This document shows positions 1-64,000 of a DNA stretch of 64,000 nucleotides, one piece after another. Position numbers and translations under genes: made by a program. The notes under the pieces are model-generated. The model was not told the DNA's origin and made no database searches. It worked only from the letters and a program-made list of their open reading frames with translations. Source of the DNA: Candidatus Parcubacteria bacterium (lineage in GTDB: Bacteria > Patescibacteriota > Minisyncoccia > Phycocordibacterales > CAIZLB01); contig JBDKLC010000005.1 in NCBI GenBank assembly GCA_039795775.1, forward strand, positions 3,654 through 67,653. Direction: 5' to 3'. Each line of letters begins with the position of its first letter. Position 1 is the first letter of the stretch.

Positions 1-2
1 TC

Positions 3-1517
3 TTGGTTTTTGTATTCGTTTTATTTTTTCTTCCCGTTTCAGTACAGGCAGCAAATATCAAAGTTCAACTTGATGTTTTTGTATGTAATAACAACCTCAT
101 TTGTGAAGATGTCATTGGTGAAAACTATGGCTCATGTCCGTCTGACTGTGAAGCTCCAACATCTACTCCGACAACCACTCCGTCTTCAACTCCTCCTGCA
201 ACGACAAATACATCAACAAACTTCGGGCAGTATGCATATTCTTCTGGAGGCATCACTGGTCAGAACCAAAAGCCCAACAGCACCTCAACAATCACAAACG
301 ATATTGTTGGGGCTATCGCTGTTTCACCTCTGACAGATTCTGCTGTGGTATCTTGGAATTCAAAACTCCCGTCACTCATGACGTTTTCTTGGGGAAAAAC
401 AGCTCAATACGAGATTGGTAGTATTGCTGAATCTTGGTATCACACAGCGTTCAAGGTGAATCTCGATTCTCTCGACCCTGGACGGCAGTATTATTACAAA
501 ATTACTCTTAAAGATACGCTTGGAGTAGAGAAGACCGTTGAAGGGACATTTATGACACTGCCTATTGAAAATAAGGCACCAGTTCCACCAGATAGTTTTA
601 AGGCAACAATTAACGGGTCAGGTATTGTATTCGAATGGAATAATCCAGACGATGCTAATTTTTCATATGTACGCCTCGTACGATCTACAAACGGATATCC
701 AAAAGACACGCTTGATGGAAAGGTTGTGTATGAAGGTAGGGGAACATACTCGCGAGATATCAATATTGAAAATAAAAAAGGCTACTACTACTCGTTGTTT
801 GCCGTAGATAAAAATGATCGAGCATCTTCACCTGCTATTTTGTATATCGATTACGATAAATTTGCTTTTGAGCGAAGAACTGCAACTACAACGGGCACCT
901 ATGATCCGCTTCTTCGAAACGACGATCCGTATATCTCGACTGTGTATCCTTTGACCAACGATACATACAAACTTTGCGGTTCAATGAGTGGTGTTATTAA
1001 AAATCGATTGGCTGGAGGTGCAGTTAGTGATCCGTTACCACTTGGTGATGTCGCTTTTTTCCAAAATGGATCAAAAATAGATAGAAATCCTGATGAAAAA
1101 GTAGCAATTTTAAATGGACCTGTACTTATTCGAATAAAAAGTACTTTAGTGCCGTTTAATGAGCGTTCGGCAATGGCATTTTGTGTGTCTGGAGGGGTAG
1201 AAGAAGTGCAAAAAGCATACTTATTTTCTTACAACACAAAAAGTGGCTATTTTGAAGTAATTATCCCCGCTTTTAGCCATTTTATTGATTACGATTTCTA
1301 CGTAGGAATGCTAAAATATGGAGTAGAAGAACAGATTCTTTCGCGCGGAGAATTTGCTCTTCAAAACGGTGTTTCTCCATCCATCCAATTTGCTGCTTTG
1401 ACTGTTATAAAAACACTGATTCACAACGTACTTTCCGATGAACGATTCGTTTTCTTACTTCTTCTCCTTTCTTTCATAATTGCCACACGAATTCTGATCA
1501 ACGTGTTTAAAACCTGA
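3..1517 (+). CDS. Secreted/surface protein, 5'-partial. Signal-peptide-like N-terminus, Thr/Pro-rich linker, two FN3-like beta-sandwich domains and a C-terminal hydrophobic anchor.
   Basis: The ORF runs off the 5' edge; the track start is a TTG at nt 3. Residues VLFFLPVSVQAAN look like the end of a signal peptide, and the PTSTPTTTPSSTPPATT linker follows. Motifs AVSPLTDSAVVSWNS...PGRQYYYKITL and FEWNNPDD...YYYSLFAVD resemble FN3/PKD domains, and the last ~25 aa are hydrophobic. The stop overlaps the start of the giant gene (TGATG). Confidence 0.6.
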   Translation: MVFVFVLFFLPVSVQAANIKVQLDVFVCNNNLICEDVIGENYGSCPSDCEAPTSTPTTTPSSTPPATTNTSTNFGQYAYSSGGITGQNQKPNSTSTITNDIVGAIAVSPLTDSAVVSWNSKLPSLMTFSWGKTAQYEIGSIAESWYHTAFKVNLDSLDPGRQYYYKITLKDTLGVEKTVEGTFMTLPIENKAPVPPDSFKATINGSGIVFEWNNPDDANFSYVRLVRSTNGYPKDTLDGKVVYEGRGTYSRDINIENKKGYYYSLFAVDKNDRASSPAILYIDYDKFAFERRTATTTGTYDPLLRNDDPYISTVYPLTNDTYKLCGSMSGVIKNRLAGGAVSDPLPLGDVAFFQNGSKIDRNPDEKVAILNGPVLIRIKSTLVPFNERSAMAFCVSGGVEEVQKAYLFSYNTKSGYFEVIIPAFSHFIDYDFYVGMLKYGVEEQILSRGEFALQNGVSPSIQFAALTVIKTLIHNVLSDERFVFLLLLLSFIIATRILINVFKT

Positions 1518-4500
1518 TGAACCTGTTCTACACACAATGGAATAAACAAGTAGCCACTGCGACAAAAAAAATAGTTGCAGGACTTTTTGTATTTGCACAG
1601 ATCATTTCTCCGTTTGCTTTTTTGGTTCCTCAGGTTGCTGAAGCGGCAGTAAACCGACAAATGAACTATCAGGGTAAGCTCATGACAGCATCAAACGTTG
1701 CTGTACCAGATGGAACATACAACATGGAATTTAAGTTGTACGCTACTGCGGGAACAACAACACCACTTTGGACAGAAACACGAACAAGTGGAGACAAGGT
1801 GACAGTCACAAACGGACTTTTCTCAGTAATGCTTGGAGAAGTGACAGCCCTCACCGGAGTAGATTTTAATCAGACATTGTACTTGGGTGTAAACATCGGA
1901 GGTACAAGTTCACCATCTTGGGATGGAGAAATGTCTCCACGAAAAAAACTTGGTTCAGTTCCTTCTGCACTCGTTGCAGAAACTTTGGATGGAAAATACG
2001 CTGGACAGTTTTTGCGAAGTGATGCGGTAAATGCTACAAACACTTCTTCAACATTTCTTTCATTAACACAAAATGGTACAGGAGATATTGCACAGTTTAT
2101 CGGAACAAGTTCAGTATCAGCTCTTATCATAAAATCAAACGGAAATGTTGGAATTGGAACAACAACACCAGCCGGAGCATTTCAAGTTCATCGAACAAGT
2201 GGATCTTCAGATATTTACGTTACAACTGATGTAAACGTTGGCTCTGCAAATACTGCGTCACTTCAGTTCATCAGTGACAACGACGGAACTCCAAATCCTG
2301 CAGGCCTTGGACAATTCAACGACGGCAGTCTTCGACTCAGTGGTGCAGGCAACTTGGTGACACCAGATATGGTGATTACTGATGCTGGATTTATTGGTAT
2401 TGGCACTACAACTCCTGGATACAGACTTACAGTTGCTGGTATTTTAAATCCAACAACAATTTACGCATCAAGTGGAAGTGCTGCAGCTCCATCAATTGCC
2501 TTCGAAGCTGATGCTGCTCACAACACTGGTTTGTACTACGCTGGAGGAGGTTCATTCTCAGCTGTAGCAGTTGGTACTCGAGTATTCTCAGTTCAAACAA
2601 ATGGTTTGTATTTTAATACTGGATCTGTGTACAACAGTACAGGTACAGCAGCGTTTCCATCTGTAACAGAAAAAAACTTAGGAACAACAGGTCTTTTCTG
2701 GCCAACATCTGGAATGCTTGGTATTAGTACTGGAGGAGTAGAAAGACTTCGAGTAGATGGAAATGGAAATCTTGGTATTGGAACGTCTTCACCAGTCGCG
2801 TCTCTCGCCCTCACCGGAACAGCTGGATTTTCTCCACTTCTCATTGCTTCATCTACAAACGCACGATTGTTTGAAATCAACCAATCAGGCGCAATGCTCG
2901 TAGGTAACTCTGCCGGAACAGCTGGGTTTGTATTGCAATCAAATGGAGCAACAGGAGTTCCAATCTGGGTTGCAACTTCTTCACTTGGAATTTCAGGTGG
3001 TTCTGGAAACTCTGCATTTACAATCGGTAACGGATTTATATTTAATGCTACTTCTACTGACAACGTTGGTATTGGTACTACTACACCGATAGCAACACTT
3101 TCTGTAAAAGGAAGTGGTTCTTCAAATCCGTTTGTTATTTCGTCATCTTCTAACGCACAACTTGTAGTAGTTACAACTGCGGGCAACTTTGGTATTGGTT
3201 CATCAAGTCCACAATCAAAACTTTCAATATTGGGTGATTCAACTTCGGTTGGAAGTGCTTCAACTACAATCGCTGCGTACGGAGGAGCTGGTGGTTCAGG
3301 TAATGGAGTTGGAGGTGGATTTATATTCCAGGGTGGACAAGGTGGTACTGGTGGAGTTGGAGGTTCATTCATTGCTGTTGGAGGTTTTGGAGGAGCTTCA
3401 GGTGGTGGTGGTGGTGCAATCAGTCTTACTGGAGGAACAGCTGGAACAAGTGGAGTTGGAGGTTCTGTAACAATTGCCGGAGGAACAACGGGTGGTAGTG
3501 GTACTGGAGGATCAGTATATATATATGGATCAACTGCCCCAGGTGGATCAACTGGCGCAACAGTACTTGGTATGACAGCTGCATCAGTACAGTCAGGCAA
3601 CGTAGGTGTTGGTTCGTCATCACCAATTGCTAAATTCTCTATTATGGGTGTTGGAGGCACAACACCTCTCGCTATCGCTTCATCAACAGGAGCGAATCTT
3701 CTCAGTATTGACCAAGCTGGTCGACTCCTTGTAGGAACTACATCATCACAGTCAGGTATCCTTCATCTCGCTGCTCAATTGGGTAACAACACAATGCTTA
3801 CTCTCGAAAGTCCTACAGCAAACGAAGCATCAATGTATTTCAAGAATACAGCGTCTTCATGGTCTGTTGGTAACAACAGTGCTGGTGCATATGTTATCGC
3901 CAACTATCCAGGCAGTGTAGGTACAGGACAGATGGTAACAATCTTGCCATCATCAGGTAACTTTGGTATTGGCTCTACAACACCTGGAGCAAAATTAGTA
4001 GTTGCTGGACAAACAATTGGTGAATACTTTACAGCAACAAGTACTACAGTTGCATCTCGATTTACGCTTGCATCTACAACAGCTGTTACTGTCACAACTG
4101 ATTATTATTTAAGTAGTGGATATATTCATGATTCAGGATCTGGAGGAGTTACATTTAATTATGCTGGTGTACAAGTTGGACGATTTGGTCAAACAGGTAA
4201 CGGCATAGGTTTAGAAGGTACAAACAATAACGCATCAGGAAAAGCACTTGTAGCTATTCAATCAAACGCTGCAGGATTTGCCCTTCACTCAACAGGAGGT
4301 ATCAACTATATAGAAAAGAATCTCGGTCTTGGTACAACAACACCACGATCTACATTGTCTGTTTTTGGAGATGCACTTCTTGAAGGAGCAAGCAGATATC
4401 TTAACTTTGGCACATCTTCAGCTACAGGTACATCAGGATACGGATTTAGAGACAACGCTGGAACAATGGAATTTAAAAATTTAGGAGGGTCATGGGCTGC

Positions 4501-7500
4501 TGTTGGTTCGGGTGGTGGAGGATCGGGAAATGCTGCATTTACAATTGGTAACGGCTTTATCTATAACGCTACATCTACAGATAGTGTAGGTATTGGAACA
4601 TCGACACCTTTAGCTAAGCTAAATATATTGAGCACAACAGAGCAATTGAGACTCTCTTATAGTAGTGCTGTCAGCTCTAAGTTTACTGTTAATTCAACTG
4701 GTGGGCTTGATATTGTCCCTTCAGCAAATAGTGATGCTGCATTTACAGTCTCTAACGCTGCTGGAGCTGATCAGTTTAAAGTTGATACCTCAAATGGATC
4801 GGTTTATTTACCAAATTATAACATTCAGTTAGGGGATTCTAGCTTAGGAATGGCTCTTACTGTAGGACAATCTTCTTTAACAGCTAGTGATTCAGGCATT
4901 GGCTATAGCGCATGGAGTATTAACAGAGGATCTTCTGGAGGTGTGATATTTGGTGATAGTACTTACGAAGGATCTGACCTCAGTGTTAATGGATTAAGTT
5001 TTCCAAATACTTTGAAAGTTAAGGGAAGTAGTGGAAGTGTTGGTATTGGTACTTCAAGTCCAATGGCCAAGTTTTCAGTATATGGTAACGCTCTTCTTGA
5101 AGGAACTTCACGATACTTAAACTTTGGCACCGCAACAAGTTCAGCAGGCTACGGATTCAGAGACAACGCTGGAACAATTGAATTTAAGAATTTAGCTGGT
5201 TCATGGGCTGCGGTGAGTTCTGGTGGTGGAGGTGGTGGATCTGGAAATGCTGCATTTACAATCGGAAACGGCTTTATTTACAATGCAACATCAACAGACA
5301 AAGTAGGTATAGGCACAACTACTCCTGGAAGTAGACTTACTGTTGTAGGAACAACAACAACAGATTTCTTGGTAGTAGGATCAAGTACAGCATCAAGCTT
5401 TGCAAATATGCTTGCGTATTTTGCAGGTAACTCAAACAACTATGTTCAAGTAAATGCACAAAACAAGTCATCAGGAAACAATGCCTCAACAGACTTCGTA
5501 GCAACAGCTGACAACGGTGATGATACTCAGTATTACGTAGACCTCGGTATTAACAGTTCTGGATATTCAGATCCGTCATATACAATCGTAGGCGCAAATG
5601 ATGCGTACTTGTATTCACAATCAAGTGCGCTCGTTATTGGTACAGCGAGTACAACAAATCCAAATGCTGTTATTAAATTCCATACAGGGGGAACACTCGC
5701 AGCCGATGAAGCTATGCGAATTGATACTAACGGAAATGTCGGTATTGGTACAACAGCACCAGTTGAGAGATTGCAGGTTGCTGGAAACGTACTTGTAGGT
5801 GCTCGATCAAGTACAGCAAGAACATGGTCTCGAATTTCAAGTTCAACAGCCGGAACAATTGCAGAAGATGCCGGTTCATCAGGATCTATTGCATCTACAA
5901 CAGCTATGGCAGTGTATAATGGATCGCTCTACATTGGTACTGGAAAAGTTGGAGCTGCAGAAGTGTATCGATATGACGGTGGTTCAAACTGGACTCGAGT
6001 ATCAAGTAGTACACCGGGAACAATTGCAGAAGATGCTGGTTCAACTGGTTCTATTGATGCCGTACGATCTATGGCTGTATACAATGGATACCTTTTCGTA
6101 GGAACAAGTAAGCTTAACTCAGCCGAAATTTATCGATACGACGGTAATAGTACATGGACACGAGTATCAAGTAGTACACCGGGGTTTATTGGTGGCTTTG
6201 GTCTTGCTGCTACAACGACTACAGCTGTTACATCTCTCGTTGTAAACAATGGGTCATTGTACGCTGGTACTGCGACAACAGGTAAGGCTGGTATCTTCCG
6301 ATATGATATTGGTCCTTCAGCACTAGCTACTGGAGGAAATACATGGCAAGCTCTTACAGCTACGGCCGGTACTATCGGTGCGGATGCATCTGTCGATGAA
6401 GTTAGTGTGCTCGTGTCATGGAACAACGTACTCTATGCCGGTACAAAGAAGGCAAACGCTGCCGCATTGTATCGATATGACGGTGCATCTACATTCACTC
6501 GAACAAACACTGCTGCAGGTACATTCACAGGTACTGGTCTTGCTTCTATTGACGCCGTCGATGCTGCTGCGGTGTTTGATGGAAAATTGTATCTCGCTAT
6601 TTCGGATCCAAACGCTGCCCGAGTCGTTCGATTTGATACCAACCAAAACGGAGGTGTGGTGACTACATGGGCTACAACATCAAGTTCTACTTCAGGTGTT
6701 ATTGCTGAAGACGTAGGTGCTACTACAGGTATAGACCGAGTAAACTCATTTGCAATTTACAAAAATGACTTGTACGCCGGTACATATGAATCTAACGGTG
6801 CCGAACTTTACAAATTCGACGGTGGAACAACATGGTCAAAATTCTCTAGTACAACAGCAGGAACAATGGGTACGGGTACAACTGCAGCCATCGACGGTAT
6901 TGGTGCAATGCAGACATATAACGATAACTTGATCATTGCTACTACAGAACCAGGAGGAGCTGAAGTGTATACATTTAACTCAGTAGAAGGTGAATCATAT
7001 GCGTTGAAATTCAATGCGGCTTCTAATAATGCTGATGCGGAACAAAACGGTAACCTCAACACCGCATCTATTATCTTCATGGCTGAAGAACAGGCGTTCA
7101 ACAACGTCGGCAACACAAACACTGGTAAATTCTATTTCTCACACGGTATCAACACAGTGACAGGTGCGTACGACGTTGCGGAAGATTACTCAACACGAGA
7201 TGACCTCCTTGCTCCTGGAGATCTTGTAAGTATTGATACAACTGAACAGACAATGGTGAAGCGATCAGCGGGTAAGAATGATAAAAATATCATTGGTATC
7301 TATTCTGTAGAACCAGCCCTTCGACTTTCTCAGCAAGGTGCACTTATCAATGGTGCTAAGGCGGTGCCAATCGCGCTTGCCGGACGAGTGCCTGTGAAAG
7401 TATCTCTTGAAAATGGTCCAATCAAGATTGGAGATTATCTCGCAGCGGGTTCAGCTCCAGGGTCTGCTATGAAGGCTACACGACCAGGAAAAGTTATCGG

Positions 7501-8422
7501 TCGAGCACTCTCAGCATATAGTGGAGCTGAAGGAGAAGAAGCAAAAGTAATTACATTCATCGGTGTTGAAACAATTACTTGGAATGATATTTCTGAAGCT
7601 CAGGATACTGTCTCAGAGCTTGCTCAAGACGGTGAAGACCCACAGACACGAGACAGTGCACTCGAATTCCTTACATCAGTTGATGATGCTGTAGCTGACG
7701 TAGCTCTTGCCGTTATCAACAAAGTAGACAATCTCACACTTGTTGTAGCAAACAAGATTGTGGCTCTTACTGCAAGTATTCGAGACCTCTTTGTAACAAC
7801 ACTCGCGATTAACCCAGGAGGAAAGATTGTTCTTCCTACAGGAGAAAATCAAATTGCTGGAGTAGGAACAATTATCGCTGGTCAGACAGAAGTATTCGTT
7901 CCAAATACACAGATTACAAAGGATTCAGTTGTTTCTGTAACACCTACAACTGAAGTTGAAGTTCCTCTCTTTGTTTCAAAGAAAGAACCTGGAGTTGGAT
8001 TTACAATCCGAATGGTGCGACCAACAACAACAAACGTAGAGTTTGACTGGTTCTTCGTGAACACATACAAGGCAAACGGAAACATTACCACAACTATAGT
8101 TTCTGGTTCTACAAACACGTCTACTCCAACAAGTACAACACAGCAAACAACGATAACAATTGATGGTTCATCAGTTCCATCAAATCCAGCAGGTGAATCA
8201 ACAGATTCGACTTCTACTTCTGATACAACAGAGGAGGGGATAACCGCTACAACTTCAGAAAATACAGTAACATCTTCACCTGGATCTACGGTCACATCAG
8301 AAACTCCACCACCTTCGGTATCAGATGAACCACCGGTTGATACGAATTCTTCGAACGTAGAATCAGCACCCACACCAGCACCAGCTGATGCACCCACAGA
8401 TAGTGGAAGTACTACAGAATAA
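1517..8422 (+). CDS. Giant (2301 aa) repeat-rich cell-surface protein. It has an N-terminal signal/TM anchor, about 12 tail-fibre-like repeats, a Gly-rich solenoid segment, a 7-repeat putative beta-propeller and an S/T/P-rich C-terminal tail.
   Basis: Uninterrupted 6.9-kb ORF starting with ATG. The N-terminal hydrophobic stretch is IVAGLFVFAQIISPFAFLVPQVAEA. The motif [GD]N[VFL]GIG[TS][TS][TS]P-x-[AS][KR]L-x-[VI]-x-G recurs about 12 times. A Gly-rich block (GGAGGSGNGVGGGFIFQGGQGGTGGVGG...) lies at ~3240-3540. Seven ~55-aa repeats ending ...LY.GT....AE.YRYDG...W lie at ~5800-6960. The C-terminal ~110 aa are Ser/Thr/Pro/Glu-rich. Confidence 0.85.
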   Translation: MNLFYTQWNKQVATATKKIVAGLFVFAQIISPFAFLVPQVAEAAVNRQMNYQGKLMTASNVAVPDGTYNMEFKLYATAGTTTPLWTETRTSGDKVTVTNGLFSVMLGEVTALTGVDFNQTLYLGVNIGGTSSPSWDGEMSPRKKLGSVPSALVAETLDGKYAGQFLRSDAVNATNTSSTFLSLTQNGTGDIAQFIGTSSVSALIIKSNGNVGIGTTTPAGAFQVHRTSGSSDIYVTTDVNVGSANTASLQFISDNDGTPNPAGLGQFNDGSLRLSGAGNLVTPDMVITDAGFIGIGTTTPGYRLTVAGILNPTTIYASSGSAAAPSIAFEADAAHNTGLYYAGGGSFSAVAVGTRVFSVQTNGLYFNTGSVYNSTGTAAFPSVTEKNLGTTGLFWPTSGMLGISTGGVERLRVDGNGNLGIGTSSPVASLALTGTAGFSPLLIASSTNARLFEINQSGAMLVGNSAGTAGFVLQSNGATGVPIWVATSSLGISGGSGNSAFTIGNGFIFNATSTDNVGIGTTTPIATLSVKGSGSSNPFVISSSSNAQLVVVTTAGNFGIGSSSPQSKLSILGDSTSVGSASTTIAAYGGAGGSGNGVGGGFIFQGGQGGTGGVGGSFIAVGGFGGASGGGGGAISLTGGTAGTSGVGGSVTIAGGTTGGSGTGGSVYIYGSTAPGGSTGATVLGMTAASVQSGNVGVGSSSPIAKFSIMGVGGTTPLAIASSTGANLLSIDQAGRLLVGTTSSQSGILHLAAQLGNNTMLTLESPTANEASMYFKNTASSWSVGNNSAGAYVIANYPGSVGTGQMVTILPSSGNFGIGSTTPGAKLVVAGQTIGEYFTATSTTVASRFTLASTTAVTVTTDYYLSSGYIHDSGSGGVTFNYAGVQVGRFGQTGNGIGLEGTNNNASGKALVAIQSNAAGFALHSTGGINYIEKNLGLGTTTPRSTLSVFGDALLEGASRYLNFGTSSATGTSGYGFRDNAGTMEFKNLGGSWAAVGSGGGGSGNAAFTIGNGFIYNATSTDSVGIGTSTPLAKLNILSTTEQLRLSYSSAVSSKFTVNSTGGLDIVPSANSDAAFTVSNAAGADQFKVDTSNGSVYLPNYNIQLGDSSLGMALTVGQSSLTASDSGIGYSAWSINRGSSGGVIFGDSTYEGSDLSVNGLSFPNTLKVKGSSGSVGIGTSSPMAKFSVYGNALLEGTSRYLNFGTATSSAGYGFRDNAGTIEFKNLAGSWAAVSSGGGGGGSGNAAFTIGNGFIYNATSTDKVGIGTTTPGSRLTVVGTTTTDFLVVGSSTASSFANMLAYFAGNSNNYVQVNAQNKSSGNNASTDFVATADNGDDTQYYVDLGINSSGYSDPSYTIVGANDAYLYSQSSALVIGTASTTNPNAVIKFHTGGTLAADEAMRIDTNGNVGIGTTAPVERLQVAGNVLVGARSSTARTWSRISSSTAGTIAEDAGSSGSIASTTAMAVYNGSLYIGTGKVGAAEVYRYDGGSNWTRVSSSTPGTIAEDAGSTGSIDAVRSMAVYNGYLFVGTSKLNSAEIYRYDGNSTWTRVSSSTPGFIGGFGLAATTTTAVTSLVVNNGSLYAGTATTGKAGIFRYDIGPSALATGGNTWQALTATAGTIGADASVDEVSVLVSWNNVLYAGTKKANAAALYRYDGASTFTRTNTAAGTFTGTGLASIDAVDAAAVFDGKLYLAISDPNAARVVRFDTNQNGGVVTTWATTSSSTSGVIAEDVGATTGIDRVNSFAIYKNDLYAGTYESNGAELYKFDGGTTWSKFSSTTAGTMGTGTTAAIDGIGAMQTYNDNLIIATTEPGGAEVYTFNSVEGESYALKFNAASNNADAEQNGNLNTASIIFMAEEQAFNNVGNTNTGKFYFSHGINTVTGAYDVAEDYSTRDDLLAPGDLVSIDTTEQTMVKRSAGKNDKNIIGIYSVEPALRLSQQGALINGAKAVPIALAGRVPVKVSLENGPIKIGDYLAAGSAPGSAMKATRPGKVIGRALSAYSGAEGEEAKVITFIGVETITWNDISEAQDTVSELAQDGEDPQTRDSALEFLTSVDDAVADVALAVINKVDNLTLVVANKIVALTASIRDLFVTTLAINPGGKIVLPTGENQIAGVGTIIAGQTEVFVPNTQITKDSVVSVTPTTEVEVPLFVSKKEPGVGFTIRMVRPTTTNVEFDWFFVNTYKANGNITTTIVSGSTNTSTPTSTTQQTTITIDGSSVPSNPAGESTDSTSTSDTTEEGITATTSENTVTSSPGSTVTSETPPPSVSDEPPVDTNSSNVESAPTPAPADAPTDSGSTTE

Positions 8423-8424
8423 TA

Positions 8425-8865
8425 ATGTATAATATATATATGCAACCCGATCTATCATCAACAACTCGATTATCTTTTATGCAAAAAATAATCCGAATTA
8501 TATCAATGCTGTTTCGAAGAAAATTTCTCAAGACTATACTCGCTATTCTTATTCTTTGGATTTTCTTTAGTTTAATTTCATCTTTAAATTCATGGAAGGC
8601 TGTATTCTTGGATACAAACCAAGTGTATTTTGGTAAATCTATTTCTCTTCCATTCTCATCTACTATTACTCTCCGACATGTATACTTCCTCCGAAACGAT
8701 GCAGGGGGAGCAACATCGAGTGTCGCTGTAGTTCCTCTCGAAAGAGATATTCATGGCCCGAAAGACAAGATGACTATCTTCAAAGCTCATATACTATATA
8801 TAGAGGAGTTGAGACCTACATCTATGCTTCTCAAGGCTATCGAAGAGCAAGAAAAGCAGAAATAG
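8425..8865 (+). CDS. Hypothetical small membrane protein
   Basis: 146-aa ORF immediately after the giant gene with one predicted TM helix (ILAILILWIFFSLISSL). I recognise no family, so the call rests only on the ORF and codon composition. Confidence 0.3.
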   Translation: MYNIYMQPDLSSTTRLSFMQKIIRIISMLFRRKFLKTILAILILWIFFSLISSLNSWKAVFLDTNQVYFGKSISLPFSSTITLRHVYFLRNDAGGATSSVAVVPLERDIHGPKDKMTIFKAHILYIEELRPTSMLLKAIEEQEKQK

Positions 8866-8929
8866 GCCTAAAAGGGCCTAGGGGCTTCCTTTTTTCAGGA
8901 TTTTTTGGTATGTTAGAGCAACAAATTAT

Positions 8930-9004
8930 GCGAGTATAGCTCAGTTGGTAGAGCACATCACTGATACTGATGGGGTCGTAGGTTCGAATCCTACTACTCG
9001 CACC
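8930..9004 (+). tRNA. tRNA-Ile (anticodon GAT)
   Basis: Hand-folded cloverleaf: acceptor GCGAGTA/TACTCGC, D-arm GCTC-AGTTGGTA-GAGC, anticodon stem CATCA/TGATG with loop CTGATAC (anticodon GAT), T-arm GTAGG-TTCGAAT-CCTAC, discriminator A plus CC. The terminal A of CCA is not encoded. Confidence 0.85.
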
Positions 9005-9009
9005 GTAGA

Positions 9010-9048
9010 AAAAGCCCACTTTTGTCCGACAAAAGTGGGCTTTTTATA
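9010..9048 (+). terminator. Rho-independent terminator downstream of tRNA-Ile
   Basis: Perfect hairpin AAAAGCCCACTTTT-(GTCCGAC)-AAAAGTGGGCTTTT followed by TTTTTATAT. Confidence 0.7.
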
Positions 9049-9155
9049 TGTATATATATGAATGTAAGGCATTTATTGGCTTTTTAAGCTCTTATTGATA
9101 TCAGGTGCACCAAGGCCTAAAAATACAGTAAACCTTCCATTTTTAGCCATATTTA

Positions 9156-9164
9156 TGCTATACT
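9156..9164 (+). promoter_or_regulatory. Putative extended -10 promoter (TGcTATACT) for pyk
   Basis: TG-n-TATACT lies ~58 nt upstream of the pyk ATG. A near-identical motif (TTATGCTATAGT) sits upstream of obg. No clear -35 element. Confidence 0.3.
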
Positions 9165-9221
9165 CTGGCCCTATTGGTTAGCGCCAATTTAATTTATTTT
9201 TAAGGAAATTTCATTCGTTAT

Positions 9222-10640
9222 ATGCATTTAGGAAAGAAAACAAAGATCGTCTGCACCATCGGTCCAGCGACTCAGTCCGAAGAGCAGCTTACAAAGCTTC
9301 TCAAGGCAGGTATGAATATCGTTCGACTCAACTTCTCACACGGAGATTTTGCTGAACACCAGGTAAAAGTAGACAACCTCAAAAAAGCTATGGCTAAGAC
9401 AGGTATTCCTGCTGCAATTATGCAGGACTTGTCAGGTCCAAAGTTCCGAATTGGAGAATTCTATCAGGAACGAGTTCAACTCAAAGAAGGTCAGCTCATT
9501 ACTCTTACACCTGAAAAGATTGTAGGCGATGAAAAACGAGTTTCTATCAACTACCCAACACTTCACCTCGAACTCAAACCAGGAAACATGATCATGGTTG
9601 ATGACGGAAAGAAGCAGTTTGAAGTTGTTGAAATCAAGGGCAAAGAAATTGTTTGTAAAATTATCGTAGGTGGAGATACAAAGGGACGACGAGGAGTAAA
9701 CCTTCCTGGCGCGTACCTCAAAGTAAGTTCTCTTACAGAAAAAGACAAAAAAGATATTGCGTTTGGTATCAAGAACAAAGTAGATATCGTTGCATTCTCA
9801 TTCGTACGAACAGGTGCTGACGTTCGAGAACTCCGAGATATTTTGAACAAAGCAAAATCAAAGGCTCTCATCATGTCTAAAGTTGAAACACAGGAAGCTG
9901 TAGAAAACATCGATGAAATTATCGAACTCTCTGATGCAATCATGGTTGCACGAGGAGACATGGCGGTAGAAATTGGCGCTGAAAACGTACCGCTCGTTCA
10001 GAAAATGATTATTGAAAAGTGTAACCGAGTAGGAAAGCCTGTTGTCACAGCGACACAGATGCTTGAATCTATGATCAAATCTCCAGTTCCTACACGAGCT
10101 GAAGTATCTGACGTAGCAAACGCTATTCTCGACGGTACAGATGCAATCATGCTTTCAGAAGAAACAACTCTCGGTGATTTCCCAATTGAAGCTGTAAAAG
10201 TAATGACACGAATTGCACTTCGAGTAGAAGGCGATCTTCTTCACCAGAAGCTCCTCCTCGGAAAGAATGACGAACACGTAGGTGTTGGTCCATCTATCTG
10301 TTCATCAGCTGTAAAGACAGCTTCTCGAGTAGATGCTAAATACATTGTTGCTCTTACTGAATACGGATACGGAGCACGAATGACAGCACGACACCGAGGT
10401 CCAAAGCCAATTCTTACATTGACTCCAAACCCAGTAACAGCTGCTCAGTCAAACCTTGTGTTCGGAACATACCCAATCCTCATTCCAAAGTTCAAGTCAT
10501 TTGAAGATGCTCTTAAGACAATTAAGCCACTTCTTATCAAAATGAAGCTTGTAAAGAAGAATGACAAAATTGTAGTTGTAACTGGCGTGCCTTTTGCAAA
10601 GACAAATGAGTCAAACCTCATGATGGTAGAAACACTCTAA
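9222..10640 (+). CDS. pyk: Pyruvate kinase
   Basis: The N-terminus KIVCTIGPA...MNIVRLNFSHG, the MVARGDL/MAVE-like active-site region and the 472-aa length are classic for pyruvate kinase. Confidence 0.95.
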   Translation: MHLGKKTKIVCTIGPATQSEEQLTKLLKAGMNIVRLNFSHGDFAEHQVKVDNLKKAMAKTGIPAAIMQDLSGPKFRIGEFYQERVQLKEGQLITLTPEKIVGDEKRVSINYPTLHLELKPGNMIMVDDGKKQFEVVEIKGKEIVCKIIVGGDTKGRRGVNLPGAYLKVSSLTEKDKKDIAFGIKNKVDIVAFSFVRTGADVRELRDILNKAKSKALIMSKVETQEAVENIDEIIELSDAIMVARGDMAVEIGAENVPLVQKMIIEKCNRVGKPVVTATQMLESMIKSPVPTRAEVSDVANAILDGTDAIMLSEETTLGDFPIEAVKVMTRIALRVEGDLLHQKLLLGKNDEHVGVGPSICSSAVKTASRVDAKYIVALTEYGYGARMTARHRGPKPILTLTPNPVTAAQSNLVFGTYPILIPKFKSFEDALKTIKPLLIKMKLVKKNDKIVVVTGVPFAKTNESNLMMVETL

Positions 10641-10673
10641 GTTTCTCTCCAATATATACTTATATAAGTAACG

Positions 10674-10702
10674 AAAAACAGCCCCTTAAAGGGCTGTTTT
10701 TC
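10674..10702 (+). terminator. Rho-independent terminator after pyk
   Basis: AAAAACAGCCCC-TTAA-AGGGCTGTTTTT hairpin with a T-run. Confidence 0.7.
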
Positions 10703-10743
10703 GTTACTTGTCATATTTATCAATACTAGTATGATGATGAATC

Positions 10744-11469
10744 ATGACATCGAATACATCTAAACACATCCATATTGCGACATCAAAAGCTCCAGCAGAG
10801 GAGGCCGGAAAGTATATTAGTGACATCTTAGCCCTTTCTATCGATAAGCCAGTTCTTTTGCTCGTGGCTGGTGGCTCAGCAATGTCAGTTCTTGAATATA
10901 TCAATCCTGAATATATCGAAAATAATCTTACCGTGACAGTTACAGACGAACGATTCACAGAAGATGTTGGTGACAACAACTTTGCAACAATGCAGACATA
11001 CCCGTTCTATAATAGTCTCATTGATGTTGATGCTTTTTGTATTAACACAGAACTTTTTGCCGGTGACACAATCGAATTATTTAGAGATCGATTTGAAAAA
11101 AACATCCGAGATTGGAAAAAAGAATTTCTAAATGGAGTAATTATCGGATTGTTTGGTATGGGAGCAGATGGCCATGTTGCTGGCATTATTCCTGGTATTT
11201 ATAGTGAAGAAGAATTTGCAAAGAAATTTGACGGGGAAGCATATGCTACAGATGTAGATGCAACAGGCAAAAACGAGCACCCACTTCGAATGACAACAAC
11301 ATTCCCATTTATGAGGATGATTGATCATCCACTCTTCTATATTGTGGGGGAAAACAAACGTGATGCGTTGGTACGAGCGACAGCTACTGAAGGAACTCTC
11401 TTCGAGACTCCGGCTCGTATCATGCTCGAAATGAATAATCCTGAAATATTTACCGATTTAGCGCTATAA
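10744..11469 (+). CDS. 6-phosphogluconolactonase / glucosamine-6-phosphate deaminase family protein
   Basis: LLLVAGGSAMSVL is like the LSGGSTP motif of this family. TVTDERF carries the DER motif. GLFGMGADGHVAGIIPG is like the 6PGL motif LGMGEDGHTASLFPG. Confidence 0.55.
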   Translation: MTSNTSKHIHIATSKAPAEEAGKYISDILALSIDKPVLLLVAGGSAMSVLEYINPEYIENNLTVTVTDERFTEDVGDNNFATMQTYPFYNSLIDVDAFCINTELFAGDTIELFRDRFEKNIRDWKKEFLNGVIIGLFGMGADGHVAGIIPGIYSEEEFAKKFDGEAYATDVDATGKNEHPLRMTTTFPFMRMIDHPLFYIVGENKRDALVRATATEGTLFETPARIMLEMNNPEIFTDLAL

Positions 11470-11544
11470 ACAAGCCTCTATTCTAGATCATTTCTTTAGA
11501 ATTTTTTTAAAAACATTTAATCGACCTATAGTATACTTATCTCT

Positions 11545-12288
11545 ATGACAAAAGTAGCAACATATACTCTTAAAGATAGCGATTTGCTTATGACAACTCA
11601 GTCAACAGATCGACGATATATATTAAAACTTCGAGACTTACCCGATGCTCTTAAGCCACGAGAAAAGCTTGTTTCGTATGGAGCAGAGACATTATCTCTC
11701 CAAGAGTTGTTGGCTGTTGTACTAAACACGGGCACAAAGAAAGAAGACGTACTCGAGATGTCACGACGTATTGTTCGAGAATATGGCAACAGTGCTCTTG
11801 CCGGCCAGAAGAGCCCTCAGGCTCTTGCAAGTGATCTCGATATACCAATTCTCAAAGCTTGTCAGATTATTGCATGTGGTGAGATTGGCCGACGACTTCA
11901 CAAAAAGAACGAGAGTGGTCTTGCTGTTATTCGTACAGCAACAGATGTGTATGAATATCTCAAAGACATGCACAATCTCCCGAAAGAGCAGCTTCGTGGA
12001 ATTTATCTCGATACTCACAACCGTGTAATTCACGATGAAGTTATTTCTATTGGAACAATTAATTCAAATATTGTTCATCCACGAGAAGTTTTCAAACCAG
12101 CACTAGAGTACGGTGCAGCTGCTGTTATTCTCGCGCACAACCATCCTTCTGGTATGGCAGAACCCTCTGAAGCTGACATCCAAATCACAAAGCAGCTTAT
12201 CCAAGCAGGGAAGCTCATTGGTATTCATCTCTTAGATCACATCGTCGTAACTCGAGATTCATTTACAAGTATCGAGTTAGACTACTAA
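11545..12288 (+). CDS. radC: RadC-family (JAB/MPN domain) protein
   Basis: The C-terminal JAMM motif ILAHNHPSGMAEPSEAD and the N-terminal KPREKLVSYGAETLSLQELLAVVLNTGTK are typical of RadC. Confidence 0.85.
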   Translation: MTKVATYTLKDSDLLMTTQSTDRRYILKLRDLPDALKPREKLVSYGAETLSLQELLAVVLNTGTKKEDVLEMSRRIVREYGNSALAGQKSPQALASDLDIPILKACQIIACGEIGRRLHKKNESGLAVIRTATDVYEYLKDMHNLPKEQLRGIYLDTHNRVIHDEVISIGTINSNIVHPREVFKPALEYGAAAVILAHNHPSGMAEPSEADIQITKQLIQAGKLIGIHLLDHIVVTRDSFTSIELDY

Positions 12289-12290
12289 AT

Positions 12291-12989
12291 ATGTCTACAC
12301 TGTACGTTGTAGCTACTCCTATCGGTAACCTTGAAGATATCACTCTTCGGGCTCTTCGAATTCTCAAAGAAGTCGACCTCGTACTTTGTGAAGATACTCG
12401 AGTTACAAAGAAGCTTTTGTCTCATTTTGATATTCATACTCCGACTATGAGCTTCCACGCCAACAGTACATTGGCAAAAGTAGATCAAATTATTGCTCAA
12501 CTCCAAGAAGGAAAAAATCTCGCGCTCGTGACTGATGCCGGTACACCAGCTATTTCAGATCCAGGATCACTTCTTGTATCAAAAGTAAAAGAAGCTATGG
12601 GTGAAGAAGTAAAGATTGTTTCAGTACCGGGTGCTAGTGCTCTCACAGCGGCTTTATCTATAGCCGGACTTCCTGTTCACGAATTTACGTTCATAGGATT
12701 TTTACCACACAAAAAAGGCCGAGAAACACTTTTTAAACAGATCTTCGAATCAGAACGAGCTATCGTGTTATACGAGTCGCCACACCGAATTATGAAGACA
12801 CTCGAATCACTTGCATCTCACGCTGTGTCATCTGCTCAAACAGAACGAAAAATCACTATTGCAAGAGAGATTACAAAAATATTTGAAGAGATTGTATCAG
12901 GTACTGCAGCAGAAATGTTGCACTACTATACATCACATGAAGATAAAGTAAGGGGTGAGTTTGTTGTGATTATTGGTCCTCGTGTATAA
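12291..12989 (+). CDS. rsmI: 16S rRNA (cytidine1402-2'-O)-methyltransferase RsmI
   Basis: LYVVATPIGNLEDITLRALRIL...VLCEDTR...VTDAGTPAISDPG matches the tetrapyrrole-methylase fold of RsmI. Confidence 0.85.
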   Translation: MSTLYVVATPIGNLEDITLRALRILKEVDLVLCEDTRVTKKLLSHFDIHTPTMSFHANSTLAKVDQIIAQLQEGKNLALVTDAGTPAISDPGSLLVSKVKEAMGEEVKIVSVPGASALTAALSIAGLPVHEFTFIGFLPHKKGRETLFKQIFESERAIVLYESPHRIMKTLESLASHAVSSAQTERKITIAREITKIFEEIVSGTAAEMLHYYTSHEDKVRGEFVVIIGPRV

Positions 12990-12996
12990 TACGAAC

Positions 12997-13155
12997 ATGA
13001 CAAAACGAACGCTCGGTATCATTCTTGGTCTTTGGGTAGCGGTACTCCCGTTTCTCGGATTTCCTACTGACTGGAAGAAAGGTATTATAGTTGTTTCTGG
13101 CGTTGTACTAGCAATTCTTTCTTATCTTAATGTCAAAAAGACAAACATCATTTAA
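12997..13155 (+). CDS. Small two-TM membrane protein (hypothetical)
   Basis: ATG at 12997 within the track ORF 12973..13155. It encodes 52 aa with two hydrophobic helices (LGIILGLWVAVLPFLGF; IIVVSGVVLAILSYL). It overlaps the rsmI stop and the next gene. Confidence 0.35.
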   Translation: MTKRTLGIILGLWVAVLPFLGFPTDWKKGIIVVSGVVLAILSYLNVKKTNII

Positions 13156-14404
13156 TTCGAATCTTCGAAACGCGTTCGTTAGTGTCTCTCTTCTTATTGT
13201 TGTAGTGGCCGTTGGTGTTGTATACATGTTGCATGTATTTGAGATGAAAGGTGTAAATAAGAATCTCATAGCTTCAGTATCACAGGGTGCTACAGCCACT
13301 CCAGATGTAGAAGTTCCTTTGAAGCCAATAGTTACTCATGTTGCTACACCAGATGCTGTAAAAGGTATTTATATGTCGAGTTGGGTTGGGGGAGTTCAAA
13401 AACTTCGAAACCATATTATTGAACTCGTTGATTCAAGTGAAGTGAATAGTATTGTTATTGATATTAAAGACGCAACTGGCAAAGTGGCATTTACTACTGA
13501 CGATGCATCTCTCAATGCTGTGGGTTGTATAGAAAACCGTATTCCAGACATAAAAGACTTCATCAAAGAGCTCCATGAAAAAAATATTTATGTAATTGGC
13601 CGTGTGTCTACATTTCAAGATCCGTGTTTTGTAGCAAAGCATCCCGAGCTTGCCGTTAAAACTCAAGATGGTCTGCGTGTTTGGAAAGACAGAAAAGGAA
13701 TATCTTGGATAGATGCAGGAGCAAAAGAAGCTTGGGATTACAATGTTCAGATAGCAAAAGCTTCACACGATATTGGATTTGATGAAATTAACTTTGACTA
13801 TATTCGATTCCCATCAGATGGAAATATGAAAGATATCTCTTTTCCATATAGTGGTACAAAAAGTAAGCCTTTGGTTATTAGAGAATTCTTTCAATACTTA
13901 GATGCAGAGTTACACTCACAGCCTATTATTGCTTCTACAGTCGGTACAACCACTCCTCAAAAAGCAGATCCACGAAAAGATGATAAGGGCAACCTTATAG
14001 AAAACATAACAATCTCTGCTGATTTGTTTGGTATGGTAACAACAAACAAAGATGATCTCGGTATTGGTCAGGTCCTCGAAAATGCCCTCCCATACGTAGA
14101 CTTTGTATCACCGATGGTGTATCCATCTCATTTTCCAGCTACATGGAATGGTATTCCAAATCCAGCCGCCAAACCATATGACGTGATTCATATTTCAATG
14201 AAACGTGCTGCCGAAAGAGCTACAGCAATGGGTATCGATGTACACAAGCTCCGACCGTGGCTTCAAGAGTTCAACTTAGGCGCTGTATATACTGCAGACA
14301 TGATCCGAGCACAGATGCAGGCTACCTATGATGTAGGTCTCAACAGCTGGCTTATTTGGAATCCTTCAAATAAATATAACGCTTCAGCGTATCTCCCAAA
14401 CTAG
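13130..14404 (+). CDS. Membrane-anchored putative glycoside hydrolase (GHL/DUF4015-like TIM-barrel)
   Basis: N-terminal TM helix, then VKGIYMSSWVGG...NSIVIDIKDATGKVAF...IYVIGRVSTFQD...WIDAGAKEAWDYN...DEINFDYIRFP. This resembles glycosyl-hydrolase-like families of the YngK/DUF4015 type. Confidence 0.45.
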   Translation: MSKRQTSFNSNLRNAFVSVSLLIVVVAVGVVYMLHVFEMKGVNKNLIASVSQGATATPDVEVPLKPIVTHVATPDAVKGIYMSSWVGGVQKLRNHIIELVDSSEVNSIVIDIKDATGKVAFTTDDASLNAVGCIENRIPDIKDFIKELHEKNIYVIGRVSTFQDPCFVAKHPELAVKTQDGLRVWKDRKGISWIDAGAKEAWDYNVQIAKASHDIGFDEINFDYIRFPSDGNMKDISFPYSGTKSKPLVIREFFQYLDAELHSQPIIASTVGTTTPQKADPRKDDKGNLIENITISADLFGMVTTNKDDLGIGQVLENALPYVDFVSPMVYPSHFPATWNGIPNPAAKPYDVIHISMKRAAERATAMGIDVHKLRPWLQEFNLGAVYTADMIRAQMQATYDVGLNSWLIWNPSNKYNASAYLPN

Positions 14405-14452
14405 CTTTTTACTTAGCCCTATATCTGATATATACTACTGATATAAGGTTCT

Positions 14453-16846
14453 ATGAATGAAGAAGAAAAAGTAACATATTTCGCCGAAACAGACGCTCGA
14501 AATCAGCGACTGAAATTCGGTATCAAATCAAAAGACCGAACACGACACATGTACGTGATTGGTAAAACGGGTATGGGTAAATCTACCTTACTCGAAAACC
14601 TTGCTGTTCAAGATATTCAGAACGGTAACGGTCTCGCATTCATTGATCCGCACGGCAAAACAGCCGATCTTCTCCTCGAATACATTCCAGAGCATCGAAT
14701 CAACGATGTAGTGTATTTTGCACCGTTCGATATGGAGCACCCTGTATCTTTCAACGTAATGGAAGACGTAGGAGCAGAACGACGTCACCTCGTAGCAAGT
14801 GGTCTCATGAGTGCATTCAAAAAGATTTGGGTGGATGCATGGTCTGCGCGAATGGAATACATTTTGGGAAATATTATGCTCGCGCTTCTTGAGTACCCTG
14901 GTTCGACACTTATTGGTGTAAACAGAATGCTTGCGGACAAAAACTTCCGAAATAAAGTTGTCGACAACATTACTGATCCTTCAGTAAAATCATTTTGGGT
15001 AGATGAATATGCCAAGTACACCGAGAAATTCGCTGCCGAAGCTGCACCTGCAATTCAAAACAAGGTAGGTCAATTCGTTGCCAATCCACTTGTGCGAAAT
15101 ATTATTGGTCAGCCAAAATCTACATTTGATATTCGAAAGATTATGGATGAGAAAAAGATTCTCATTATCAACCTTTCAAAAGGGCGAGTAGGTGAATCAA
15201 ATGCCAACCTTCTTGGAAGTATGCTTATTACAAAGATTTATCTCGCGGCTATGTCACGAGCGGATCTCAACGAAAAGCAGCTCAAAGAAGCTCCACAGTT
15301 TTATCTCTACGTGGATGAATTCCAGTCATTTGCCAATGAATCGTTTGCTGACATTTTATCAGAAGCCCGAAAGTATAAACTTAACCTTACAGTTGCTCAC
15401 CAGTATATTGAACAAATGAGTGAGGAAGTGCGTGCTGCCGTGTTCGGAAACGTGGGTACTATGGTCACATTTCGAGTGGGCGCATATGATGCTGAAGTAT
15501 TGGAAAAAGAATTCTCACCACAATTTCTTGCAACAGATATTGTGAATCTTCAGCAGTACCAGATGTATCTCAAACTCATGATTGATGGTGTAAGTTCTCA
15601 GCCATTCTCAGCTACAGGTATGTCTCCGATTGCAAAGCCTGAAAAAATGTACGTACAAGAAATTATTGATGCATCTCGAAGAAACTTTGCAAAACCTCGA
15701 TATGAAGTAGAAGATGAAATTCGACGATGGCACGAAAATCCATTTACTGAAAACCCAAGTGCCAGTGGTGCAGCAAGTAGTGGGGGAAATACGAGCGGTG
15801 GAAGTCGAGAAGGACGAGATGGAAATCGCGACAATAGAGGATCTCGAGATGGAGGTGGTCAAGGAGGAGGAGAACGACGATCATCTGACAGACAAGGTGG
15901 ATCTAGTATGCAAGGAGGACGTGACAATGCACCTCGAAGCAACAGTTCTGGTCGAGACAATAGAGACAGCAGAGACAACGGAGGTCAACCTATGATCTCT
16001 GGAGGTAGTCGACCTGAGAGGCAAGGAGAGAGACAGGATAGACCTCGAGATGTCTCACGAGATAATCGAGATCGAAATGATCGAGGCGATCGGAATGAAA
16101 GAAGTGACCGTGGAGACCGGGGTGATCGGCCAACTTCTGATCGACCAGCATCAGGTTCAAAGAAAGATAAAGAAAACCGAGAAGCTGAACTTCGAAAAGC
16201 TATTTCTTTGAGTTACCTCAAGGCAGAGCCAGATAAAAAGAACGATCAAAAGTCAGGCAAACCTGAAAACATTGCGGCACTCCGTGATGCACTTATTACT
16301 GTTATGCAAGACGCAAAAGTGGATACGTCGTCTATGGAAGCAGCTATAGAGCAAGCAACATCTGAAGACACTCCGTCTACTCAGTCGGCTGCTCCTTCTT
16401 CTGTGCAGCACAACCAGCCTCAACAGATCAAGCCAAAGACTCATATCAACTTTAAGACGGCTCAACCAGTTTCTTCGAATAGACCTCAGTCACAAGTTCA
16501 GAACCAAGAGTCAAAACAGTATCAAACACAGATGTCCCAGCCCGTAGTTCAGCCTCGAGCAGAAGAGCCAGTAGTAGAAGCATCAGCTATACATACACCT
16601 ACACAAACAACACAGACTACTCAAACACAATCAACAGAACGGGATGAACAACCGATTCAGTCTCCTCGTCCAACACAACAATCTACACCTGTAGAACCTC
16701 GATTTTCTCAGACAACACAAACACAGCCAGAACCTGAATCACCAAAAAAACAGACGTATCAAGAGTCAGCGGCGCATCAGACTCGAAGAGATCCAGCTGA
16801 AGTACCTGAAGAAGTTCTAAAAAAGATTCTTAACGTACAAGAATAA
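14453..16846 (+). CDS. Type IV secretion coupling-protein-like ATPase (TraD/TrwB/VirD4 family) with a ~370-aa low-complexity disordered C-terminal tail
   Basis: Walker A VIGKTGMGKST. FIDPHGK is like the T4CP motif IDPKGE. Walker B is YLYVDEFQSF, and ARKYKLNLTVAHQYIEQM matches the T4CP C-terminal Q motif. After ~aa 430 come RDGNRDNRGSRDGGGQGGGERRSSDRQGG...RDNRDRNDRGDRNERSDRGDRGDR, then a Q/T/P-rich stretch. No virB genes are nearby. Confidence 0.6.
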   Translation: MNEEEKVTYFAETDARNQRLKFGIKSKDRTRHMYVIGKTGMGKSTLLENLAVQDIQNGNGLAFIDPHGKTADLLLEYIPEHRINDVVYFAPFDMEHPVSFNVMEDVGAERRHLVASGLMSAFKKIWVDAWSARMEYILGNIMLALLEYPGSTLIGVNRMLADKNFRNKVVDNITDPSVKSFWVDEYAKYTEKFAAEAAPAIQNKVGQFVANPLVRNIIGQPKSTFDIRKIMDEKKILIINLSKGRVGESNANLLGSMLITKIYLAAMSRADLNEKQLKEAPQFYLYVDEFQSFANESFADILSEARKYKLNLTVAHQYIEQMSEEVRAAVFGNVGTMVTFRVGAYDAEVLEKEFSPQFLATDIVNLQQYQMYLKLMIDGVSSQPFSATGMSPIAKPEKMYVQEIIDASRRNFAKPRYEVEDEIRRWHENPFTENPSASGAASSGGNTSGGSREGRDGNRDNRGSRDGGGQGGGERRSSDRQGGSSMQGGRDNAPRSNSSGRDNRDSRDNGGQPMISGGSRPERQGERQDRPRDVSRDNRDRNDRGDRNERSDRGDRGDRPTSDRPASGSKKDKENREAELRKAISLSYLKAEPDKKNDQKSGKPENIAALRDALITVMQDAKVDTSSMEAAIEQATSEDTPSTQSAAPSSVQHNQPQQIKPKTHINFKTAQPVSSNRPQSQVQNQESKQYQTQMSQPVVQPRAEEPVVEASAIHTPTQTTQTTQTQSTERDEQPIQSPRPTQQSTPVEPRFSQTTQTQPEPESPKKQTYQESAAHQTRRDPAEVPEEVLKKILNVQE

Positions 16847-17608
16847 TATTCGTGCGTACGATCTCAAAAGACCTGGAATATATCCTGGGTAATTATTTTT
16901 GTATGTCTGTATAAGGTCAAGAGTTATCTTGTTCATTTCGAGAGCTTTTGCACTACTTGCACTACTTTTTCTAATAGTATATTCAACATCACAGCCATCA
17001 AGGTTTGCGATTTTTCCTTCGATACCCATACGGAACCAGAGATCATAATCTTCGTTGAGGTACATTGGTTTGAATCCACCCACTTTCAAATATGCCTCTT
17101 TTCGAAACATAACAGATGAAGTCGTAAAACAATTTCGTTGAAGTAAGACCGCTCGAATATCTTCATCTCGAGTGGGGTTCTTGTGTGTACGAATAGGGGA
17201 GCCGTCTTCTTTGACAATATTGATTGTGCTTGAACCAACCAAGAGATGTTCGTGATGGTCATCGAGGAAATCATGCTGCTTTTGTAGTTTTTGAGGAGAA
17301 AGCCACAAATCATCGTCGTCAATAAAGGCGATATATTTGCCCGTAGCTTCTTTGATACCAATGTCTCGGGCAACTCCGGGGCCAACGTTCTTAGGAAGAT
17401 TAACGAGTCGTAATCGTGGTTCAAATGTTTTGAGTTCGTTTACTACAGTAGCTGTGCTATCAGTACTGCCATCGTTAATGATGAGAACTTCAAGCATGTG
17501 CTGGGTATGAGTATCATTTGCAAATGACTGCTCGAATACACTTTTGATTGCTCGAGAAATAAAAGCTGCACCGTTTTTTGTGGCAATAATGACGCTGATG
17601 TTACTCAT
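16817..17608 (-). CDS. Glycosyltransferase family 2
   Basis: VIIATKNGAAFISRAI...INDGSTDSTA...AFIDDDDLW carries the GT-A DxD signature. Confidence 0.85.
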   Translation of the reverse strand: MSNISVIIATKNGAAFISRAIKSVFEQSFANDTHTQHMLEVLIINDGSTDSTATVVNELKTFEPRLRLVNLPKNVGPGVARDIGIKEATGKYIAFIDDDDLWLSPQKLQKQHDFLDDHHEHLLVGSSTINIVKEDGSPIRTHKNPTRDEDIRAVLLQRNCFTTSSVMFRKEAYLKVGGFKPMYLNEDYDLWFRMGIEGKIANLDGCDVEYTIRKSSASSAKALEMNKITLDLIQTYKNNYPGYIPGLLRSYARILFLYVKNLF

Positions 17609-17639
17609 ATATGTGTCTATTATACAATATTACGGTCTA

Positions 17640-18518
17640 TTAGATTCGTATCCAGTCTGAAGGAGTGGCATTGGTCGTGTCTACGGTGTGTGATTGAATC
17701 CACTGTTTTGGACCTACAACAACCTTTGATGCTGAAGGGTTAAGCCATGCACCCCACCAACTAAATGAACTGTTGGCGATGATATGGTGTGAACAGTTGC
17801 TCATGAGTACAAGTTCCTCGTATTCTTGAATATCAGGTGATGAGACATAATTGATGGTGATGTCTTTTGTCTGTAGATGTTGCTTGGCCCAGTTTATATC
17901 ATCTGAAAATACAAAAAGCTGAATATTTTTTGATTCTTTCTTTTGAATTTCTTCGATAGCTTTGTAGTAGTAGTCGAGTTGAAGTACGCCATGATGGGCT
18001 GCTGCATGTTTGTTTGTGACATAGTCACCTCGGCGAATATGAAGTGATACTGGTGCGAAGCCGGCTTCTTTTAGTTCTTTTATTTTGAGATACAGAGACT
18101 GTGCAGATACCCCAAGTGGTTTCTTTGGTGTGAAGTCTGATCGGATTGCATCAGCGAAGTCTTTGAAATAATCGTCAGTTTGCCACCAGCCTTCGAGATA
18201 TGAACCGTCTTTTGGTGAGAGTATCGCTGTGTTTGTTTTGTACCAGTTTGTAGCAAAGATCCTGTTTTGTATAATTCTTTTTAATTTATGAAAAGGATTT
18301 TTTGTTTTTGAAATATCAGATACTGATGCTTCAGGGAGTGTAACATTAAAATTAGTGAGTCGAAGAGGACGCACTGTATCGCGGGCGGCTGTGCCGCCCG
18401 CGATATATTCAGTGAGGTCATATGCCACATCCCACCCAGTTCGCAGAGCGATAGTTTTGCCTACTGCATACTGAAACATTTGATTGCCGAGGCCACCTTT
18501 AAGCTTGACGATTATCAT
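17640..18518 (-). CDS. Glycosyltransferase family 11 (alpha-1,2-fucosyltransferase-like)
   Basis: The N-terminal GGLGNQMFQYA motif is diagnostic of GT11/FutC-like enzymes, and the ~290-aa length fits. Confidence 0.8.
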   Translation of the reverse strand: MIIVKLKGGLGNQMFQYAVGKTIALRTGWDVAYDLTEYIAGGTAARDTVRPLRLTNFNVTLPEASVSDISKTKNPFHKLKRIIQNRIFATNWYKTNTAILSPKDGSYLEGWWQTDDYFKDFADAIRSDFTPKKPLGVSAQSLYLKIKELKEAGFAPVSLHIRRGDYVTNKHAAAHHGVLQLDYYYKAIEEIQKKESKNIQLFVFSDDINWAKQHLQTKDITINYVSSPDIQEYEELVLMSNCSHHIIANSSFSWWGAWLNPSASKVVVGPKQWIQSHTVDTTNATPSDWIRI

Positions 18519-19446
18519 GTTGAATATAGTTACTCATAAGGGTGAGATACTTTTTTGTAGCAACAGTGTCTGTAAAGTGTTCGAGGCTGTATGCTCGAGG
18601 TCGTAAACGAGAGTAGTGCTCAGTGAGCTTTTGGAGCTGAGTGCCGAAGTCAGATTCATCTTTGAAGAAATATCCGCATGAGGCCATGAGATAAGGTGCG
18701 CTAATCTTTGTATCTTTCCAATAGAAATCTTCGTGTTCCCAGAACCCACGATTCCATACGAGTGTAGGAACATCTCGGATCCATGCTTCGTGAAGGGCGA
18801 GCCCCTGACTTTCAGATTCAGAGAGATAAATCATAAATGCAGAAGATTCGAGTTTTCGATAAAAATCTTCTTGTTTAAAAAAACCATAGTGAACCACTGT
18901 GAACGGAATATCTCGGGCAGACAAGTCATTCATAACTGCTTTTACTAATTCTTCAGGAGCATTCTTTTGATAAATAAGAACTTGAAGCCGTTTTGATCGT
19001 GGAATTGGAGGTACTCCGGGATCTACTACACCAGCAGCCCATACTTTTATTTTATCTTTGAGTGAAGGAATCTGATAGATATAAAAATCACGCACCCATG
19101 GTGATGGCACAATGAGCATATCGATAAGTGGATTGTCTAAGAGCTTTTTGTGGTCGAGAGGAGAGATAGTAATAGTCGGACCAGCCACAAGTGTTCGAAA
19201 TGCTCCTTTTCGTTTGAGAGCTAACGCTTCTTTGAGTGTCTGGACGCCAGAAACCACATGCACAACATCAGATGGGCTTGTTGGATATGTATCCATTCGA
19301 AATGGAACGCCTTGTTCTTGAAGACCAACAGAAAGACTTCGAACAACTGACGCGGGGCCACGTACTTTATTTTTGATATTTCGAAAATAGACTTTCCATC
19401 GACCGAGGGAAAAGAAACTTTTTGGTGAAGTCCACAGGAGTAACAT
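18499..19446 (-). CDS. Putative GT-B fold glycosyltransferase (GT4-like)
   Basis: The C-terminal motif YLSESESQGLALHEAWIRDVPTLVW resembles the GT4 E-x7-E donor-binding motif (SxxEGFGLxxLEAMAxGxPV). It overlaps the neighbouring gene and sits in the glycan operon. Confidence 0.45.
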   Translation of the reverse strand: MLLLWTSPKSFFSLGRWKVYFRNIKNKVRGPASVVRSLSVGLQEQGVPFRMDTYPTSPSDVVHVVSGVQTLKEALALKRKGAFRTLVAGPTITISPLDHKKLLDNPLIDMLIVPSPWVRDFYIYQIPSLKDKIKVWAAGVVDPGVPPIPRSKRLQVLIYQKNAPEELVKAVMNDLSARDIPFTVVHYGFFKQEDFYRKLESSAFMIYLSESESQGLALHEAWIRDVPTLVWNRGFWEHEDFYWKDTKISAPYLMASCGYFFKDESDFGTQLQKLTEHYSRLRPRAYSLEHFTDTVATKKYLTLMSNYIQHDNRQA

Positions 19447-19460
19447 GCTAGTACTTTACC

Positions 19461-20210
19461 TTATTTTTTTACAAACCAGAATAGTCCACAACCGTATGTT
19501 TCATTGTCTGATTGAGCCTCTGTGGCGTTGGTGATAATACCACCATCTTTTTCCTGTTCTGGGACGAGTGAAAACTCACGAAGTTCGAATTCAGGGAAGT
19601 AGCTGAGGACCTGCTTATAGCTATAGATTCGGTGGGCATTAAACATGATTTTAGGCTTGCCTACAGGTGTTACGAACAAGAGGGAACCCCCTTGTCGTAC
19701 AACGCGTTTAAGCTCATTTATTGCCTTTATATCGCCTTCTGGGTCGATAGGGTCACCGTATCGGCCGAGCCCAATGTGCTCTATCGTATGCATACACGAA
19801 AGTGAGGCCAATTCACTGTCCTGGAAGGGCAGTTTCATGAGGTCGCCTTCTTTGCTTTCTAGGTCTGAAAGGTAAAGAGGAGCTGGTCGATAGTCGTAAA
19901 AATGCACAGGTACAAAGGCTGATACAATGCCACAGAAATAGAGACTTGAAGAAATATCTACATGAAACGCTGGGTTTATCTCTTTTACCTTTCGAGCTGC
20001 CCACGATGTGTGATACACATAGTGCCGGTCAAATCCTGTAAGTCGAGTCTTATCGAAGATCTGTGGAAAGACGTCACTGATGTTTGTAGAAAAACGTTGT
20101 TTCGAATCTCTGTTTCTGTACACGATATAATCGAGTGCGATAAAGAGGAATAATGGAAAATAAATAACTTTTTTTATAAATCTCAGTGTTGATCGAAGTG
20201 ATGATGGCAT
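19461..20210 (-). CDS. Putative SAM-dependent methyltransferase (DUF268-like)
   Basis: LSCMHTIEHIGLGRYGD...GGSLLFVTPVG is reminiscent of the class I MT-like DUF268 family. The assignment is weak. Confidence 0.35.
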   Translation of the reverse strand: MPSSLRSTLRFIKKVIYFPLFLFIALDYIVYRNRDSKQRFSTNISDVFPQIFDKTRLTGFDRHYVYHTSWAARKVKEINPAFHVDISSSLYFCGIVSAFVPVHFYDYRPAPLYLSDLESKEGDLMKLPFQDSELASLSCMHTIEHIGLGRYGDPIDPEGDIKAINELKRVVRQGGSLLFVTPVGKPKIMFNAHRIYSYKQVLSYFPEFELREFSLVPEQEKDGGIITNATEAQSDNETYGCGLFWFVKK

Positions 20211-20220
20211 TGTGGTGAAT

Positions 20221-21165
20221 TTAACTAATAATACGTGTGGCTTTTCGTTTAAGGGAACGGACTATATTAAATGGTTTGTTCCCCAAGTATGCCATACCTA
20301 ACTTAATATATGAAAGTGCGTTAAATGGATGTATTTTGATTGATTTTTTAAGATAATGAATTGCTTGCTTTTGTTCTTTGTTATAAAGATGAAGTCCAGC
20401 AATTGAATGGAGCACATTACTATAACTCGATGGAAATTTTAAAAAAGTATTTTCATATTTTGTAATAATGTGAGTTAAATCTCTGAGACGTTCTTTTGAT
20501 GAGGTTAATATATTTGAAGTATTGTTGTTGTGTATATGATATCGGACAAGCACGTCTGGCAAGAATATATAGGGAATATCTTGATCAATCATTCTCGTAA
20601 CTAGATCAAAATCTGCGAACATCTTAAGTTGTGTATCAAGGTATCCTACTTTTTCTAGTACGGATCTTTTAATACAAAGCATACTAAAGGTATTAAAGTA
20701 TTTCCCAGCAAGCAATTCTTTTTTTGAAAGACTACCTTTTGTTATTTTAACTTTAGCCGTCGTTATTAATCCTGTTAGATCATTAATATGTTCAACATTT
20801 GAAGCAATGAATCCTATTTGTGGATTTAAAGTAAAAAAAGTATGTAGAATTTCTAGTTTGTTTGATCTCCATTCATCGTCATGGTCGAGAAATGCGATAT
20901 AGCTACCTTTCGAAACATCAATACCAACATTTGTAGGAACTGTTGGTCCACCAGAGTTAGTCGTAGTAATTACTTTTATTCGTGAATCTTCAGAACTAAG
21001 CTCAAGTAAAATAGTTGAGGTCTCGTCCTTTGAACCATCATCAATAATAATAAGTTCAAAATCTGAGTACGTTTGTTGAAGTACGCTGGTTACAGTCCTT
21101 CTGATAAATTGTTCACTATTATAAGTAGGAATAATTACACTAAAAAAAGGATTTTTCTGTGACAT
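20221..21165 (-). CDS. Glycosyltransferase family 2
   Basis: FSVIIPTYNSEQFI...IIDDGSKDET...AFLDHDDEW. Confidence 0.85.
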   Translation of the reverse strand: MSQKNPFFSVIIPTYNSEQFIRRTVTSVLQQTYSDFELIIIDDGSKDETSTILLELSSEDSRIKVITTTNSGGPTVPTNVGIDVSKGSYIAFLDHDDEWRSNKLEILHTFFTLNPQIGFIASNVEHINDLTGLITTAKVKITKGSLSKKELLAGKYFNTFSMLCIKRSVLEKVGYLDTQLKMFADFDLVTRMIDQDIPYIFLPDVLVRYHIHNNNTSNILTSSKERLRDLTHIITKYENTFLKFPSSYSNVLHSIAGLHLYNKEQKQAIHYLKKSIKIHPFNALSYIKLGMAYLGNKPFNIVRSLKRKATRIIS

Positions 21166-21169
21166 ATCG

Positions 21170-21703
21170 TTAGTTTAGGAACGGAAGAAGTTGATCTTTT
21201 TCAGAAACAACAGGTGTAGTAACACCCCAGTCTATATCGAGTGTTGGGTCATCAAATCGAATGCCACCTTCAGCAGTTTTTGTGTATTCTTTTGTACATG
21301 CATACAAAAAGTATGCTTCATCTGAGAGCACTGAGAAGCCATGAGCAAATCCAGGTGGTATGTAGATGAAGGTACTGTCTTCACCAGTCAAATCAATTGT
21401 TTGAAACTTTTTGTACGTAGGTGAATCAGATCTCATGTCTACAAAAACATCCCGAACTTTTCCAGAAATAAGATATACAAGTTTACCTTGCGCAAATTCT
21501 CCGTGCTGATAGTGAAGCCCTCGAATCACATCTTTTTTCGAATACGACATGTTGTACTGAGGAAAACTATCAGGTAGTCCGAGTTTCTTAAATTCAGAGA
21601 TTTTTGCCATCTCCATAAAATATCCACGATCATCATGGAATTTGTCAGAAGTAACAATTAATACATCTGGTAAATCTGTCAGAGCTGTAACTTTAAAAGC
21701 CAT
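21170..21703 (-). CDS. rmlC: dTDP-4-dehydrorhamnose 3,5-epimerase-like cupin (RmlC family)
   Basis: DDRGYFME...RGLHYQ...GKLVYLISGKVRDVFVDMR...IYIPPGFAHGF matches RmlC-family signature motifs. Confidence 0.8.
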   Translation of the reverse strand: MAFKVTALTDLPDVLIVTSDKFHDDRGYFMEMAKISEFKKLGLPDSFPQYNMSYSKKDVIRGLHYQHGEFAQGKLVYLISGKVRDVFVDMRSDSPTYKKFQTIDLTGEDSTFIYIPPGFAHGFSVLSDEAYFLYACTKEYTKTAEGGIRFDDPTLDIDWGVTTPVVSEKDQLLPFLN

Positions 21704-21746
21704 AATACTAGTAGTGTATACCGAGGACTAGGCTTTTGCTAGGTCT

Positions 21747-22814
21747 TTACTTGCCGAGAGCTTTGTGGGCAAACAGGGTCTGAAGACGGTTTTTGTATAT
21801 CTCTGTAGATGCAGTATCTGGGAAGGCGACATTTGTATATGGATGCAATTCGAGGGCTTTTTCTATCTGTACCCATGTAGGTTCGATGTCATAGAGGTAT
21901 TCACTCTTGAGGAATCGGAGTGTATGAGGTTTGTGTGAAAATTTGCTGAAGAGTTTGGCAAAAAATGAAGGCTTAGTTTCGTATGTCTCAAGATTGAGGG
22001 TATCGCCATTTTGTGGCAATGGTTTAGTTGGCACCAGAGCTGGGAAGGCAATATAGAATTGCTTGTAGATATCGAGTATCAGAGCGAAATCGGTATATGA
22101 TTTCATATCTTTTGAAACAAGGTGAATGTGCTGCATCGCATAGTCGTATCGAGCGAGCCACAAGTCACGGAGCTCTTTGATCTTTGCGCCTTTTGCTTTG
22201 TGTTCTTCTACAAAGTGATAGAGATGTGCTTCACTATTCATTCGTTTTTCTACAAGCTTTTCAGGATTCATTGAAAGGCAATATTCTTTGAATAAAGCAG
22301 GCTTCATGGCAAAGAGCATGTCATTGTAGTTACCTGGTGCAGCGTGGAGCATTGTGCCATCTGGCAAGATGTAGTCGGGGTTACTTATTACAATATCATC
22401 AGTAGAGTTTGTGAGGAGTTGTGTGAAGTCCGGAAGCTTGTAGAGGATGTGTCGAGATGTGTAATACACTACCCAGTCGTATTGTTTGAGTTGATCACCG
22501 AGTCGGTCGAGTACTGCCATGCACATTTGGAATTCTCCAGCTCCTTTGTTTTTACTACCGAGTGCATTGTTGTTGATGAGAAATTTATATTTCACATCGT
22601 TAGATCCAACGAGTGTTCTGCTGTGATTGTTTTCAAATGACGTGATACTTTCTGTAGTATTTTCTACAACGCAAATATCAGCAACACCTTTTGTTTGTTG
22701 AATGAGATTCCAGAGAGCTACAGCATAGAGTTCTTGTCTGTTATATCTCTGTCGAAATGATGTGTTTGCAGGTTGGTAAGAGGAAAGACAAACAAACAAA
22801 ATTTTATTATTCAT
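21747..22814 (-). CDS. Hypothetical protein in glycan operon (possible glycosyltransferase)
   Basis: 355-aa ORF with no recognisable motif. It is in an operon with glycosyltransferases and the DegT gene. Confidence 0.3.
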   Translation of the reverse strand: MNNKILFVCLSSYQPANTSFRQRYNRQELYAVALWNLIQQTKGVADICVVENTTESITSFENNHSRTLVGSNDVKYKFLINNNALGSKNKGAGEFQMCMAVLDRLGDQLKQYDWVVYYTSRHILYKLPDFTQLLTNSTDDIVISNPDYILPDGTMLHAAPGNYNDMLFAMKPALFKEYCLSMNPEKLVEKRMNSEAHLYHFVEEHKAKGAKIKELRDLWLARYDYAMQHIHLVSKDMKSYTDFALILDIYKQFYIAFPALVPTKPLPQNGDTLNLETYETKPSFFAKLFSKFSHKPHTLRFLKSEYLYDIEPTWVQIEKALELHPYTNVAFPDTASTEIYKNRLQTLFAHKALGK

Positions 22815-22850
22815 GATGATCCCTGACCGGTAATTTGGAGGCGAGTACGA

Positions 22851-23996
22851 TTACGCCTTAAAGTTTTTAACAACCTTAATTATATACGCAACCTCTTTTG
22901 GAGTTAAGCCTGGGAACATAGGAAGGAGAGTGATCTTTTTCCATACAGTGTCAGCTACAGGAAGCTTTCTCTTTTTCATGTACGGCTGGTACATCTTGTA
23001 GAGGTGGTTTGGAATGTAGTGCATGCCAGCGCCAACGCCATTTTCCATCAAATATGCGATGAATTTATCTCGAATAGAAGCATCAACTTTTACCATGAAG
23101 TTGTGAGTAGCATTCCATGCGTATGATTTTTCTACTGGAAGCTCAAGCCATGGAAGGTCTGCGAATGCTTTTTTGTATTGATCGGCGATTGCTCGTCGTC
23201 GTTCGAGGTGAGCAGGAAGCTTTTCGAGCTGAACAAGACCGAGACATGCGTTGATGTCATTCATGTGATATTTGTATCCAAGTTCTTCAACTTCATAGTA
23301 CCAGTGATATCCCTTGTCTGTGATAGTTCGATCGAATGTACTTTTGTTGATACCTAGCCATCGTCGCTTTCGAAGAATCTCATCCCATTTTTTATTGTTG
23401 AATGTGAGTGCACCACCGTCACCTGTTGCAAGGTTTTTTACAGCGTGGAAACTGAAACTTGTGATGTCAGCAACAGAACCAACAGGTTTGCCTTTGTATT
23501 TTGAACCGCATGAATGTGCAGCATCTTCAAGTACAAAAAGTTTATGTTTTTTTGCAATTTTCTTAATCTTGTCTATGTCACAAGGATGACCACCGTAGTC
23601 TACGCAAATAATACCTGCTGTCTTTGGAGTGATCAGTGCTTCAATTTTGTCAGCGTCGATATTGAGAGTGTCTGGTTCAATATCACAGAATACTGGAATA
23701 CCACCTTCGTATAAGATAGCGTGGTTTGTAGAAACGAATGTCATCGGAGTTGTGATGACTTCTTTGCCCTTAATATTAAAAAGTGAGAGAGCAAGGTGAA
23801 GAGCTGATGTTGCTGAGTTGAGAGCAACTGCATGCGGAGCACCCACAAACGCACCGAATTTGTCTTCAAATTCTTTGGTTTTTGGCCCAAGTCCAATCCA
23901 GCCTTTTTTAAAGGATTCTTTTAATGAGTTGAGTTCTCGACTGTCATATGACGGTCGGAAAAGTGGAATCATATTCATATGGGGACATAGTAGCAT
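22851..23996 (-). CDS. DegT/DnrJ/EryC1/StrS-family PLP-dependent sugar aminotransferase
   Basis: NSATSALHLAL...VITTPMTF...VDYGGHPCD...LEDAAHS...SFHAVKNL, where the Lys in HAVK is the PLP lysine. The true start is probably the internal Met (MIPLFRP). Confidence 0.85.
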   Translation of the reverse strand: MLLCPHMNMIPLFRPSYDSRELNSLKESFKKGWIGLGPKTKEFEDKFGAFVGAPHAVALNSATSALHLALSLFNIKGKEVITTPMTFVSTNHAILYEGGIPVFCDIEPDTLNIDADKIEALITPKTAGIICVDYGGHPCDIDKIKKIAKKHKLFVLEDAAHSCGSKYKGKPVGSVADITSFSFHAVKNLATGDGGALTFNNKKWDEILRKRRWLGINKSTFDRTITDKGYHWYYEVEELGYKYHMNDINACLGLVQLEKLPAHLERRRAIADQYKKAFADLPWLELPVEKSYAWNATHNFMVKVDASIRDKFIAYLMENGVGAGMHYIPNHLYKMYQPYMKKRKLPVADTVWKKITLLPMFPGLTPKEVAYIIKVVKNFKA

Positions 23997-24216
23997 GCTT
24001 TATAGGTTTTAAAAATATGGTGATTTTAAGAAAGAATGGGCATATAATTAGGTGTATATTTTATGCAAAAACCCTTCTTTTCGACATTTATACTGAGGGA
24101 ACCAGAGGGTAAACTTCTTTTGCAGTTACGTGACGATGGAAATAGTGACTATTGATGAAATAAAAAAATTAGATCTTGCGTTTGGTCACAATGATCTAAT
24201 TTTAAAAATTGAGGAT

Positions 24217-25899
24217 TTAGTCTAATTGTACAGTCTTGTAGTACGGATTATTCCACGCTGGGTTTCCCTGATCCATGAAGTCGATAGCGTCATAGTTGTA
24301 ACTCTTGAGTCGGTAGTCTGTCCATTCTGCGAAGAACGGTCGGTCCTGGCATACGATACCTGCGATAGCATCGATACCTGCACCTACGTCGATAAATACT
24401 GCGTTGCTGTACTGTCGGAGAAGTGGAAGGAGAGCAATTTTTGAACTGCCAGCTCCAACGAGGAAAATCTTTGCTTTACTGTTTGCGATCTGCGCGCCTA
24501 CTTTTTCTACAAGAGGGAGGATGTTATCGGCTGCGCCTTTTTCTGGCACGCCAATGTAGTCAGTAAATGAATCAGTGCCGAGGTAGTCCTGATATTCTTT
24601 TCGCTGCATAAGTTCCTTGATAAGAGCAACTTTGTTTTCTGATGCGATGATGCCGATTTCGTTTTTGAAATTTCGGAACACCCATTTTGTAGATACGAGA
24701 CCGTACACTGCTTCACTTGGAATAACATCATTTGAAACAATTGAAAGTGCTTTTCGGAGGTATGTGCCTTTTCGTTTGAATGAATAGATGAATGCAATGA
24801 TGCCAGGAATAATGCCAAACCATGTGAGGGGAGTAAGAGCCTTGTCTATTGCATATGCTTTCTTACCATTTTCCATAGGTTTGATACCTAGTCGCAACAG
24901 TCGAGAAATAACTTTTTCTACGAGGTCAACAATGATGAACTTTTTCCAGTTTCGATGTTCGTGTGATTCGAGGTTGAGTGTGATGAGGTCATTTTGCCAG
25001 AACATCGCTCGGAAAAGACCAATGTCGATTTTGTCGTAACCTGTTGTGAGGGCTCGGCGTCCTGGTTTTGCACTACCGATAGCAATTTGTCGGAGGAAGA
25101 AATAGTCGCCGTCACTTGCTCGGAGAATAGACGCGCCTTTACCATTTCGACTTCGTTCGAAAATATAATTTTGTAAATCGATGAATGACTTTTGAAGAGA
25201 TGTTTTTGTGAGACCTGCGTGTGTGAGAGATTTTTTGTGACTTGGATTGTCTGTTGAAATAGTTTGCAAGAGATATGATGAGTCTACTTTTGCGAATCGA
25301 TTCTTCTTGAAGACCATAATATTTTTTGCCCACCAGTTGTAGCCAATGCCCTCGAGTTTGTTTGCAAGCACAGAAGCTAGTGCATCTGATCGTTCTGCCC
25401 AGTAAGTAAAGCCCCGCTCTTCGAGCTTTTTCATAATGTAGCCTTTTGGCTGAGGATTGAGGTGCTGACCGTCATGATCTTCGTGCTGGTTTGACCATGT
25501 GAGGAGGAGAATATCTTGTGTTGCCTTTGTGAGGTTGTCGAGGAAGGCATCTTCGCATTCAGCTGGAATGTGTTCACCAACTTCTGAGCAGTTTACGATT
25601 TCATATTCTTTTTTGAAGGTAAATGGCTTTGAGAGGTCGTCGATATGTACGAAGTCTTTGATACTTGGAGCTGCATACTGTTTTGACCAATCGAAATAGT
25701 CGTAGCCAATGACTTCTGCAGTAGGATACTTATGTTTCCACGCTTCCATAAGACGGCCGTTGTTGCAGCCAAGGTCTGCGAGACTATCGATAGTGCTGAG
25801 GTCAAAGACTTCATCTATAGCTTGGAAGTACGCCATATATGGTCGCATTTCTCGTGTGTATTCAACTTCTTTGTATGTGTCTTTAACTTTTGGGTCCAT
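24217..25899 (-). CDS. Two-domain protein: N-terminal class I SAM-dependent methyltransferase plus C-terminal Rossmann-like domain of unknown function
   Basis: The N-terminus has LADLGCNNGRL...VIGYDY...NCSEVGEHI (MT motifs I and post-I). The C-terminus has KIFLVGAGSSK...AVFIDVGAGIDAIAG, a Gly-rich nucleotide-binding-like signature. It is the first gene of the downstream operon. Confidence 0.4.
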   Translation of the reverse strand: MDPKVKDTYKEVEYTREMRPYMAYFQAIDEVFDLSTIDSLADLGCNNGRLMEAWKHKYPTAEVIGYDYFDWSKQYAAPSIKDFVHIDDLSKPFTFKKEYEIVNCSEVGEHIPAECEDAFLDNLTKATQDILLLTWSNQHEDHDGQHLNPQPKGYIMKKLEERGFTYWAERSDALASVLANKLEGIGYNWWAKNIMVFKKNRFAKVDSSYLLQTISTDNPSHKKSLTHAGLTKTSLQKSFIDLQNYIFERSRNGKGASILRASDGDYFFLRQIAIGSAKPGRRALTTGYDKIDIGLFRAMFWQNDLITLNLESHEHRNWKKFIIVDLVEKVISRLLRLGIKPMENGKKAYAIDKALTPLTWFGIIPGIIAFIYSFKRKGTYLRKALSIVSNDVIPSEAVYGLVSTKWVFRNFKNEIGIIASENKVALIKELMQRKEYQDYLGTDSFTDYIGVPEKGAADNILPLVEKVGAQIANSKAKIFLVGAGSSKIALLPLLRQYSNAVFIDVGAGIDAIAGIVCQDRPFFAEWTDYRLKSYNYDAIDFMDQGNPAWNNPYYKTVQLD

Positions 25900-25954
25900 G
25901 GAATTGGTGGATTTGAAATAATTGTATGGAGTAATGATAGCAAAACTTTTAGTC

Positions 25955-26431
25955 TTAAACTATTTTTAAAATTTTGCAGATGTGATACGTCATATCGTCA
26001 AGGAAGTAGGTGAGTTTTGTATAGAAAGAGTCAGTATGTTCTTTGAGTCGTTTTACTTTTACAAACTCAGCGTCAATGTTTCGCGCGAATAGTCCGTCTG
26101 TAAGCATTTTGTCACCGATGACTACACGTTCTTTTGGATGCTTTGGGTCAATGAGGTCTACGATCTTTTTGTTAGGTTTTCGGAGGTGTGTGGTGAGAAT
26201 AGGAATATTCAATTTTTGTGAGATGGCGAGATTTCGAGCCGGGTTTGGCTTATTTGAACAAAGAAGCACTACATTGTGCTCTGCAAGATCACGAACTTTG
26301 TGCATAGCTGCTTCTTCAATGTCACTACTGTTGTCTGTAGCAATTGTACCGTCGATGTCGAGAATGACAGTTTTGCCAGAAATATTCTGGATGTCTTGGT
26401 CTTTAAAGTAATATTCAGTGTGAGATGACAT
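25955..26431 (-). CDS. HAD-superfamily phosphatase (HAD-IIIA/YqeG-like)
   Basis: VILDIDGTIA (motif I DxDGT), LLCSNK (motif II) and VVIGDKMLTD (motif III/IV). Confidence 0.65.
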   Translation of the reverse strand: MSSHTEYYFKDQDIQNISGKTVILDIDGTIATDNSSDIEEAAMHKVRDLAEHNVVLLCSNKPNPARNLAISQKLNIPILTTHLRKPNKKIVDLIDPKHPKERVVIGDKMLTDGLFARNIDAEFVKVKRLKEHTDSFYTKLTYFLDDMTYHICKILKIV

Positions 26432-26469
26432 AGTTGTATTCAGGAAAAGTTTAGGAATAATATTGATAA

Positions 26470-26832
26470 CTAATTTGTGTGCGGAGCAAAGTAGAAGATC
26501 ATTGTAATGGCCACGATGAGTAATGCATAGCCTACCATTTGCATCGTTGTGATTGTTTCTCCGAGTGATACGTATGCAAATGTGTTAATGATGAGAAGAC
26601 TCATGCCCACCATGATTGGATATGCGACGGTGATAGGGAGTGTTCGTAGAGCGAGAAAGTAGAAGAGGGCATTGAGACCAAAACAAATGAATCCAAGGAG
26701 AAATAGTGCATTTGCTGAAATTGTTTGGAGACTGAATCCATGAAGAACCAAACCTTTTTTTGCACCGAGCTTGAGAAGAACATTTGCAGTTCCATTCAAG
26801 ATGAACGCCACGATGAGGTAAATAATAGACAT
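26470..26832 (-). CDS. SMR/EamA-like 4-TM small transporter (ArnE/ArnF-like putative lipid-linked sugar flippase)
   Basis: 120 aa with four hydrophobic helices. The N-terminus IVAFILNGTANVLLKLGAKK is like ArnE/EmrE-type proteins. Its stop is 3 nt from the GT-C gene. Confidence 0.55.
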   Translation of the reverse strand: MSIIYLIVAFILNGTANVLLKLGAKKGLVLHGFSLQTISANALFLLGFICFGLNALFYFLALRTLPITVAYPIMVGMSLLIINTFAYVSLGETITTMQMVGYALLIVAITMIFYFAPHTN

Positions 26833-26834
26833 GA

Positions 26835-28538
26835 TTATTTTGATTTTATTTTTGTTGAAGTTGCAGATGTCGATGAGGCTCTTGTATCAATGTACTGATC
26901 AGATGTGATTTTTGAGTAGAGCACAAATGGTGATCCTTTTTTCAACAATAACTTTGTACCTTTATATTCTACGAGATTGTAGTTTGCTTTGCACCAGTCT
27001 TCGAGATTTTGTGATGCCCAACTACAGAAATGATTGTTGAACGCAAGATACACAATTACATCAGGTGATTTTTCTTTGAATGTATAGTTGAGGTCGTATT
27101 TGTTATGACCAGGAATACTATACATACCTCGTGGATTTGAAAGCGCTCCAGAAAGGTCAGGGGCAAGCTTTGCGATATGAGGATCCATTTTTCCCAAAGG
27201 GTCGAGAGAATATCGCTGCGAAATATAAGGAACAGTTCCAGCCCAGAATGTAGCTACAGATGCTTTGTCGGTGGTGAGCTCTTTGATAACAAGAGCAGAG
27301 TTTATATTTTCTTTATTGTTTCTTGATTGATATGGTTCGAGTCGTGTGAAGTCGTAGTGATAATCGAATGGAACAAATACGAGAAGAGAACACACAATAG
27401 CACTCATGAAAGCCATGAAGTGATCTGTGCGCATGTTGAATGAATCTTTGAGTCTCGCTGCTGTGACAACGAATGCAATAAAGAAAAGCACAGTATAGGG
27501 AACAGTCATTCGCCAAAATGGTGGCCATGGATCTCCACCAACCCATACTTGGTAGGCACTATAGGCTGCAAAAGATCCAACGAAGAGAGTTATATATGAA
27601 AGTGGACCTCGAAGCAGATTACTTATTTTTTCCTTGAGAGATGAACCAGCTTCGAAAAGATATACAAAGAAGAAGAGAATAATAGGAAGAATGAAGAGTT
27701 GAATTCGATTAAGGAAGGGCTGATAGAATCCAAGGCCATTTTTTACACGGTCGAGAAGTGGCATACCTGTCGCTTTGAGGAGGTATGTGTTTGGAACAGA
27801 GAGACCATAGTAAGAAAGTCGGAACATTTGGTAGCCGATAATAGGGAGTGCAGTAATTGTTGCTTCAATACCAACCATAAGCCAGCCTCTTTTTTCTGAA
27901 AGTTTTTGAAAGAACCGGATGATGTAGAAGAGGGCAATGAAGATTGCTCCTTCAGGACGTGCGAGATACACGAGAGAAAGAAGAACTGAAATCCAAACGT
28001 TTGGTCGCCCTGCTGTGTCCTTATAAAGAGAAAGGTAGATAACACTAAGAATGAGAGTTGTGAGATAGCCTGTTTCCATTCCAAAGACTGACCAATACAT
28101 CACTGGATACCATGCCATTGTGAGAATGACACCGAGAAATACGAGAAAATCATTTCGACGTTCTGCAAGAAGTTTTTCGAGTACTCTTCGAACGAGAAAT
28201 ATATTTGCGATGAGACAAAGAAGTCCCATGATTTGTATTGCGAGTGATGCGTAGTTTTGTCCAAAGAGTTTGATTGCTCCAGCCATCACAAACACCGTGA
28301 GAGGATTTGTGAAGCCTTCAACTTTTTCTCCAATATTCCACACGAGACCATGTCCGTGTGCAAGATTGTCTGCATATCTCATCGAAATCATTGCGTCATC
28401 GAAAAGTACAAAGTGTCGCACGCCGTCGAGTGCAACAAATGATGATCGGTAGATGAGAGTGACTGCAAACAAAACAAAAAGTGTAAAACAGATTTTGAAA
28501 ATTCTGTTATGGGCTGGAGCTGAAAAAAAGTTAAACAT
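26835..28538 (-). CDS. GT-C fold membrane glycosyltransferase (ArnT/PMT-like)
   Basis: 567 aa with more than 10 predicted TM helices. The first periplasmic-loop motif FDDAMISMRYADNLAHGHGLVW...EK...NPL resembles the D-[DE]-x-RYA motif of ArnT (GT83) and PMT (GT39) enzymes. It is adjacent to the ArnE-like and UbiA-family genes. Confidence 0.5.
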   Translation of the reverse strand: MFNFFSAPAHNRIFKICFTLFVLFAVTLIYRSSFVALDGVRHFVLFDDAMISMRYADNLAHGHGLVWNIGEKVEGFTNPLTVFVMAGAIKLFGQNYASLAIQIMGLLCLIANIFLVRRVLEKLLAERRNDFLVFLGVILTMAWYPVMYWSVFGMETGYLTTLILSVIYLSLYKDTAGRPNVWISVLLSLVYLARPEGAIFIALFYIIRFFQKLSEKRGWLMVGIEATITALPIIGYQMFRLSYYGLSVPNTYLLKATGMPLLDRVKNGLGFYQPFLNRIQLFILPIILFFFVYLFEAGSSLKEKISNLLRGPLSYITLFVGSFAAYSAYQVWVGGDPWPPFWRMTVPYTVLFFIAFVVTAARLKDSFNMRTDHFMAFMSAIVCSLLVFVPFDYHYDFTRLEPYQSRNNKENINSALVIKELTTDKASVATFWAGTVPYISQRYSLDPLGKMDPHIAKLAPDLSGALSNPRGMYSIPGHNKYDLNYTFKEKSPDVIVYLAFNNHFCSWASQNLEDWCKANYNLVEYKGTKLLLKKGSPFVLYSKITSDQYIDTRASSTSATSTKIKSK

Positions 28539-28547
28539 ACGGGAGGG

Positions 28548-29582
28548 TTAGAAGAATAATTTGGCCACCTTGAGGATACCTTGTTTCCAAGGTACTCGGT
28601 GAGTTACGCCTGACTGACCTTCAAATTTATGAAGATTGGCGAGGTACCAGTCATAGTTTTTTACAAGAGCTTGTTTGTTTGAGAACTGAGGTTTGTAGCC
28701 AAGTTGTAGTTCTGCTTTTTCGATAGATACAAATGAGTCTTTTGACGCTGTTTCGTACACCCACTTGTAAAGAGGGGAAAGTTTGAGAGCTTCGAGAACT
28801 CGGAGTGTCCAAATAACAGGAGCAGCAGGAAGGCCAATAATCTTTTTTCCAAAGCCTGCTTTGTCGAGCACTGCCTGATAATCTTCTTTCATTGTAGTGA
28901 ATTCTTTTGCACCAATATTGAATGTGTCGTTTGCTTTTTCTTTTTCGAGAGTAGAAGCAAGATAAATAGCATCACAGAGATCATCTACGTCGAGGAGCTG
29001 GTAGCGGTTGTGTCCACTTCCGATCATTGGGAAATTTTTTCCATCTTTTGCCCAATCATAAAAGAGAGCGAATACACCAAGTCGTTCTGGACCAACAAAT
29101 GATTTTGGTCGAATGATAGGAACAATGAGACCTTTATTTCGATATTCGAGACAAGCTTCTTCAGCAAGAATCTTTGCTTTACCGTAAGGACCTACACCAT
29201 CGAGTTTGTCATCTTCTTTGAGAGGATGATGATCTGGAATACCGTACACCGCTGTTGAAGAAATATGTACCACTCGAGGCACATTGTTTGCGAGAGCTTT
29301 TTCTAAAATATTTTTTGTACCGTCTACATCAGTCGTCATGATTTCTTGTTCAGTATAGAGGGGAAGTGCTGCAGCTGTATGAACGACAACATCTACACCT
29401 TTCATGTAGGCATCTATAGTTGCTGCATCTCGAATATCGCCTATCACCGCAGTAATTTTTTCTTTTTCAGGATAGTCGAAAGCTTCTTTGTCGATTGAAA
29501 TAATAGTGTGACCTTTTGCAAGAGCATGTCGAATAAAGTTGATACCGAGGAACCCTGAACCGCCTGTAATTAAGAATTTCAT
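28548..29582 (-). CDS. NAD-dependent epimerase/dehydratase (extended SDR)
   Basis: The N-terminal Rossmann motif is KFLITGGSGFLGINFIRHAL. YGKAK (YxxxK) forms the catalytic dyad. Length is ~344 aa. Confidence 0.8.
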   Translation of the reverse strand: MKFLITGGSGFLGINFIRHALAKGHTIISIDKEAFDYPEKEKITAVIGDIRDAATIDAYMKGVDVVVHTAAALPLYTEQEIMTTDVDGTKNILEKALANNVPRVVHISSTAVYGIPDHHPLKEDDKLDGVGPYGKAKILAEEACLEYRNKGLIVPIIRPKSFVGPERLGVFALFYDWAKDGKNFPMIGSGHNRYQLLDVDDLCDAIYLASTLEKEKANDTFNIGAKEFTTMKEDYQAVLDKAGFGKKIIGLPAAPVIWTLRVLEALKLSPLYKWVYETASKDSFVSIEKAELQLGYKPQFSNKQALVKNYDWYLANLHKFEGQSGVTHRVPWKQGILKVAKLFF

Positions 29583-29603
29583 AATGATGTAGCTAGTTAC
29601 AAA

Positions 29604-30467
29604 TTAATAAAAAATCATACACATAAATATAATCCATCCCAGAGTGGCAACAAGAACAATCGGATCAGAAACAACAGCACGCTCTGGATATTCACTCTTT
29701 GCAGATGTGAATACGATAAATACGTATCGAAGTACACCCAGGAGGACGAAGAATATAGAATATACCGCGATATAAGAGTTGAGAACAAGTACAGAATAAA
29801 GACTATATGAAATTATAGAAAGTGTAGCTGCAATAATAAGAAGTGCTGTGAGAAATTCTGATGTGTAGACATTGAGTACCGCACGTTTTGATTTTCCATT
29901 GAATTCAGCAATACGTTTTCCGACGATAAGAAAGAGTGAAATGAAAATAGTACAAAGAAGAAGCCAGAGAGAAATATGAACACCAGCTGCTTCACCACCA
30001 ATGAGGATTCGAATCAAGAAAAATCCTGAGATGAGGAGTATGTCGATGGTAGCAATGTGCTTGAGATAAAAAGAGTAGGCGATGTTGAGGAGGAAATACG
30101 CAGCAAGATAGTAGGTGATAGCTGGAACTACGTAATGTGTGAGAGCAATAGTAGTGATAAGAAGTACGGCAAACACTTGTAGAGCACGACGTACAGAGAC
30201 GGCTCCAGATGCAATTGGTCGAAACTTTTTCTTGTCATGGAGTTTGTCTTGCTCACGATCTGCGATGTCATTGAGAATATATACGCAGCTTGCAGTAAGT
30301 GAAAAACAAATGAATGCGACAATAACGGATTCTAGTTTTTGAATAAAAAGAAATTCTCTTGCGAAAAAGAGGGGAACAAAGATGAAGAAATTCTTTATCC
30401 AGCTAGTGGGTCGTAGCAGTCGGAGAACGTTGTTCATAGGGATTTGTGATGGAAATAAGTATAACAA
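29604..30467 (-). CDS. UbiA-family prenyltransferase resembling decaprenyl-phosphate phosphoribosyltransferase (DPPR synthase)
   Basis: LRLLRPTSWIKNFFIFVPLFFA and NDIADREQDKLHDKKKFRPIASGAVS match the N-terminal and first Asp-rich motifs I recall for the DPPR-synthase branch (RPxQWxKN...NDxxDxExDxxHxxKxxRPIAxG). It has 8-9 TM helices. Confidence 0.65.
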   Translation of the reverse strand: MLYLFPSQIPMNNVLRLLRPTSWIKNFFIFVPLFFAREFLFIQKLESVIVAFICFSLTASCVYILNDIADREQDKLHDKKKFRPIASGAVSVRRALQVFAVLLITTIALTHYVVPAITYYLAAYFLLNIAYSFYLKHIATIDILLISGFFLIRILIGGEAAGVHISLWLLLCTIFISLFLIVGKRIAEFNGKSKRAVLNVYTSEFLTALLIIAATLSIISYSLYSVLVLNSYIAVYSIFFVLLGVLRYVFIVFTSAKSEYPERAVVSDPIVLVATLGWIIFMCMIFY

Positions 30468-30696
30468 AAACTAGATTCTTAGCCTCTAGATGATTTGTAG
30501 AATGTATTGTCAAAACAGGCTTTTTATATTATAAGAGTGGCAGTACATCCGCTCTATTTTGGCAAAGAAAGGCTCTCTGTGTTTGAATTTGTAGGTACAA
30601 AAGGGCCTCTGTTTGCCGAAATTGAGCATCTGCTCCTTATCGACATAACGCAACGCAAGTTGCACAACCCATATCGTAAATACTGATCTACTGTCC

Positions 30697-31092
30697 ATGA
30701 TAAATCCTGATAACCTTATATTCCTTATGGCCGGCCCATTCCAAGGTGCCCGCTATGTCGTAACATCTGTCTGCCCGGCCGGTGTTGAAGTCAACACTGG
30801 TGAGCCTGAGCCCGCTGAGGGTGGCATGCAGCCAGAACTGGGGTTTGGCACTGCGGTGCCTGCCGGTGGTCTTGCTGTGACTGTGCCAACCTTGGCAGCT
30901 TCACAACCTCCCGTGAAGACGGAGCCACTGCCTGTCGGGCACTGGCGTGACGCCAAACTCGTTGGTCTCGTTTACGGGATTGGCACGGGCCACACACCGT
31001 TCACCGACTACGAACGCCTCATCGGCGTCTTTGACCGGACGAACGACGCACATCTCGCCCAAATGGCGATTCTCGCAGCAGCCCTGGTGTAA
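30697..31092 (+). other. GC-rich (~60%) ~0.43-kb segment. It carries a 131-aa ORF of unknown function; coding status is uncertain.
   Basis: Composition shifts abruptly at ~30727 (GGCCGGCCC...) and returns to AT-rich after ~31155. ORFs are open on both strands, as expected for high GC. I recognise no protein family or structured-RNA motif. Confidence 0.25.
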
Positions 31093-31120
31093 ACCAAAAA
31101 GCAGCTGCAAACAACTAATA

Positions 31121-31153
31121 ACGGCGGGGGGTCTCGAAGAGACCCCCCGCCGT
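31121..31153 (+). terminator. GC-rich hairpin terminator at the 3' end of the GC-rich segment
   Basis: ACGGCGGGGGGTCTC-GAA-GAGACCCCCCGCCGT (15-bp perfect stem) followed by AACCATTTT. Confidence 0.55.
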
Positions 31154-31216
31154 AACCATTTTATGCGCTTCAATTTATACATTTCAATTTACCGACAAGC
31201 TTCATTTCATTAATGT

Positions 31217-31271
31217 AAGACGTACAAAGTAAAAAGTCGGAATATTTCCGACTTTTTACTTTGTACGTCTT
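31217..31271. repeat. Long perfect inverted repeat (26-nt arms, 3-nt spacer) between convergent genes; likely bidirectional terminator
   Basis: AAGACGTACAAAGTAAAAAGTCGGAA-TAT-TTCCGACTTTTTACTTTGTACGTCTT, read directly from the sequence. Confidence 0.6.
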
Positions 31272-31327
31272 GGTATTACTTATGCAGTAAAACCTAAACA
31301 CCTAAAGTTCCGCATCCTTTTATTTCT

Positions 31328-32215
31328 TTATTTTTTCTCTAAGATTCCGTAAATGAAGTTACACGGAATTTGTAATTTTTTGAGGAAATCTTCAGCGAGT
31401 TTAAAGTCTTTGTTTTCTGAAAGGAATCGTTCAACCGCGAGCATTGGAGATGTTTCGTGTCCGTACAAACTCTGGTCCCATGTATCCTGCATCATGATGA
31501 TGTCACCTGATTGAAGAAGAGGACCGTAGGTAGTGAGCTCTTTGTATGTGTGTTCGTATGAGTGATCGTTATCAAATGAGAAGAGTACTTTTTTGCCAGG
31601 TGTTCGTGATGCAATAAAGGCTTTCACTTCGTCTACACAATCAAGACTACTTTTCCCATAGAGTGACTGAATTTTTTCAGTTGTCTTGTATGCATCATGA
31701 AATTCTTTTGCTGAAACAACATCAGCATCAGTGATATCGATAGTGAGAATTTTTGGCTGACAATATTTTGAAAGAAGTTCGTAAGTGAAAATTGCTGAAC
31801 CTCCTGATGCTGTTCCAAAATCAACAACGATTTCAGGTTTGAATGTTTCGAATACGTGAGGAATGTTTTTTTCTACATCTGTTCGTACTTGAAGGAAGGG
31901 GAGTTTCTTACCGTTTCGTTCGAGAACGGCATCAGACCATCCGATGTGCTTGCCATCTTTTGTAATAAAGCAAAGCGCAGGATATCCAATAATATTTTTT
32001 CCAATAAAAAACTGTTCTTTGTTTTCGATACCCTTTACTTGAGCATTGTGGATTCGTCGTACGTTCGCTTTGAGAGAAGTAAGGAGGGCAAAGTCATTTC
32101 TCTTAAAAAGATACATATATATAGTACGGAAGTCGTTCCGGAATATGTTTCTTATATAGAGGGCAAGGTGATACGCTTTTCTTACAAACGGTATATTCTT
32201 CAGTTTTGTTTTCAC
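31328..32215 (-). CDS. CmcI/cephalosporin-hydroxylase-family class I SAM-dependent O-methyltransferase (sugar O-methyltransferase-like)
   Basis: IVVDFGTASGGSAIF...ILTIDITD...VLFSFDNDHSYEHT resembles the macrocin/rhamnosyl O-MT family (PF04989-like). Confidence 0.55.
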   Translation of the reverse strand: MKTKLKNIPFVRKAYHLALYIRNIFRNDFRTIYMYLFKRNDFALLTSLKANVRRIHNAQVKGIENKEQFFIGKNIIGYPALCFITKDGKHIGWSDAVLERNGKKLPFLQVRTDVEKNIPHVFETFKPEIVVDFGTASGGSAIFTYELLSKYCQPKILTIDITDADVVSAKEFHDAYKTTEKIQSLYGKSSLDCVDEVKAFIASRTPGKKVLFSFDNDHSYEHTYKELTTYGPLLQSGDIIMMQDTWDQSLYGHETSPMLAVERFLSENKDFKLAEDFLKKLQIPCNFIYGILEKK

Positions 32216-32218
32216 GGG

Positions 32219-33514
32219 TTATGAATTAAATATTATTTTCAAGAGTTTACCTCGAGTATCCTTAAATAGGAAGAGGGAGAGGAAGTTACAGAAATATGAG
32301 ATAAATGTTGCCCAAGCAGCACCAGCGATGCCGTACTTGGGAATGAAGATGAAGTTGAGCACAACGTTCATTGCCATAGCTGAGAATGAAGCAATGAATA
32401 CAGCCTTCTGGTTGTTTTCAGCAAGCAAAAAGTTTTGTGTGAGGTAGGCGAGTGATGTTCCGATACCGGCCCAGATATAAATTTGGAGAATAGGTACTGC
32501 CCCTAGAAACTCCACGCCATATAAGAGCATGATAATTTGTTTTCCAAGAAGCGCCACAGGAAGTGCCACTCCAACAGAAATAAGAACCATAAACAGTCCC
32601 AATCGTTTGAGACGAGCATAGTAAATGTATTCTGATGTTTGTCGCGCATTTACGAGAGCGGGGAACAATGAACCAACAACAAGTCCAGGAATAAAGTACC
32701 ATGCTTCTGCGATTCGAGCAGCAGCGTCGTAAATACCAACTGACTTAGTATCAATAAAGTTTTTGATCATTACTTGATCGATTCGACTATAGATCACCGC
32801 AAATGCACTCGAGAAAAGAAGTGGTAAAGAATTGTAGAGAAGACTTTTTGCGATTTTGTAGTTGAATCTCCAATTGAGGACAGAATCGTAGTATTTGTTT
32901 CGATAGAAAATATAGAAGACTGCATATATAACAGGTTCGAGCATGAATATGATTGTCAAGTAGATGACACCTTTGTTCATGAATACCACGACTAGTTTTA
33001 AAATGTTGAGAAGAACAGATACGTACAGATTGATGAGAGAAGGATACTTTGCCAAAACACTCGCTTGAAACTCATAGGCAACAATATTCCAACCATTGAA
33101 AAGAAACGTCAGAGAAAGAATTGAAATCAACAAGAACGAAATGTCTTGGTGTGATGTATGCCATGCACTTCCAACTGCAATACCGATCATAATGATCCCC
33201 GCAACCATTTTTAAAATAATTGATGTACCGAGGTATTCATTCTTTTTGTCTGGATATTGAATGAGCTCTCTATATAAAATCTGATCTAATCCAAGACTTG
33301 TAAATACAGAGAAGATACCAATATAGCTAATAGAGTAACTAAGGAAGCCATAATTTTCTGGTCCAAGGTAACGCACTACATATGTAGTAACAAAGAAGGA
33401 GATAATAAGACTGAAAATACGAGAAAAGAACATCCAGCCTGCGTTTTTGAGGTATTTCTGAAATCCAGGATTATTGAGCCAAAGTAGGACTTTTTGATAA
33501 AAACTATTGTTCAT
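32219..33514 (-). CDS. wzx: Wzx-like oligosaccharide flippase (MOP superfamily polysaccharide biosynthesis protein)
   Basis: 431 aa with ~12 TM helices. The N-terminus ...KNAGWMFFSRIFSLIISFFVTTYVVRYLGPENYG is typical of Wzx/RfbX. Confidence 0.75.
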   Translation of the reverse strand: MNNSFYQKVLLWLNNPGFQKYLKNAGWMFFSRIFSLIISFFVTTYVVRYLGPENYGFLSYSISYIGIFSVFTSLGLDQILYRELIQYPDKKNEYLGTSIILKMVAGIIMIGIAVGSAWHTSHQDISFLLISILSLTFLFNGWNIVAYEFQASVLAKYPSLINLYVSVLLNILKLVVVFMNKGVIYLTIIFMLEPVIYAVFYIFYRNKYYDSVLNWRFNYKIAKSLLYNSLPLLFSSAFAVIYSRIDQVMIKNFIDTKSVGIYDAAARIAEAWYFIPGLVVGSLFPALVNARQTSEYIYYARLKRLGLFMVLISVGVALPVALLGKQIIMLLYGVEFLGAVPILQIYIWAGIGTSLAYLTQNFLLAENNQKAVFIASFSAMAMNVVLNFIFIPKYGIAGAAWATFISYFCNFLSLFLFKDTRGKLLKIIFNS

Positions 33515-33582
33515 ACTGTATTATATTGTCCACTAGTATAGCAGGTTTATCATACAAAATAATATGCTAGAATAGCACCACT

Positions 33583-35847
33583 ATGAATTCGAACACAGCA
33601 TTACGATACAGTATTATTAGTCTTTTATTCGTTATCCCGTTTGTTCCGCTTATTGTTCTCGGGTCAATGTACTTCCCATATATCACAGGGAAGGCCTTTG
33701 TTTTTAGAACTCTCGTAGAGCTCGCACTCATCTTATATGCTTTTTTAGCTATTCGAGATAAGTCATATTTACCAAAGAAGTCTGCACTCCTTTGGGCTAT
33801 TCTTGGCTTCACTGCTATTCTTGGTCTCGCAACAATCTTCTCAGAAAATCCTTTCCGAAGTTTCTGGAGTAATTACGAACGAATGGAAGGCTATGTAACT
33901 GTTCTTCATTTGCTTGGATACTTTGTACTCCTTGCTGGTGTGTTCACTCGAAAGACATGGTACTGGTTTGCTCATACATCTCTTGCTGCAAGCATCATCA
34001 TTGGCCTTCGAGGTTTGGCTGATGGTCAGACTCGTATTTCAGGAACTCTTGGTAACTCTACATATCTCGGCGTGTATGCAATGCTTCACATCTTTATCGC
34101 TGGTCAATTTATGCTTCGAACTCTTTTCAAAAAAGTATTTTCTGAAGCATGGCCATGGGTTACAGGCTATCTCGTATTCATTGCTTTCAACGCGTTTATT
34201 CTTTACCGAACTGGTACACGAGGTTCATTCCTCGGACTTGTAGCCGGTACAATTGTTACTGCGCTTCTTCTCGCAATCTTTGAACGAACAAATAAAGTAA
34301 TTCGATATACAGGTATCAGTATCCTCGCACTTGTTGTTATCGTTGTCGGATCACTCGGTCTTGCTCGAAACACACAGTTTGTACAACAGTCACAACTTCT
34401 TGCTCGATTCAGTTCACTCATCACTACAGATGTAGGTTCTGTTCTCAAAAATCAGGGATATGCTCGAAGTGTTATTTGGTCAATGGCATACAATGGTTTT
34501 AAAGAACGACCAGTTCTCGGTTGGGGTCAGGACAACTTCAACTATGTATTCGCAAAGTACTATGATCCACGAATGTACAATCAGGAACAGTGGTTCGATC
34601 GAAGTCACAACGTATTCTTTGATTGGCTCATTGCTGGTGGTATCTTAGGTCTTCTTTCATACCTCTCACTCTTTGCAGCATTGCTGTATCTTCTCTGGAG
34701 AAAACAAAATCCAAACGTACAAGAACCATGGCTCTTTACTGAAAAGGCTGTGCTTACTGGACTTCTCGTCGCATATTTTATTCACAATCTCTTTGTGTTT
34801 GATCACCTTGTAAGTTACCTTATCTTCTTTGCTCTCTTGGCATATGTACACAACCGAAGTACAACATTAGCGACTGACAGCAGAAATGCTGGCGCTCTTA
34901 TTGAAAATGAAGGTACACAATATGCAGTAGCAGGACTTATTGGTGTTCTTCTTCTCGGAGCAATGTATGTAATTGTTATTAAGCCGTATTCAGTTTCAGC
35001 GAGTCTCATCCGAGCACTTCAAGCGCAGGTAGGAGGTACAGATTCAAGAGGAAATCGAATTCCTGCAGATTATAAAAAAGCTCTCGCAGAATTTAAAAAT
35101 GTATTTTCGATGAAAACATTTGGAAGTATTGAAGCTCGAGAACGATTGTCTGAAGTTGCTGGTGCTGCCGTAGCTGCAACAACTCTCGATACAGATACTA
35201 AAGTTGGATTCGTACAACTTACTCAGGATGAGTACAAGAAGCAGTTTGCAGAAACAGGAGCAGATCCTCGACCTCCACTCTTCTATGGATTGTTCTTGTC
35301 TCGAATAGGACAGACAGATGCTGCGTTGGTACAGATTCAGCGAGCTCTCGAACTTTCTCCAAAAAAACAATCATTCATCTTCCAAACAGCACTCTTGCAC
35401 TATCAGAAAGGAGAATTTGCAAAGGCCGTTGAATATGCAAAGAAAGGATATGAAGAAGAACCAGCATATAATGAAGCACTTGTCATTTATGCAGCTACAT
35501 TGATTTATAACAACCAGAGTGACATTGCAGAAAAAGAAATCGAAGCTGCGAAAGCTCGAGGTGTTGATGTAACAACTGACGAACGAATTCTCCAGGCGTA
35601 TGTTGAGAAAAAACAATTTGGAAGAATTCTCTCTCTGGTGAAGAAACAAGTAGAAGCAGATCCAAAAAATCCGCAGCTTCATGTTTCTCTCGCTGCAGCA
35701 TATTTAAAAGTGAATGATCGAAAGAACGCTATCAAAGAAATTCAGGAAGCAATCAAAATTGAGCCAGCATTCAAAGCTCAAGGAGAATCATTCATCAAAG
35801 AAATTCAAGCGGGAAGAGATCCATCACAAGCCGTACCAGCAAAATAA
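33583..35847 (+). CDS. O-antigen ligase/polymerase-like (Wzy_C) membrane protein fused to C-terminal TPR repeats
   Basis: The N-terminal ~430 aa are polytopic with an O-antigen-ligase-like core. The C-terminal ~300 aa contain TPR-like helical repeats (ALELSPKKQSFIFQTALLHYQKGEFAKAVEYAKKGYEEEP...). Confidence 0.65.
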   Translation: MNSNTALRYSIISLLFVIPFVPLIVLGSMYFPYITGKAFVFRTLVELALILYAFLAIRDKSYLPKKSALLWAILGFTAILGLATIFSENPFRSFWSNYERMEGYVTVLHLLGYFVLLAGVFTRKTWYWFAHTSLAASIIIGLRGLADGQTRISGTLGNSTYLGVYAMLHIFIAGQFMLRTLFKKVFSEAWPWVTGYLVFIAFNAFILYRTGTRGSFLGLVAGTIVTALLLAIFERTNKVIRYTGISILALVVIVVGSLGLARNTQFVQQSQLLARFSSLITTDVGSVLKNQGYARSVIWSMAYNGFKERPVLGWGQDNFNYVFAKYYDPRMYNQEQWFDRSHNVFFDWLIAGGILGLLSYLSLFAALLYLLWRKQNPNVQEPWLFTEKAVLTGLLVAYFIHNLFVFDHLVSYLIFFALLAYVHNRSTTLATDSRNAGALIENEGTQYAVAGLIGVLLLGAMYVIVIKPYSVSASLIRALQAQVGGTDSRGNRIPADYKKALAEFKNVFSMKTFGSIEARERLSEVAGAAVAATTLDTDTKVGFVQLTQDEYKKQFAETGADPRPPLFYGLFLSRIGQTDAALVQIQRALELSPKKQSFIFQTALLHYQKGEFAKAVEYAKKGYEEEPAYNEALVIYAATLIYNNQSDIAEKEIEAAKARGVDVTTDERILQAYVEKKQFGRILSLVKKQVEADPKNPQLHVSLAAAYLKVNDRKNAIKEIQEAIKIEPAFKAQGESFIKEIQAGRDPSQAVPAK

Positions 35848-35908
35848 TTACAATTAATAACAGCTCCATCCGGAGCTGTTATTAATTTTCACATGTATAT
35901 ACATATAT

Positions 35909-37015
35909 TTGATATACTTATATGCATTACTGGTATTTAATTTGTACATGAAGAAAATTCATATTTTTGCTGTGTTGGCTGTGGTTGTACTAGTTGCTGC
36001 ATTTGCCTATGCATTCTGGTTCAATCCAAATCCCAACATGTTCCTTCAGTCTTCTGCGGCGCGGAAGATTCAGGAATCGTTTAATCGTGGTGACATAGAT
36101 GGTTCAATCCGTCTTGCTGAAGAAGCAACTGCAAAGAATTCAAATGATTCTATGGCATATACGCTTCTTTCACTCTCATATTCTCAGAAGGGAACACTCG
36201 AGTTCAAAGAACAAGAATATGGAGCGAAAGCCGTAGAGGCAGCTAACAAGGCAATTAGTTTCTCTCCAAAAAATAGTGAAGCATATCGAGCTCTTGGATA
36301 TGCGTATGAAATTCAGCAAAAATATAATGATGCTTTTAGTGCATACAACCAAGCTATAGTCTTGGACTCATCTAACTATCAAGCAATTGCGGCTCGAGCA
36401 CATGCATATGATCTCTTTGGTGATATCGGAAATGCAAAAATTGGATACGAGCAAGCTCTCAAACTCGAACCATCACTTGATCTTACTCGACTTAACTTGG
36501 CTCGAGTATATGTTCGAGAACAGACATACGATAAAGCAACTGCCGAATTAAAACGACTTACTCAATCAGCAAAAAACGTAACTACTAAAGCTGATGCATA
36601 TCAGGTACTAGGTACTATTAGTCTCATTCAATCTCAGTCAGCGCAGGCAGTTTCACTTTTTGAACAATCAGTGCAACTCTTTGCATCGTCTTCAAGTGCA
36701 CAGGCCGGTCTAGCCCAAGCACATCTCTTGTACCTTGCTCAAACACTTTCAACATCTTCATCAATGGAAGTATTTTTGAAGCACATCGAGCAAGTGTTTG
36801 ATCACGCTCAGTTGTCTCTTGATATCAACCCCGCACAAGCTACTGGATATCTCGCATTAGCTGACGCTACACTACTCATCGGAGAAAAAGCAGAAGCAAA
36901 GAAGATCTATCAATTCATGCTTGATACAGCTGTTGATAACGACATTACATTAGGTGCTCAAGAAAAAGTAGGTATGAAGGCATATGTTAAAGATCAATTA
37001 TCAAAAATAAAGTAA
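35909..37015 (+). CDS. TPR-repeat protein with N-terminal TM anchor
   Basis: Signal anchor IHIFAVLAVVVLVAAFAYAF, then multiple 34-aa TPR units (SEAYRALGYAYEIQQKYNDAFSAYNQAIVLDSSN...). Confidence 0.65.
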   Translation: MIYLYALLVFNLYMKKIHIFAVLAVVVLVAAFAYAFWFNPNPNMFLQSSAARKIQESFNRGDIDGSIRLAEEATAKNSNDSMAYTLLSLSYSQKGTLEFKEQEYGAKAVEAANKAISFSPKNSEAYRALGYAYEIQQKYNDAFSAYNQAIVLDSSNYQAIAARAHAYDLFGDIGNAKIGYEQALKLEPSLDLTRLNLARVYVREQTYDKATAELKRLTQSAKNVTTKADAYQVLGTISLIQSQSAQAVSLFEQSVQLFASSSSAQAGLAQAHLLYLAQTLSTSSSMEVFLKHIEQVFDHAQLSLDINPAQATGYLALADATLLIGEKAEAKKIYQFMLDTAVDNDITLGAQEKVGMKAYVKDQLSKIK

Positions 37016-37019
37016 CAAT

Positions 37020-38057
37020 ATGAATACTTCAATTTCACACATGAAAAAGATATCGATTCTCCTCGTTGCTTTTGTATTTATGTTTGTAGCATTTGCTTTA
37101 CCGAAAAAAGCTGAAGCCTCATTCGAGATCAACATTAAAACTAATGTTGGTACATATAAAGTAACAATTAAACATTGGAACGATTGGGGAGAATGTAATG
37201 AATGTTATGATCGATATCGATCAGGATTCGTTACGACAGCAAAAGCATATGCACAAAAAGGGGCAGGAGTGTATCATTTCACACAAGCTTGTGGTAACCA
37301 CAATGATATTACAGTTCGATTGATTAAGAAGAATCCGCCTAAACCACCTATCATACCTCCGGTAATTCCAGTCACAACATGTTCTGCTGGATCAGGACAG
37401 ATTGTTGTTGGGGGAGTTTGTACGTGTCCTCTTGGACAGAATCTTGTCGGCGGTGTTTGTACAGGAATAGATAGTTGTCCTGCACAAAGTCTCATATATC
37501 CGACAGGATTCGTTGGACCACTTCCTACTGGAGGCGTGTACGAAACAGCTGCTTGTCCAAAATACACATGTAATAGCAACAACATTTGTGAAGCAAAAGA
37601 AAATAATTCAAGTTGTCCTGCTGATTGTAGTGTAACTCCGCCTCCACCTACATCTTGTACAAGTGATCCACTTGTTGGAACAACTTGCTCAACAGGAAGA
37701 TGTGGAGCAGAAGGAGATGGCACAATGATTTGTACACCATCTGGTCTTCAGTGTCAGACAGGTCCAGCTTATAAATGTGTTGGTGCAGCTATTGATACAT
37801 TCAAAGCACTTCCAGGTGATGTAAACAAAGGTCAGTCATGTACATTGTCTTGGGAAGTTGCAGACGCTGTAAGTTGTAAGATCACACGACCAAATGGAAC
37901 AACACTTCTCAGTGCTCCAGCGATTCCAAGAGGATCTTCTCCGTCAGATCCAATTCAAGAAACAACGATATATACACTTACATGTAAGGGAACAAATGAT
38001 GTTCCAGTTTCATCTCAGGTGAAATGTAAGTTGAATGCAGGAGTCACACAGTTCTAA
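37020..38057 (+). CDS. Secreted cysteine-rich protein (hypothetical)
   Basis: Signal peptide MKKISILLVAFVFMFVAFALPKKAEA. About 30 Cys in 345 aa, with patterns GVCTCPLGQNLVGGVCTG and CSAG..C. Contains a PPKPPIIPPVIP linker. Confidence 0.55.
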   Translation: MNTSISHMKKISILLVAFVFMFVAFALPKKAEASFEINIKTNVGTYKVTIKHWNDWGECNECYDRYRSGFVTTAKAYAQKGAGVYHFTQACGNHNDITVRLIKKNPPKPPIIPPVIPVTTCSAGSGQIVVGGVCTCPLGQNLVGGVCTGIDSCPAQSLIYPTGFVGPLPTGGVYETAACPKYTCNSNNICEAKENNSSCPADCSVTPPPPTSCTSDPLVGTTCSTGRCGAEGDGTMICTPSGLQCQTGPAYKCVGAAIDTFKALPGDVNKGQSCTLSWEVADAVSCKITRPNGTTLLSAPAIPRGSSPSDPIQETTIYTLTCKGTNDVPVSSQVKCKLNAGVTQF

Positions 38058-38083
38058 TAAAACTAAAAAAGTTTTCTCAAAAA

Positions 38084-38110
38084 GTTCAGACAATGTCTGA
38101 ACTTTTTTTG
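38084..38110 (+). terminator. Rho-independent terminator after the Cys-rich protein gene
   Basis: GTTCAGAC-AAT-GTCTGAAC followed by TTTTTTTG. Confidence 0.65.
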
Positions 38111-38381
38111 TTATATACATACAAAAACTTTTCATTAAATAAAAATAAAAAAATATAAAGAAAATAAAATATTTTTCTTAAAAAATAATTTTTATACTTA
38201 TCCACAATTATCTTAAAAAAAATATTGCAGTTGTTGTCAGTGTGACGGATAATTAAGAAGTATTTAGAGTGTGCAAGAAAATTTTTTGGAAATTATTTAT
38301 TAATGCTTCAAAAATATTTTCTCGACGTCGGCATTCTAAAAAAAAGTTTAAAAAGTAATTAGCTCTTTGAGCGCACCCAAC

Positions 38382-38483
38382 ATGGCTGCTAAAAAAGCAA
38401 AAAAGGCAACAAAGAAGAAAGTTGTTGCTAAAAAGTCTAAAGCTAAGAAGACTACAAAGAAAAAGACTGCAAAGCGAAAATAA
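38382..38483 (+). CDS. 33-aa Lys/Ala-rich basic peptide (histone-H1/Hc1-tail-like)
   Basis: ATG...TAA encodes MAAKKAKKATKKKVVAKKSKAKKTTKKKTAKRK. It lies in a 320-bp very AT-rich intergenic region and is followed by its own terminator. It is below the 60-aa cutoff of the ORF track. Confidence 0.4.
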   Translation: MAAKKAKKATKKKVVAKKSKAKKTTKKKTAKRK

Positions 38484-38502
38484 TCGCTTAGTCTCACTTA
38501 AC

Positions 38503-38528
38503 AAAAAACCCTCATTTGAGGGTTTTTT
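38503..38528 (+). terminator. Rho-independent terminator after the K-rich peptide gene
   Basis: AAAAAACCCTCA-TT-TGAGGGTTTTTT. Confidence 0.6.
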
Positions 38529-38574
38529 GTTTGGTTACATTTGGATAAATGGAGGCTAATAGTATAATGAAATT

Positions 38575-39348
38575 ATGGATACACAGAATTTTTCATTATA
38601 CAAAGTTATCGCCTTCGATCTCGATAACACGCTTGCTCCAAGCAAGCTCATTATAGACAAAGAGATGGAGGAGTTGCTTGCAGCACTTCTTGCAAAAACA
38701 AAAGTGGCAGTAATATCAGGAGGTAGCTTTGCACAATTTGAAAAAGAACTCTTAGACCCACTCTCATGTTTTGATCTTTTCAAAAATCTACACATTTTTC
38801 CAACTGATGGTACTGCATACTACACATATGCAAAACACGAATGGACTCCTGTATATCAAGAATCACTGACGCAACAGCAAAAAGAAAAAATTATGAATGC
38901 ATTTCAAGAGGTACTTGGTAAGCTGCCATCTCTCTATGTATCATCACAAATGTTGTACGGAGCTCTTGTTGAAGATCGTGACTCTCAGATTACTTTTTCA
39001 GGGCTTGGGCAGCAGGCACCTCTCGAAATTAAGCGATCTTGGGATCCAGATGGAAAAGTTCGATCTGCGATGAAGCAACTTCTTCAACCTATGCTCCCAG
39101 AATTCAGTATTACTATTGCAGGTACTACATCAATTGATGTCACTCCAAAAGATCACGACAAAGCATATGCTATTTCAAAGATCTGCTCATATCTCAATGT
39201 GACAAAAGAAGAAATATTATTTATTGGGGATGCTCTTTTTCTTGGAGGGAATGATGCGCCTGTTATAAGTACGGGGGTACAGACAATGGCAGTACGAGGA
39301 CCAAACGAAACAAAACTTATTATCAAAAAGATGTTGAGTACACTATAA
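38575..39348 (+). CDS. HAD-IIB (Cof-type) sugar-phosphate phosphatase / phosphomannomutase-like hydrolase
   Basis: VIAFDLDNTLAPS (DxDxT motif I), VAVISGGS (motif II) and FIGDALFLGGNDAPV (motif IV-like). Confidence 0.55.
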   Translation: MDTQNFSLYKVIAFDLDNTLAPSKLIIDKEMEELLAALLAKTKVAVISGGSFAQFEKELLDPLSCFDLFKNLHIFPTDGTAYYTYAKHEWTPVYQESLTQQQKEKIMNAFQEVLGKLPSLYVSSQMLYGALVEDRDSQITFSGLGQQAPLEIKRSWDPDGKVRSAMKQLLQPMLPEFSITIAGTTSIDVTPKDHDKAYAISKICSYLNVTKEEILFIGDALFLGGNDAPVISTGVQTMAVRGPNETKLIIKKMLSTL

Positions 39349-39355
39349 TATACGT

Positions 39356-39958
39356 ATGATTCAACCATTTGCAGAACGTACACATGAGAAAATGAAAGAC
39401 GTCCTCATGCATCCAGATGCTTCGGGACCGACTATTCACTACTATATGATCCGAGGAGGCAGTGATAAGAAAAATATTACTGTGTGGGAACCTGGTACTG
39501 TTGGAGGCGAATATATAAAAGCATATGGACACTACCATGTTGGAGATCTCGATGAGACATACTGGATTTTAAGTGGAAAGGGAATTCTTCTTCTTCAGAT
39601 ATGTCGCAAGAATTCGCAAGGACAAGATATAAAAGATGAAATCGAAAAGACTGTAGCTGTTACACTCAGTGCTGGTGAAAGTGCATATATCCCATCTGGA
39701 GTAGGTCATCTTATGGTCAATACAGGCGATACATGGCTTGTTGCACGAGACGATAGTCCTGTAAATTTTAATGATGTAGACCCTGTGAGTCTTCCTGGCC
39801 ATGCAGACTATGAATCAGTTCACCATATGAAAGGTTTTGCGTACTATGTAGTAGAAGAAGAAGGTAGGCCAACGTTTGTAAAGAATCCAACCTACAAATA
39901 TGTACCACCGATCGTACTTATGTCTGCAGATGAGTATAAACAGAAAGGTTTGGTATAA
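39356..39958 (+). CDS. Cupin-domain protein, possibly cupin-type glucose-6-phosphate isomerase
   Basis: GHYHVGDLDETYWILSGKGILL...ESAYIPSGVGHLMVNTG is a metal-binding cupin signature (H-x-H...E...H). Its position directly upstream of glgA/GH57/glgP suggests a sugar-phosphate isomerase. The function is inferred. Confidence 0.4.
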   Translation: MIQPFAERTHEKMKDVLMHPDASGPTIHYYMIRGGSDKKNITVWEPGTVGGEYIKAYGHYHVGDLDETYWILSGKGILLLQICRKNSQGQDIKDEIEKTVAVTLSAGESAYIPSGVGHLMVNTGDTWLVARDDSPVNFNDVDPVSLPGHADYESVHHMKGFAYYVVEEEGRPTFVKNPTYKYVPPIVLMSADEYKQKGLV

Positions 39959-39988
39959 TGTAACCGTTTGCAGTCAATAACCTTTCCT

Positions 39989-41488
39989 ATGAAATTTCTA
40001 AAAAAAGATACGCCTCTTAAAATACTGTTTGTTGGTCCTGAAGCCGCTCCATACGTAAAAATTGGAGGCCTTGGAGAAGTACTCCGATCTCTCCCATGTG
40101 CTCTTCGAGATATCGGTCATGATGCACGAGTGATTATCCCAAAGTATGCGGCTATTCCTGCTGATCAATTTGATATTGCTCTACATGCAGAAAATGTTCA
40201 GATTTCAAATGGCCCTGATAAAGTGATTGTTTGCAATGTAAAAGTGGGCATTCAAGCCGGCTCATCCAACATTACAAATTACTTTTTAGAAAATCAGGAA
40301 TTTTTTGAACAGCGGGGAAGTGTATATGGGTATGATGATGATGCTGCCCGATGGGCAGTTCTTTGTCGAGGCACATTAGAATTTATCCGATCACACTCTG
40401 ATTGGATCCCAGATATTATTGTCGGTGCTGATTGGCAGAGTGGTCTTATTCCTAACCTTCTCAAGACAGAATTTGCAGAAGATCCTGTGCTTTCAAAGAT
40501 TGCCTCTGTGTTTTCAATTCACAATTTGCATTTCCAGGGAATGTTCGACCCACACTATATAAATGAACTTGAGTATGATGATGGACAGTCAGCTGTGCCA
40601 CTTATTGGTGACCCAGCACTTCTCAAGAAAAATTTCATGCGACGAGGTATTCGTTTTGCTGACGTCGTAAATACTGTATCGCCTACATATGCACAAGAAA
40701 TTACTACATCTGAGTTTGGTGAGCTTCTCAATCCGCTTTTGCAAGAACGAAGATCACGACTCTTCGGTATATTGAATGGTATCGACTATGAGTCAAATAG
40801 TCCTGAGCTCAATCCGTATGTTGAGGTGAAATATTCATCAAAAAACTTTAAAGACAGAAAAAGAAATAAACTATTACTTCAGAAAAAGTTTAATCTTGAA
40901 GAAGAAGAGGATGTACCTATCTTTGCTATTGTGTCACGACTCAGTGAGCAAAAAGGTCTCGACCTTCTTATTGATACAATGGAGCCTCTTCTCAATAACT
41001 ATAAATTTCAGCTTATTGTCCTAGGCTCAGGAGATTCACGATATTTGTCGCTCTTCAGTGATTTAGAAAAAAGATTCCCACAAGTTGCAACGCATCTTTC
41101 ATTCGACCGAGCACTTCCACACATGATTTACTCAGGGTGTGACGTGGTTCTCGTACCATCACGATTTGAACCTTGTGGTCTCACACAAATGGAAGCAATG
41201 CGATACGGTGCAGTGCCACTTGTACGAAAGACAGGCGGTCTTGCCGATAGTGTTCAGAAGTATTCTGTCGAAAAAGACACAGGCACAGGGTTCATGTTTG
41301 AAAATTACGACAAGTATGCCTTCTTTGGTGCATTTGTTCAGGCTATCGAAACATACAAATACCAAGACCGATGGAAGGGAATTCAGAAGCGAGCAATGGA
41401 ATCAAATTTCTCATGGAGTAAGTCAGCCATAGAATATATAGAGCTTTTCAAAAAGGCGATTGCTTTTAAGAATGAGCAAAAAGATTAA
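39989..41488 (+). CDS. glgA: Glycogen/starch synthase (GT5)
   Basis: LKILFVGPEAAPYVKIGGLGEV is the KxGGL motif. The C-terminal RFEPCGLTQMEAMRYGAVP matches the GT-B E-x7-E motif. The start is taken at the ATG at 39989; the track's TTG is at 39968. A TGGTATAAT extended -10 lies at ~39951. Confidence 0.9.
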   Translation: MKFLKKDTPLKILFVGPEAAPYVKIGGLGEVLRSLPCALRDIGHDARVIIPKYAAIPADQFDIALHAENVQISNGPDKVIVCNVKVGIQAGSSNITNYFLENQEFFEQRGSVYGYDDDAARWAVLCRGTLEFIRSHSDWIPDIIVGADWQSGLIPNLLKTEFAEDPVLSKIASVFSIHNLHFQGMFDPHYINELEYDDGQSAVPLIGDPALLKKNFMRRGIRFADVVNTVSPTYAQEITTSEFGELLNPLLQERRSRLFGILNGIDYESNSPELNPYVEVKYSSKNFKDRKRNKLLLQKKFNLEEEEDVPIFAIVSRLSEQKGLDLLIDTMEPLLNNYKFQLIVLGSGDSRYLSLFSDLEKRFPQVATHLSFDRALPHMIYSGCDVVLVPSRFEPCGLTQMEAMRYGAVPLVRKTGGLADSVQKYSVEKDTGTGFMFENYDKYAFFGAFVQAIETYKYQDRWKGIQKRAMESNFSWSKSAIEYIELFKKAIAFKNEQKD

Positions 41489-41497
41489 TTTATCTCT

Positions 41498-42991
41498 ATG
41501 AAATGGGCAAACTTTTTACACATCTATCAACCTCTGGGACAGCAACCAGATATTCTTGAAGCTGTAACTCACCAGAGCTACCGACCACTTTTCCAAGGAA
41601 TGCTCGCACACCCAAATGTACATCTTACGTTTAACATCAGTGGAGCATTATTTGAAGTATTTGATAAATATGGATATACAGATGTCATCGATATGATACG
41701 TGAACTTGTAAAACAAGGACGACTTGAGATTATAGGTTCTGCAAAATATCACGCGCTTCTGCCATTTCTTGAAGAAGAAGAAATAACTCGCCAGATTCAG
41801 GCCAATACTGAAACACTTCGAAAATATTTAGGATCAGACTTTACACCAAGAGGGTTTTTTCCTCCAGAAATGGCATACAGTGAACGAGTCGGGAAAGTAG
41901 TATCTGATCTTGGATTCGAGTGGATTATCCTTGATGAAATAAGTTGTACGGGAAAAACAGAGCAACTTACATATAATGGTGTACATGCTATCAAGAATAC
42001 CAATCTCAAAGCAGTATTTCGAGAGAGACGACCAAGTAACCTCATTATGAGTTCAATGGTTCGCTCTACAGATTCGCTTATTGAAGCACTTGGAGAAGAG
42101 ATGAGTGAAGATAGATACTTACTTACTGCTATGGATGGAGAAACGTTCGGTCATCATCGACCGGGACTCGAACAGTTGTTGTTTAGTATTTTTGATTCTC
42201 CAAAATTTCAGTTGGTGACTATTACTGAACTTGTTCAGCAATCTACTGTGCTCGATACAATTGAGCCACATGAATCTACATGGGCCTCAAGTGAAGCTGA
42301 TATCGAACGAGGTGTTCAGTTTCTTTCATGGTCAGATCCTGACAATCAGATTCATACATGGCAGTGGGAACTCGTGCATCTTGCAGAAGAAGCTGTTCAC
42401 AAGATGGACAAGTCTTTATCAAATTATCCTGAATTTAGAACAAAGCTTGATGAGGCACTTGCGAGCGATCACTTTTGGTGGGCGTCTGCAAAGCCTTGGT
42501 GGAGTGTTGAGGAAATTGAGCGAGGTGCGTATCTCAATCTCAACCTAGTACGAACTGTACCGAGTAGCACTGATGAAATGAAATGGAAAGCTTCTGATCT
42601 TTACGAAAAAATTGTTTCGACAGCTTTTCAGTGGAAACGAAGTGGAAAGATTTTTGACATGATGAGAGGACAGGCAGAAAGTGTGAAAATTCCTTTTAAG
42701 GAAAGAACGTTCGAGAAAGGAGGTGTGGAAAAGGGAATTTACGATGCCTTTATGGCGATGTTTAAATCACTTGAACAAAAATCGGTAGAAGCAGGAGAAT
42801 ATGAAAAGGCTATCTTGTGGCGAGACGCAATCTACAAAATAGAAACAAAGAATGACATCTATGATGCAGTACATGCTATAGAGCTTCTTCGCCTCGAAAT
42901 ACCAAACTATGAAGTTGAGCAAACGCTCGATAAATACACTGAGCAGTACAAACACATGAGAGGTGGCCAACCAGAACAGCGCGGGGCATAA
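41498..42991 (+). CDS. GH57-family alpha-glucan enzyme (branching enzyme / 4-alpha-glucanotransferase-like)
   Basis: GH57 signatures HIYQP, EIIGSAKYHALLPF, FFPPEMAYSE, EWIILDE and DGETFGHH. Confidence 0.8.
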   Translation: MKWANFLHIYQPLGQQPDILEAVTHQSYRPLFQGMLAHPNVHLTFNISGALFEVFDKYGYTDVIDMIRELVKQGRLEIIGSAKYHALLPFLEEEEITRQIQANTETLRKYLGSDFTPRGFFPPEMAYSERVGKVVSDLGFEWIILDEISCTGKTEQLTYNGVHAIKNTNLKAVFRERRPSNLIMSSMVRSTDSLIEALGEEMSEDRYLLTAMDGETFGHHRPGLEQLLFSIFDSPKFQLVTITELVQQSTVLDTIEPHESTWASSEADIERGVQFLSWSDPDNQIHTWQWELVHLAEEAVHKMDKSLSNYPEFRTKLDEALASDHFWWASAKPWWSVEEIERGAYLNLNLVRTVPSSTDEMKWKASDLYEKIVSTAFQWKRSGKIFDMMRGQAESVKIPFKERTFEKGGVEKGIYDAFMAMFKSLEQKSVEAGEYEKAILWRDAIYKIETKNDIYDAVHAIELLRLEIPNYEVEQTLDKYTEQYKHMRGGQPEQRGA

Positions 42992-43031
42992 TACATATAA
43001 ATATAAAGAATATATAAAGACACAGCACAAT

Positions 43032-44747
43032 ATGAACGAACACGAAACAACAGTATTTGATGGATGGTTTGATGAATTTAGTCGGAAGAAAGAGTATAAA
43101 GAATTTCTTGCTGAGCCTGTTGCATATTTTTGTGCTGAATATGCGTTGTTCAACCATTCTCCGCTGTATGCAGGTGGTTTGGGAATTCTCTCGGGTGACT
43201 ATATAAATGAAATGATTGATCAAAAACTGCCGTGTGTTGCACTCGGTCTTTTTTACTATCATGAACACGTCTATGGAAAAGCAAACTCATCTGCAATTGT
43301 TACACCAGATAAACTTGGTCTCGAACTTATTCGAAACGAAGCAGAAGAACCACGAATTGTGACAGTGCCTATCGGTGAACGAGAAGTAAAAATTCAAGCA
43401 TGGCAGTGGAAGCAGGGCGCTGTGACACTTATTCTTCTCGATACACATGTTGAGGGAAATCATATTGATGACATGACAATCACGGATACGTTGTATGTAG
43501 AAAATCGTGATATGCGTCTCAAGCAAGAAATGGTGCTTGGTATTGGGGGTATGCGATTTTTGAAAGCGCTCGGTATTCATCCATCGGTGTATCATCTCAA
43601 TGAGGGTCACTCTGCATTTTTGGCATTTGAGCTTATTCGTCATGAAATGAAGCACAGACAAGTTGATTTCCTCAAAGCGTGTCAGTATGCACGTCAGCAC
43701 ATTGTGTTTACCAATCATACTTTGGTGGCAGCAGGGCATGAACTATTTTCGCTTGAAGCAGTAAAATCAATGGCTCACAATTTTGCCCAGGAGCTTGGTA
43801 TAAACGTGGAGCAGCTCATCGCTCTTGGTGTTGAGGCAAATTCAACACTTTTTTCAATGACAGTACTGGCTCTCAATCTTTCATACAAAGTGAATGCTGT
43901 AAGTAAACTACACGGACAAAAGGCTGCAGAACTTTGGAAAAATTATTCAGTGGAAGAAGTGACAAACGGTGTGTATCTCAGTCGATGGGATATTACTCAC
44001 GATGGTTCACCAGAAGCTTTTTGGAAAGCACACCAAGAAAACAAACGAAATCTTCTTAAGACTATAAAAGAAAAAACTGGACAGATGTTTGACGAAAACA
44101 CATTGCTTCTCGGATGGGGAAGACGACTTGTAGAATATAAACAGCCACTCGCAATTCTCGGAGATGTTGCTCGATTTAAACAGCTTGCAGAAGCAGAAGG
44201 CCGACAACTCAAGCTGGTATTTTCTGGACCACTCAACGAGAGTTATGCCGGAGAGAATAAATTTATTCAACAGCTTCAGACGCTTATTCATGGTGAACTC
44301 AAAGGTTCAGTAGTATTTTTGCCAAACTACGATATGGAACTCTCGCACCTTCTAGTAGCTGGATGTGATATTTGGCTCAACACTCCTATTGTCGGAACTG
44401 AAGCCTGCGGTACAAGTGGAATGAAAGCATGTCTCAACGGAACACTTCCAGTAACAACAAATGACGGCTGGATTGCAGAAACAAATCTCGATGAGATAGG
44501 TTGGGTGGTGAATGATCAAGACATCACTAAGAATCTTCTTGATGTTATCGAAACAGAAGTGGTGCCGATGTATTACCAGAATGTTGAAAGTCAGAAGAAT
44601 GGTCAATTTGAAACATCGTGGACAATACGAATGGAAAAGTCTCGAACTATGATTTTGAATAATTTCACTACGGCTCGAGCACTCAAGGAGTATATTGAAA
44701 AGTTTTATGTACCAACTCTTGTACATAAGAAGCATGCGCAGATGTAG
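43032..44747 (+). CDS. glgP: Alpha-glucan phosphorylase (GT35, short archaeal/bacterial-type GlgP)
   Basis: AGGLGILSGD near the N-terminus and the PLP-lysine motif GTEACGTSGMKACLNG. The start is taken at the ATG at 43032; the track's GTG is at 42963. Confidence 0.85.
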   Translation: MNEHETTVFDGWFDEFSRKKEYKEFLAEPVAYFCAEYALFNHSPLYAGGLGILSGDYINEMIDQKLPCVALGLFYYHEHVYGKANSSAIVTPDKLGLELIRNEAEEPRIVTVPIGEREVKIQAWQWKQGAVTLILLDTHVEGNHIDDMTITDTLYVENRDMRLKQEMVLGIGGMRFLKALGIHPSVYHLNEGHSAFLAFELIRHEMKHRQVDFLKACQYARQHIVFTNHTLVAAGHELFSLEAVKSMAHNFAQELGINVEQLIALGVEANSTLFSMTVLALNLSYKVNAVSKLHGQKAAELWKNYSVEEVTNGVYLSRWDITHDGSPEAFWKAHQENKRNLLKTIKEKTGQMFDENTLLLGWGRRLVEYKQPLAILGDVARFKQLAEAEGRQLKLVFSGPLNESYAGENKFIQQLQTLIHGELKGSVVFLPNYDMELSHLLVAGCDIWLNTPIVGTEACGTSGMKACLNGTLPVTTNDGWIAETNLDEIGWVVNDQDITKNLLDVIETEVVPMYYQNVESQKNGQFETSWTIRMEKSRTMILNNFTTARALKEYIEKFYVPTLVHKKHAQM

Positions 44748-44897
44748 GTTGATATAATTGACGAAATTATACGAAAAGGTAGTCTTAGTGCGGGGAATAA
44801 CGTGACTCGGCGAAGTCACACAACAAGCACAAACCTCTCATTTCGTATGGGATTACCAAAAAAGAAAAAAAAGCTAAAACAACCACGTGGGTCTGAA

Positions 44898-45992
44898 ATG
44901 ACCTACAAGGATAGTGGTGTCGACTACGGCGCTCTCGATCCTCTCAAAATCGTTTGCCAAAACTTGGCGGCGCAAACACGAAACAATATCGGCGACACGG
45001 ATGTCTTTGAGTTAGCTTCAACGCGAGGCGAAAGCTACTACGCGTTGGAACTACCTGATCGTTACCTCGTGACTGTCACCGAAGGACTCGGGACACGCAA
45101 TCGCGTGGCCGAGATCGCCGGTGAGCTCACGGGAAATGCTCAGTATTACTTCAACATGGGATACTCAAATGCGGCGACGGCGTTTAATGATCTGACAACC
45201 TCTGGTGGTCGGATCCTGACGTTTTCGCTTCATATCGCGACGGGCAGTGCAGCGTGGATGAAAAATCCGCGCTTCATGGAAGCATTTGCGCAAGGCACAA
45301 AAAAAGCCTGCGACGATGCACGATGCACTTGGGGAGGTGGGGAGACATCCACCCTTCGAGACATCGTTCTTCCGAACACTGCGGTGCTCGGTGGATCTGC
45401 CTTTGGCCAAGTGGTAGACAAGTCTTCACTCGTAGACTCTTCGCGAGTCAGTGCTGGAGACGCTATCATTTTGGTGGCGAGCTCGGGCATTCACGACAAC
45501 GGCATCACGCTCACGCGCGATCTGCCTACTCGTTTGCGTCATGGGTATAATACGAGGGTCAAAGGTGGAGGGCGGTTCTTCGAGGAACTTCTCATTCCTA
45601 CGACCATCTATGCCAAGATGATCTACGCTCTTCGGAAAGGCAATATTCCGCTTCACTACGTCATGAATATCACCGGCCACGGCTGGCGCAAACTCATGCG
45701 GGCTCCTCAGCCCTTTACGTATCGGATCAAAAAGCTACTGCCTGTTCCGCCTATCTTCCCGTTCATTCAACATCACGGGAATATCGCGGCCCCGGAAATG
45801 TGGGGCAATTACAACATGGGCGCAGGGTATGCCGTGGTCGTGCCACACAAAAAGCTCACTGCTGCCTTGTCCATCATCAAAAAGGCAGGATACCAGGCAA
45901 TCCATGCCGGCGACGTCGAAGAAGGCAAAAAACAAGTCCTTCTCGAACCTATCGGGGTTGAATATGAGGCGGGTTCACTCAGCATCCGCTAA
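44898..45992 (+). CDS. PurM-like (AIR-synthase-related) protein encoded in a GC-rich (~57%) segment
   Basis: MTYKDSGVDY, VTVTEGLGTRNRVAEIAG, WGGGETSTL and DAIILVASSGIHDNGITL parallel the PurM motifs YKDAGVDI, VSGTDGVGTKLRLA, GGETAEMPG and DVLIALGSSGPHSNGYSL. The start is taken at the ATG at 44898. GC-rich composition produces spurious overlapping ORFs on both strands. Confidence 0.7.
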   Translation: MTYKDSGVDYGALDPLKIVCQNLAAQTRNNIGDTDVFELASTRGESYYALELPDRYLVTVTEGLGTRNRVAEIAGELTGNAQYYFNMGYSNAATAFNDLTTSGGRILTFSLHIATGSAAWMKNPRFMEAFAQGTKKACDDARCTWGGGETSTLRDIVLPNTAVLGGSAFGQVVDKSSLVDSSRVSAGDAIILVASSGIHDNGITLTRDLPTRLRHGYNTRVKGGGRFFEELLIPTTIYAKMIYALRKGNIPLHYVMNITGHGWRKLMRAPQPFTYRIKKLLPVPPIFPFIQHHGNIAAPEMWGNYNMGAGYAVVVPHKKLTAALSIIKKAGYQAIHAGDVEEGKKQVLLEPIGVEYEAGSLSIR

Positions 45993-46009
45993 ATATCAAC
46001 CATTCACAA

Positions 46010-46048
46010 TAATCTCATCAGGGGCCGCACGACGAAGTCGCGCGGCCC
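46010..46048 (+). terminator. GC-rich hairpin terminator after the PurM-like gene
   Basis: AGGGGCCGC-(ACGACGAAGTCGC)-GCGGCCCCT followed by TTACCTTTGTTG. Confidence 0.5.
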
Positions 46049-46094
46049 CTTTACCTTTGTTGCAGAGCCACATAATGTGCTACAGTTATCCCGT

Positions 46095-48644
46095 ATGTCA
46101 TTACTTTCATCAATTTTCCCAAGTCATTCAGCTCGCCAGATCAAGCGATATCGCCAGACCGTGGCTGTTATTAACGATTTAGAAGAATCAATCAAAGCGC
46201 TTTCAGACGATGCTTTGAAAGCCAAAACACTCGAGTTTAAAACAAAGATAACAGAAGGTGCATCACTCGATGCTTTGTTACCTGAAGCTTTTGCGGTAGT
46301 TCGTGAGGCTACTCGACGAACACTCAACCAGCGACATTACGATGTACAGCTTATTGGAGGTATGATTTTGCATGAAGGCAAAATTGCTGAAATGAAAACT
46401 GGAGAAGGTAAAACTCAGATGGCCACATTGCCAGCGTATCTCAATGCCATTTCAGGAAAAGGAGTACACATTGTTACAGTGAATGATTACCTTTCACGAC
46501 GAGATGCTGTATGGATGGGAAAGATTTATAGCACACTTGGACTTAGTGTTGCTGTGATCAATCACGACTCTTCATTTATATATGATCCATCACACGTATC
46601 ACAAGAAGAAAATACAGAAGAAGAATCAGTAGGTTCTTATAAAGTGATTTACGACTTTTTGCGTCCATGCACAAGACAAGAAGCATACAACGCTGACATC
46701 ACATACGGTACAAACAACGAATTCGGCTTCGACTATCTTCGAGACAATATTGAACATTCTCCAAAAGGAATCCGACAGCGAGATTTCAATTATGCGATCG
46801 TAGACGAAATTGACTCAATCTTGATCGACGAATCACGAACACCACTTATTATTTCTATGCCAGTGTCAGATGCCGAAAGTCTGTATCCAAAGTTTGCAGA
46901 CATTGCTCGAAACATGCAGCTCGATAAGCACTACACAGTAGATGAAAAGTTCCACTCTATTGCTATTACACAAGAAGGTATCGACTTTGCTGAACAAGCG
47001 CTTGGCGTAGCAAACATTTATGCGGAAGGTGGCATCAAGTTTGTGCATCATCTTGAAATTGCTATCAAAGCAAAAGCTCTCTACAAAAATAACGACCAGT
47101 ACCTTGTAAAAGATGGTGAAGTTATAATTGTTGATACATCAACTGGACGACTCCAGCCAGGACGACGATGGTCAGAAGGTATCCACCAGGCTATCGAAGC
47201 AAAAGAAGGCGTTCGAATTCAGCAAGAATCTCGAGCGTATGCTTCTATTACATTCCAAAACTATTTCCGACTCTATCCAAAGCTCGGTGGTATGACTGGT
47301 ACAGCGAAGACATCTTCAGAAGAATTCCTGAAGGTATACGGACTCGATGTTATCGAAGTACCAACACACCGACCAATCGCTCGACTCGATAAAAATGATC
47401 TTATTTTCCAAACAGAAAAAGGAAAGTTCAAAGCGATTGCAAACAAGATTAAAGAACTCAATCAAAAAGGTACACCAGTACTCGTTGGTACAGTTTCAAT
47501 CGAAAAGAACCAACTTCTCTCTGAATACCTCAAACGAGAAGGTATTCCTCATACACTCCTCAACGCCAAGCCAGAATTCGCGGAAAAAGAAGGTGAAATT
47601 ATTGCACAAGCGGGACGAAAGGGTGCTGTTACAATTTCTACAAACATGGCAGGACGAGGTGTAGACATCAAACTTGGTGGCGCACCAATGACACAAGATG
47701 CATACGAAGAAATCAAAGCACTTGGTGGTCTCTACGTACTTGGTACAGAACGACACGAAGCACGACGAATCGACAACCAGCTTCGAGGACGATCTGGACG
47801 ACAAGGTGATCCGGGAGAAACTCAGTTCTTCGTATCTCTCGAAGACAACCTTATGCGAGTATTCGGAACAGACCTCATCAAAAACATGATGGGTCGATTC
47901 GGTATTCCTGAAGATGAGCCAATTCAAAATGGCTTTGTATCACGAGCACTCGAAAACGCTCAAACAAAGATTGAAGGCTTCCATTTCGATAGTCGAAAAC
48001 ATGTACTTGAATACGATGATGTACTCAACCAGCAGCGACGAAAGATTTATGAACGACGACGAAAGATTCTCGTAGGTGATCACGATGACGTTCAGAATGT
48101 ACTTCTCGATATTCTGTCTCGAGCTACTCCTGAAGAGCAGACTGCCATCCAAAAGAAACAACAAGAATTTACAGATGGTGCAATTGCAGCTGGAATGCCA
48201 GCTGAAGAAGCAGCACGAGTATTCTTGCTTACTGCAAAGGGTGTCATGCTCCAGACATTCGACCTCTTCTGGGTTGATCATCTCGAAATGATGGACTACC
48301 TACGTTCAAGTGTGAATCTCCGAGCATACGGTCAACGAGATCCTCTCGTAGAATATAAGAAAGAAGGTTTGCAATTGTTCAAACAAATGGAAGCATCAAT
48401 AGAAGGAGAAATTGTACGAATTCTTTCTCACGTAAGTGGGGAAGTGAGTATGGGATCAAACATTCAAACAATCGAACTTCGACCTAGTGCTCCAGCAGCT
48501 CTTCAATCGACTCCTACAAATGTATCAGCTGCTCCACAAGTCGTAGGTTCAAACGGTGGTGCGAGTGCAGAAGAAAAAGTGGGACGAAACGACCTCTGCC
48601 CATGTGGTTCAGGAAAAAAATATAAAAAGTGTCATGGTGCATAA
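46095..48644 (+). CDS. secA: Preprotein translocase ATPase SecA
   Basis: DEAD-like motor motifs (KTGEGKTQMATLPAYLNA, VDEIDSILIDE), the PPXD/HWD/HSD regions and the C-terminal zinc finger CPCGSGKKYKKCHG. The start is taken at the ATG at 46095. Confidence 0.95.
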   Translation: MSLLSSIFPSHSARQIKRYRQTVAVINDLEESIKALSDDALKAKTLEFKTKITEGASLDALLPEAFAVVREATRRTLNQRHYDVQLIGGMILHEGKIAEMKTGEGKTQMATLPAYLNAISGKGVHIVTVNDYLSRRDAVWMGKIYSTLGLSVAVINHDSSFIYDPSHVSQEENTEEESVGSYKVIYDFLRPCTRQEAYNADITYGTNNEFGFDYLRDNIEHSPKGIRQRDFNYAIVDEIDSILIDESRTPLIISMPVSDAESLYPKFADIARNMQLDKHYTVDEKFHSIAITQEGIDFAEQALGVANIYAEGGIKFVHHLEIAIKAKALYKNNDQYLVKDGEVIIVDTSTGRLQPGRRWSEGIHQAIEAKEGVRIQQESRAYASITFQNYFRLYPKLGGMTGTAKTSSEEFLKVYGLDVIEVPTHRPIARLDKNDLIFQTEKGKFKAIANKIKELNQKGTPVLVGTVSIEKNQLLSEYLKREGIPHTLLNAKPEFAEKEGEIIAQAGRKGAVTISTNMAGRGVDIKLGGAPMTQDAYEEIKALGGLYVLGTERHEARRIDNQLRGRSGRQGDPGETQFFVSLEDNLMRVFGTDLIKNMMGRFGIPEDEPIQNGFVSRALENAQTKIEGFHFDSRKHVLEYDDVLNQQRRKIYERRRKILVGDHDDVQNVLLDILSRATPEEQTAIQKKQQEFTDGAIAAGMPAEEAARVFLLTAKGVMLQTFDLFWVDHLEMMDYLRSSVNLRAYGQRDPLVEYKKEGLQLFKQMEASIEGEIVRILSHVSGEVSMGSNIQTIELRPSAPAALQSTPTNVSAAPQVVGSNGGASAEEKVGRNDLCPCGSGKKYKKCHGA

Positions 48645-48684
48645 TAATTCGATAGACAGTAGTCCATCAGGAGATTTTCCAAAA

Positions 48685-48840
48685 ATGTCCCCAGGACAGA
48701 AGTCTATTGAACATCTTTCACACTTTTGGTGCCCGGCATGTAAGAAGTGGTGGAGTATCGGTGACGCGCCAGCAGACAAACAAGACTGGTTTTGCCCCTG
48801 GTGCGGTACAAAGCATACATTCAACAACGTCCTATGCTAA
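48685..48840 (+). CDS. Small zinc-ribbon protein (two CxxC pairs)
   Basis: MSPGQKSIEHLSHFWCPACKKWW...DWFCPWCGTKHTFNNVLC. A GGAG lies ~12 nt upstream. It overlaps the secA 3' end in another frame and the start of the GNAT gene. Confidence 0.4.
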   Translation: MSPGQKSIEHLSHFWCPACKKWWSIGDAPADKQDWFCPWCGTKHTFNNVLC

Positions 48841-49343
48841 AAGCCATCAAATCTGCCAACAAAGAGGATGTCGTAAAAATTGAAAAGATTATTCTCCAGG
48901 TGATTTCTGATGCACACAAAAAAGTTGATTCAAAGATTGTAAAAAAATATAAAGAAAGCGTTCTTCGAGTAGTAGAAAAAAAAGAACCTGATACGTCACA
49001 GCACTACGTTGTTACCCGAAATGATGACAAAGAAGTCATAGGCTATTTAGGACACAGAAAATGCACCAAAGCATTGCTGTCATTTACGTATACGGCTCAA
49101 CCACTTGAAATCAATGCTCTGTATGTTGAAAAAGAAGAACAAAATAAAGGTATTGGAAATCAAATGATTCAGTATATTCGCGTTCAAGCCGGAGAAAAAC
49201 GATACACGGAAATCATCCTCAGAAGTGGTATTGAGTTTAAAGAATCAAGCTGGGGTTTTTATGAACACCTCGGATTTGAATATCTCGATATGGTAACTGA
49301 TGAAGATGAACACGAGTATGCCGTATTTAGATATAGACTTTAA
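48834..49343 (+). CDS. GNAT-family N-acetyltransferase
   Basis: LYVEKEEQNKGIGNQMIQYI is the acetyl-CoA-binding motif A (Q/RxxGxG/A). The start is taken at the ATG at 48834. Confidence 0.65.
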   Translation: MLKAIKSANKEDVVKIEKIILQVISDAHKKVDSKIVKKYKESVLRVVEKKEPDTSQHYVVTRNDDKEVIGYLGHRKCTKALLSFTYTAQPLEINALYVEKEEQNKGIGNQMIQYIRVQAGEKRYTEIILRSGIEFKESSWGFYEHLGFEYLDMVTDEDEHEYAVFRYRL

Positions 49344-49369
49344 AGAGTACTGTAAGGTAAAATAACACT

Positions 49370-50404
49370 ATGACTCAAACACGAACACAAGTCCTCACAT
49401 ATACAATAGCTTTCATTATTGTATTTGTTTTATCAGTACTTATCTTTTGGCCATTCCTCACTGTTCTTGCCATGGCAGCCGTAATGGCAGTTGTTGTTGG
49501 TCCAGTAAATAAATGGATTTATAAAAAAGTGGGGCACAGAGAAAATATTTCAGCACTCCTCTCACTTATTTTTGTGCTTATCGTAATTCTCCTTCCTCTT
49601 GCACTTCTTGGAAGCAAGCTCATTTCTGAAGCGCAGGCTATGTATGTAAATATTGTTACAAATCCAGATGTGTCTATAGATAAGATCAGTTCAATTATCC
49701 AAGAAAATGGTCAGAAGATTTATAAAGGATTCAACTTTAATATTCAGGAATATGTTGCATTCTTCTCTGCGTGGATTGTGGATCATCTCGGTGGAATATT
49801 TTCAGGAACAATTGATTTTATTTTGAAACTTGTATTAGGTTTCGTTGCTCTCTTTTATTTCCTTCGTGATGGTATTACATTCAAACGACAGTTAGTGGCA
49901 TTTAGTCCATTGTCAGATGACGACGATCGAAGCATCATTTCGTCAGTACGAAGCTCTGTGCGATCAGTAGTTCTTGGTTCGTTTATTATTGCGATCATTC
50001 AGGGCCTTCTCGCTGGTATAGGTTTTGCTATCTTTGGTGTACCAAACTCAACACTCTGGGGAACAACAGCTGCCGTTGCGGCTCTCATTCCAGGTGTTGG
50101 TACTGCCGTGGTATGGGTTCCAAGTGTTATTTATCTTTTCTTTGCAAAAGCTAGTTTTGCCTGGGTGGGACTTCTTATTTGGTCAGTATTCTTAGTTGGA
50201 CTCATCGACAATTATCTCGGACCAAAGATTATCGAAAAGGGTGTAAACATTCATCCACTTCTTATTCTCTTTTCTATCTTGGGCGGACTTAGTTTCTTTG
50301 GTGCAGAAGGGTTCCTACTTGGGCCGCTTGTTCTCAGTCTTTTGTTCGCACTTGTGCGAGTCTATCAGCAGGGTAATAAGTCGGGTACTCATTCAGCAGA
50401 ATAG
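49370..50404 (+). CDS. AI-2E family transporter (PerM/YhhT-like, UPF0118)
   Basis: Eight TM helices. The characteristic conserved block is ALIPGVGTAVVWVPSVIYLF...IDNYLGPKIIEKGVNIHPLLILFSILGG. Confidence 0.8.
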   Translation: MTQTRTQVLTYTIAFIIVFVLSVLIFWPFLTVLAMAAVMAVVVGPVNKWIYKKVGHRENISALLSLIFVLIVILLPLALLGSKLISEAQAMYVNIVTNPDVSIDKISSIIQENGQKIYKGFNFNIQEYVAFFSAWIVDHLGGIFSGTIDFILKLVLGFVALFYFLRDGITFKRQLVAFSPLSDDDDRSIISSVRSSVRSVVLGSFIIAIIQGLLAGIGFAIFGVPNSTLWGTTAAVAALIPGVGTAVVWVPSVIYLFFAKASFAWVGLLIWSVFLVGLIDNYLGPKIIEKGVNIHPLLILFSILGGLSFFGAEGFLLGPLVLSLLFALVRVYQQGNKSGTHSAE

Positions 50405-50406
50405 AT

Positions 50407-51333
50407 ATGAAAACTATTGTTACGCATGGTGCTAATTTTCACACTGATGATGTGTTTGCTACAGCAACCGTACTTTTGTATTTAGAAAAGAATGGAGAAA
50501 CTGCTCAAGTGATTCGTTCGTTTGATGAGTCGGTATGGAAGACAGCAGATTATGTTCTCGATATTGGACGTGTATCAGATCCGGACACAAATAGATTTGA
50601 TCATCATCAAGGTGATGCGGGTGCTCGTACAAATGGAATTCCATATGCTTCATTTGGTTTGGTATGGAAAAAATTTGGTGTTGAACTCTGTGATGGTTCT
50701 GAACGTGCCGCACAGTCTATAGATGATGGAATGATTGCACATATCGATGCTGACGATAACGGTGTTTCAACATATACATCTCTGTTTCCAGATATCAAAG
50801 TATTTACGATTGATGAATATGTAGGAATGGAAGCAGATGCAATAAAATCTCTCGATTACACAGCTGACAATAAAGAGCAGGTCATGGCTGCTTTTGATAA
50901 AAAGTTTGCAGAGCTTGTACAGTGGGCAAAAGGTGTTATCACATCAGCCATAAGTAAAGCTCAAGAAAAGTTAAAATTTGAAAAAGAAGCTATAGAAGCA
51001 TACGAGCAGTCAGAAGATAAACGAATTATTATTTTGAAGAGATTTTTGCCGTACACATTTGCGAATTTCCCTGAACCTCTCATCATCATTTATCCGGATC
51101 TTCGGGTAGAAGGATGCTGGTGTGCGAAGACCGTAAAACTCAAAAATGAATCATTGAAGGCTCGAATTGATTATCCAGAAGCCTGGCGTGGAAAATTTGA
51201 CGCTGATCTCGAACAAGTTACAGGAGTAAAAGGTGCAAAATTTTCTCATGCGAGTGGATTCCTCATGTCAGCATATTCAAAAGAGGCTGTTATTGAATTA
51301 GCCCAAAAAGCTCTCCGTATTCTAGGTAAATAG
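50407..51333 (+). CDS. MYG1-family metal-dependent hydrolase (UPF0160)
   Basis: IVTHGANFHTDDVFATATV...DIGRVSDPDTNRFDHHQ...YASFGLVWKKFG matches the MYG1/GAMM1 signature. Confidence 0.8.
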   Translation: MKTIVTHGANFHTDDVFATATVLLYLEKNGETAQVIRSFDESVWKTADYVLDIGRVSDPDTNRFDHHQGDAGARTNGIPYASFGLVWKKFGVELCDGSERAAQSIDDGMIAHIDADDNGVSTYTSLFPDIKVFTIDEYVGMEADAIKSLDYTADNKEQVMAAFDKKFAELVQWAKGVITSAISKAQEKLKFEKEAIEAYEQSEDKRIIILKRFLPYTFANFPEPLIIIYPDLRVEGCWCAKTVKLKNESLKARIDYPEAWRGKFDADLEQVTGVKGAKFSHASGFLMSAYSKEAVIELAQKALRILGK

Positions 51334-51389
51334 TAGCCTTTCCCTCAAATACTTATATATAGTGCGGTTTTATGCTATAGTCCTTCCAT

Positions 51390-52358
51390 ATGGCATTTGT
51401 AGACGAACTTAGTTTTCACATGAAGGCTGGTCGCGGAGGCGACGGCGTAGTGCGATGGCTTCACGAAAAATTTAAAGAATGGGGTGGCCCAGCAGGAGGA
51501 AACGGCGGTAACGGCGGCGATATTTACGCACGGGCTGTTCGAGATACATGGCTTCTCGCCAAGTATCGACACGTCACAGAATTCTCTGCAGAAAACGGAG
51601 CTCCAGGCGAAGGCCGAAGTAAGCACGGCAAAAACGGCGAAGATTTATATATCGATATGCCTGTTGGGAGTATCATCAAAAACCGACAAACGGGCGATGT
51701 ATATCGACTCGACGAACCTGGTCAGGAGATCCTTCTTTTAAAAGGCGGACGAGGTGGTCTTGGTAACGAACATTTCAAAGCGTCTACAAACGTTTCTCCA
51801 AAACAATCAACAAAAGGTAAACCACCAGAAGAAGCAGATTTTGATATCGAAGTAGAAATTATTGCTTCTGCTGGACTCATTGGCTTGCCAAACGCAGGGA
51901 AGTCTTCACTTCTCAACGCTCTTACACGAGCTGAAGCAAAAGTAGGTAACTATCAGTTCACTACACTCGAACCAAACCTTGGCGATTTATACGGACATAT
52001 TCTTGCCGACATTCCAGGTCTTATTGAAGGTGCATCAGAAGGAAAAGGTCTTGGTCACAAATTCCTCCGACATATTCGACGAACAAAAATGCTCCTCCAC
52101 TGTATTTCTCTCGAAAACGAAAGTCTCGAAGATACTTACAACGTAGTACGATCAGAACTCGAAGCGTTTGACCCAGAACTCGCAAAGAAAGAAGAAGTCC
52201 TTATCATCACAAAGAGTGATATCGCAGGTCTTCCAGATGCTGAAAAGCGAGTGAAGGCTATCAAAGCTTGGAAAGATAGAAAAGTATTTATTGTATCTGT
52301 CTACGACCTCGATGCTATGAAAAAGTTTTCTACCAGCTTGGTAAAAATGCTAGAATAA
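51390..52358 (+). CDS. obg: GTPase Obg/CgtA
   Basis: The Obg fold has Gly-rich repeats (GRGGDGVVRW...GGNGGNGGDIY). G motifs: GLPNAGKSSLLNAL, DIPGLIEGA and ITKSD. Confidence 0.95.
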   Translation: MAFVDELSFHMKAGRGGDGVVRWLHEKFKEWGGPAGGNGGNGGDIYARAVRDTWLLAKYRHVTEFSAENGAPGEGRSKHGKNGEDLYIDMPVGSIIKNRQTGDVYRLDEPGQEILLLKGGRGGLGNEHFKASTNVSPKQSTKGKPPEEADFDIEVEIIASAGLIGLPNAGKSSLLNALTRAEAKVGNYQFTTLEPNLGDLYGHILADIPGLIEGASEGKGLGHKFLRHIRRTKMLLHCISLENESLEDTYNVVRSELEAFDPELAKKEEVLIITKSDIAGLPDAEKRVKAIKAWKDRKVFIVSVYDLDAMKKFSTSLVKMLE

Positions 52359-52374
52359 AAACATTCAACTTTTT

Positions 52375-53850
52375 ATGTCAGATACTGCAACTCCAACAAA
52401 AAAATACTATCCTGTGATTGGTCTCGAAATTCATGCTGAGCTCAAGACAAACTCAAAAATGTTTTGTCCGTGCAAAAATGATACAAACGAAGAACGACCA
52501 AACGTAAACGTCTGTCCAATTTGTCTTGGTCATCCCGGAACACTTCCTACAATCAACAAACAAGCTGTAAAGCACGTGATCAAAGTGGGCACAGCGGCAG
52601 GAGGTCAGATTGCAGATTTCACAGAGTGGGACCGAAAAAACTATTTCTATCCTGACATTCCAAAGAGTTATCAGATCAGTCAGTATGCATTTCCACTTAT
52701 CAAAGGAGGGGAGATCGCTGGTGTGAAGCTTACACGAATCCACCTCGAAGAAGATACAGCCAAGTCATCTCATGACAAAGGCGATTTCAGTCTTGTCGAT
52801 TTCAATCGATCAAGTCTTCCACTTATGGAGCTTGTTACAGAACCAGTGATTCATGATGCAAAAACTGCTGCCAACTTTGCTAAAGAGTTGCAGCTCCTTT
52901 TGCGATATCTTGGAGCCGGTGATGCGAACATGGAGAAAGGAGAAATGCGAGTAGAAGCAAACATTTCTGTAGCAACAGAAGATCCACAGGGTGATTTTAA
53001 AAAGATGGGTACAAAAGTAGAAGTAAAAAACCTCAACTCATTCCGATCGGTAGAACGAGCTATTGAATACGAAATAAAACGTCACATCGACATGATTGAA
53101 GCTGGAGAAAAGCTCGTACAAGAAACACGAGGCTTTGACGAAACAACAGGCAAAACATTCTCACAGCGAGTAAAAGAAAACTCAAATGATTACCGATATT
53201 TTCCAGACCCTGATCTACCAAAGTTGTTTGTATCAGAAATTCCTGAATTTAGTCATGACATAGTTAAAAAAGAGCTCCCTGAACTTCCATGGGAGAAGAG
53301 AGATAAGTTTAAAACTGCATTTGGCATGAAGGACGAAGATGCTGAAATGTTTGTACAGAATGAGTCACTCCGAACATTCTTCGAAGATGTTGCTGCAAAA
53401 CTTCAGGCTGCTGGTAAAATAGACGCTATAAAGCTTGCCATAAACTATATTACGTCAGACATCGCCGGACTTATCAAAAAGTCAGATTCAGATGCTCTCG
53501 CTATTTCAGCAGATCATCTTGTTGAGCTTTTATTGATGATTTCTTCATCAGAGCTTTCTTCTCGATCTGCAAAAGATATCCTCGCAATGAAGTGGACTGA
53601 TGCAGATGCAAAAGATGCTTCACCAAAGGCACTCGCTGAAAAACATAACCTCATCCAGAAGAATGACCCAGAGGCACTCAAGAAAATGATTGAAGAAAGT
53701 ATCGCAGCTAACCCGAACGTAGTCGCTGACTACAAAGCAGGGAAGCAAGCAGCACTCATGTTCTTTGTTGGACAAATCATGAAACAGTCAAAAGGTTCGG
53801 TGAATCCAGAGACTGCAAAAGCAACCATTATCGAACTCCTTAGTAAGTAA
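52375..53850 (+). CDS. gatB: Asp-tRNA(Asn)/Glu-tRNA(Gln) amidotransferase subunit B
   Basis: YYPVIGLEIHAELKTNSKMFCPC...CPICLGHPGTLP and the C-terminal YqeY/GatB domain. Confidence 0.95.
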   Translation: MSDTATPTKKYYPVIGLEIHAELKTNSKMFCPCKNDTNEERPNVNVCPICLGHPGTLPTINKQAVKHVIKVGTAAGGQIADFTEWDRKNYFYPDIPKSYQISQYAFPLIKGGEIAGVKLTRIHLEEDTAKSSHDKGDFSLVDFNRSSLPLMELVTEPVIHDAKTAANFAKELQLLLRYLGAGDANMEKGEMRVEANISVATEDPQGDFKKMGTKVEVKNLNSFRSVERAIEYEIKRHIDMIEAGEKLVQETRGFDETTGKTFSQRVKENSNDYRYFPDPDLPKLFVSEIPEFSHDIVKKELPELPWEKRDKFKTAFGMKDEDAEMFVQNESLRTFFEDVAAKLQAAGKIDAIKLAINYITSDIAGLIKKSDSDALAISADHLVELLLMISSSELSSRSAKDILAMKWTDADAKDASPKALAEKHNLIQKNDPEALKKMIEESIAANPNVVADYKAGKQAALMFFVGQIMKQSKGSVNPETAKATIIELLSK

Positions 53851-53854
53851 TTCA

Positions 53855-54013
53855 ATGAAAGTAATATTCCTCAACGTATACGGCGGACGATTTCATGAAA
53901 ATCTGCTGAAGTTTTTTGCTGCACATCAAGATGTAGATGTTATATGTCTTCAAGAGGTGTATCACAATGCTATTGAATTTGATAGTATGCTTTTGGGCAG
54001 GGGTGTATATTGA
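53855..54013 (+). pseudogene. Truncated remnant (52 codons) of an endonuclease/exonuclease/phosphatase (EEP)-family gene
   Basis: MKVIFLNVYGGRFHENLLKFFAAHQDVDVICLQEVYHNAIEF... matches EEP N-termini (MKxxTxNVxGG...DIVCLQEV) but terminates after 52 aa. Coordinates are approximate. Confidence 0.4.
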
Positions 54014-54079
54014 TTTTATATAAATGTGTGATATAATCACGACTAATTGGTTCATTACAATTTTCTCAGATAGCTCAAT

Positions 54080-54128
54080 AGTCATAGCCAAAAGGGATCG
54101 AACAAGTCGATATCTTTTGGCTATGACT
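54080..54128. repeat. 15-bp perfect inverted repeat with 19-nt spacer
   Basis: AGTCATAGCCAAAAG-(GGATCGAACAAGTCGATAT)-CTTTTGGCTATGACT. It lies between the EEP remnant and the following ORF. Confidence 0.5.
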
Positions 54129-54242
54129 ATCACCTATGTGAACATCCTCTGGCGAACCCAAATCACATTTCAAACATAAAGTTCATTAGAGGTGTTGGCG
54201 AGTGTCGATACTTCTGATGTACTGAACTAGATAAGCATTCGT

Positions 54243-54782
54243 ATGAACTACGTTCAAATCAGCGATGACCGTATCGCAGAAATCACCGAAAAAGCAGCAG
54301 CAGTCGGAGCACGTATCTACGTGATCAGGAAAGTTTGCATCCAGCAAGACCGTGACTGGAAAGATTCAATTACCCAAGGGGCGCCTGATACACCCCCGAA
54401 ATATAGTATCTTCACCCGCCAAGTCAGCGATAGCTATGTGCCGGTATCAACAGAGACAGTGGAAAAAGACATTATTTTGTTTCTTGACCCAAATGAGGTC
54501 AGACTTGAGAATGTCACTGTCTTTGCAGAACGGAGTTCTCTCAAGGTTGCAAACCCACGAGAGGTATTCGCTCTCTGCGAACACCAAGCAGAACTGGCTT
54601 CAGTTATTGAGTGGTCTGGAGTCCAACAACGCTATATACGCCTAGTTGCTCCGGTTCCATTTCAGGCAGAAGCAGGCACATTCATGTGTGCTGTTGGTGT
54701 CACACCCAGAAGCCGCATTGCAACTGTTGATTGGGCGGTCAACTTCAATCTTGAGGGGGATATATACGCCCTCTGCGAGTGA
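54243..54782 (+). CDS. Hypothetical protein (179 aa) with moderately elevated GC relative to flanks
   Basis: Clean ATG-TGA ORF of ~48-50% GC, followed by a strong GC-rich terminator. I recognise no motifs. Confidence 0.4.
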   Translation: MNYVQISDDRIAEITEKAAAVGARIYVIRKVCIQQDRDWKDSITQGAPDTPPKYSIFTRQVSDSYVPVSTETVEKDIILFLDPNEVRLENVTVFAERSSLKVANPREVFALCEHQAELASVIEWSGVQQRYIRLVAPVPFQAEAGTFMCAVGVTPRSRIATVDWAVNFNLEGDIYALCE

Positions 54783-54815
54783 CCTGGCATCTGTAGCATC
54801 TGAGAAATTCTCCCC

Positions 54816-54846
54816 CCCCGAACACGAAGTGTTCGGGGTTTTCTTG
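54816..54846 (+). terminator. Rho-independent terminator
   Basis: CCCCGAACAC-GAA-GTGTTCGGGG followed by TTTTCTTG. Confidence 0.7.
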
Positions 54847-54926
54847 TATAAATTTTGTATAACGTCTGTACATGACACAAATTTGTGTGGTAGTAGGGAA
54901 ATGAGGGCTGTCAGATGCTTAACGTC

Positions 54927-54935
54927 TGGTATAAT
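54927..54935 (+). promoter_or_regulatory. Putative extended -10 promoter (TGgTATAAT) for gap
   Basis: TGGTATAAT lies ~28 nt upstream of the gap ATG. The same motif occurs upstream of glgA. Confidence 0.35.
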
Positions 54936-54962
54936 ACGTGCATTATATTTAAGTAGAGAATC

Positions 54963-55991
54963 ATGAGTACAACAAAAGTAGCAATCAACGGTGCTGGCCG
55001 AATCGGACGAGCATTTCTCAAATTAGCAGTTAAAGAACCTACGCTTCAGGTAGTTGCAATCAACGACCTCGCGGACATTGAAAACATTGCATACCTTATG
55101 AAGTATGACAGTGCATACGGACGATCAGACCTCGACATCAAGGCTGACAAAGAACGAAGTGTGCTCATCATCAATGGCAACGAAGTGAAATACGTAAGTC
55201 AGAAAGATCCAGCAATGCTCCCATGGAAAGATCTCGGAGTAGATATTGTACTCGAGTCTACAGGTCTTTTTACAAGTCGAGAAAAAGCTACAGCACACAT
55301 TACAGCTGGTGCTAAGCGAGTAGTGATCTCAGCTCCATCAAAAGATGCAGCAGGAGCTCCACAGGCAGCTACAATCCTTCTCGGTATCAACGATGACCGA
55401 TTCAAGGATAGTCCTGTTACTTCAAACGCGTCTTGTACTACAAACGCCGCAAGTCCACTCATGGCCATTCTCGATGAAGCTATTGGTATTGAAAAAGCTC
55501 TCCTCAACACAACTCATGGATACACTGCAAGTCAGTCTATTGTAGACGGTCCTGCAAAGAAAGATTGGAAAGAAGGACGAGCTGCAGCTCACAACATTGT
55601 GCCAACATCTACAGGTGCGGCCATTGCTGTTACATTGGCGCTTCCACAGCTCACAGGAAAGTTTGACGGTATTTCACTTCGAGTACCAGTTATCGCTGGC
55701 TCAATTGTAGATGTTACATTTATCGCTAAACGACCTACAACAGTAGAAGAAGTAAACGCAGCACTCAAGAAAGCAGCCGGTGAAGAACGATGGAGTAAAG
55801 TATTTTCTGTTACAGAAGAACAACTCGTATCTACAGACATCATGGGTTCAAAGTATGCATCTATTGCAGACCTTGGCCTCACTCGAGTAGTAGACGGTAA
55901 CTTGGTAAAAGTGCTTGCGTGGTACGACAACGAAATGGGGTACACACACGCGCTTCTTCAGCACGTAGTGGAGGCAAGTAAAATGCTCTAA
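54963..55991 (+). CDS. gap: Glyceraldehyde-3-phosphate dehydrogenase
   Basis: VAINGAGRIGR is the NAD-binding motif. ASCTTNA contains the catalytic Cys. Length 342 aa. Confidence 0.95.
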   Translation: MSTTKVAINGAGRIGRAFLKLAVKEPTLQVVAINDLADIENIAYLMKYDSAYGRSDLDIKADKERSVLIINGNEVKYVSQKDPAMLPWKDLGVDIVLESTGLFTSREKATAHITAGAKRVVISAPSKDAAGAPQAATILLGINDDRFKDSPVTSNASCTTNAASPLMAILDEAIGIEKALLNTTHGYTASQSIVDGPAKKDWKEGRAAAHNIVPTSTGAAIAVTLALPQLTGKFDGISLRVPVIAGSIVDVTFIAKRPTTVEEVNAALKKAAGEERWSKVFSVTEEQLVSTDIMGSKYASIADLGLTRVVDGNLVKVLAWYDNEMGYTHALLQHVVEASKML

Positions 55992-56005
55992 ACGCATTAA
56001 GCCTC

Positions 56006-56485
56006 ATGAAATTTATAAAAACATTTTTCTTAGCAGGTATTTCTTTTGGTCTTCTCTTTGGGGTTGTTATGAGTCTCGTATTTGCTGATGCTAACGCTGG
56101 AATGTATTCGGGTGTACTCGGAGGGATATTATTTGGTTTTATAATAAGCTTTTTTGTACACATTCAATCAAAAGCCTTTAGAAAAGTAGACTCCCAGATT
56201 TCGGATCTCGTGTATAGCGGAAGTGCAAATCATTTCGTGAATGCTGAAGCCGTTGGCGGCTGGTTACAACTCACAAAGACCCAGCTTATCTTTACTCCTC
56301 ACGCGATAAATATTCAGAAAGAAGAATTCAGGGTGGATTTAAAGGATGTACTTTCAGTAGAAATTAACAATGCGCTTGGAATAATTCCAAATGGATTAGT
56401 CCTTACTATTGGAGATAAAAAAGAAAAGTTTGTAGTGTTCGGACGGACAACATGGAAGAATAAGATTCTTGAAATGAAAGGATAG
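56006..56485 (+). CDS. Membrane protein with C-terminal bacterial PH/GRAM-like domain (hypothetical)
   Basis: Two N-terminal TM helices. The C-terminal ~90 aa (WLQLTKTQLIFTPH...VLTIGDKKEKFVVFG) is like bPH/YdbT-type domains. Confidence 0.4.
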   Translation: MKFIKTFFLAGISFGLLFGVVMSLVFADANAGMYSGVLGGILFGFIISFFVHIQSKAFRKVDSQISDLVYSGSANHFVNAEAVGGWLQLTKTQLIFTPHAINIQKEEFRVDLKDVLSVEINNALGIIPNGLVLTIGDKKEKFVVFGRTTWKNKILEMKG

Positions 56486-56572
56486 TGAGCGTGGTACAAT
56501 AATAATGAAAGTATGGTGTGTTAATGCACTTTCAGGTAGCTTAAAAATAAATTACTCTCTAAAAATTAATAT

Positions 56573-56980
56573 ATGGAACAAAAAAAATTATATTCAGCAA
56601 AAGAAATTTTGTGGTCAACACTTTTCTTTGGAGTGTTCGCAGGATTATATTTGTTGATGAAAAATTTTCAAGTTTTAGACAACACAAAAAGTGCCACATC
56701 GGTACGAACACTGATTATTGTTGTTGCAGTTCTATTCGGTGTTTATCTAATAGCTCCATTTGAGTTATCTCAATCTATAAGTTCGATAGTTGGAATCGTA
56801 ATTGCATTTAGTCTTTACCAATACACAGTGAAAAATCAAGGTGCGGATATTGCAGCGTATAAAGAAAAACAGCAGATTCACTCAGGTTGGAAAACATTAC
56901 GTGTATCTGTTGTAGCACTAGTATGTACAGTTGTGTATGTATTAGCGCTTGGCTTTGTTCTTTTCCCTCTACTTAGCTAA
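56573..56980 (+). CDS. Hypothetical membrane protein
   Basis: 135 aa with four hydrophobic segments and no motif recognised. Confidence 0.35.
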   Translation: MEQKKLYSAKEILWSTLFFGVFAGLYLLMKNFQVLDNTKSATSVRTLIIVVAVLFGVYLIAPFELSQSISSIVGIVIAFSLYQYTVKNQGADIAAYKEKQQIHSGWKTLRVSVVALVCTVVYVLALGFVLFPLLS

Positions 56981-56986
56981 TTGACC

Positions 56987-57493
56987 ATGAAAATATTTAT
57001 CGCGGCTGACCACGCTGGTTTTGAACTCAAAAAATTCCTTATCCAACATCTCACAAGTGCTGGACATGAACTCATTGACTGCGGGGCACACGAACTCAAA
57101 GACGGGGATGATTATCCGCTTTATATTTCGAAAGCTGCAAAAGACGTATCTCTTGCTGAAGAAGCCTACATTGCGGGAGGTCTTGATGCGCGACATGCAC
57201 ACGATGTTCGAGGAATTGTCATTGGAGGTTCAGGTCAGGGCGAAGCTATTGTTGCAAATAAATTCCCACATGTACGAGCCGCTCTTTACTACGGTGGTCC
57301 AAAAGAAATTATCACACTCTCACGTGAGCACAACGATGCTAACATTCTTTCTCTCGGAGCAAGATTCCTTTCTTCTGAAGAAGCATTTGAAGCTGTTACA
57401 GTATGGCTCGAGACTTCTTTTTCACATGGAGCACGACACGAACGTCGAATCGGTGAAATAGACCAGTATCCAGACGCAGGGCTTTTTAACTAA
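56987..57493 (+). CDS. rpiB: Ribose-5-phosphate isomerase B (RpiB/LacAB family)
   Basis: MKIFIAADHAGFELK...GIVIGGSGQGEAIVANK...ARF. The start is taken at the ATG at 56987. Confidence 0.9.
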   Translation: MKIFIAADHAGFELKKFLIQHLTSAGHELIDCGAHELKDGDDYPLYISKAAKDVSLAEEAYIAGGLDARHAHDVRGIVIGGSGQGEAIVANKFPHVRAALYYGGPKEIITLSREHNDANILSLGARFLSSEEAFEAVTVWLETSFSHGARHERRIGEIDQYPDAGLFN

Positions 57494-57502
57494 AACACAT
57501 AT

Positions 57503-58228
57503 ATGAAAGAAATTATTCCAGCTCTCATGCCAAAGAACTTCTCGAATCTCAAGGAGCTTCTTGAACGTGTAAAACAGCACGTATCAACAGTACAGATAGA
57601 TGTCATGGACGGAAAGTTTGTACAAGCAAAGAGTTGGCCGATGATTCGTGAGAACGATGAAGATTTTATTCGAATTGTAAAACAGGACGAAGGATTTCCG
57701 TATTGGGAAGATGTAAACTTTGAGGCTGACCTTATGGTGACAAATCCTCAGGTAGAGGCTGATCGATGGGCAGCAGCCGGTGCACTTCGAATCATTGTTC
57801 ATTTCCTTTCTGCTCCTCGTGACACTATTATCGCAACACTCAAAGATCTCAAGTCCAAAGGTGTAGAGGCAGGAATTGCGTTTACATACAAAACAACAAT
57901 TGAAGATGTTGTAGCGTTTGTAACTGAGCAACGGGACTCTATCGATTTTGTTCAGCTCATGGGTATCAAAAATATCGGTCACCAAGGTGAACCATTTGAT
58001 GAAACGGTTATAGATCGAGTGAAAACACTTAAAGAAAAATTTTCAGATCTGACAATTACAATTGATGGGGGAGTCAACTACGATACAGCACAAGATCTTC
58101 TTGCGGCTGGAGTAGATCGGCTCGTGTCAGGATCTGCAATTCTTCAGGCAGACTCTCTTGAAGATGCCATTCTTGATTTCAAAGATTTAGTTGAAGGAAA
58201 AGTTGAACATACTGATTCTGCAGAATAA
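57503..58228 (+). CDS. rpe: Ribulose-phosphate 3-epimerase-like (divergent RPE)
   Basis: QIDVMDGKFV is like HVDVMDGHFV. DLMVTNP, TIDGGVN and SGSAI correspond to the RPE TIM-barrel catalytic motifs. Confidence 0.65.
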   Translation: MKEIIPALMPKNFSNLKELLERVKQHVSTVQIDVMDGKFVQAKSWPMIRENDEDFIRIVKQDEGFPYWEDVNFEADLMVTNPQVEADRWAAAGALRIIVHFLSAPRDTIIATLKDLKSKGVEAGIAFTYKTTIEDVVAFVTEQRDSIDFVQLMGIKNIGHQGEPFDETVIDRVKTLKEKFSDLTITIDGGVNYDTAQDLLAAGVDRLVSGSAILQADSLEDAILDFKDLVEGKVEHTDSAE

Positions 58229-58273
58229 AAATAATACAAACAGTGGAATACTTGTTGGTCAAAAAAAACAAAA

Positions 58274-59170
58274 GTGAGTTATAATACGAACGTAATGTCT
58301 CTTACAGAACAAAAAATCTCAGAACTTCAAAAGAAAGCTGCAGAAATTCGTATCTCAATTATAGAGATGCTTGCTGAAGCAAAATCAGGTCACTCTGCCG
58401 GTCCACTCGGTATGGCAGATATTTTTACGTATTTGTATTTTCATGCAATGAAGCATGATCCAAAAAATCCAAGTTGGATTCATCGAGATCGACTTGTTCT
58501 TTCAAATGGACACATCTGTCCTGTGCTCTATGCGGCAATGGCTCATGCTGGATATTTTCCTGTAGAAGAACTCAAAACTCTCCGACAATTTGGTTCACGT
58601 CTTCAGGGTCATCCTCATCGAGAATTTTTGCCTATGCTTGAAACAAGTTCAGGTCCTCTAGGTTCTGGTCTTTCACAGGCTGTTGGAATGGCCCTTTCAG
58701 ACAAGATCGACTATGGTCGCGCAATTCCACGACATGTGTATGCACTCCTTTCTGATGGTGAACACAACGAAGGTCAGATTTGGGAAGCCGGCCTTTTGGC
58801 TTCAAAAGAGAAGCTCGGAAACCTCATTGCTATCATCGACAGAAACAACATCCAGATAGATGGCTATACCGAAGATATCATGCCTCTAGCGCCTTTGTAC
58901 GACAAATGGCGGGCATTTGGATGGCATGTTGTTGAGATAGACGGGCATGATTTTAGAGCTATAGACGAGGCTATTAGTCACGCGCAGGTTATCTTCGGAC
59001 GACCATCTATGATCATTGCCCATACGGTTCCAGGCAAGGGTGTCTCATATATGGAAAATAGATATGAATGGCATGGAGCGCCACCAGGCATTTCAGAAAT
59101 AGCAGGAGCTCCAAAGAAAGAAGAACAAGTGAAGGTCGCCCTCGAAGAGCTTAAGAAAGGTTTAGAATAA
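58274..59170 (+). CDS. tktA: Transketolase, N-terminal (thiamine-diphosphate-binding) subunit
   Basis: SGHSAGPLGMADI...RDRLVLSNGH...LSDGEHNEG is the TPP-binding motif (GDG...NE). Confidence 0.9.
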   Translation: MSYNTNVMSLTEQKISELQKKAAEIRISIIEMLAEAKSGHSAGPLGMADIFTYLYFHAMKHDPKNPSWIHRDRLVLSNGHICPVLYAAMAHAGYFPVEELKTLRQFGSRLQGHPHREFLPMLETSSGPLGSGLSQAVGMALSDKIDYGRAIPRHVYALLSDGEHNEGQIWEAGLLASKEKLGNLIAIIDRNNIQIDGYTEDIMPLAPLYDKWRAFGWHVVEIDGHDFRAIDEAISHAQVIFGRPSMIIAHTVPGKGVSYMENRYEWHGAPPGISEIAGAPKKEEQVKVALEELKKGLE

Positions 59171-59195
59171 TTTTATAAATACTTTAGAACTGATA

Positions 59196-59359
59196 TGGTA
59201 GCCAACTTTAAAGAAATAGTTTTGAACGCTCTTGGTCTCGCACTCATCAATATTGAGATGGATGCTGAACTTTCAGATTCAATCATGGATAAAACTGAAA
59301 AGTGGTTTTGGGCGATTACACTGTTCGTCTTTCTCGGCACAATTTCGTATCTGATATAA
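59196..59359 (+). CDS. Small (54-aa) hypothetical membrane peptide between the split transketolase genes
   Basis: Encodes MVANFKEIVLNALGLALINIEMDAELSDSIMDKTEKWFWAITLFVFLGTISYLI, with a C-terminal TM helix. Supported by the ORF only; coordinates are approximate. Confidence 0.25.
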
Positions 59360-59366
59360 TCAATCT

Positions 59367-60377
59367 ATGTTTAGCACTCATATAAATCCCAATATTTTTG
59401 ATAAAGATGTAAAACAAACTGCAATCCGAGAAGGATTCGGTGAAGGTCTTCTTATTGCAGGAGAACACAATCAGAATGTTGTTGGTTTGTGTGCTGATCT
59501 TACGGAGTCTACAAAGATGCTCCAATTTAAAAATAAATTTCCAAATCGATTTATTGAAATTGGTGTTGCAGAACAAAATCTCGCATCAGTTGCATCAGGT
59601 ATGGCATCAATGGGGAAGCTTCCATTTATTACTTCATACGCTATGTTTAGTCCAGGAAGAAATTGGGAACAGATCCGAACAACTATTTGTTATAACGACC
59701 AGAAAGTTATTATTGCAGGTTCACATGCTGGTATTTCTGTCGGTCCAGATGGCGGTACACACCAAGCAATAGAAGATATAGCAATTACACGTGTCATTCC
59801 GAATATGACCGTCATTTCTCCATGTGATGCAATCGAAGCTCGAAAGGCGACAGTCATGGCTTCAACTGATGCTATCAAGACACCTACATATATTCGACTT
59901 GCTCGAGAAAAAACTCCTAGTATCACGTCGGAAGAAACTCCACTCGAATATGGCAAAGCACAAATTTTCTTTTCATCTGATCTCGCTAAGCTTGGAAAAT
60001 CAAAAGCAGATGTAGCTCTCATCGCAACAGGATCACTTGTATATAAAGCATTGAAGGTTGCACATGAGCTCGATGCAGCAGGTACAGCTGTGATTGTTGT
60101 AAATGTAGCGTTTATCAAACCTCTCGATGAAGAAACTATTGTTGCTGTAGCAAAAGAAGCGGGTGCCGTAGTTACAATAGAAGAACATCAAATTGCTGGT
60201 GGTATGGGAAGTGCAGTAGCAGAATGTCTTGCACAACATCAACCAACTCCTATCGAATTTGTTGGTGTAAAGAATTTGTTTGGACAGTCTGGAACACCAG
60301 ATCAACTCATCGAACACTATGGTATGGGTGAAAAAGATATTACAGCAGCAGTAGAGACAGTGATGAAAAGAAAATAA
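59367..60377 (+). CDS. tktB: Transketolase, C-terminal (pyrimidine-binding plus C-terminal domain) subunit
   Basis: FIEIGVAEQNLASVASGMA...IAGSHAGISVGPDGGTHQ is the transketolase Pyr-domain signature. Confidence 0.9.
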   Translation: MFSTHINPNIFDKDVKQTAIREGFGEGLLIAGEHNQNVVGLCADLTESTKMLQFKNKFPNRFIEIGVAEQNLASVASGMASMGKLPFITSYAMFSPGRNWEQIRTTICYNDQKVIIAGSHAGISVGPDGGTHQAIEDIAITRVIPNMTVISPCDAIEARKATVMASTDAIKTPTYIRLAREKTPSITSEETPLEYGKAQIFFSSDLAKLGKSKADVALIATGSLVYKALKVAHELDAAGTAVIVVNVAFIKPLDEETIVAVAKEAGAVVTIEEHQIAGGMGSAVAECLAQHQPTPIEFVGVKNLFGQSGTPDQLIEHYGMGEKDITAAVETVMKRK

Positions 60378-60446
60378 ATTTTTTCTGAATACAATTTAAA
60401 TGGGTTGTGTCAAACAGAGAAGAGTAGTAGAACTAACAATAAACAT

Positions 60447-60701
60447 ATGACTTCACAAGCATCAGAACAAGAAATACAGCAGGAAATAAAAGTAGGTGGG
60501 ATTTATCAAAGTTCAAAAAACAAAAACTTGTATAAAGTTCTTGCTCTGGCAAAACACAGCGAGACACTCGAAGATCTTGTAATATACGAAGCTCAGTATG
60601 AAAACACACTTTCAAAAGTGTGGGCAAGACCACGGAGTATGTTTTTAGAAATTGTAGAACGTGATGGTGTGAAGCAACCCCGATTCATTCTTGTAGAATA
60701 A
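60447..60701 (+). CDS. DUF1653-domain protein
   Basis: GGIYQSSKNKNLYKVLALAKHSETLEDLVIYEAQYEN...WARPRSMFLE matches the DUF1653 consensus (G.Y.HYKG..Y.V...A.HSET.E..VVY...Y......WVRP..MF). The start is taken at the internal ATG. Confidence 0.6.
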   Translation: MTSQASEQEIQQEIKVGGIYQSSKNKNLYKVLALAKHSETLEDLVIYEAQYENTLSKVWARPRSMFLEIVERDGVKQPRFILVE

Positions 60702-60709
60702 AAAAGTCC

Positions 60710-61201
60710 TCAATTTTGGTCATTTGTCTGAGGAGTTTTCCAAGAATACTCAAGACGTTGTTTGTCTTCTACAAATTGATGATATCGCTCTTCTTCTGTT
60801 TCAAGCATTGTTGAGAGAAGCTCTCTGAGTATGTATTCTTCATTCCAGAGTTCGTCTTCTTTGTCTTCAAGATTTTGGCAGGCTAGTTCAGCTTCAGTGT
60901 GAGCTTCGTATGCTTCATTAATAAGGTGCATTTCTTCTTCTGTATATGTTGGTCCTGGATACTTTATACGAATTCGTTCCACATTTCGCCAACTCGCTCG
61001 TCGTGCTGCTTTCAGTTCTTGTAATGCTGGATGAATCTCATCAAACTCAAAAGAAATTTCAGTGAGTCTCTTGTTTGCTTCAGCAAACTCTTTTATATCG
61101 GGATAGTCAGTTTCAATAAGCGTACCTACTTTTTCACGTAATACATCCTTGAATGCCTGTTCTATATTTGGTGATCGTTCGCTCATGGTATAGAGATACA
61201 A
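60710..61201 (-). CDS. Hypothetical acidic protein
   Basis: 163-aa ORF, Glu-rich, no motif recognised. It is convergent with the DUF1653 gene. Confidence 0.4.
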   Translation of the reverse strand: MYLYTMSERSPNIEQAFKDVLREKVGTLIETDYPDIKEFAEANKRLTEISFEFDEIHPALQELKAARRASWRNVERIRIKYPGPTYTEEEMHLINEAYEAHTEAELACQNLEDKEDELWNEEYILRELLSTMLETEEERYHQFVEDKQRLEYSWKTPQTNDQN

Positions 61202-61210
61202 AATAGGAGA

Positions 61211-62206
61211 TTAGAGAATAGTTACATTCCAATTTTGAGGCGCAGTCTGAAGATAGTGCAGGAGCTGTTCTTTTGTAAGAAGACCCTTTTGAGCACCAAC
61301 TTCTTGGCACACTGACATTGAGTTAATAGAACCCCATTTCATAGCTTCCTCGATAGAGTGGCCAAGAGCTATAGCTGTAGTAAATGTTGATGCGAAAGCA
61401 TCGCCGGCGCCTGTTCGTTCGTAGGGCGGTTTTGGGTCAGGATATGCTGGGAGGAAGAGTACTCGGTCACCATCGAGTGCATATGAGCCTGCAGGTCCGT
61501 CAGTAATAACTGGAATCTGGGGTCCGAGAGCTTTGAGACCAGCGAGCAACACTTTTACATCTCGACTTTTAATTTCGAGAATTCGTTCTGCTTCCTCGAG
61601 GTTACAGAAAAATATTTTTGTTCGTTTGTAGAGTCTGTGAAGAGCTTGTACACCAAATTTGATCTGGAATGTACCTGGTTGGAATACAAGGTTGATATCA
61701 GGATGTGCATCGAAATAGTCTGCAAGGTCTTGATGGAATGAAAGGGTGTGTTCGCCCAAAGAACTCAAATAAAACCATCGTGTAGAACTTATATCTGGAA
61801 TAACATATGGAAATTTTTCGTGTTTGATAAGGATTGTTCGTTCTTGTCCGTACCACAATACAAAGTGATAGTTTGTTGCGAGACCTGGATACTGCTGTAC
61901 AAACTGTGTGTCTACTTTGTTTTTTACGAGTGCATCAATACATTCAGTACCGTGCGCATCTTTCCCAATACTTGTGATGAGGGCAGAATGAAGGCCCAAA
62001 CGAGCAGCCGATACTGCTGCGTTCGCACTGTTTCCTACACCTGCGATTTCTTCAGCAAATTCAAAAGGGATTTTGTCACCAAACGGCATACAAATTTCTC
62101 GTGTGCCAGTAGCTGGGTCATTCACTTCGTGTGCAACTTGCAGTCTGATAAATGCGTCTATGAGTGTGTCGCCGATAGCGACAAATTCTGGTTTATTTGG
62201 ATTCAT
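61211..62206 (-). CDS. PfkB-family carbohydrate/nucleoside kinase (ribokinase-like)
   Basis: The N-terminal GG motif is EIAGVGNSANAAVSAARLG. The C-terminal motif ERTGAGDAF is the PfkB signature (DTxGAGD). Confidence 0.8.
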   Translation of the reverse strand: MNPNKPEFVAIGDTLIDAFIRLQVAHEVNDPATGTREICMPFGDKIPFEFAEEIAGVGNSANAAVSAARLGLHSALITSIGKDAHGTECIDALVKNKVDTQFVQQYPGLATNYHFVLWYGQERTILIKHEKFPYVIPDISSTRWFYLSSLGEHTLSFHQDLADYFDAHPDINLVFQPGTFQIKFGVQALHRLYKRTKIFFCNLEEAERILEIKSRDVKVLLAGLKALGPQIPVITDGPAGSYALDGDRVLFLPAYPDPKPPYERTGAGDAFASTFTTAIALGHSIEEAMKWGSINSMSVCQEVGAQKGLLTKEQLLHYLQTAPQNWNVTIL

Positions 62207-62313
62207 GCTTATTGAGTTTATGGCTAGAATTATATCATTGAATAGCCTCTACCGAAGATATGACATATGAGATGTGTTGGGGACAGTACCGGGAACGTTA
62301 ATATGCTATTATT

Positions 62314-63201
62314 TTGAGTATGAATATGACTTTACGAGAATGTATTGCACAAGCAGTACACAAAAAACGAGCAGTAGGACATTTTAATATTTCAAACCTT
62401 GAGGGTCTTCATGCAATTTTCAATGCTGCAAAGAAACTCAATGTGCCAGTCATTGTCGGAGTATCAGAAGGTGAGCGAGATTTCGTCGGTGTAGAAGAAG
62501 CACGAGCTCTTGTTACAGCTCTTCGTGAAAAACATAAGTTTCCAATTTATCTTAACGCCGATCATACCTATTCATTCGAACGAGTGAAGGAGGCAATTGA
62601 CGCAGGATATGACGCTGTTATTATCGACGGTGCAAAATTACCTTTTGATCAGAATGTCATGATGGCGCAAAAAGCTGTTGCGTATGCAGCAGAAGTAAAG
62701 AAAGCTACAGGACGAGACATTATTGTAGAAGGTGAGCTCGGATATATTGGTACATCTTCAAAAGTTCTCGATAAAATTCCTGAAGGTGTAGGGACTGACC
62801 CTGCGTCACTTACGTCAGCTGAAGATGCAAAGAACTTTGTCCAAAAAACTGGTGTTGATCTCCTCGCACCAGCTGTTGGAAATATTCACGGTATGATCAA
62901 AGATTCACCAAATCCACGACTCAACATCGAACGAATCCGAGAACTCGCACGAAAGTCTGGTGTACCACTTGTACTGCATGGTGCTTCAGGAATTCTCCTT
63001 GATGATCTCAAGCAGGCTGTAGAGGCCGGTGTAGGTATAGTTCACTATAATACCGAGTTACGAGTTGCCTTTAGAGATGGTCTAAAGAAAGCTCTTGCTG
63101 AACACCCAGACGAAGTAGCGCCATACCGAATTCTTCAAGGAAGTATTGATGCGATGCAGGCGGTGATCGAAGAGAAGTTAAAAATTATGAATAATTTATA
63201 G
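62314..63201 (+). CDS. fba: Class II fructose-1,6-bisphosphate aldolase
   Basis: VGHFNISNLEG...YLNADHT...VLHGASG...YNTE are the class II FBA/TBP aldolase metal-binding motifs (DH, HGxSG). Confidence 0.9.
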   Translation: MSMNMTLRECIAQAVHKKRAVGHFNISNLEGLHAIFNAAKKLNVPVIVGVSEGERDFVGVEEARALVTALREKHKFPIYLNADHTYSFERVKEAIDAGYDAVIIDGAKLPFDQNVMMAQKAVAYAAEVKKATGRDIIVEGELGYIGTSSKVLDKIPEGVGTDPASLTSAEDAKNFVQKTGVDLLAPAVGNIHGMIKDSPNPRLNIERIRELARKSGVPLVLHGASGILLDDLKQAVEAGVGIVHYNTELRVAFRDGLKKALAEHPDEVAPYRILQGSIDAMQAVIEEKLKIMNNL

Positions 63202-63230
63202 ATAAGACCAATGTCAACGTTACGAGAGAA

Positions 63231-64000
63231 ATTACAGTCAGTTATAAAAGGGGAAGTAAAGGATGACAAAGCTACGCTTGTTCAATACAGTCGTGATGCC
63301 AGTGTCGTTGAAATCGTTCCTAAGGTAGTTGTATATCCGAAAGATTCGGCGGATATTCAAGCTCTCGTAAAATGGGTTGCTGCGAATAAAGCTGAAGATA
63401 CTGAGCTTTCTCTTACACCTCGATCTGCGGGTACGGACATGTCTGGTGGACCTCTTAACGAATCAATCATCATTGATATCAATAAGTATATGCAGGGGAC
63501 ATTAGAAGTTGGAGAATCTCAAGCTACTGTACTTCCGGGTACATTTTATCGAGACTTCGAAAAAGAAACGATGGCTAAAGGTCTCTTTTTCCCAAGTTAT
63601 CCAGCTTCAAAAAATATTTGTACAGTAGGTGGTATTGTTGCGAACAACTCTGCTGGAGAGAAAACACTGACATACGGTCAGACAAAACAATATGTACGAA
63701 AATTGAAAGTTGTTTTTGCTGATGGTAATGAATATACAGTACAGCCACTTTCATATGATGAGCTTGTTCTCAAAATTGCTCAGCATGATTTCGAAGGAAG
63801 TATTTATGCAAAGGTTTGGAAACTTATTTCAGATAATGCTGCGGAAATTACAGCTGCAAAACCAAAGACTGCAAAAAACAGCGCCGGATATTTCTTGTGG
63901 GATGTTTGGAATCCTGAGACAAAGATTTTTGACCTTACAAAGCTTATTGTTGGCTCACAGGGGACACTTGGTATTGTGACTGAGATCACATTTGATCTTG
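63231..64000 (+). CDS. FAD-binding oxidoreductase (FAD_binding_4/PCMH-type, GlcD/D-lactate dehydrogenase-like), 3'-partial
   Basis: The ORF starts at an ATG at ~63231 and runs off the window end, so it is absent from the ORF track. PRSAGTDMSGGPL...CTVGGIVANNSAG...LIVGSQGTLGIVTEITF is the PCMH-type FAD-binding signature. Confidence 0.75.

Follow-up and report, generated by a model that had tools for sequence, protein, structure and literature searches.

A GC-rich island in a Parcubacteria glycan locus that may be a laterally acquired orphan gene cassette

In AT-rich genomes, long GC-rich intergenic stretches are a classic sign of structured RNA, and discovery methods based on GC content and intergenic regions make use of this sign. 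For orphan genes, a large survey has shown that species-specific orphans normally match the GC content of their genome, and that de novo or phage-like orphans lie below it (PMC11293555). The feature described here is a GC-rich island in the glycan locus of a Candidatus Parcubacteria bacterium, and it resembles both kinds of system in part. It lies within a stretch of DNA of 64 kb, the whole of which is referred to here as the window.

The island (30727-31155) comprises a coding core, a 3' untranslated stretch and a GC-rich hairpin. Its GC content is approximately 61%, against a window mean of 41%, making it the top composition outlier in the 64 kb; the segment 30727-31092 alone has 61.2% GC. 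When GC content is calculated in segments of 150 nt, the peak is at the island and reaches 65%, the highest value in the 64 kb (whole-window mean 40.9%, sd 5.2). Both edges are sharp. On the left, the GC content goes from 27% at 30700-30729 to 57% at 30720-30749, and the edge falls on the first base of the in-frame ATG at 30727. On the right, the island ends where the hairpin ends, at approximately 31155. A previous reading of this DNA, made from the sequence only and referred to here as the sequence-only reading, had described an abrupt segment of about 60% GC between ~30727 and ~31155, and the measured values bear it out. Once normalised for GC content, the dinucleotide signature of the island is a mild outlier, 8% of windows of the same size being equally deviant; the island is short.

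The genes around the island include an epimerase, UbiA, a CmcI-type methyltransferase, a Wzx-type flippase, a Wzy_C protein and glycosyltransferases, and the setting is thus a glycan locus, as had been claimed. The island is held in a gap of 860 nt between the methyltransferase and UbiA genes. Its left neighbour encodes a UbiA-family prenyltransferase that is decaprenyl-phosphate phosphoribosyltransferase-like (29604-30467, minus strand). This is the first gene of a UbiA-epimerase module, and beyond it are the NAD-dependent epimerase (28548-29582, minus strand) and then more glycan genes. The right neighbour is a gene of the CmcI/rhamnosyl O-methyltransferase family (31328-32215, minus strand), beyond which is the Wzx-type flippase (32219-33514, minus strand). 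The reading frame of the island is antisense to all of its neighbours, being divergent from UbiA and convergent with the methyltransferase gene.

A module consisting of UbiA, the epimerase, a small membrane protein and a PGP_phosphatase-like protein (26835-30467 in the window) is kept across Patescibacteria relatives. It resembles a decaprenyl-phosphoribose-type sugar-carrier pathway.

The closest protein to the UbiA neighbour in the collections has 61% identity. Five related loci (L003, L004, L083, L084 and L085) were compared with the window; these relatives are distant, their UbiA proteins being 58-61% identical. The UbiA-epimerase module is kept in all five, with a different upstream gene in each, and with a spacer upstream of UbiA of 26-138 nt. 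The sequence-only reading had considered that a related genome might carry a homologue of the island with the same composition. In the 1.5 kb upstream of UbiA the island is absent from all five relatives, and no 150-nt window there exceeds 49% GC. Since it is absent from the five relatives and the upstream gene differs each time, the island lies at a synteny breakpoint and is specific to this lineage among the genomes compared.

The ORF as annotated has 131 amino acids (30697-31092, plus strand), and an identical sequence is present at NCBI as MAG hypothetical protein RL094_249 of Candidatus Parcubacteria bacterium. Codons 1-10 belong to the native AT-rich DNA, and codon 11 is the ATG at 30727. 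It was therefore correctly described as beginning in AT-rich DNA and running on into the GC-rich part. From codon 11 to the TAA stop codon (31090-31092) there is a GC-rich core ORF of 121 amino acids (30727-31092, plus strand). Its product has an N-terminal half rich in Ala, Gly, Pro and Val, followed by approximately 55 residues with a more ordinary mix. The peptide DAKLVGLVYGIGTGHTPFTDYER is part of the ORF product.

The frame is not longer than would be expected by chance. In 39% of dinucleotide-preserving shuffles of the island, 122 codons or more can be read without a stop, which matches its 121 open codons; this agrees with the view that open frames on both strands of the island are an artefact of high GC content. 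The composition of the frame tells a different story. GC content by codon position in the core ORF is 0.73/0.51/0.60 (heterogeneity chi-square p=0.0017), and G makes up 47% of first codon positions in the plus-strand frame. This frame alone among the six has a positive amino-acid log-odds, in which protein-like usage is compared with random translation of the same bases, and in its product Arg, Ser, Cys and Trp are scarce and Ala, Gly, Val and Glu abundant. The suggestion that the ORF is an artefact of composition, or may be a fortuitous fusion, is thus correct as far as its length goes, which is not significant, and is contradicted by the periodicity and the protein-like usage of the plus-strand frame.

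Coding on the minus strand was considered and rejected. The frames on that strand are split into pieces of 67, 68 and 93 amino acids and have an antisense-like composition. One minus-strand frame is open but for a single TGA, and is rich in Cys, Arg and Trp; Parcubacteria use the standard code. AlphaFold2 was run on the single ORF sequence, without an alignment, and gave an uninformative prediction with a pLDDT of 34. The codon-phase and composition signals, together with the exact layout from ATG to TAA to hairpin, indicate that the plus-strand frame is best read as a gene or a recent former gene. Its product may be a neutral passenger.

Downstream of the ORF there are two hairpins. The nearer one is the GC-rich perfect hairpin ACGGCGGGGGGTCTC/GAGACCCCCCGCCGT (31121-31153), which starts 28 nt past the TAA. 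It has a 15-bp stem containing 12 G-C pairs, with arms that are 100% complementary, a 3-nt GAA loop and a calculated energy of -33.4 kcal/mol. A terminator scan found it to be terminator-like on the minus strand (31153-31121), with the tail TATTAGTTGT; on the plus strand the TTTT run is displaced, and starts 6 nt after the stem. It is presumed to be the terminator of the ORF, and could also halt read-through on the minus strand.

The second is a perfect inverted repeat (31217-31271) with 26-nt arms, a 3-nt spacer and an energy of -38.1 kcal/mol, located 63 nt beyond the GC-rich hairpin and 57 nt downstream of the methyltransferase stop codon. Both structures had been noticed in the sequence-only reading, which placed one at the end of the GC-rich segment and the other about 60 bp further on, and both were found, with arms of 15 and 26 nt respectively. 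The core of the repeat, AAAAAGTCGGAA-TAT-TTCCGACTTTTT, has the form of an A-tract, a stem and a T-tract, with T5 on both strands, and the scan qualifies 31221-31267 as a terminator on the plus strand. The same design is found at 9006-9048, 38079-38107 and 38500-38531. Because it recurs at these three other intergenic sites in the window, the 26-nt-arm repeat looks like a native-type bidirectional terminator of the methyltransferase gene, and not like a boundary of the insert, as had been proposed.

The palindrome at 9006-9048 directly follows tRNA-Ile(GAU), at 8930-9004. The segment 38000-38600 is an intergenic stretch of ~32% GC between two plus-strand genes, and palindromes occur in this region at 37968-37997, 38079-38107, 38148-38193 and 38500-38531.

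The sequence between UbiA and the core ORF (30468-30726) is an AT-rich control region from which UbiA (minus strand) and the ORF (plus strand) diverge; it has -10-like boxes in both directions, all of them consensus matches only. On the plus strand the boxes are TAGAAT (30498-30503), TATATT (30525-30530) and TATATT (30717-30722), the last of which sits 4 nt before the ATG at 30727. The ATG at 30697 is the first to be found downstream of the other two (30498-30503 and 30525-30532). On the minus strand, the boxes TATAAT (30533-30528) and TGT-TATACT (30463-30458) point toward UbiA. A scan of the plus strand upstream of the ORF for sigma-70-type promoters with two hexamers found none, and there were no Shine-Dalgarno sites upstream of the approximately 40 gene starts in the window. 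Of 38 genes, 8 have a -10-like box (TATAAT-like, often after TGn) at a distance of 6-8 nt upstream of the start codon, which suggests that this subset may have leaderless mRNAs. Starts examined include those at 38575, 39356, 39968, 59367, 17608 (minus strand), 33583 and 51390.

A role for the island as a 5' leader of UbiA was considered and found to be unneeded, native -10 boxes being present less than 100 nt from the UbiA start and the spacers of the relatives being 26-138 nt long. The AT-rich spacer also contains an ORF of 59 amino acids with a TTG start (30507-30686, plus strand), just upstream of the 131-residue ORF. It has a native-like GC content by codon position (0.52/0.30/0.40), matches no family and is missing from the annotation; it is perhaps a small native gene, perhaps a chance frame.

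Relatives of the island, or a donor, were sought widely. The ORF and the alternative frames had no match in Pfam, PHROGs, NCBIfam, PADLOC or the PDB sequences. A word-index search of 5.8 billion proteins found only the ORF itself, and a full phmmer search of 1.84 billion representatives found the ORF itself and one chance match, with no homologue. A 20-residue phmmer match to protein P0002 was rejected as repeat-derived and due to chance. Searches of phage and plasmid records with blastn and tblastn found nothing. Metagenome and viral contigs gave no match to peptide patterns, scans for the exact hairpin were negative too, and there is no paralogue of the island within the 64-kb window. The ORF is thus an orphan, with no known relatives in searches of proteins, DNA and RNA families. 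The outside match that the sequence-only reading had envisaged did not emerge, either as a homologue or as a donor, in the collections searched.

The composition of the ORF differs from that of the native genes. In 41 native ORFs, GC content at the three codon positions is 0.54/0.37/0.32, with sd of about 0.05-0.06. At 0.60, the GC3 of the island ORF is approximately 4.6 sd above the native value of 0.32±0.06. Amino-acid bias covers GC1 and GC2 but does not cover a GC3 of 0.60, and a product rich in Ala, Gly, Pro and Val is therefore insufficient as the cause. The non-coding hairpin is also GC-rich, like the ORF. From the relation between GC3 and genomic GC, a GC3 of 0.60 corresponds to a donor with approximately 50-57% GC, or to partial amelioration. 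In a typical actinobacterium GC3 is usually above 0.85, and the value of 0.60 disfavours a direct donor of this kind. An orphan that is 20 GC points above its genome, when set against the survey of orphan genes (PMC11293555), points to an outside source. On composition and synteny, a foreign origin is the best supported reading of the island. The proposal that it was captured from a high-GC donor, for example an actinobacterium, is therefore sustained as regards foreign origin by GC3 and by the absence of the island from relatives, and is disfavoured as regards the actinobacterium.

The borders of the island have no integrase, transposase, tRNA anchor or terminal inverted repeat, and no target duplication that is convincing. 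The only sequence common to both borders is the 5-nt TAACC, which is within chance expectation. An IS200/IS605 element and a MITE were both rejected, the island being without terminal repeats, target duplication, an HUH-type motif or a Pfam match; an integron cassette was rejected because there are no attC core sites.

Elsewhere in the window, a PurM/AIR-synthase-related gene (44802-45992, plus strand, 396 amino acids) has ~52% GC and a GC3 of 0.56, where native genes have 0.32. Identity to its closest homologues does not exceed 47%, and Patescibacteria account for many of those with a named source. It was therefore rejected as a clue to the donor, the family being common in Patescibacteria and the gene not being traceable as a recent import; it follows that high GC content in this genome does not always mean recent import. 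Two further ORFs, at 1517-8422 (plus strand, 2301 amino acids) and 37020-38057 (plus strand, 345 amino acids), have a second-position GC content of 0.55 and 0.52 respectively, against 0.37, with a low GC3. This suggests a biased or repetitive composition, and the proteins are perhaps giant surface proteins.

Several other explanations were considered. The abrupt step in composition is what would be seen if a 430-bp piece of another organism had been spliced into the contig during metagenome assembly, as the sequence-only reading suggested. However, contigs from three assemblies, NCBI (509 kb), JGI 3300043397 (187 kb) and Logan SRR35181295 (45 kb), encode the identical protein among the same neighbouring genes, and for JGI and Logan, whose contigs were retrieved, the sequence matches the window at 100% identity across 20.4 kb. 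An internal insert of this size would need two false joins, repeated by different pipelines; moreover, the junctions have no repeat in common, the left one coincides with an in-frame start codon and the right one with the end of a hairpin. With three assemblies in agreement, a chimera is very improbable. A long GC-rich intergenic stretch in an AT-rich genome would be accounted for by a structured non-coding RNA specific to the lineage, ~400 nt in length and encoded on one strand or the other, the GC content providing helix stability and the frame, not significant by its length, being a by-product. Such an RNA would also account for the strong hairpin at the 3' side. With the terminator hairpin left out, the plus strand (30727-31115) folds with a z-score of -2.17, and 1 of 100 shuffles was as good; on the minus strand, where a promoter-like site at 31187-31158 would start an RNA at the hairpin, the z-score is only -1.59, and the single promoter-like site found compares with 2.1 in shuffles. 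A three-base periodicity and protein-like usage in exactly one frame would not be expected of an RNA gene, and with no homologues in any collection there is no support from covariation. Nor is there an Rfam match inside the island, at the gathering score or with E up to 10. At the gathering score, Rfam 15, in which group I introns and large ornate RNAs are also represented, gave tRNA-Ile as the sole match in the 64 kb, and with E up to 10 the matches in the region 30500-31350 were limited to a 10.6-bit tmRNA fragment and to noise of the miRNA-like hairpin type at both palindromes. This agrees with the earlier statement that RNase P, tmRNA, SRP, group II introns and riboswitches could not be matched to the island by eye. 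Given the weak z-scores and the lack of an Rfam match, the structured RNA that had been put forward as an option is decidedly unlikely.

A different possibility is that the island is captured foreign DNA that has no function, fixed by illegitimate recombination (for example after competence uptake by a nucleotide scavenger) and neither expressed nor selected. The lack of homologues would fit with this, as would the lack of a clear sigma-70-type promoter upstream on the plus strand, an open frame that is unsurprising at this composition, the failure of AlphaFold2 to give a fold, and the orientation of the islet antisense to the whole operon. On the other hand, the left edge of the island falls exactly on an ATG, and a stop codon followed by a hairpin closes it on the right, so that it looks like a complete transcription unit and unlike a random fragment. 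Its GC3 is far from native, which means that it is either recent or maintained, and small streamlined genomes tend to delete useless DNA. We consider dead DNA to be unlikely, if less so than the other alternatives. The island could also be a native gene, with a GC content that results from its Ala/Gly/Pro/Val-rich product and local bias, or a gene that arose de novo or has diverged past recognition. That the genome tolerates such genes is seen from the GC-rich PurM-like gene (GC3 0.56), with relatives largely in Patescibacteria, and the dinucleotide signature of the island is no strong outlier. But the difference in GC3 between 0.60 and 0.32 is beyond amino-acid bias, the hairpin is GC-rich although it is non-coding, the island is absent from relatives, and native or de novo orphans are usually at or below genome GC (PMC11293555). 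A native gene is accordingly judged improbable.

The explanation that we prefer, to which we would give about an even chance of being correct, is that the island is a laterally acquired orphan single-gene cassette with its own terminator. The cassette would consist of the 121-residue frame (131 residues if the upstream ATG is used) and its own GC-rich hairpin terminator, and would have been integrated antisense to the surrounding genes, just upstream of the UbiA-epimerase module in the Parcubacteria glycan locus. The AT-rich spacer shared with UbiA would provide the start of transcription, at one of its -10-like boxes, and translation would proceed without a Shine-Dalgarno sequence, like that of every other gene in the window. 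The transcript would stop at the GC-rich hairpin, with the native bidirectional terminator 63 nt further on as a backup. This second terminator would also end the convergent methyltransferase gene, and together the two hairpins would insulate the UbiA unit from read-through from the flippase and methyltransferase genes. The analysis shows the jump in composition, the coding-type periodicity, the layout from ATG to TAA to hairpin, and that relatives lack the island and homologues are missing; that the cassette is foreign and expressed, and that its product is functional, is what we infer.

The feature is real, and is of an ordinary kind; its present value is mainly as a curated annotation of something that is real, not chimeric and probably coding. 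If it was imported, it is a further case of foreign DNA in the variable surface-glycan loci of reduced-genome Patescibacteria, and its composition could narrow the range of partner organisms once the same metagenome is searched for the donor. There is a small chance that it is something more unusual, either a new large structured RNA from an unsampled Parcubacteria lineage, of which this would be the single copy sampled, or a gene from the physical host or partner of the bacterium. In the latter case its GC3 of ~0.6, which suggests about 50-57% GC in the donor, would serve as a molecular clue to the partner.

It remains to compare the island with known systems. The GC-rich RNAs of AT-rich genomes, such as RNase P RNA, tmRNA, OLE and the GOLLD/ROOL-type RNAs, are similar to it in size, GC excess, intergenic location and the presence of a trailing hairpin. 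The island differs from them in having no covariance-model match and no homologues, in a fold that barely beats shuffled sequences, and in its codon periodicity. Integron gene cassettes likewise have a short orphan ORF closely followed by a palindromic element, but the hairpin of the island is without R''/R' core sites (there are no RYYYAAC/GTTRRRY flanks), and there is no integrase or cassette array nearby.

The two hairpins may be compared with intrinsic terminators. The 26-nt-arm palindrome, like intrinsic bidirectional terminators, has an A-tract, a G+C stem and a T-tract and lies between convergent genes; here its arms are extended by 14 more perfectly paired bases. The GC-rich hairpin of the island differs from intrinsic terminators in that no T-run comes right after the stem on the plus strand, and in this it resembles the tail-less hairpin terminators described in high-GC bacteria.

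The remaining comparison is with orphan genes and genomic islets acquired by lateral transfer. Orphans that are phage-like or were acquired laterally are as a rule richer in AT than their genome; the island is 20 points GC-richer, and it comes without mobility genes, a tRNA anchor, flanking repeats or a donor that could be found. In other respects it is like them: it is short, has no homologues and is absent from relatives, its GC content and GC3 are unusual, and it is situated at a synteny breakpoint in a variable surface-glycan locus.
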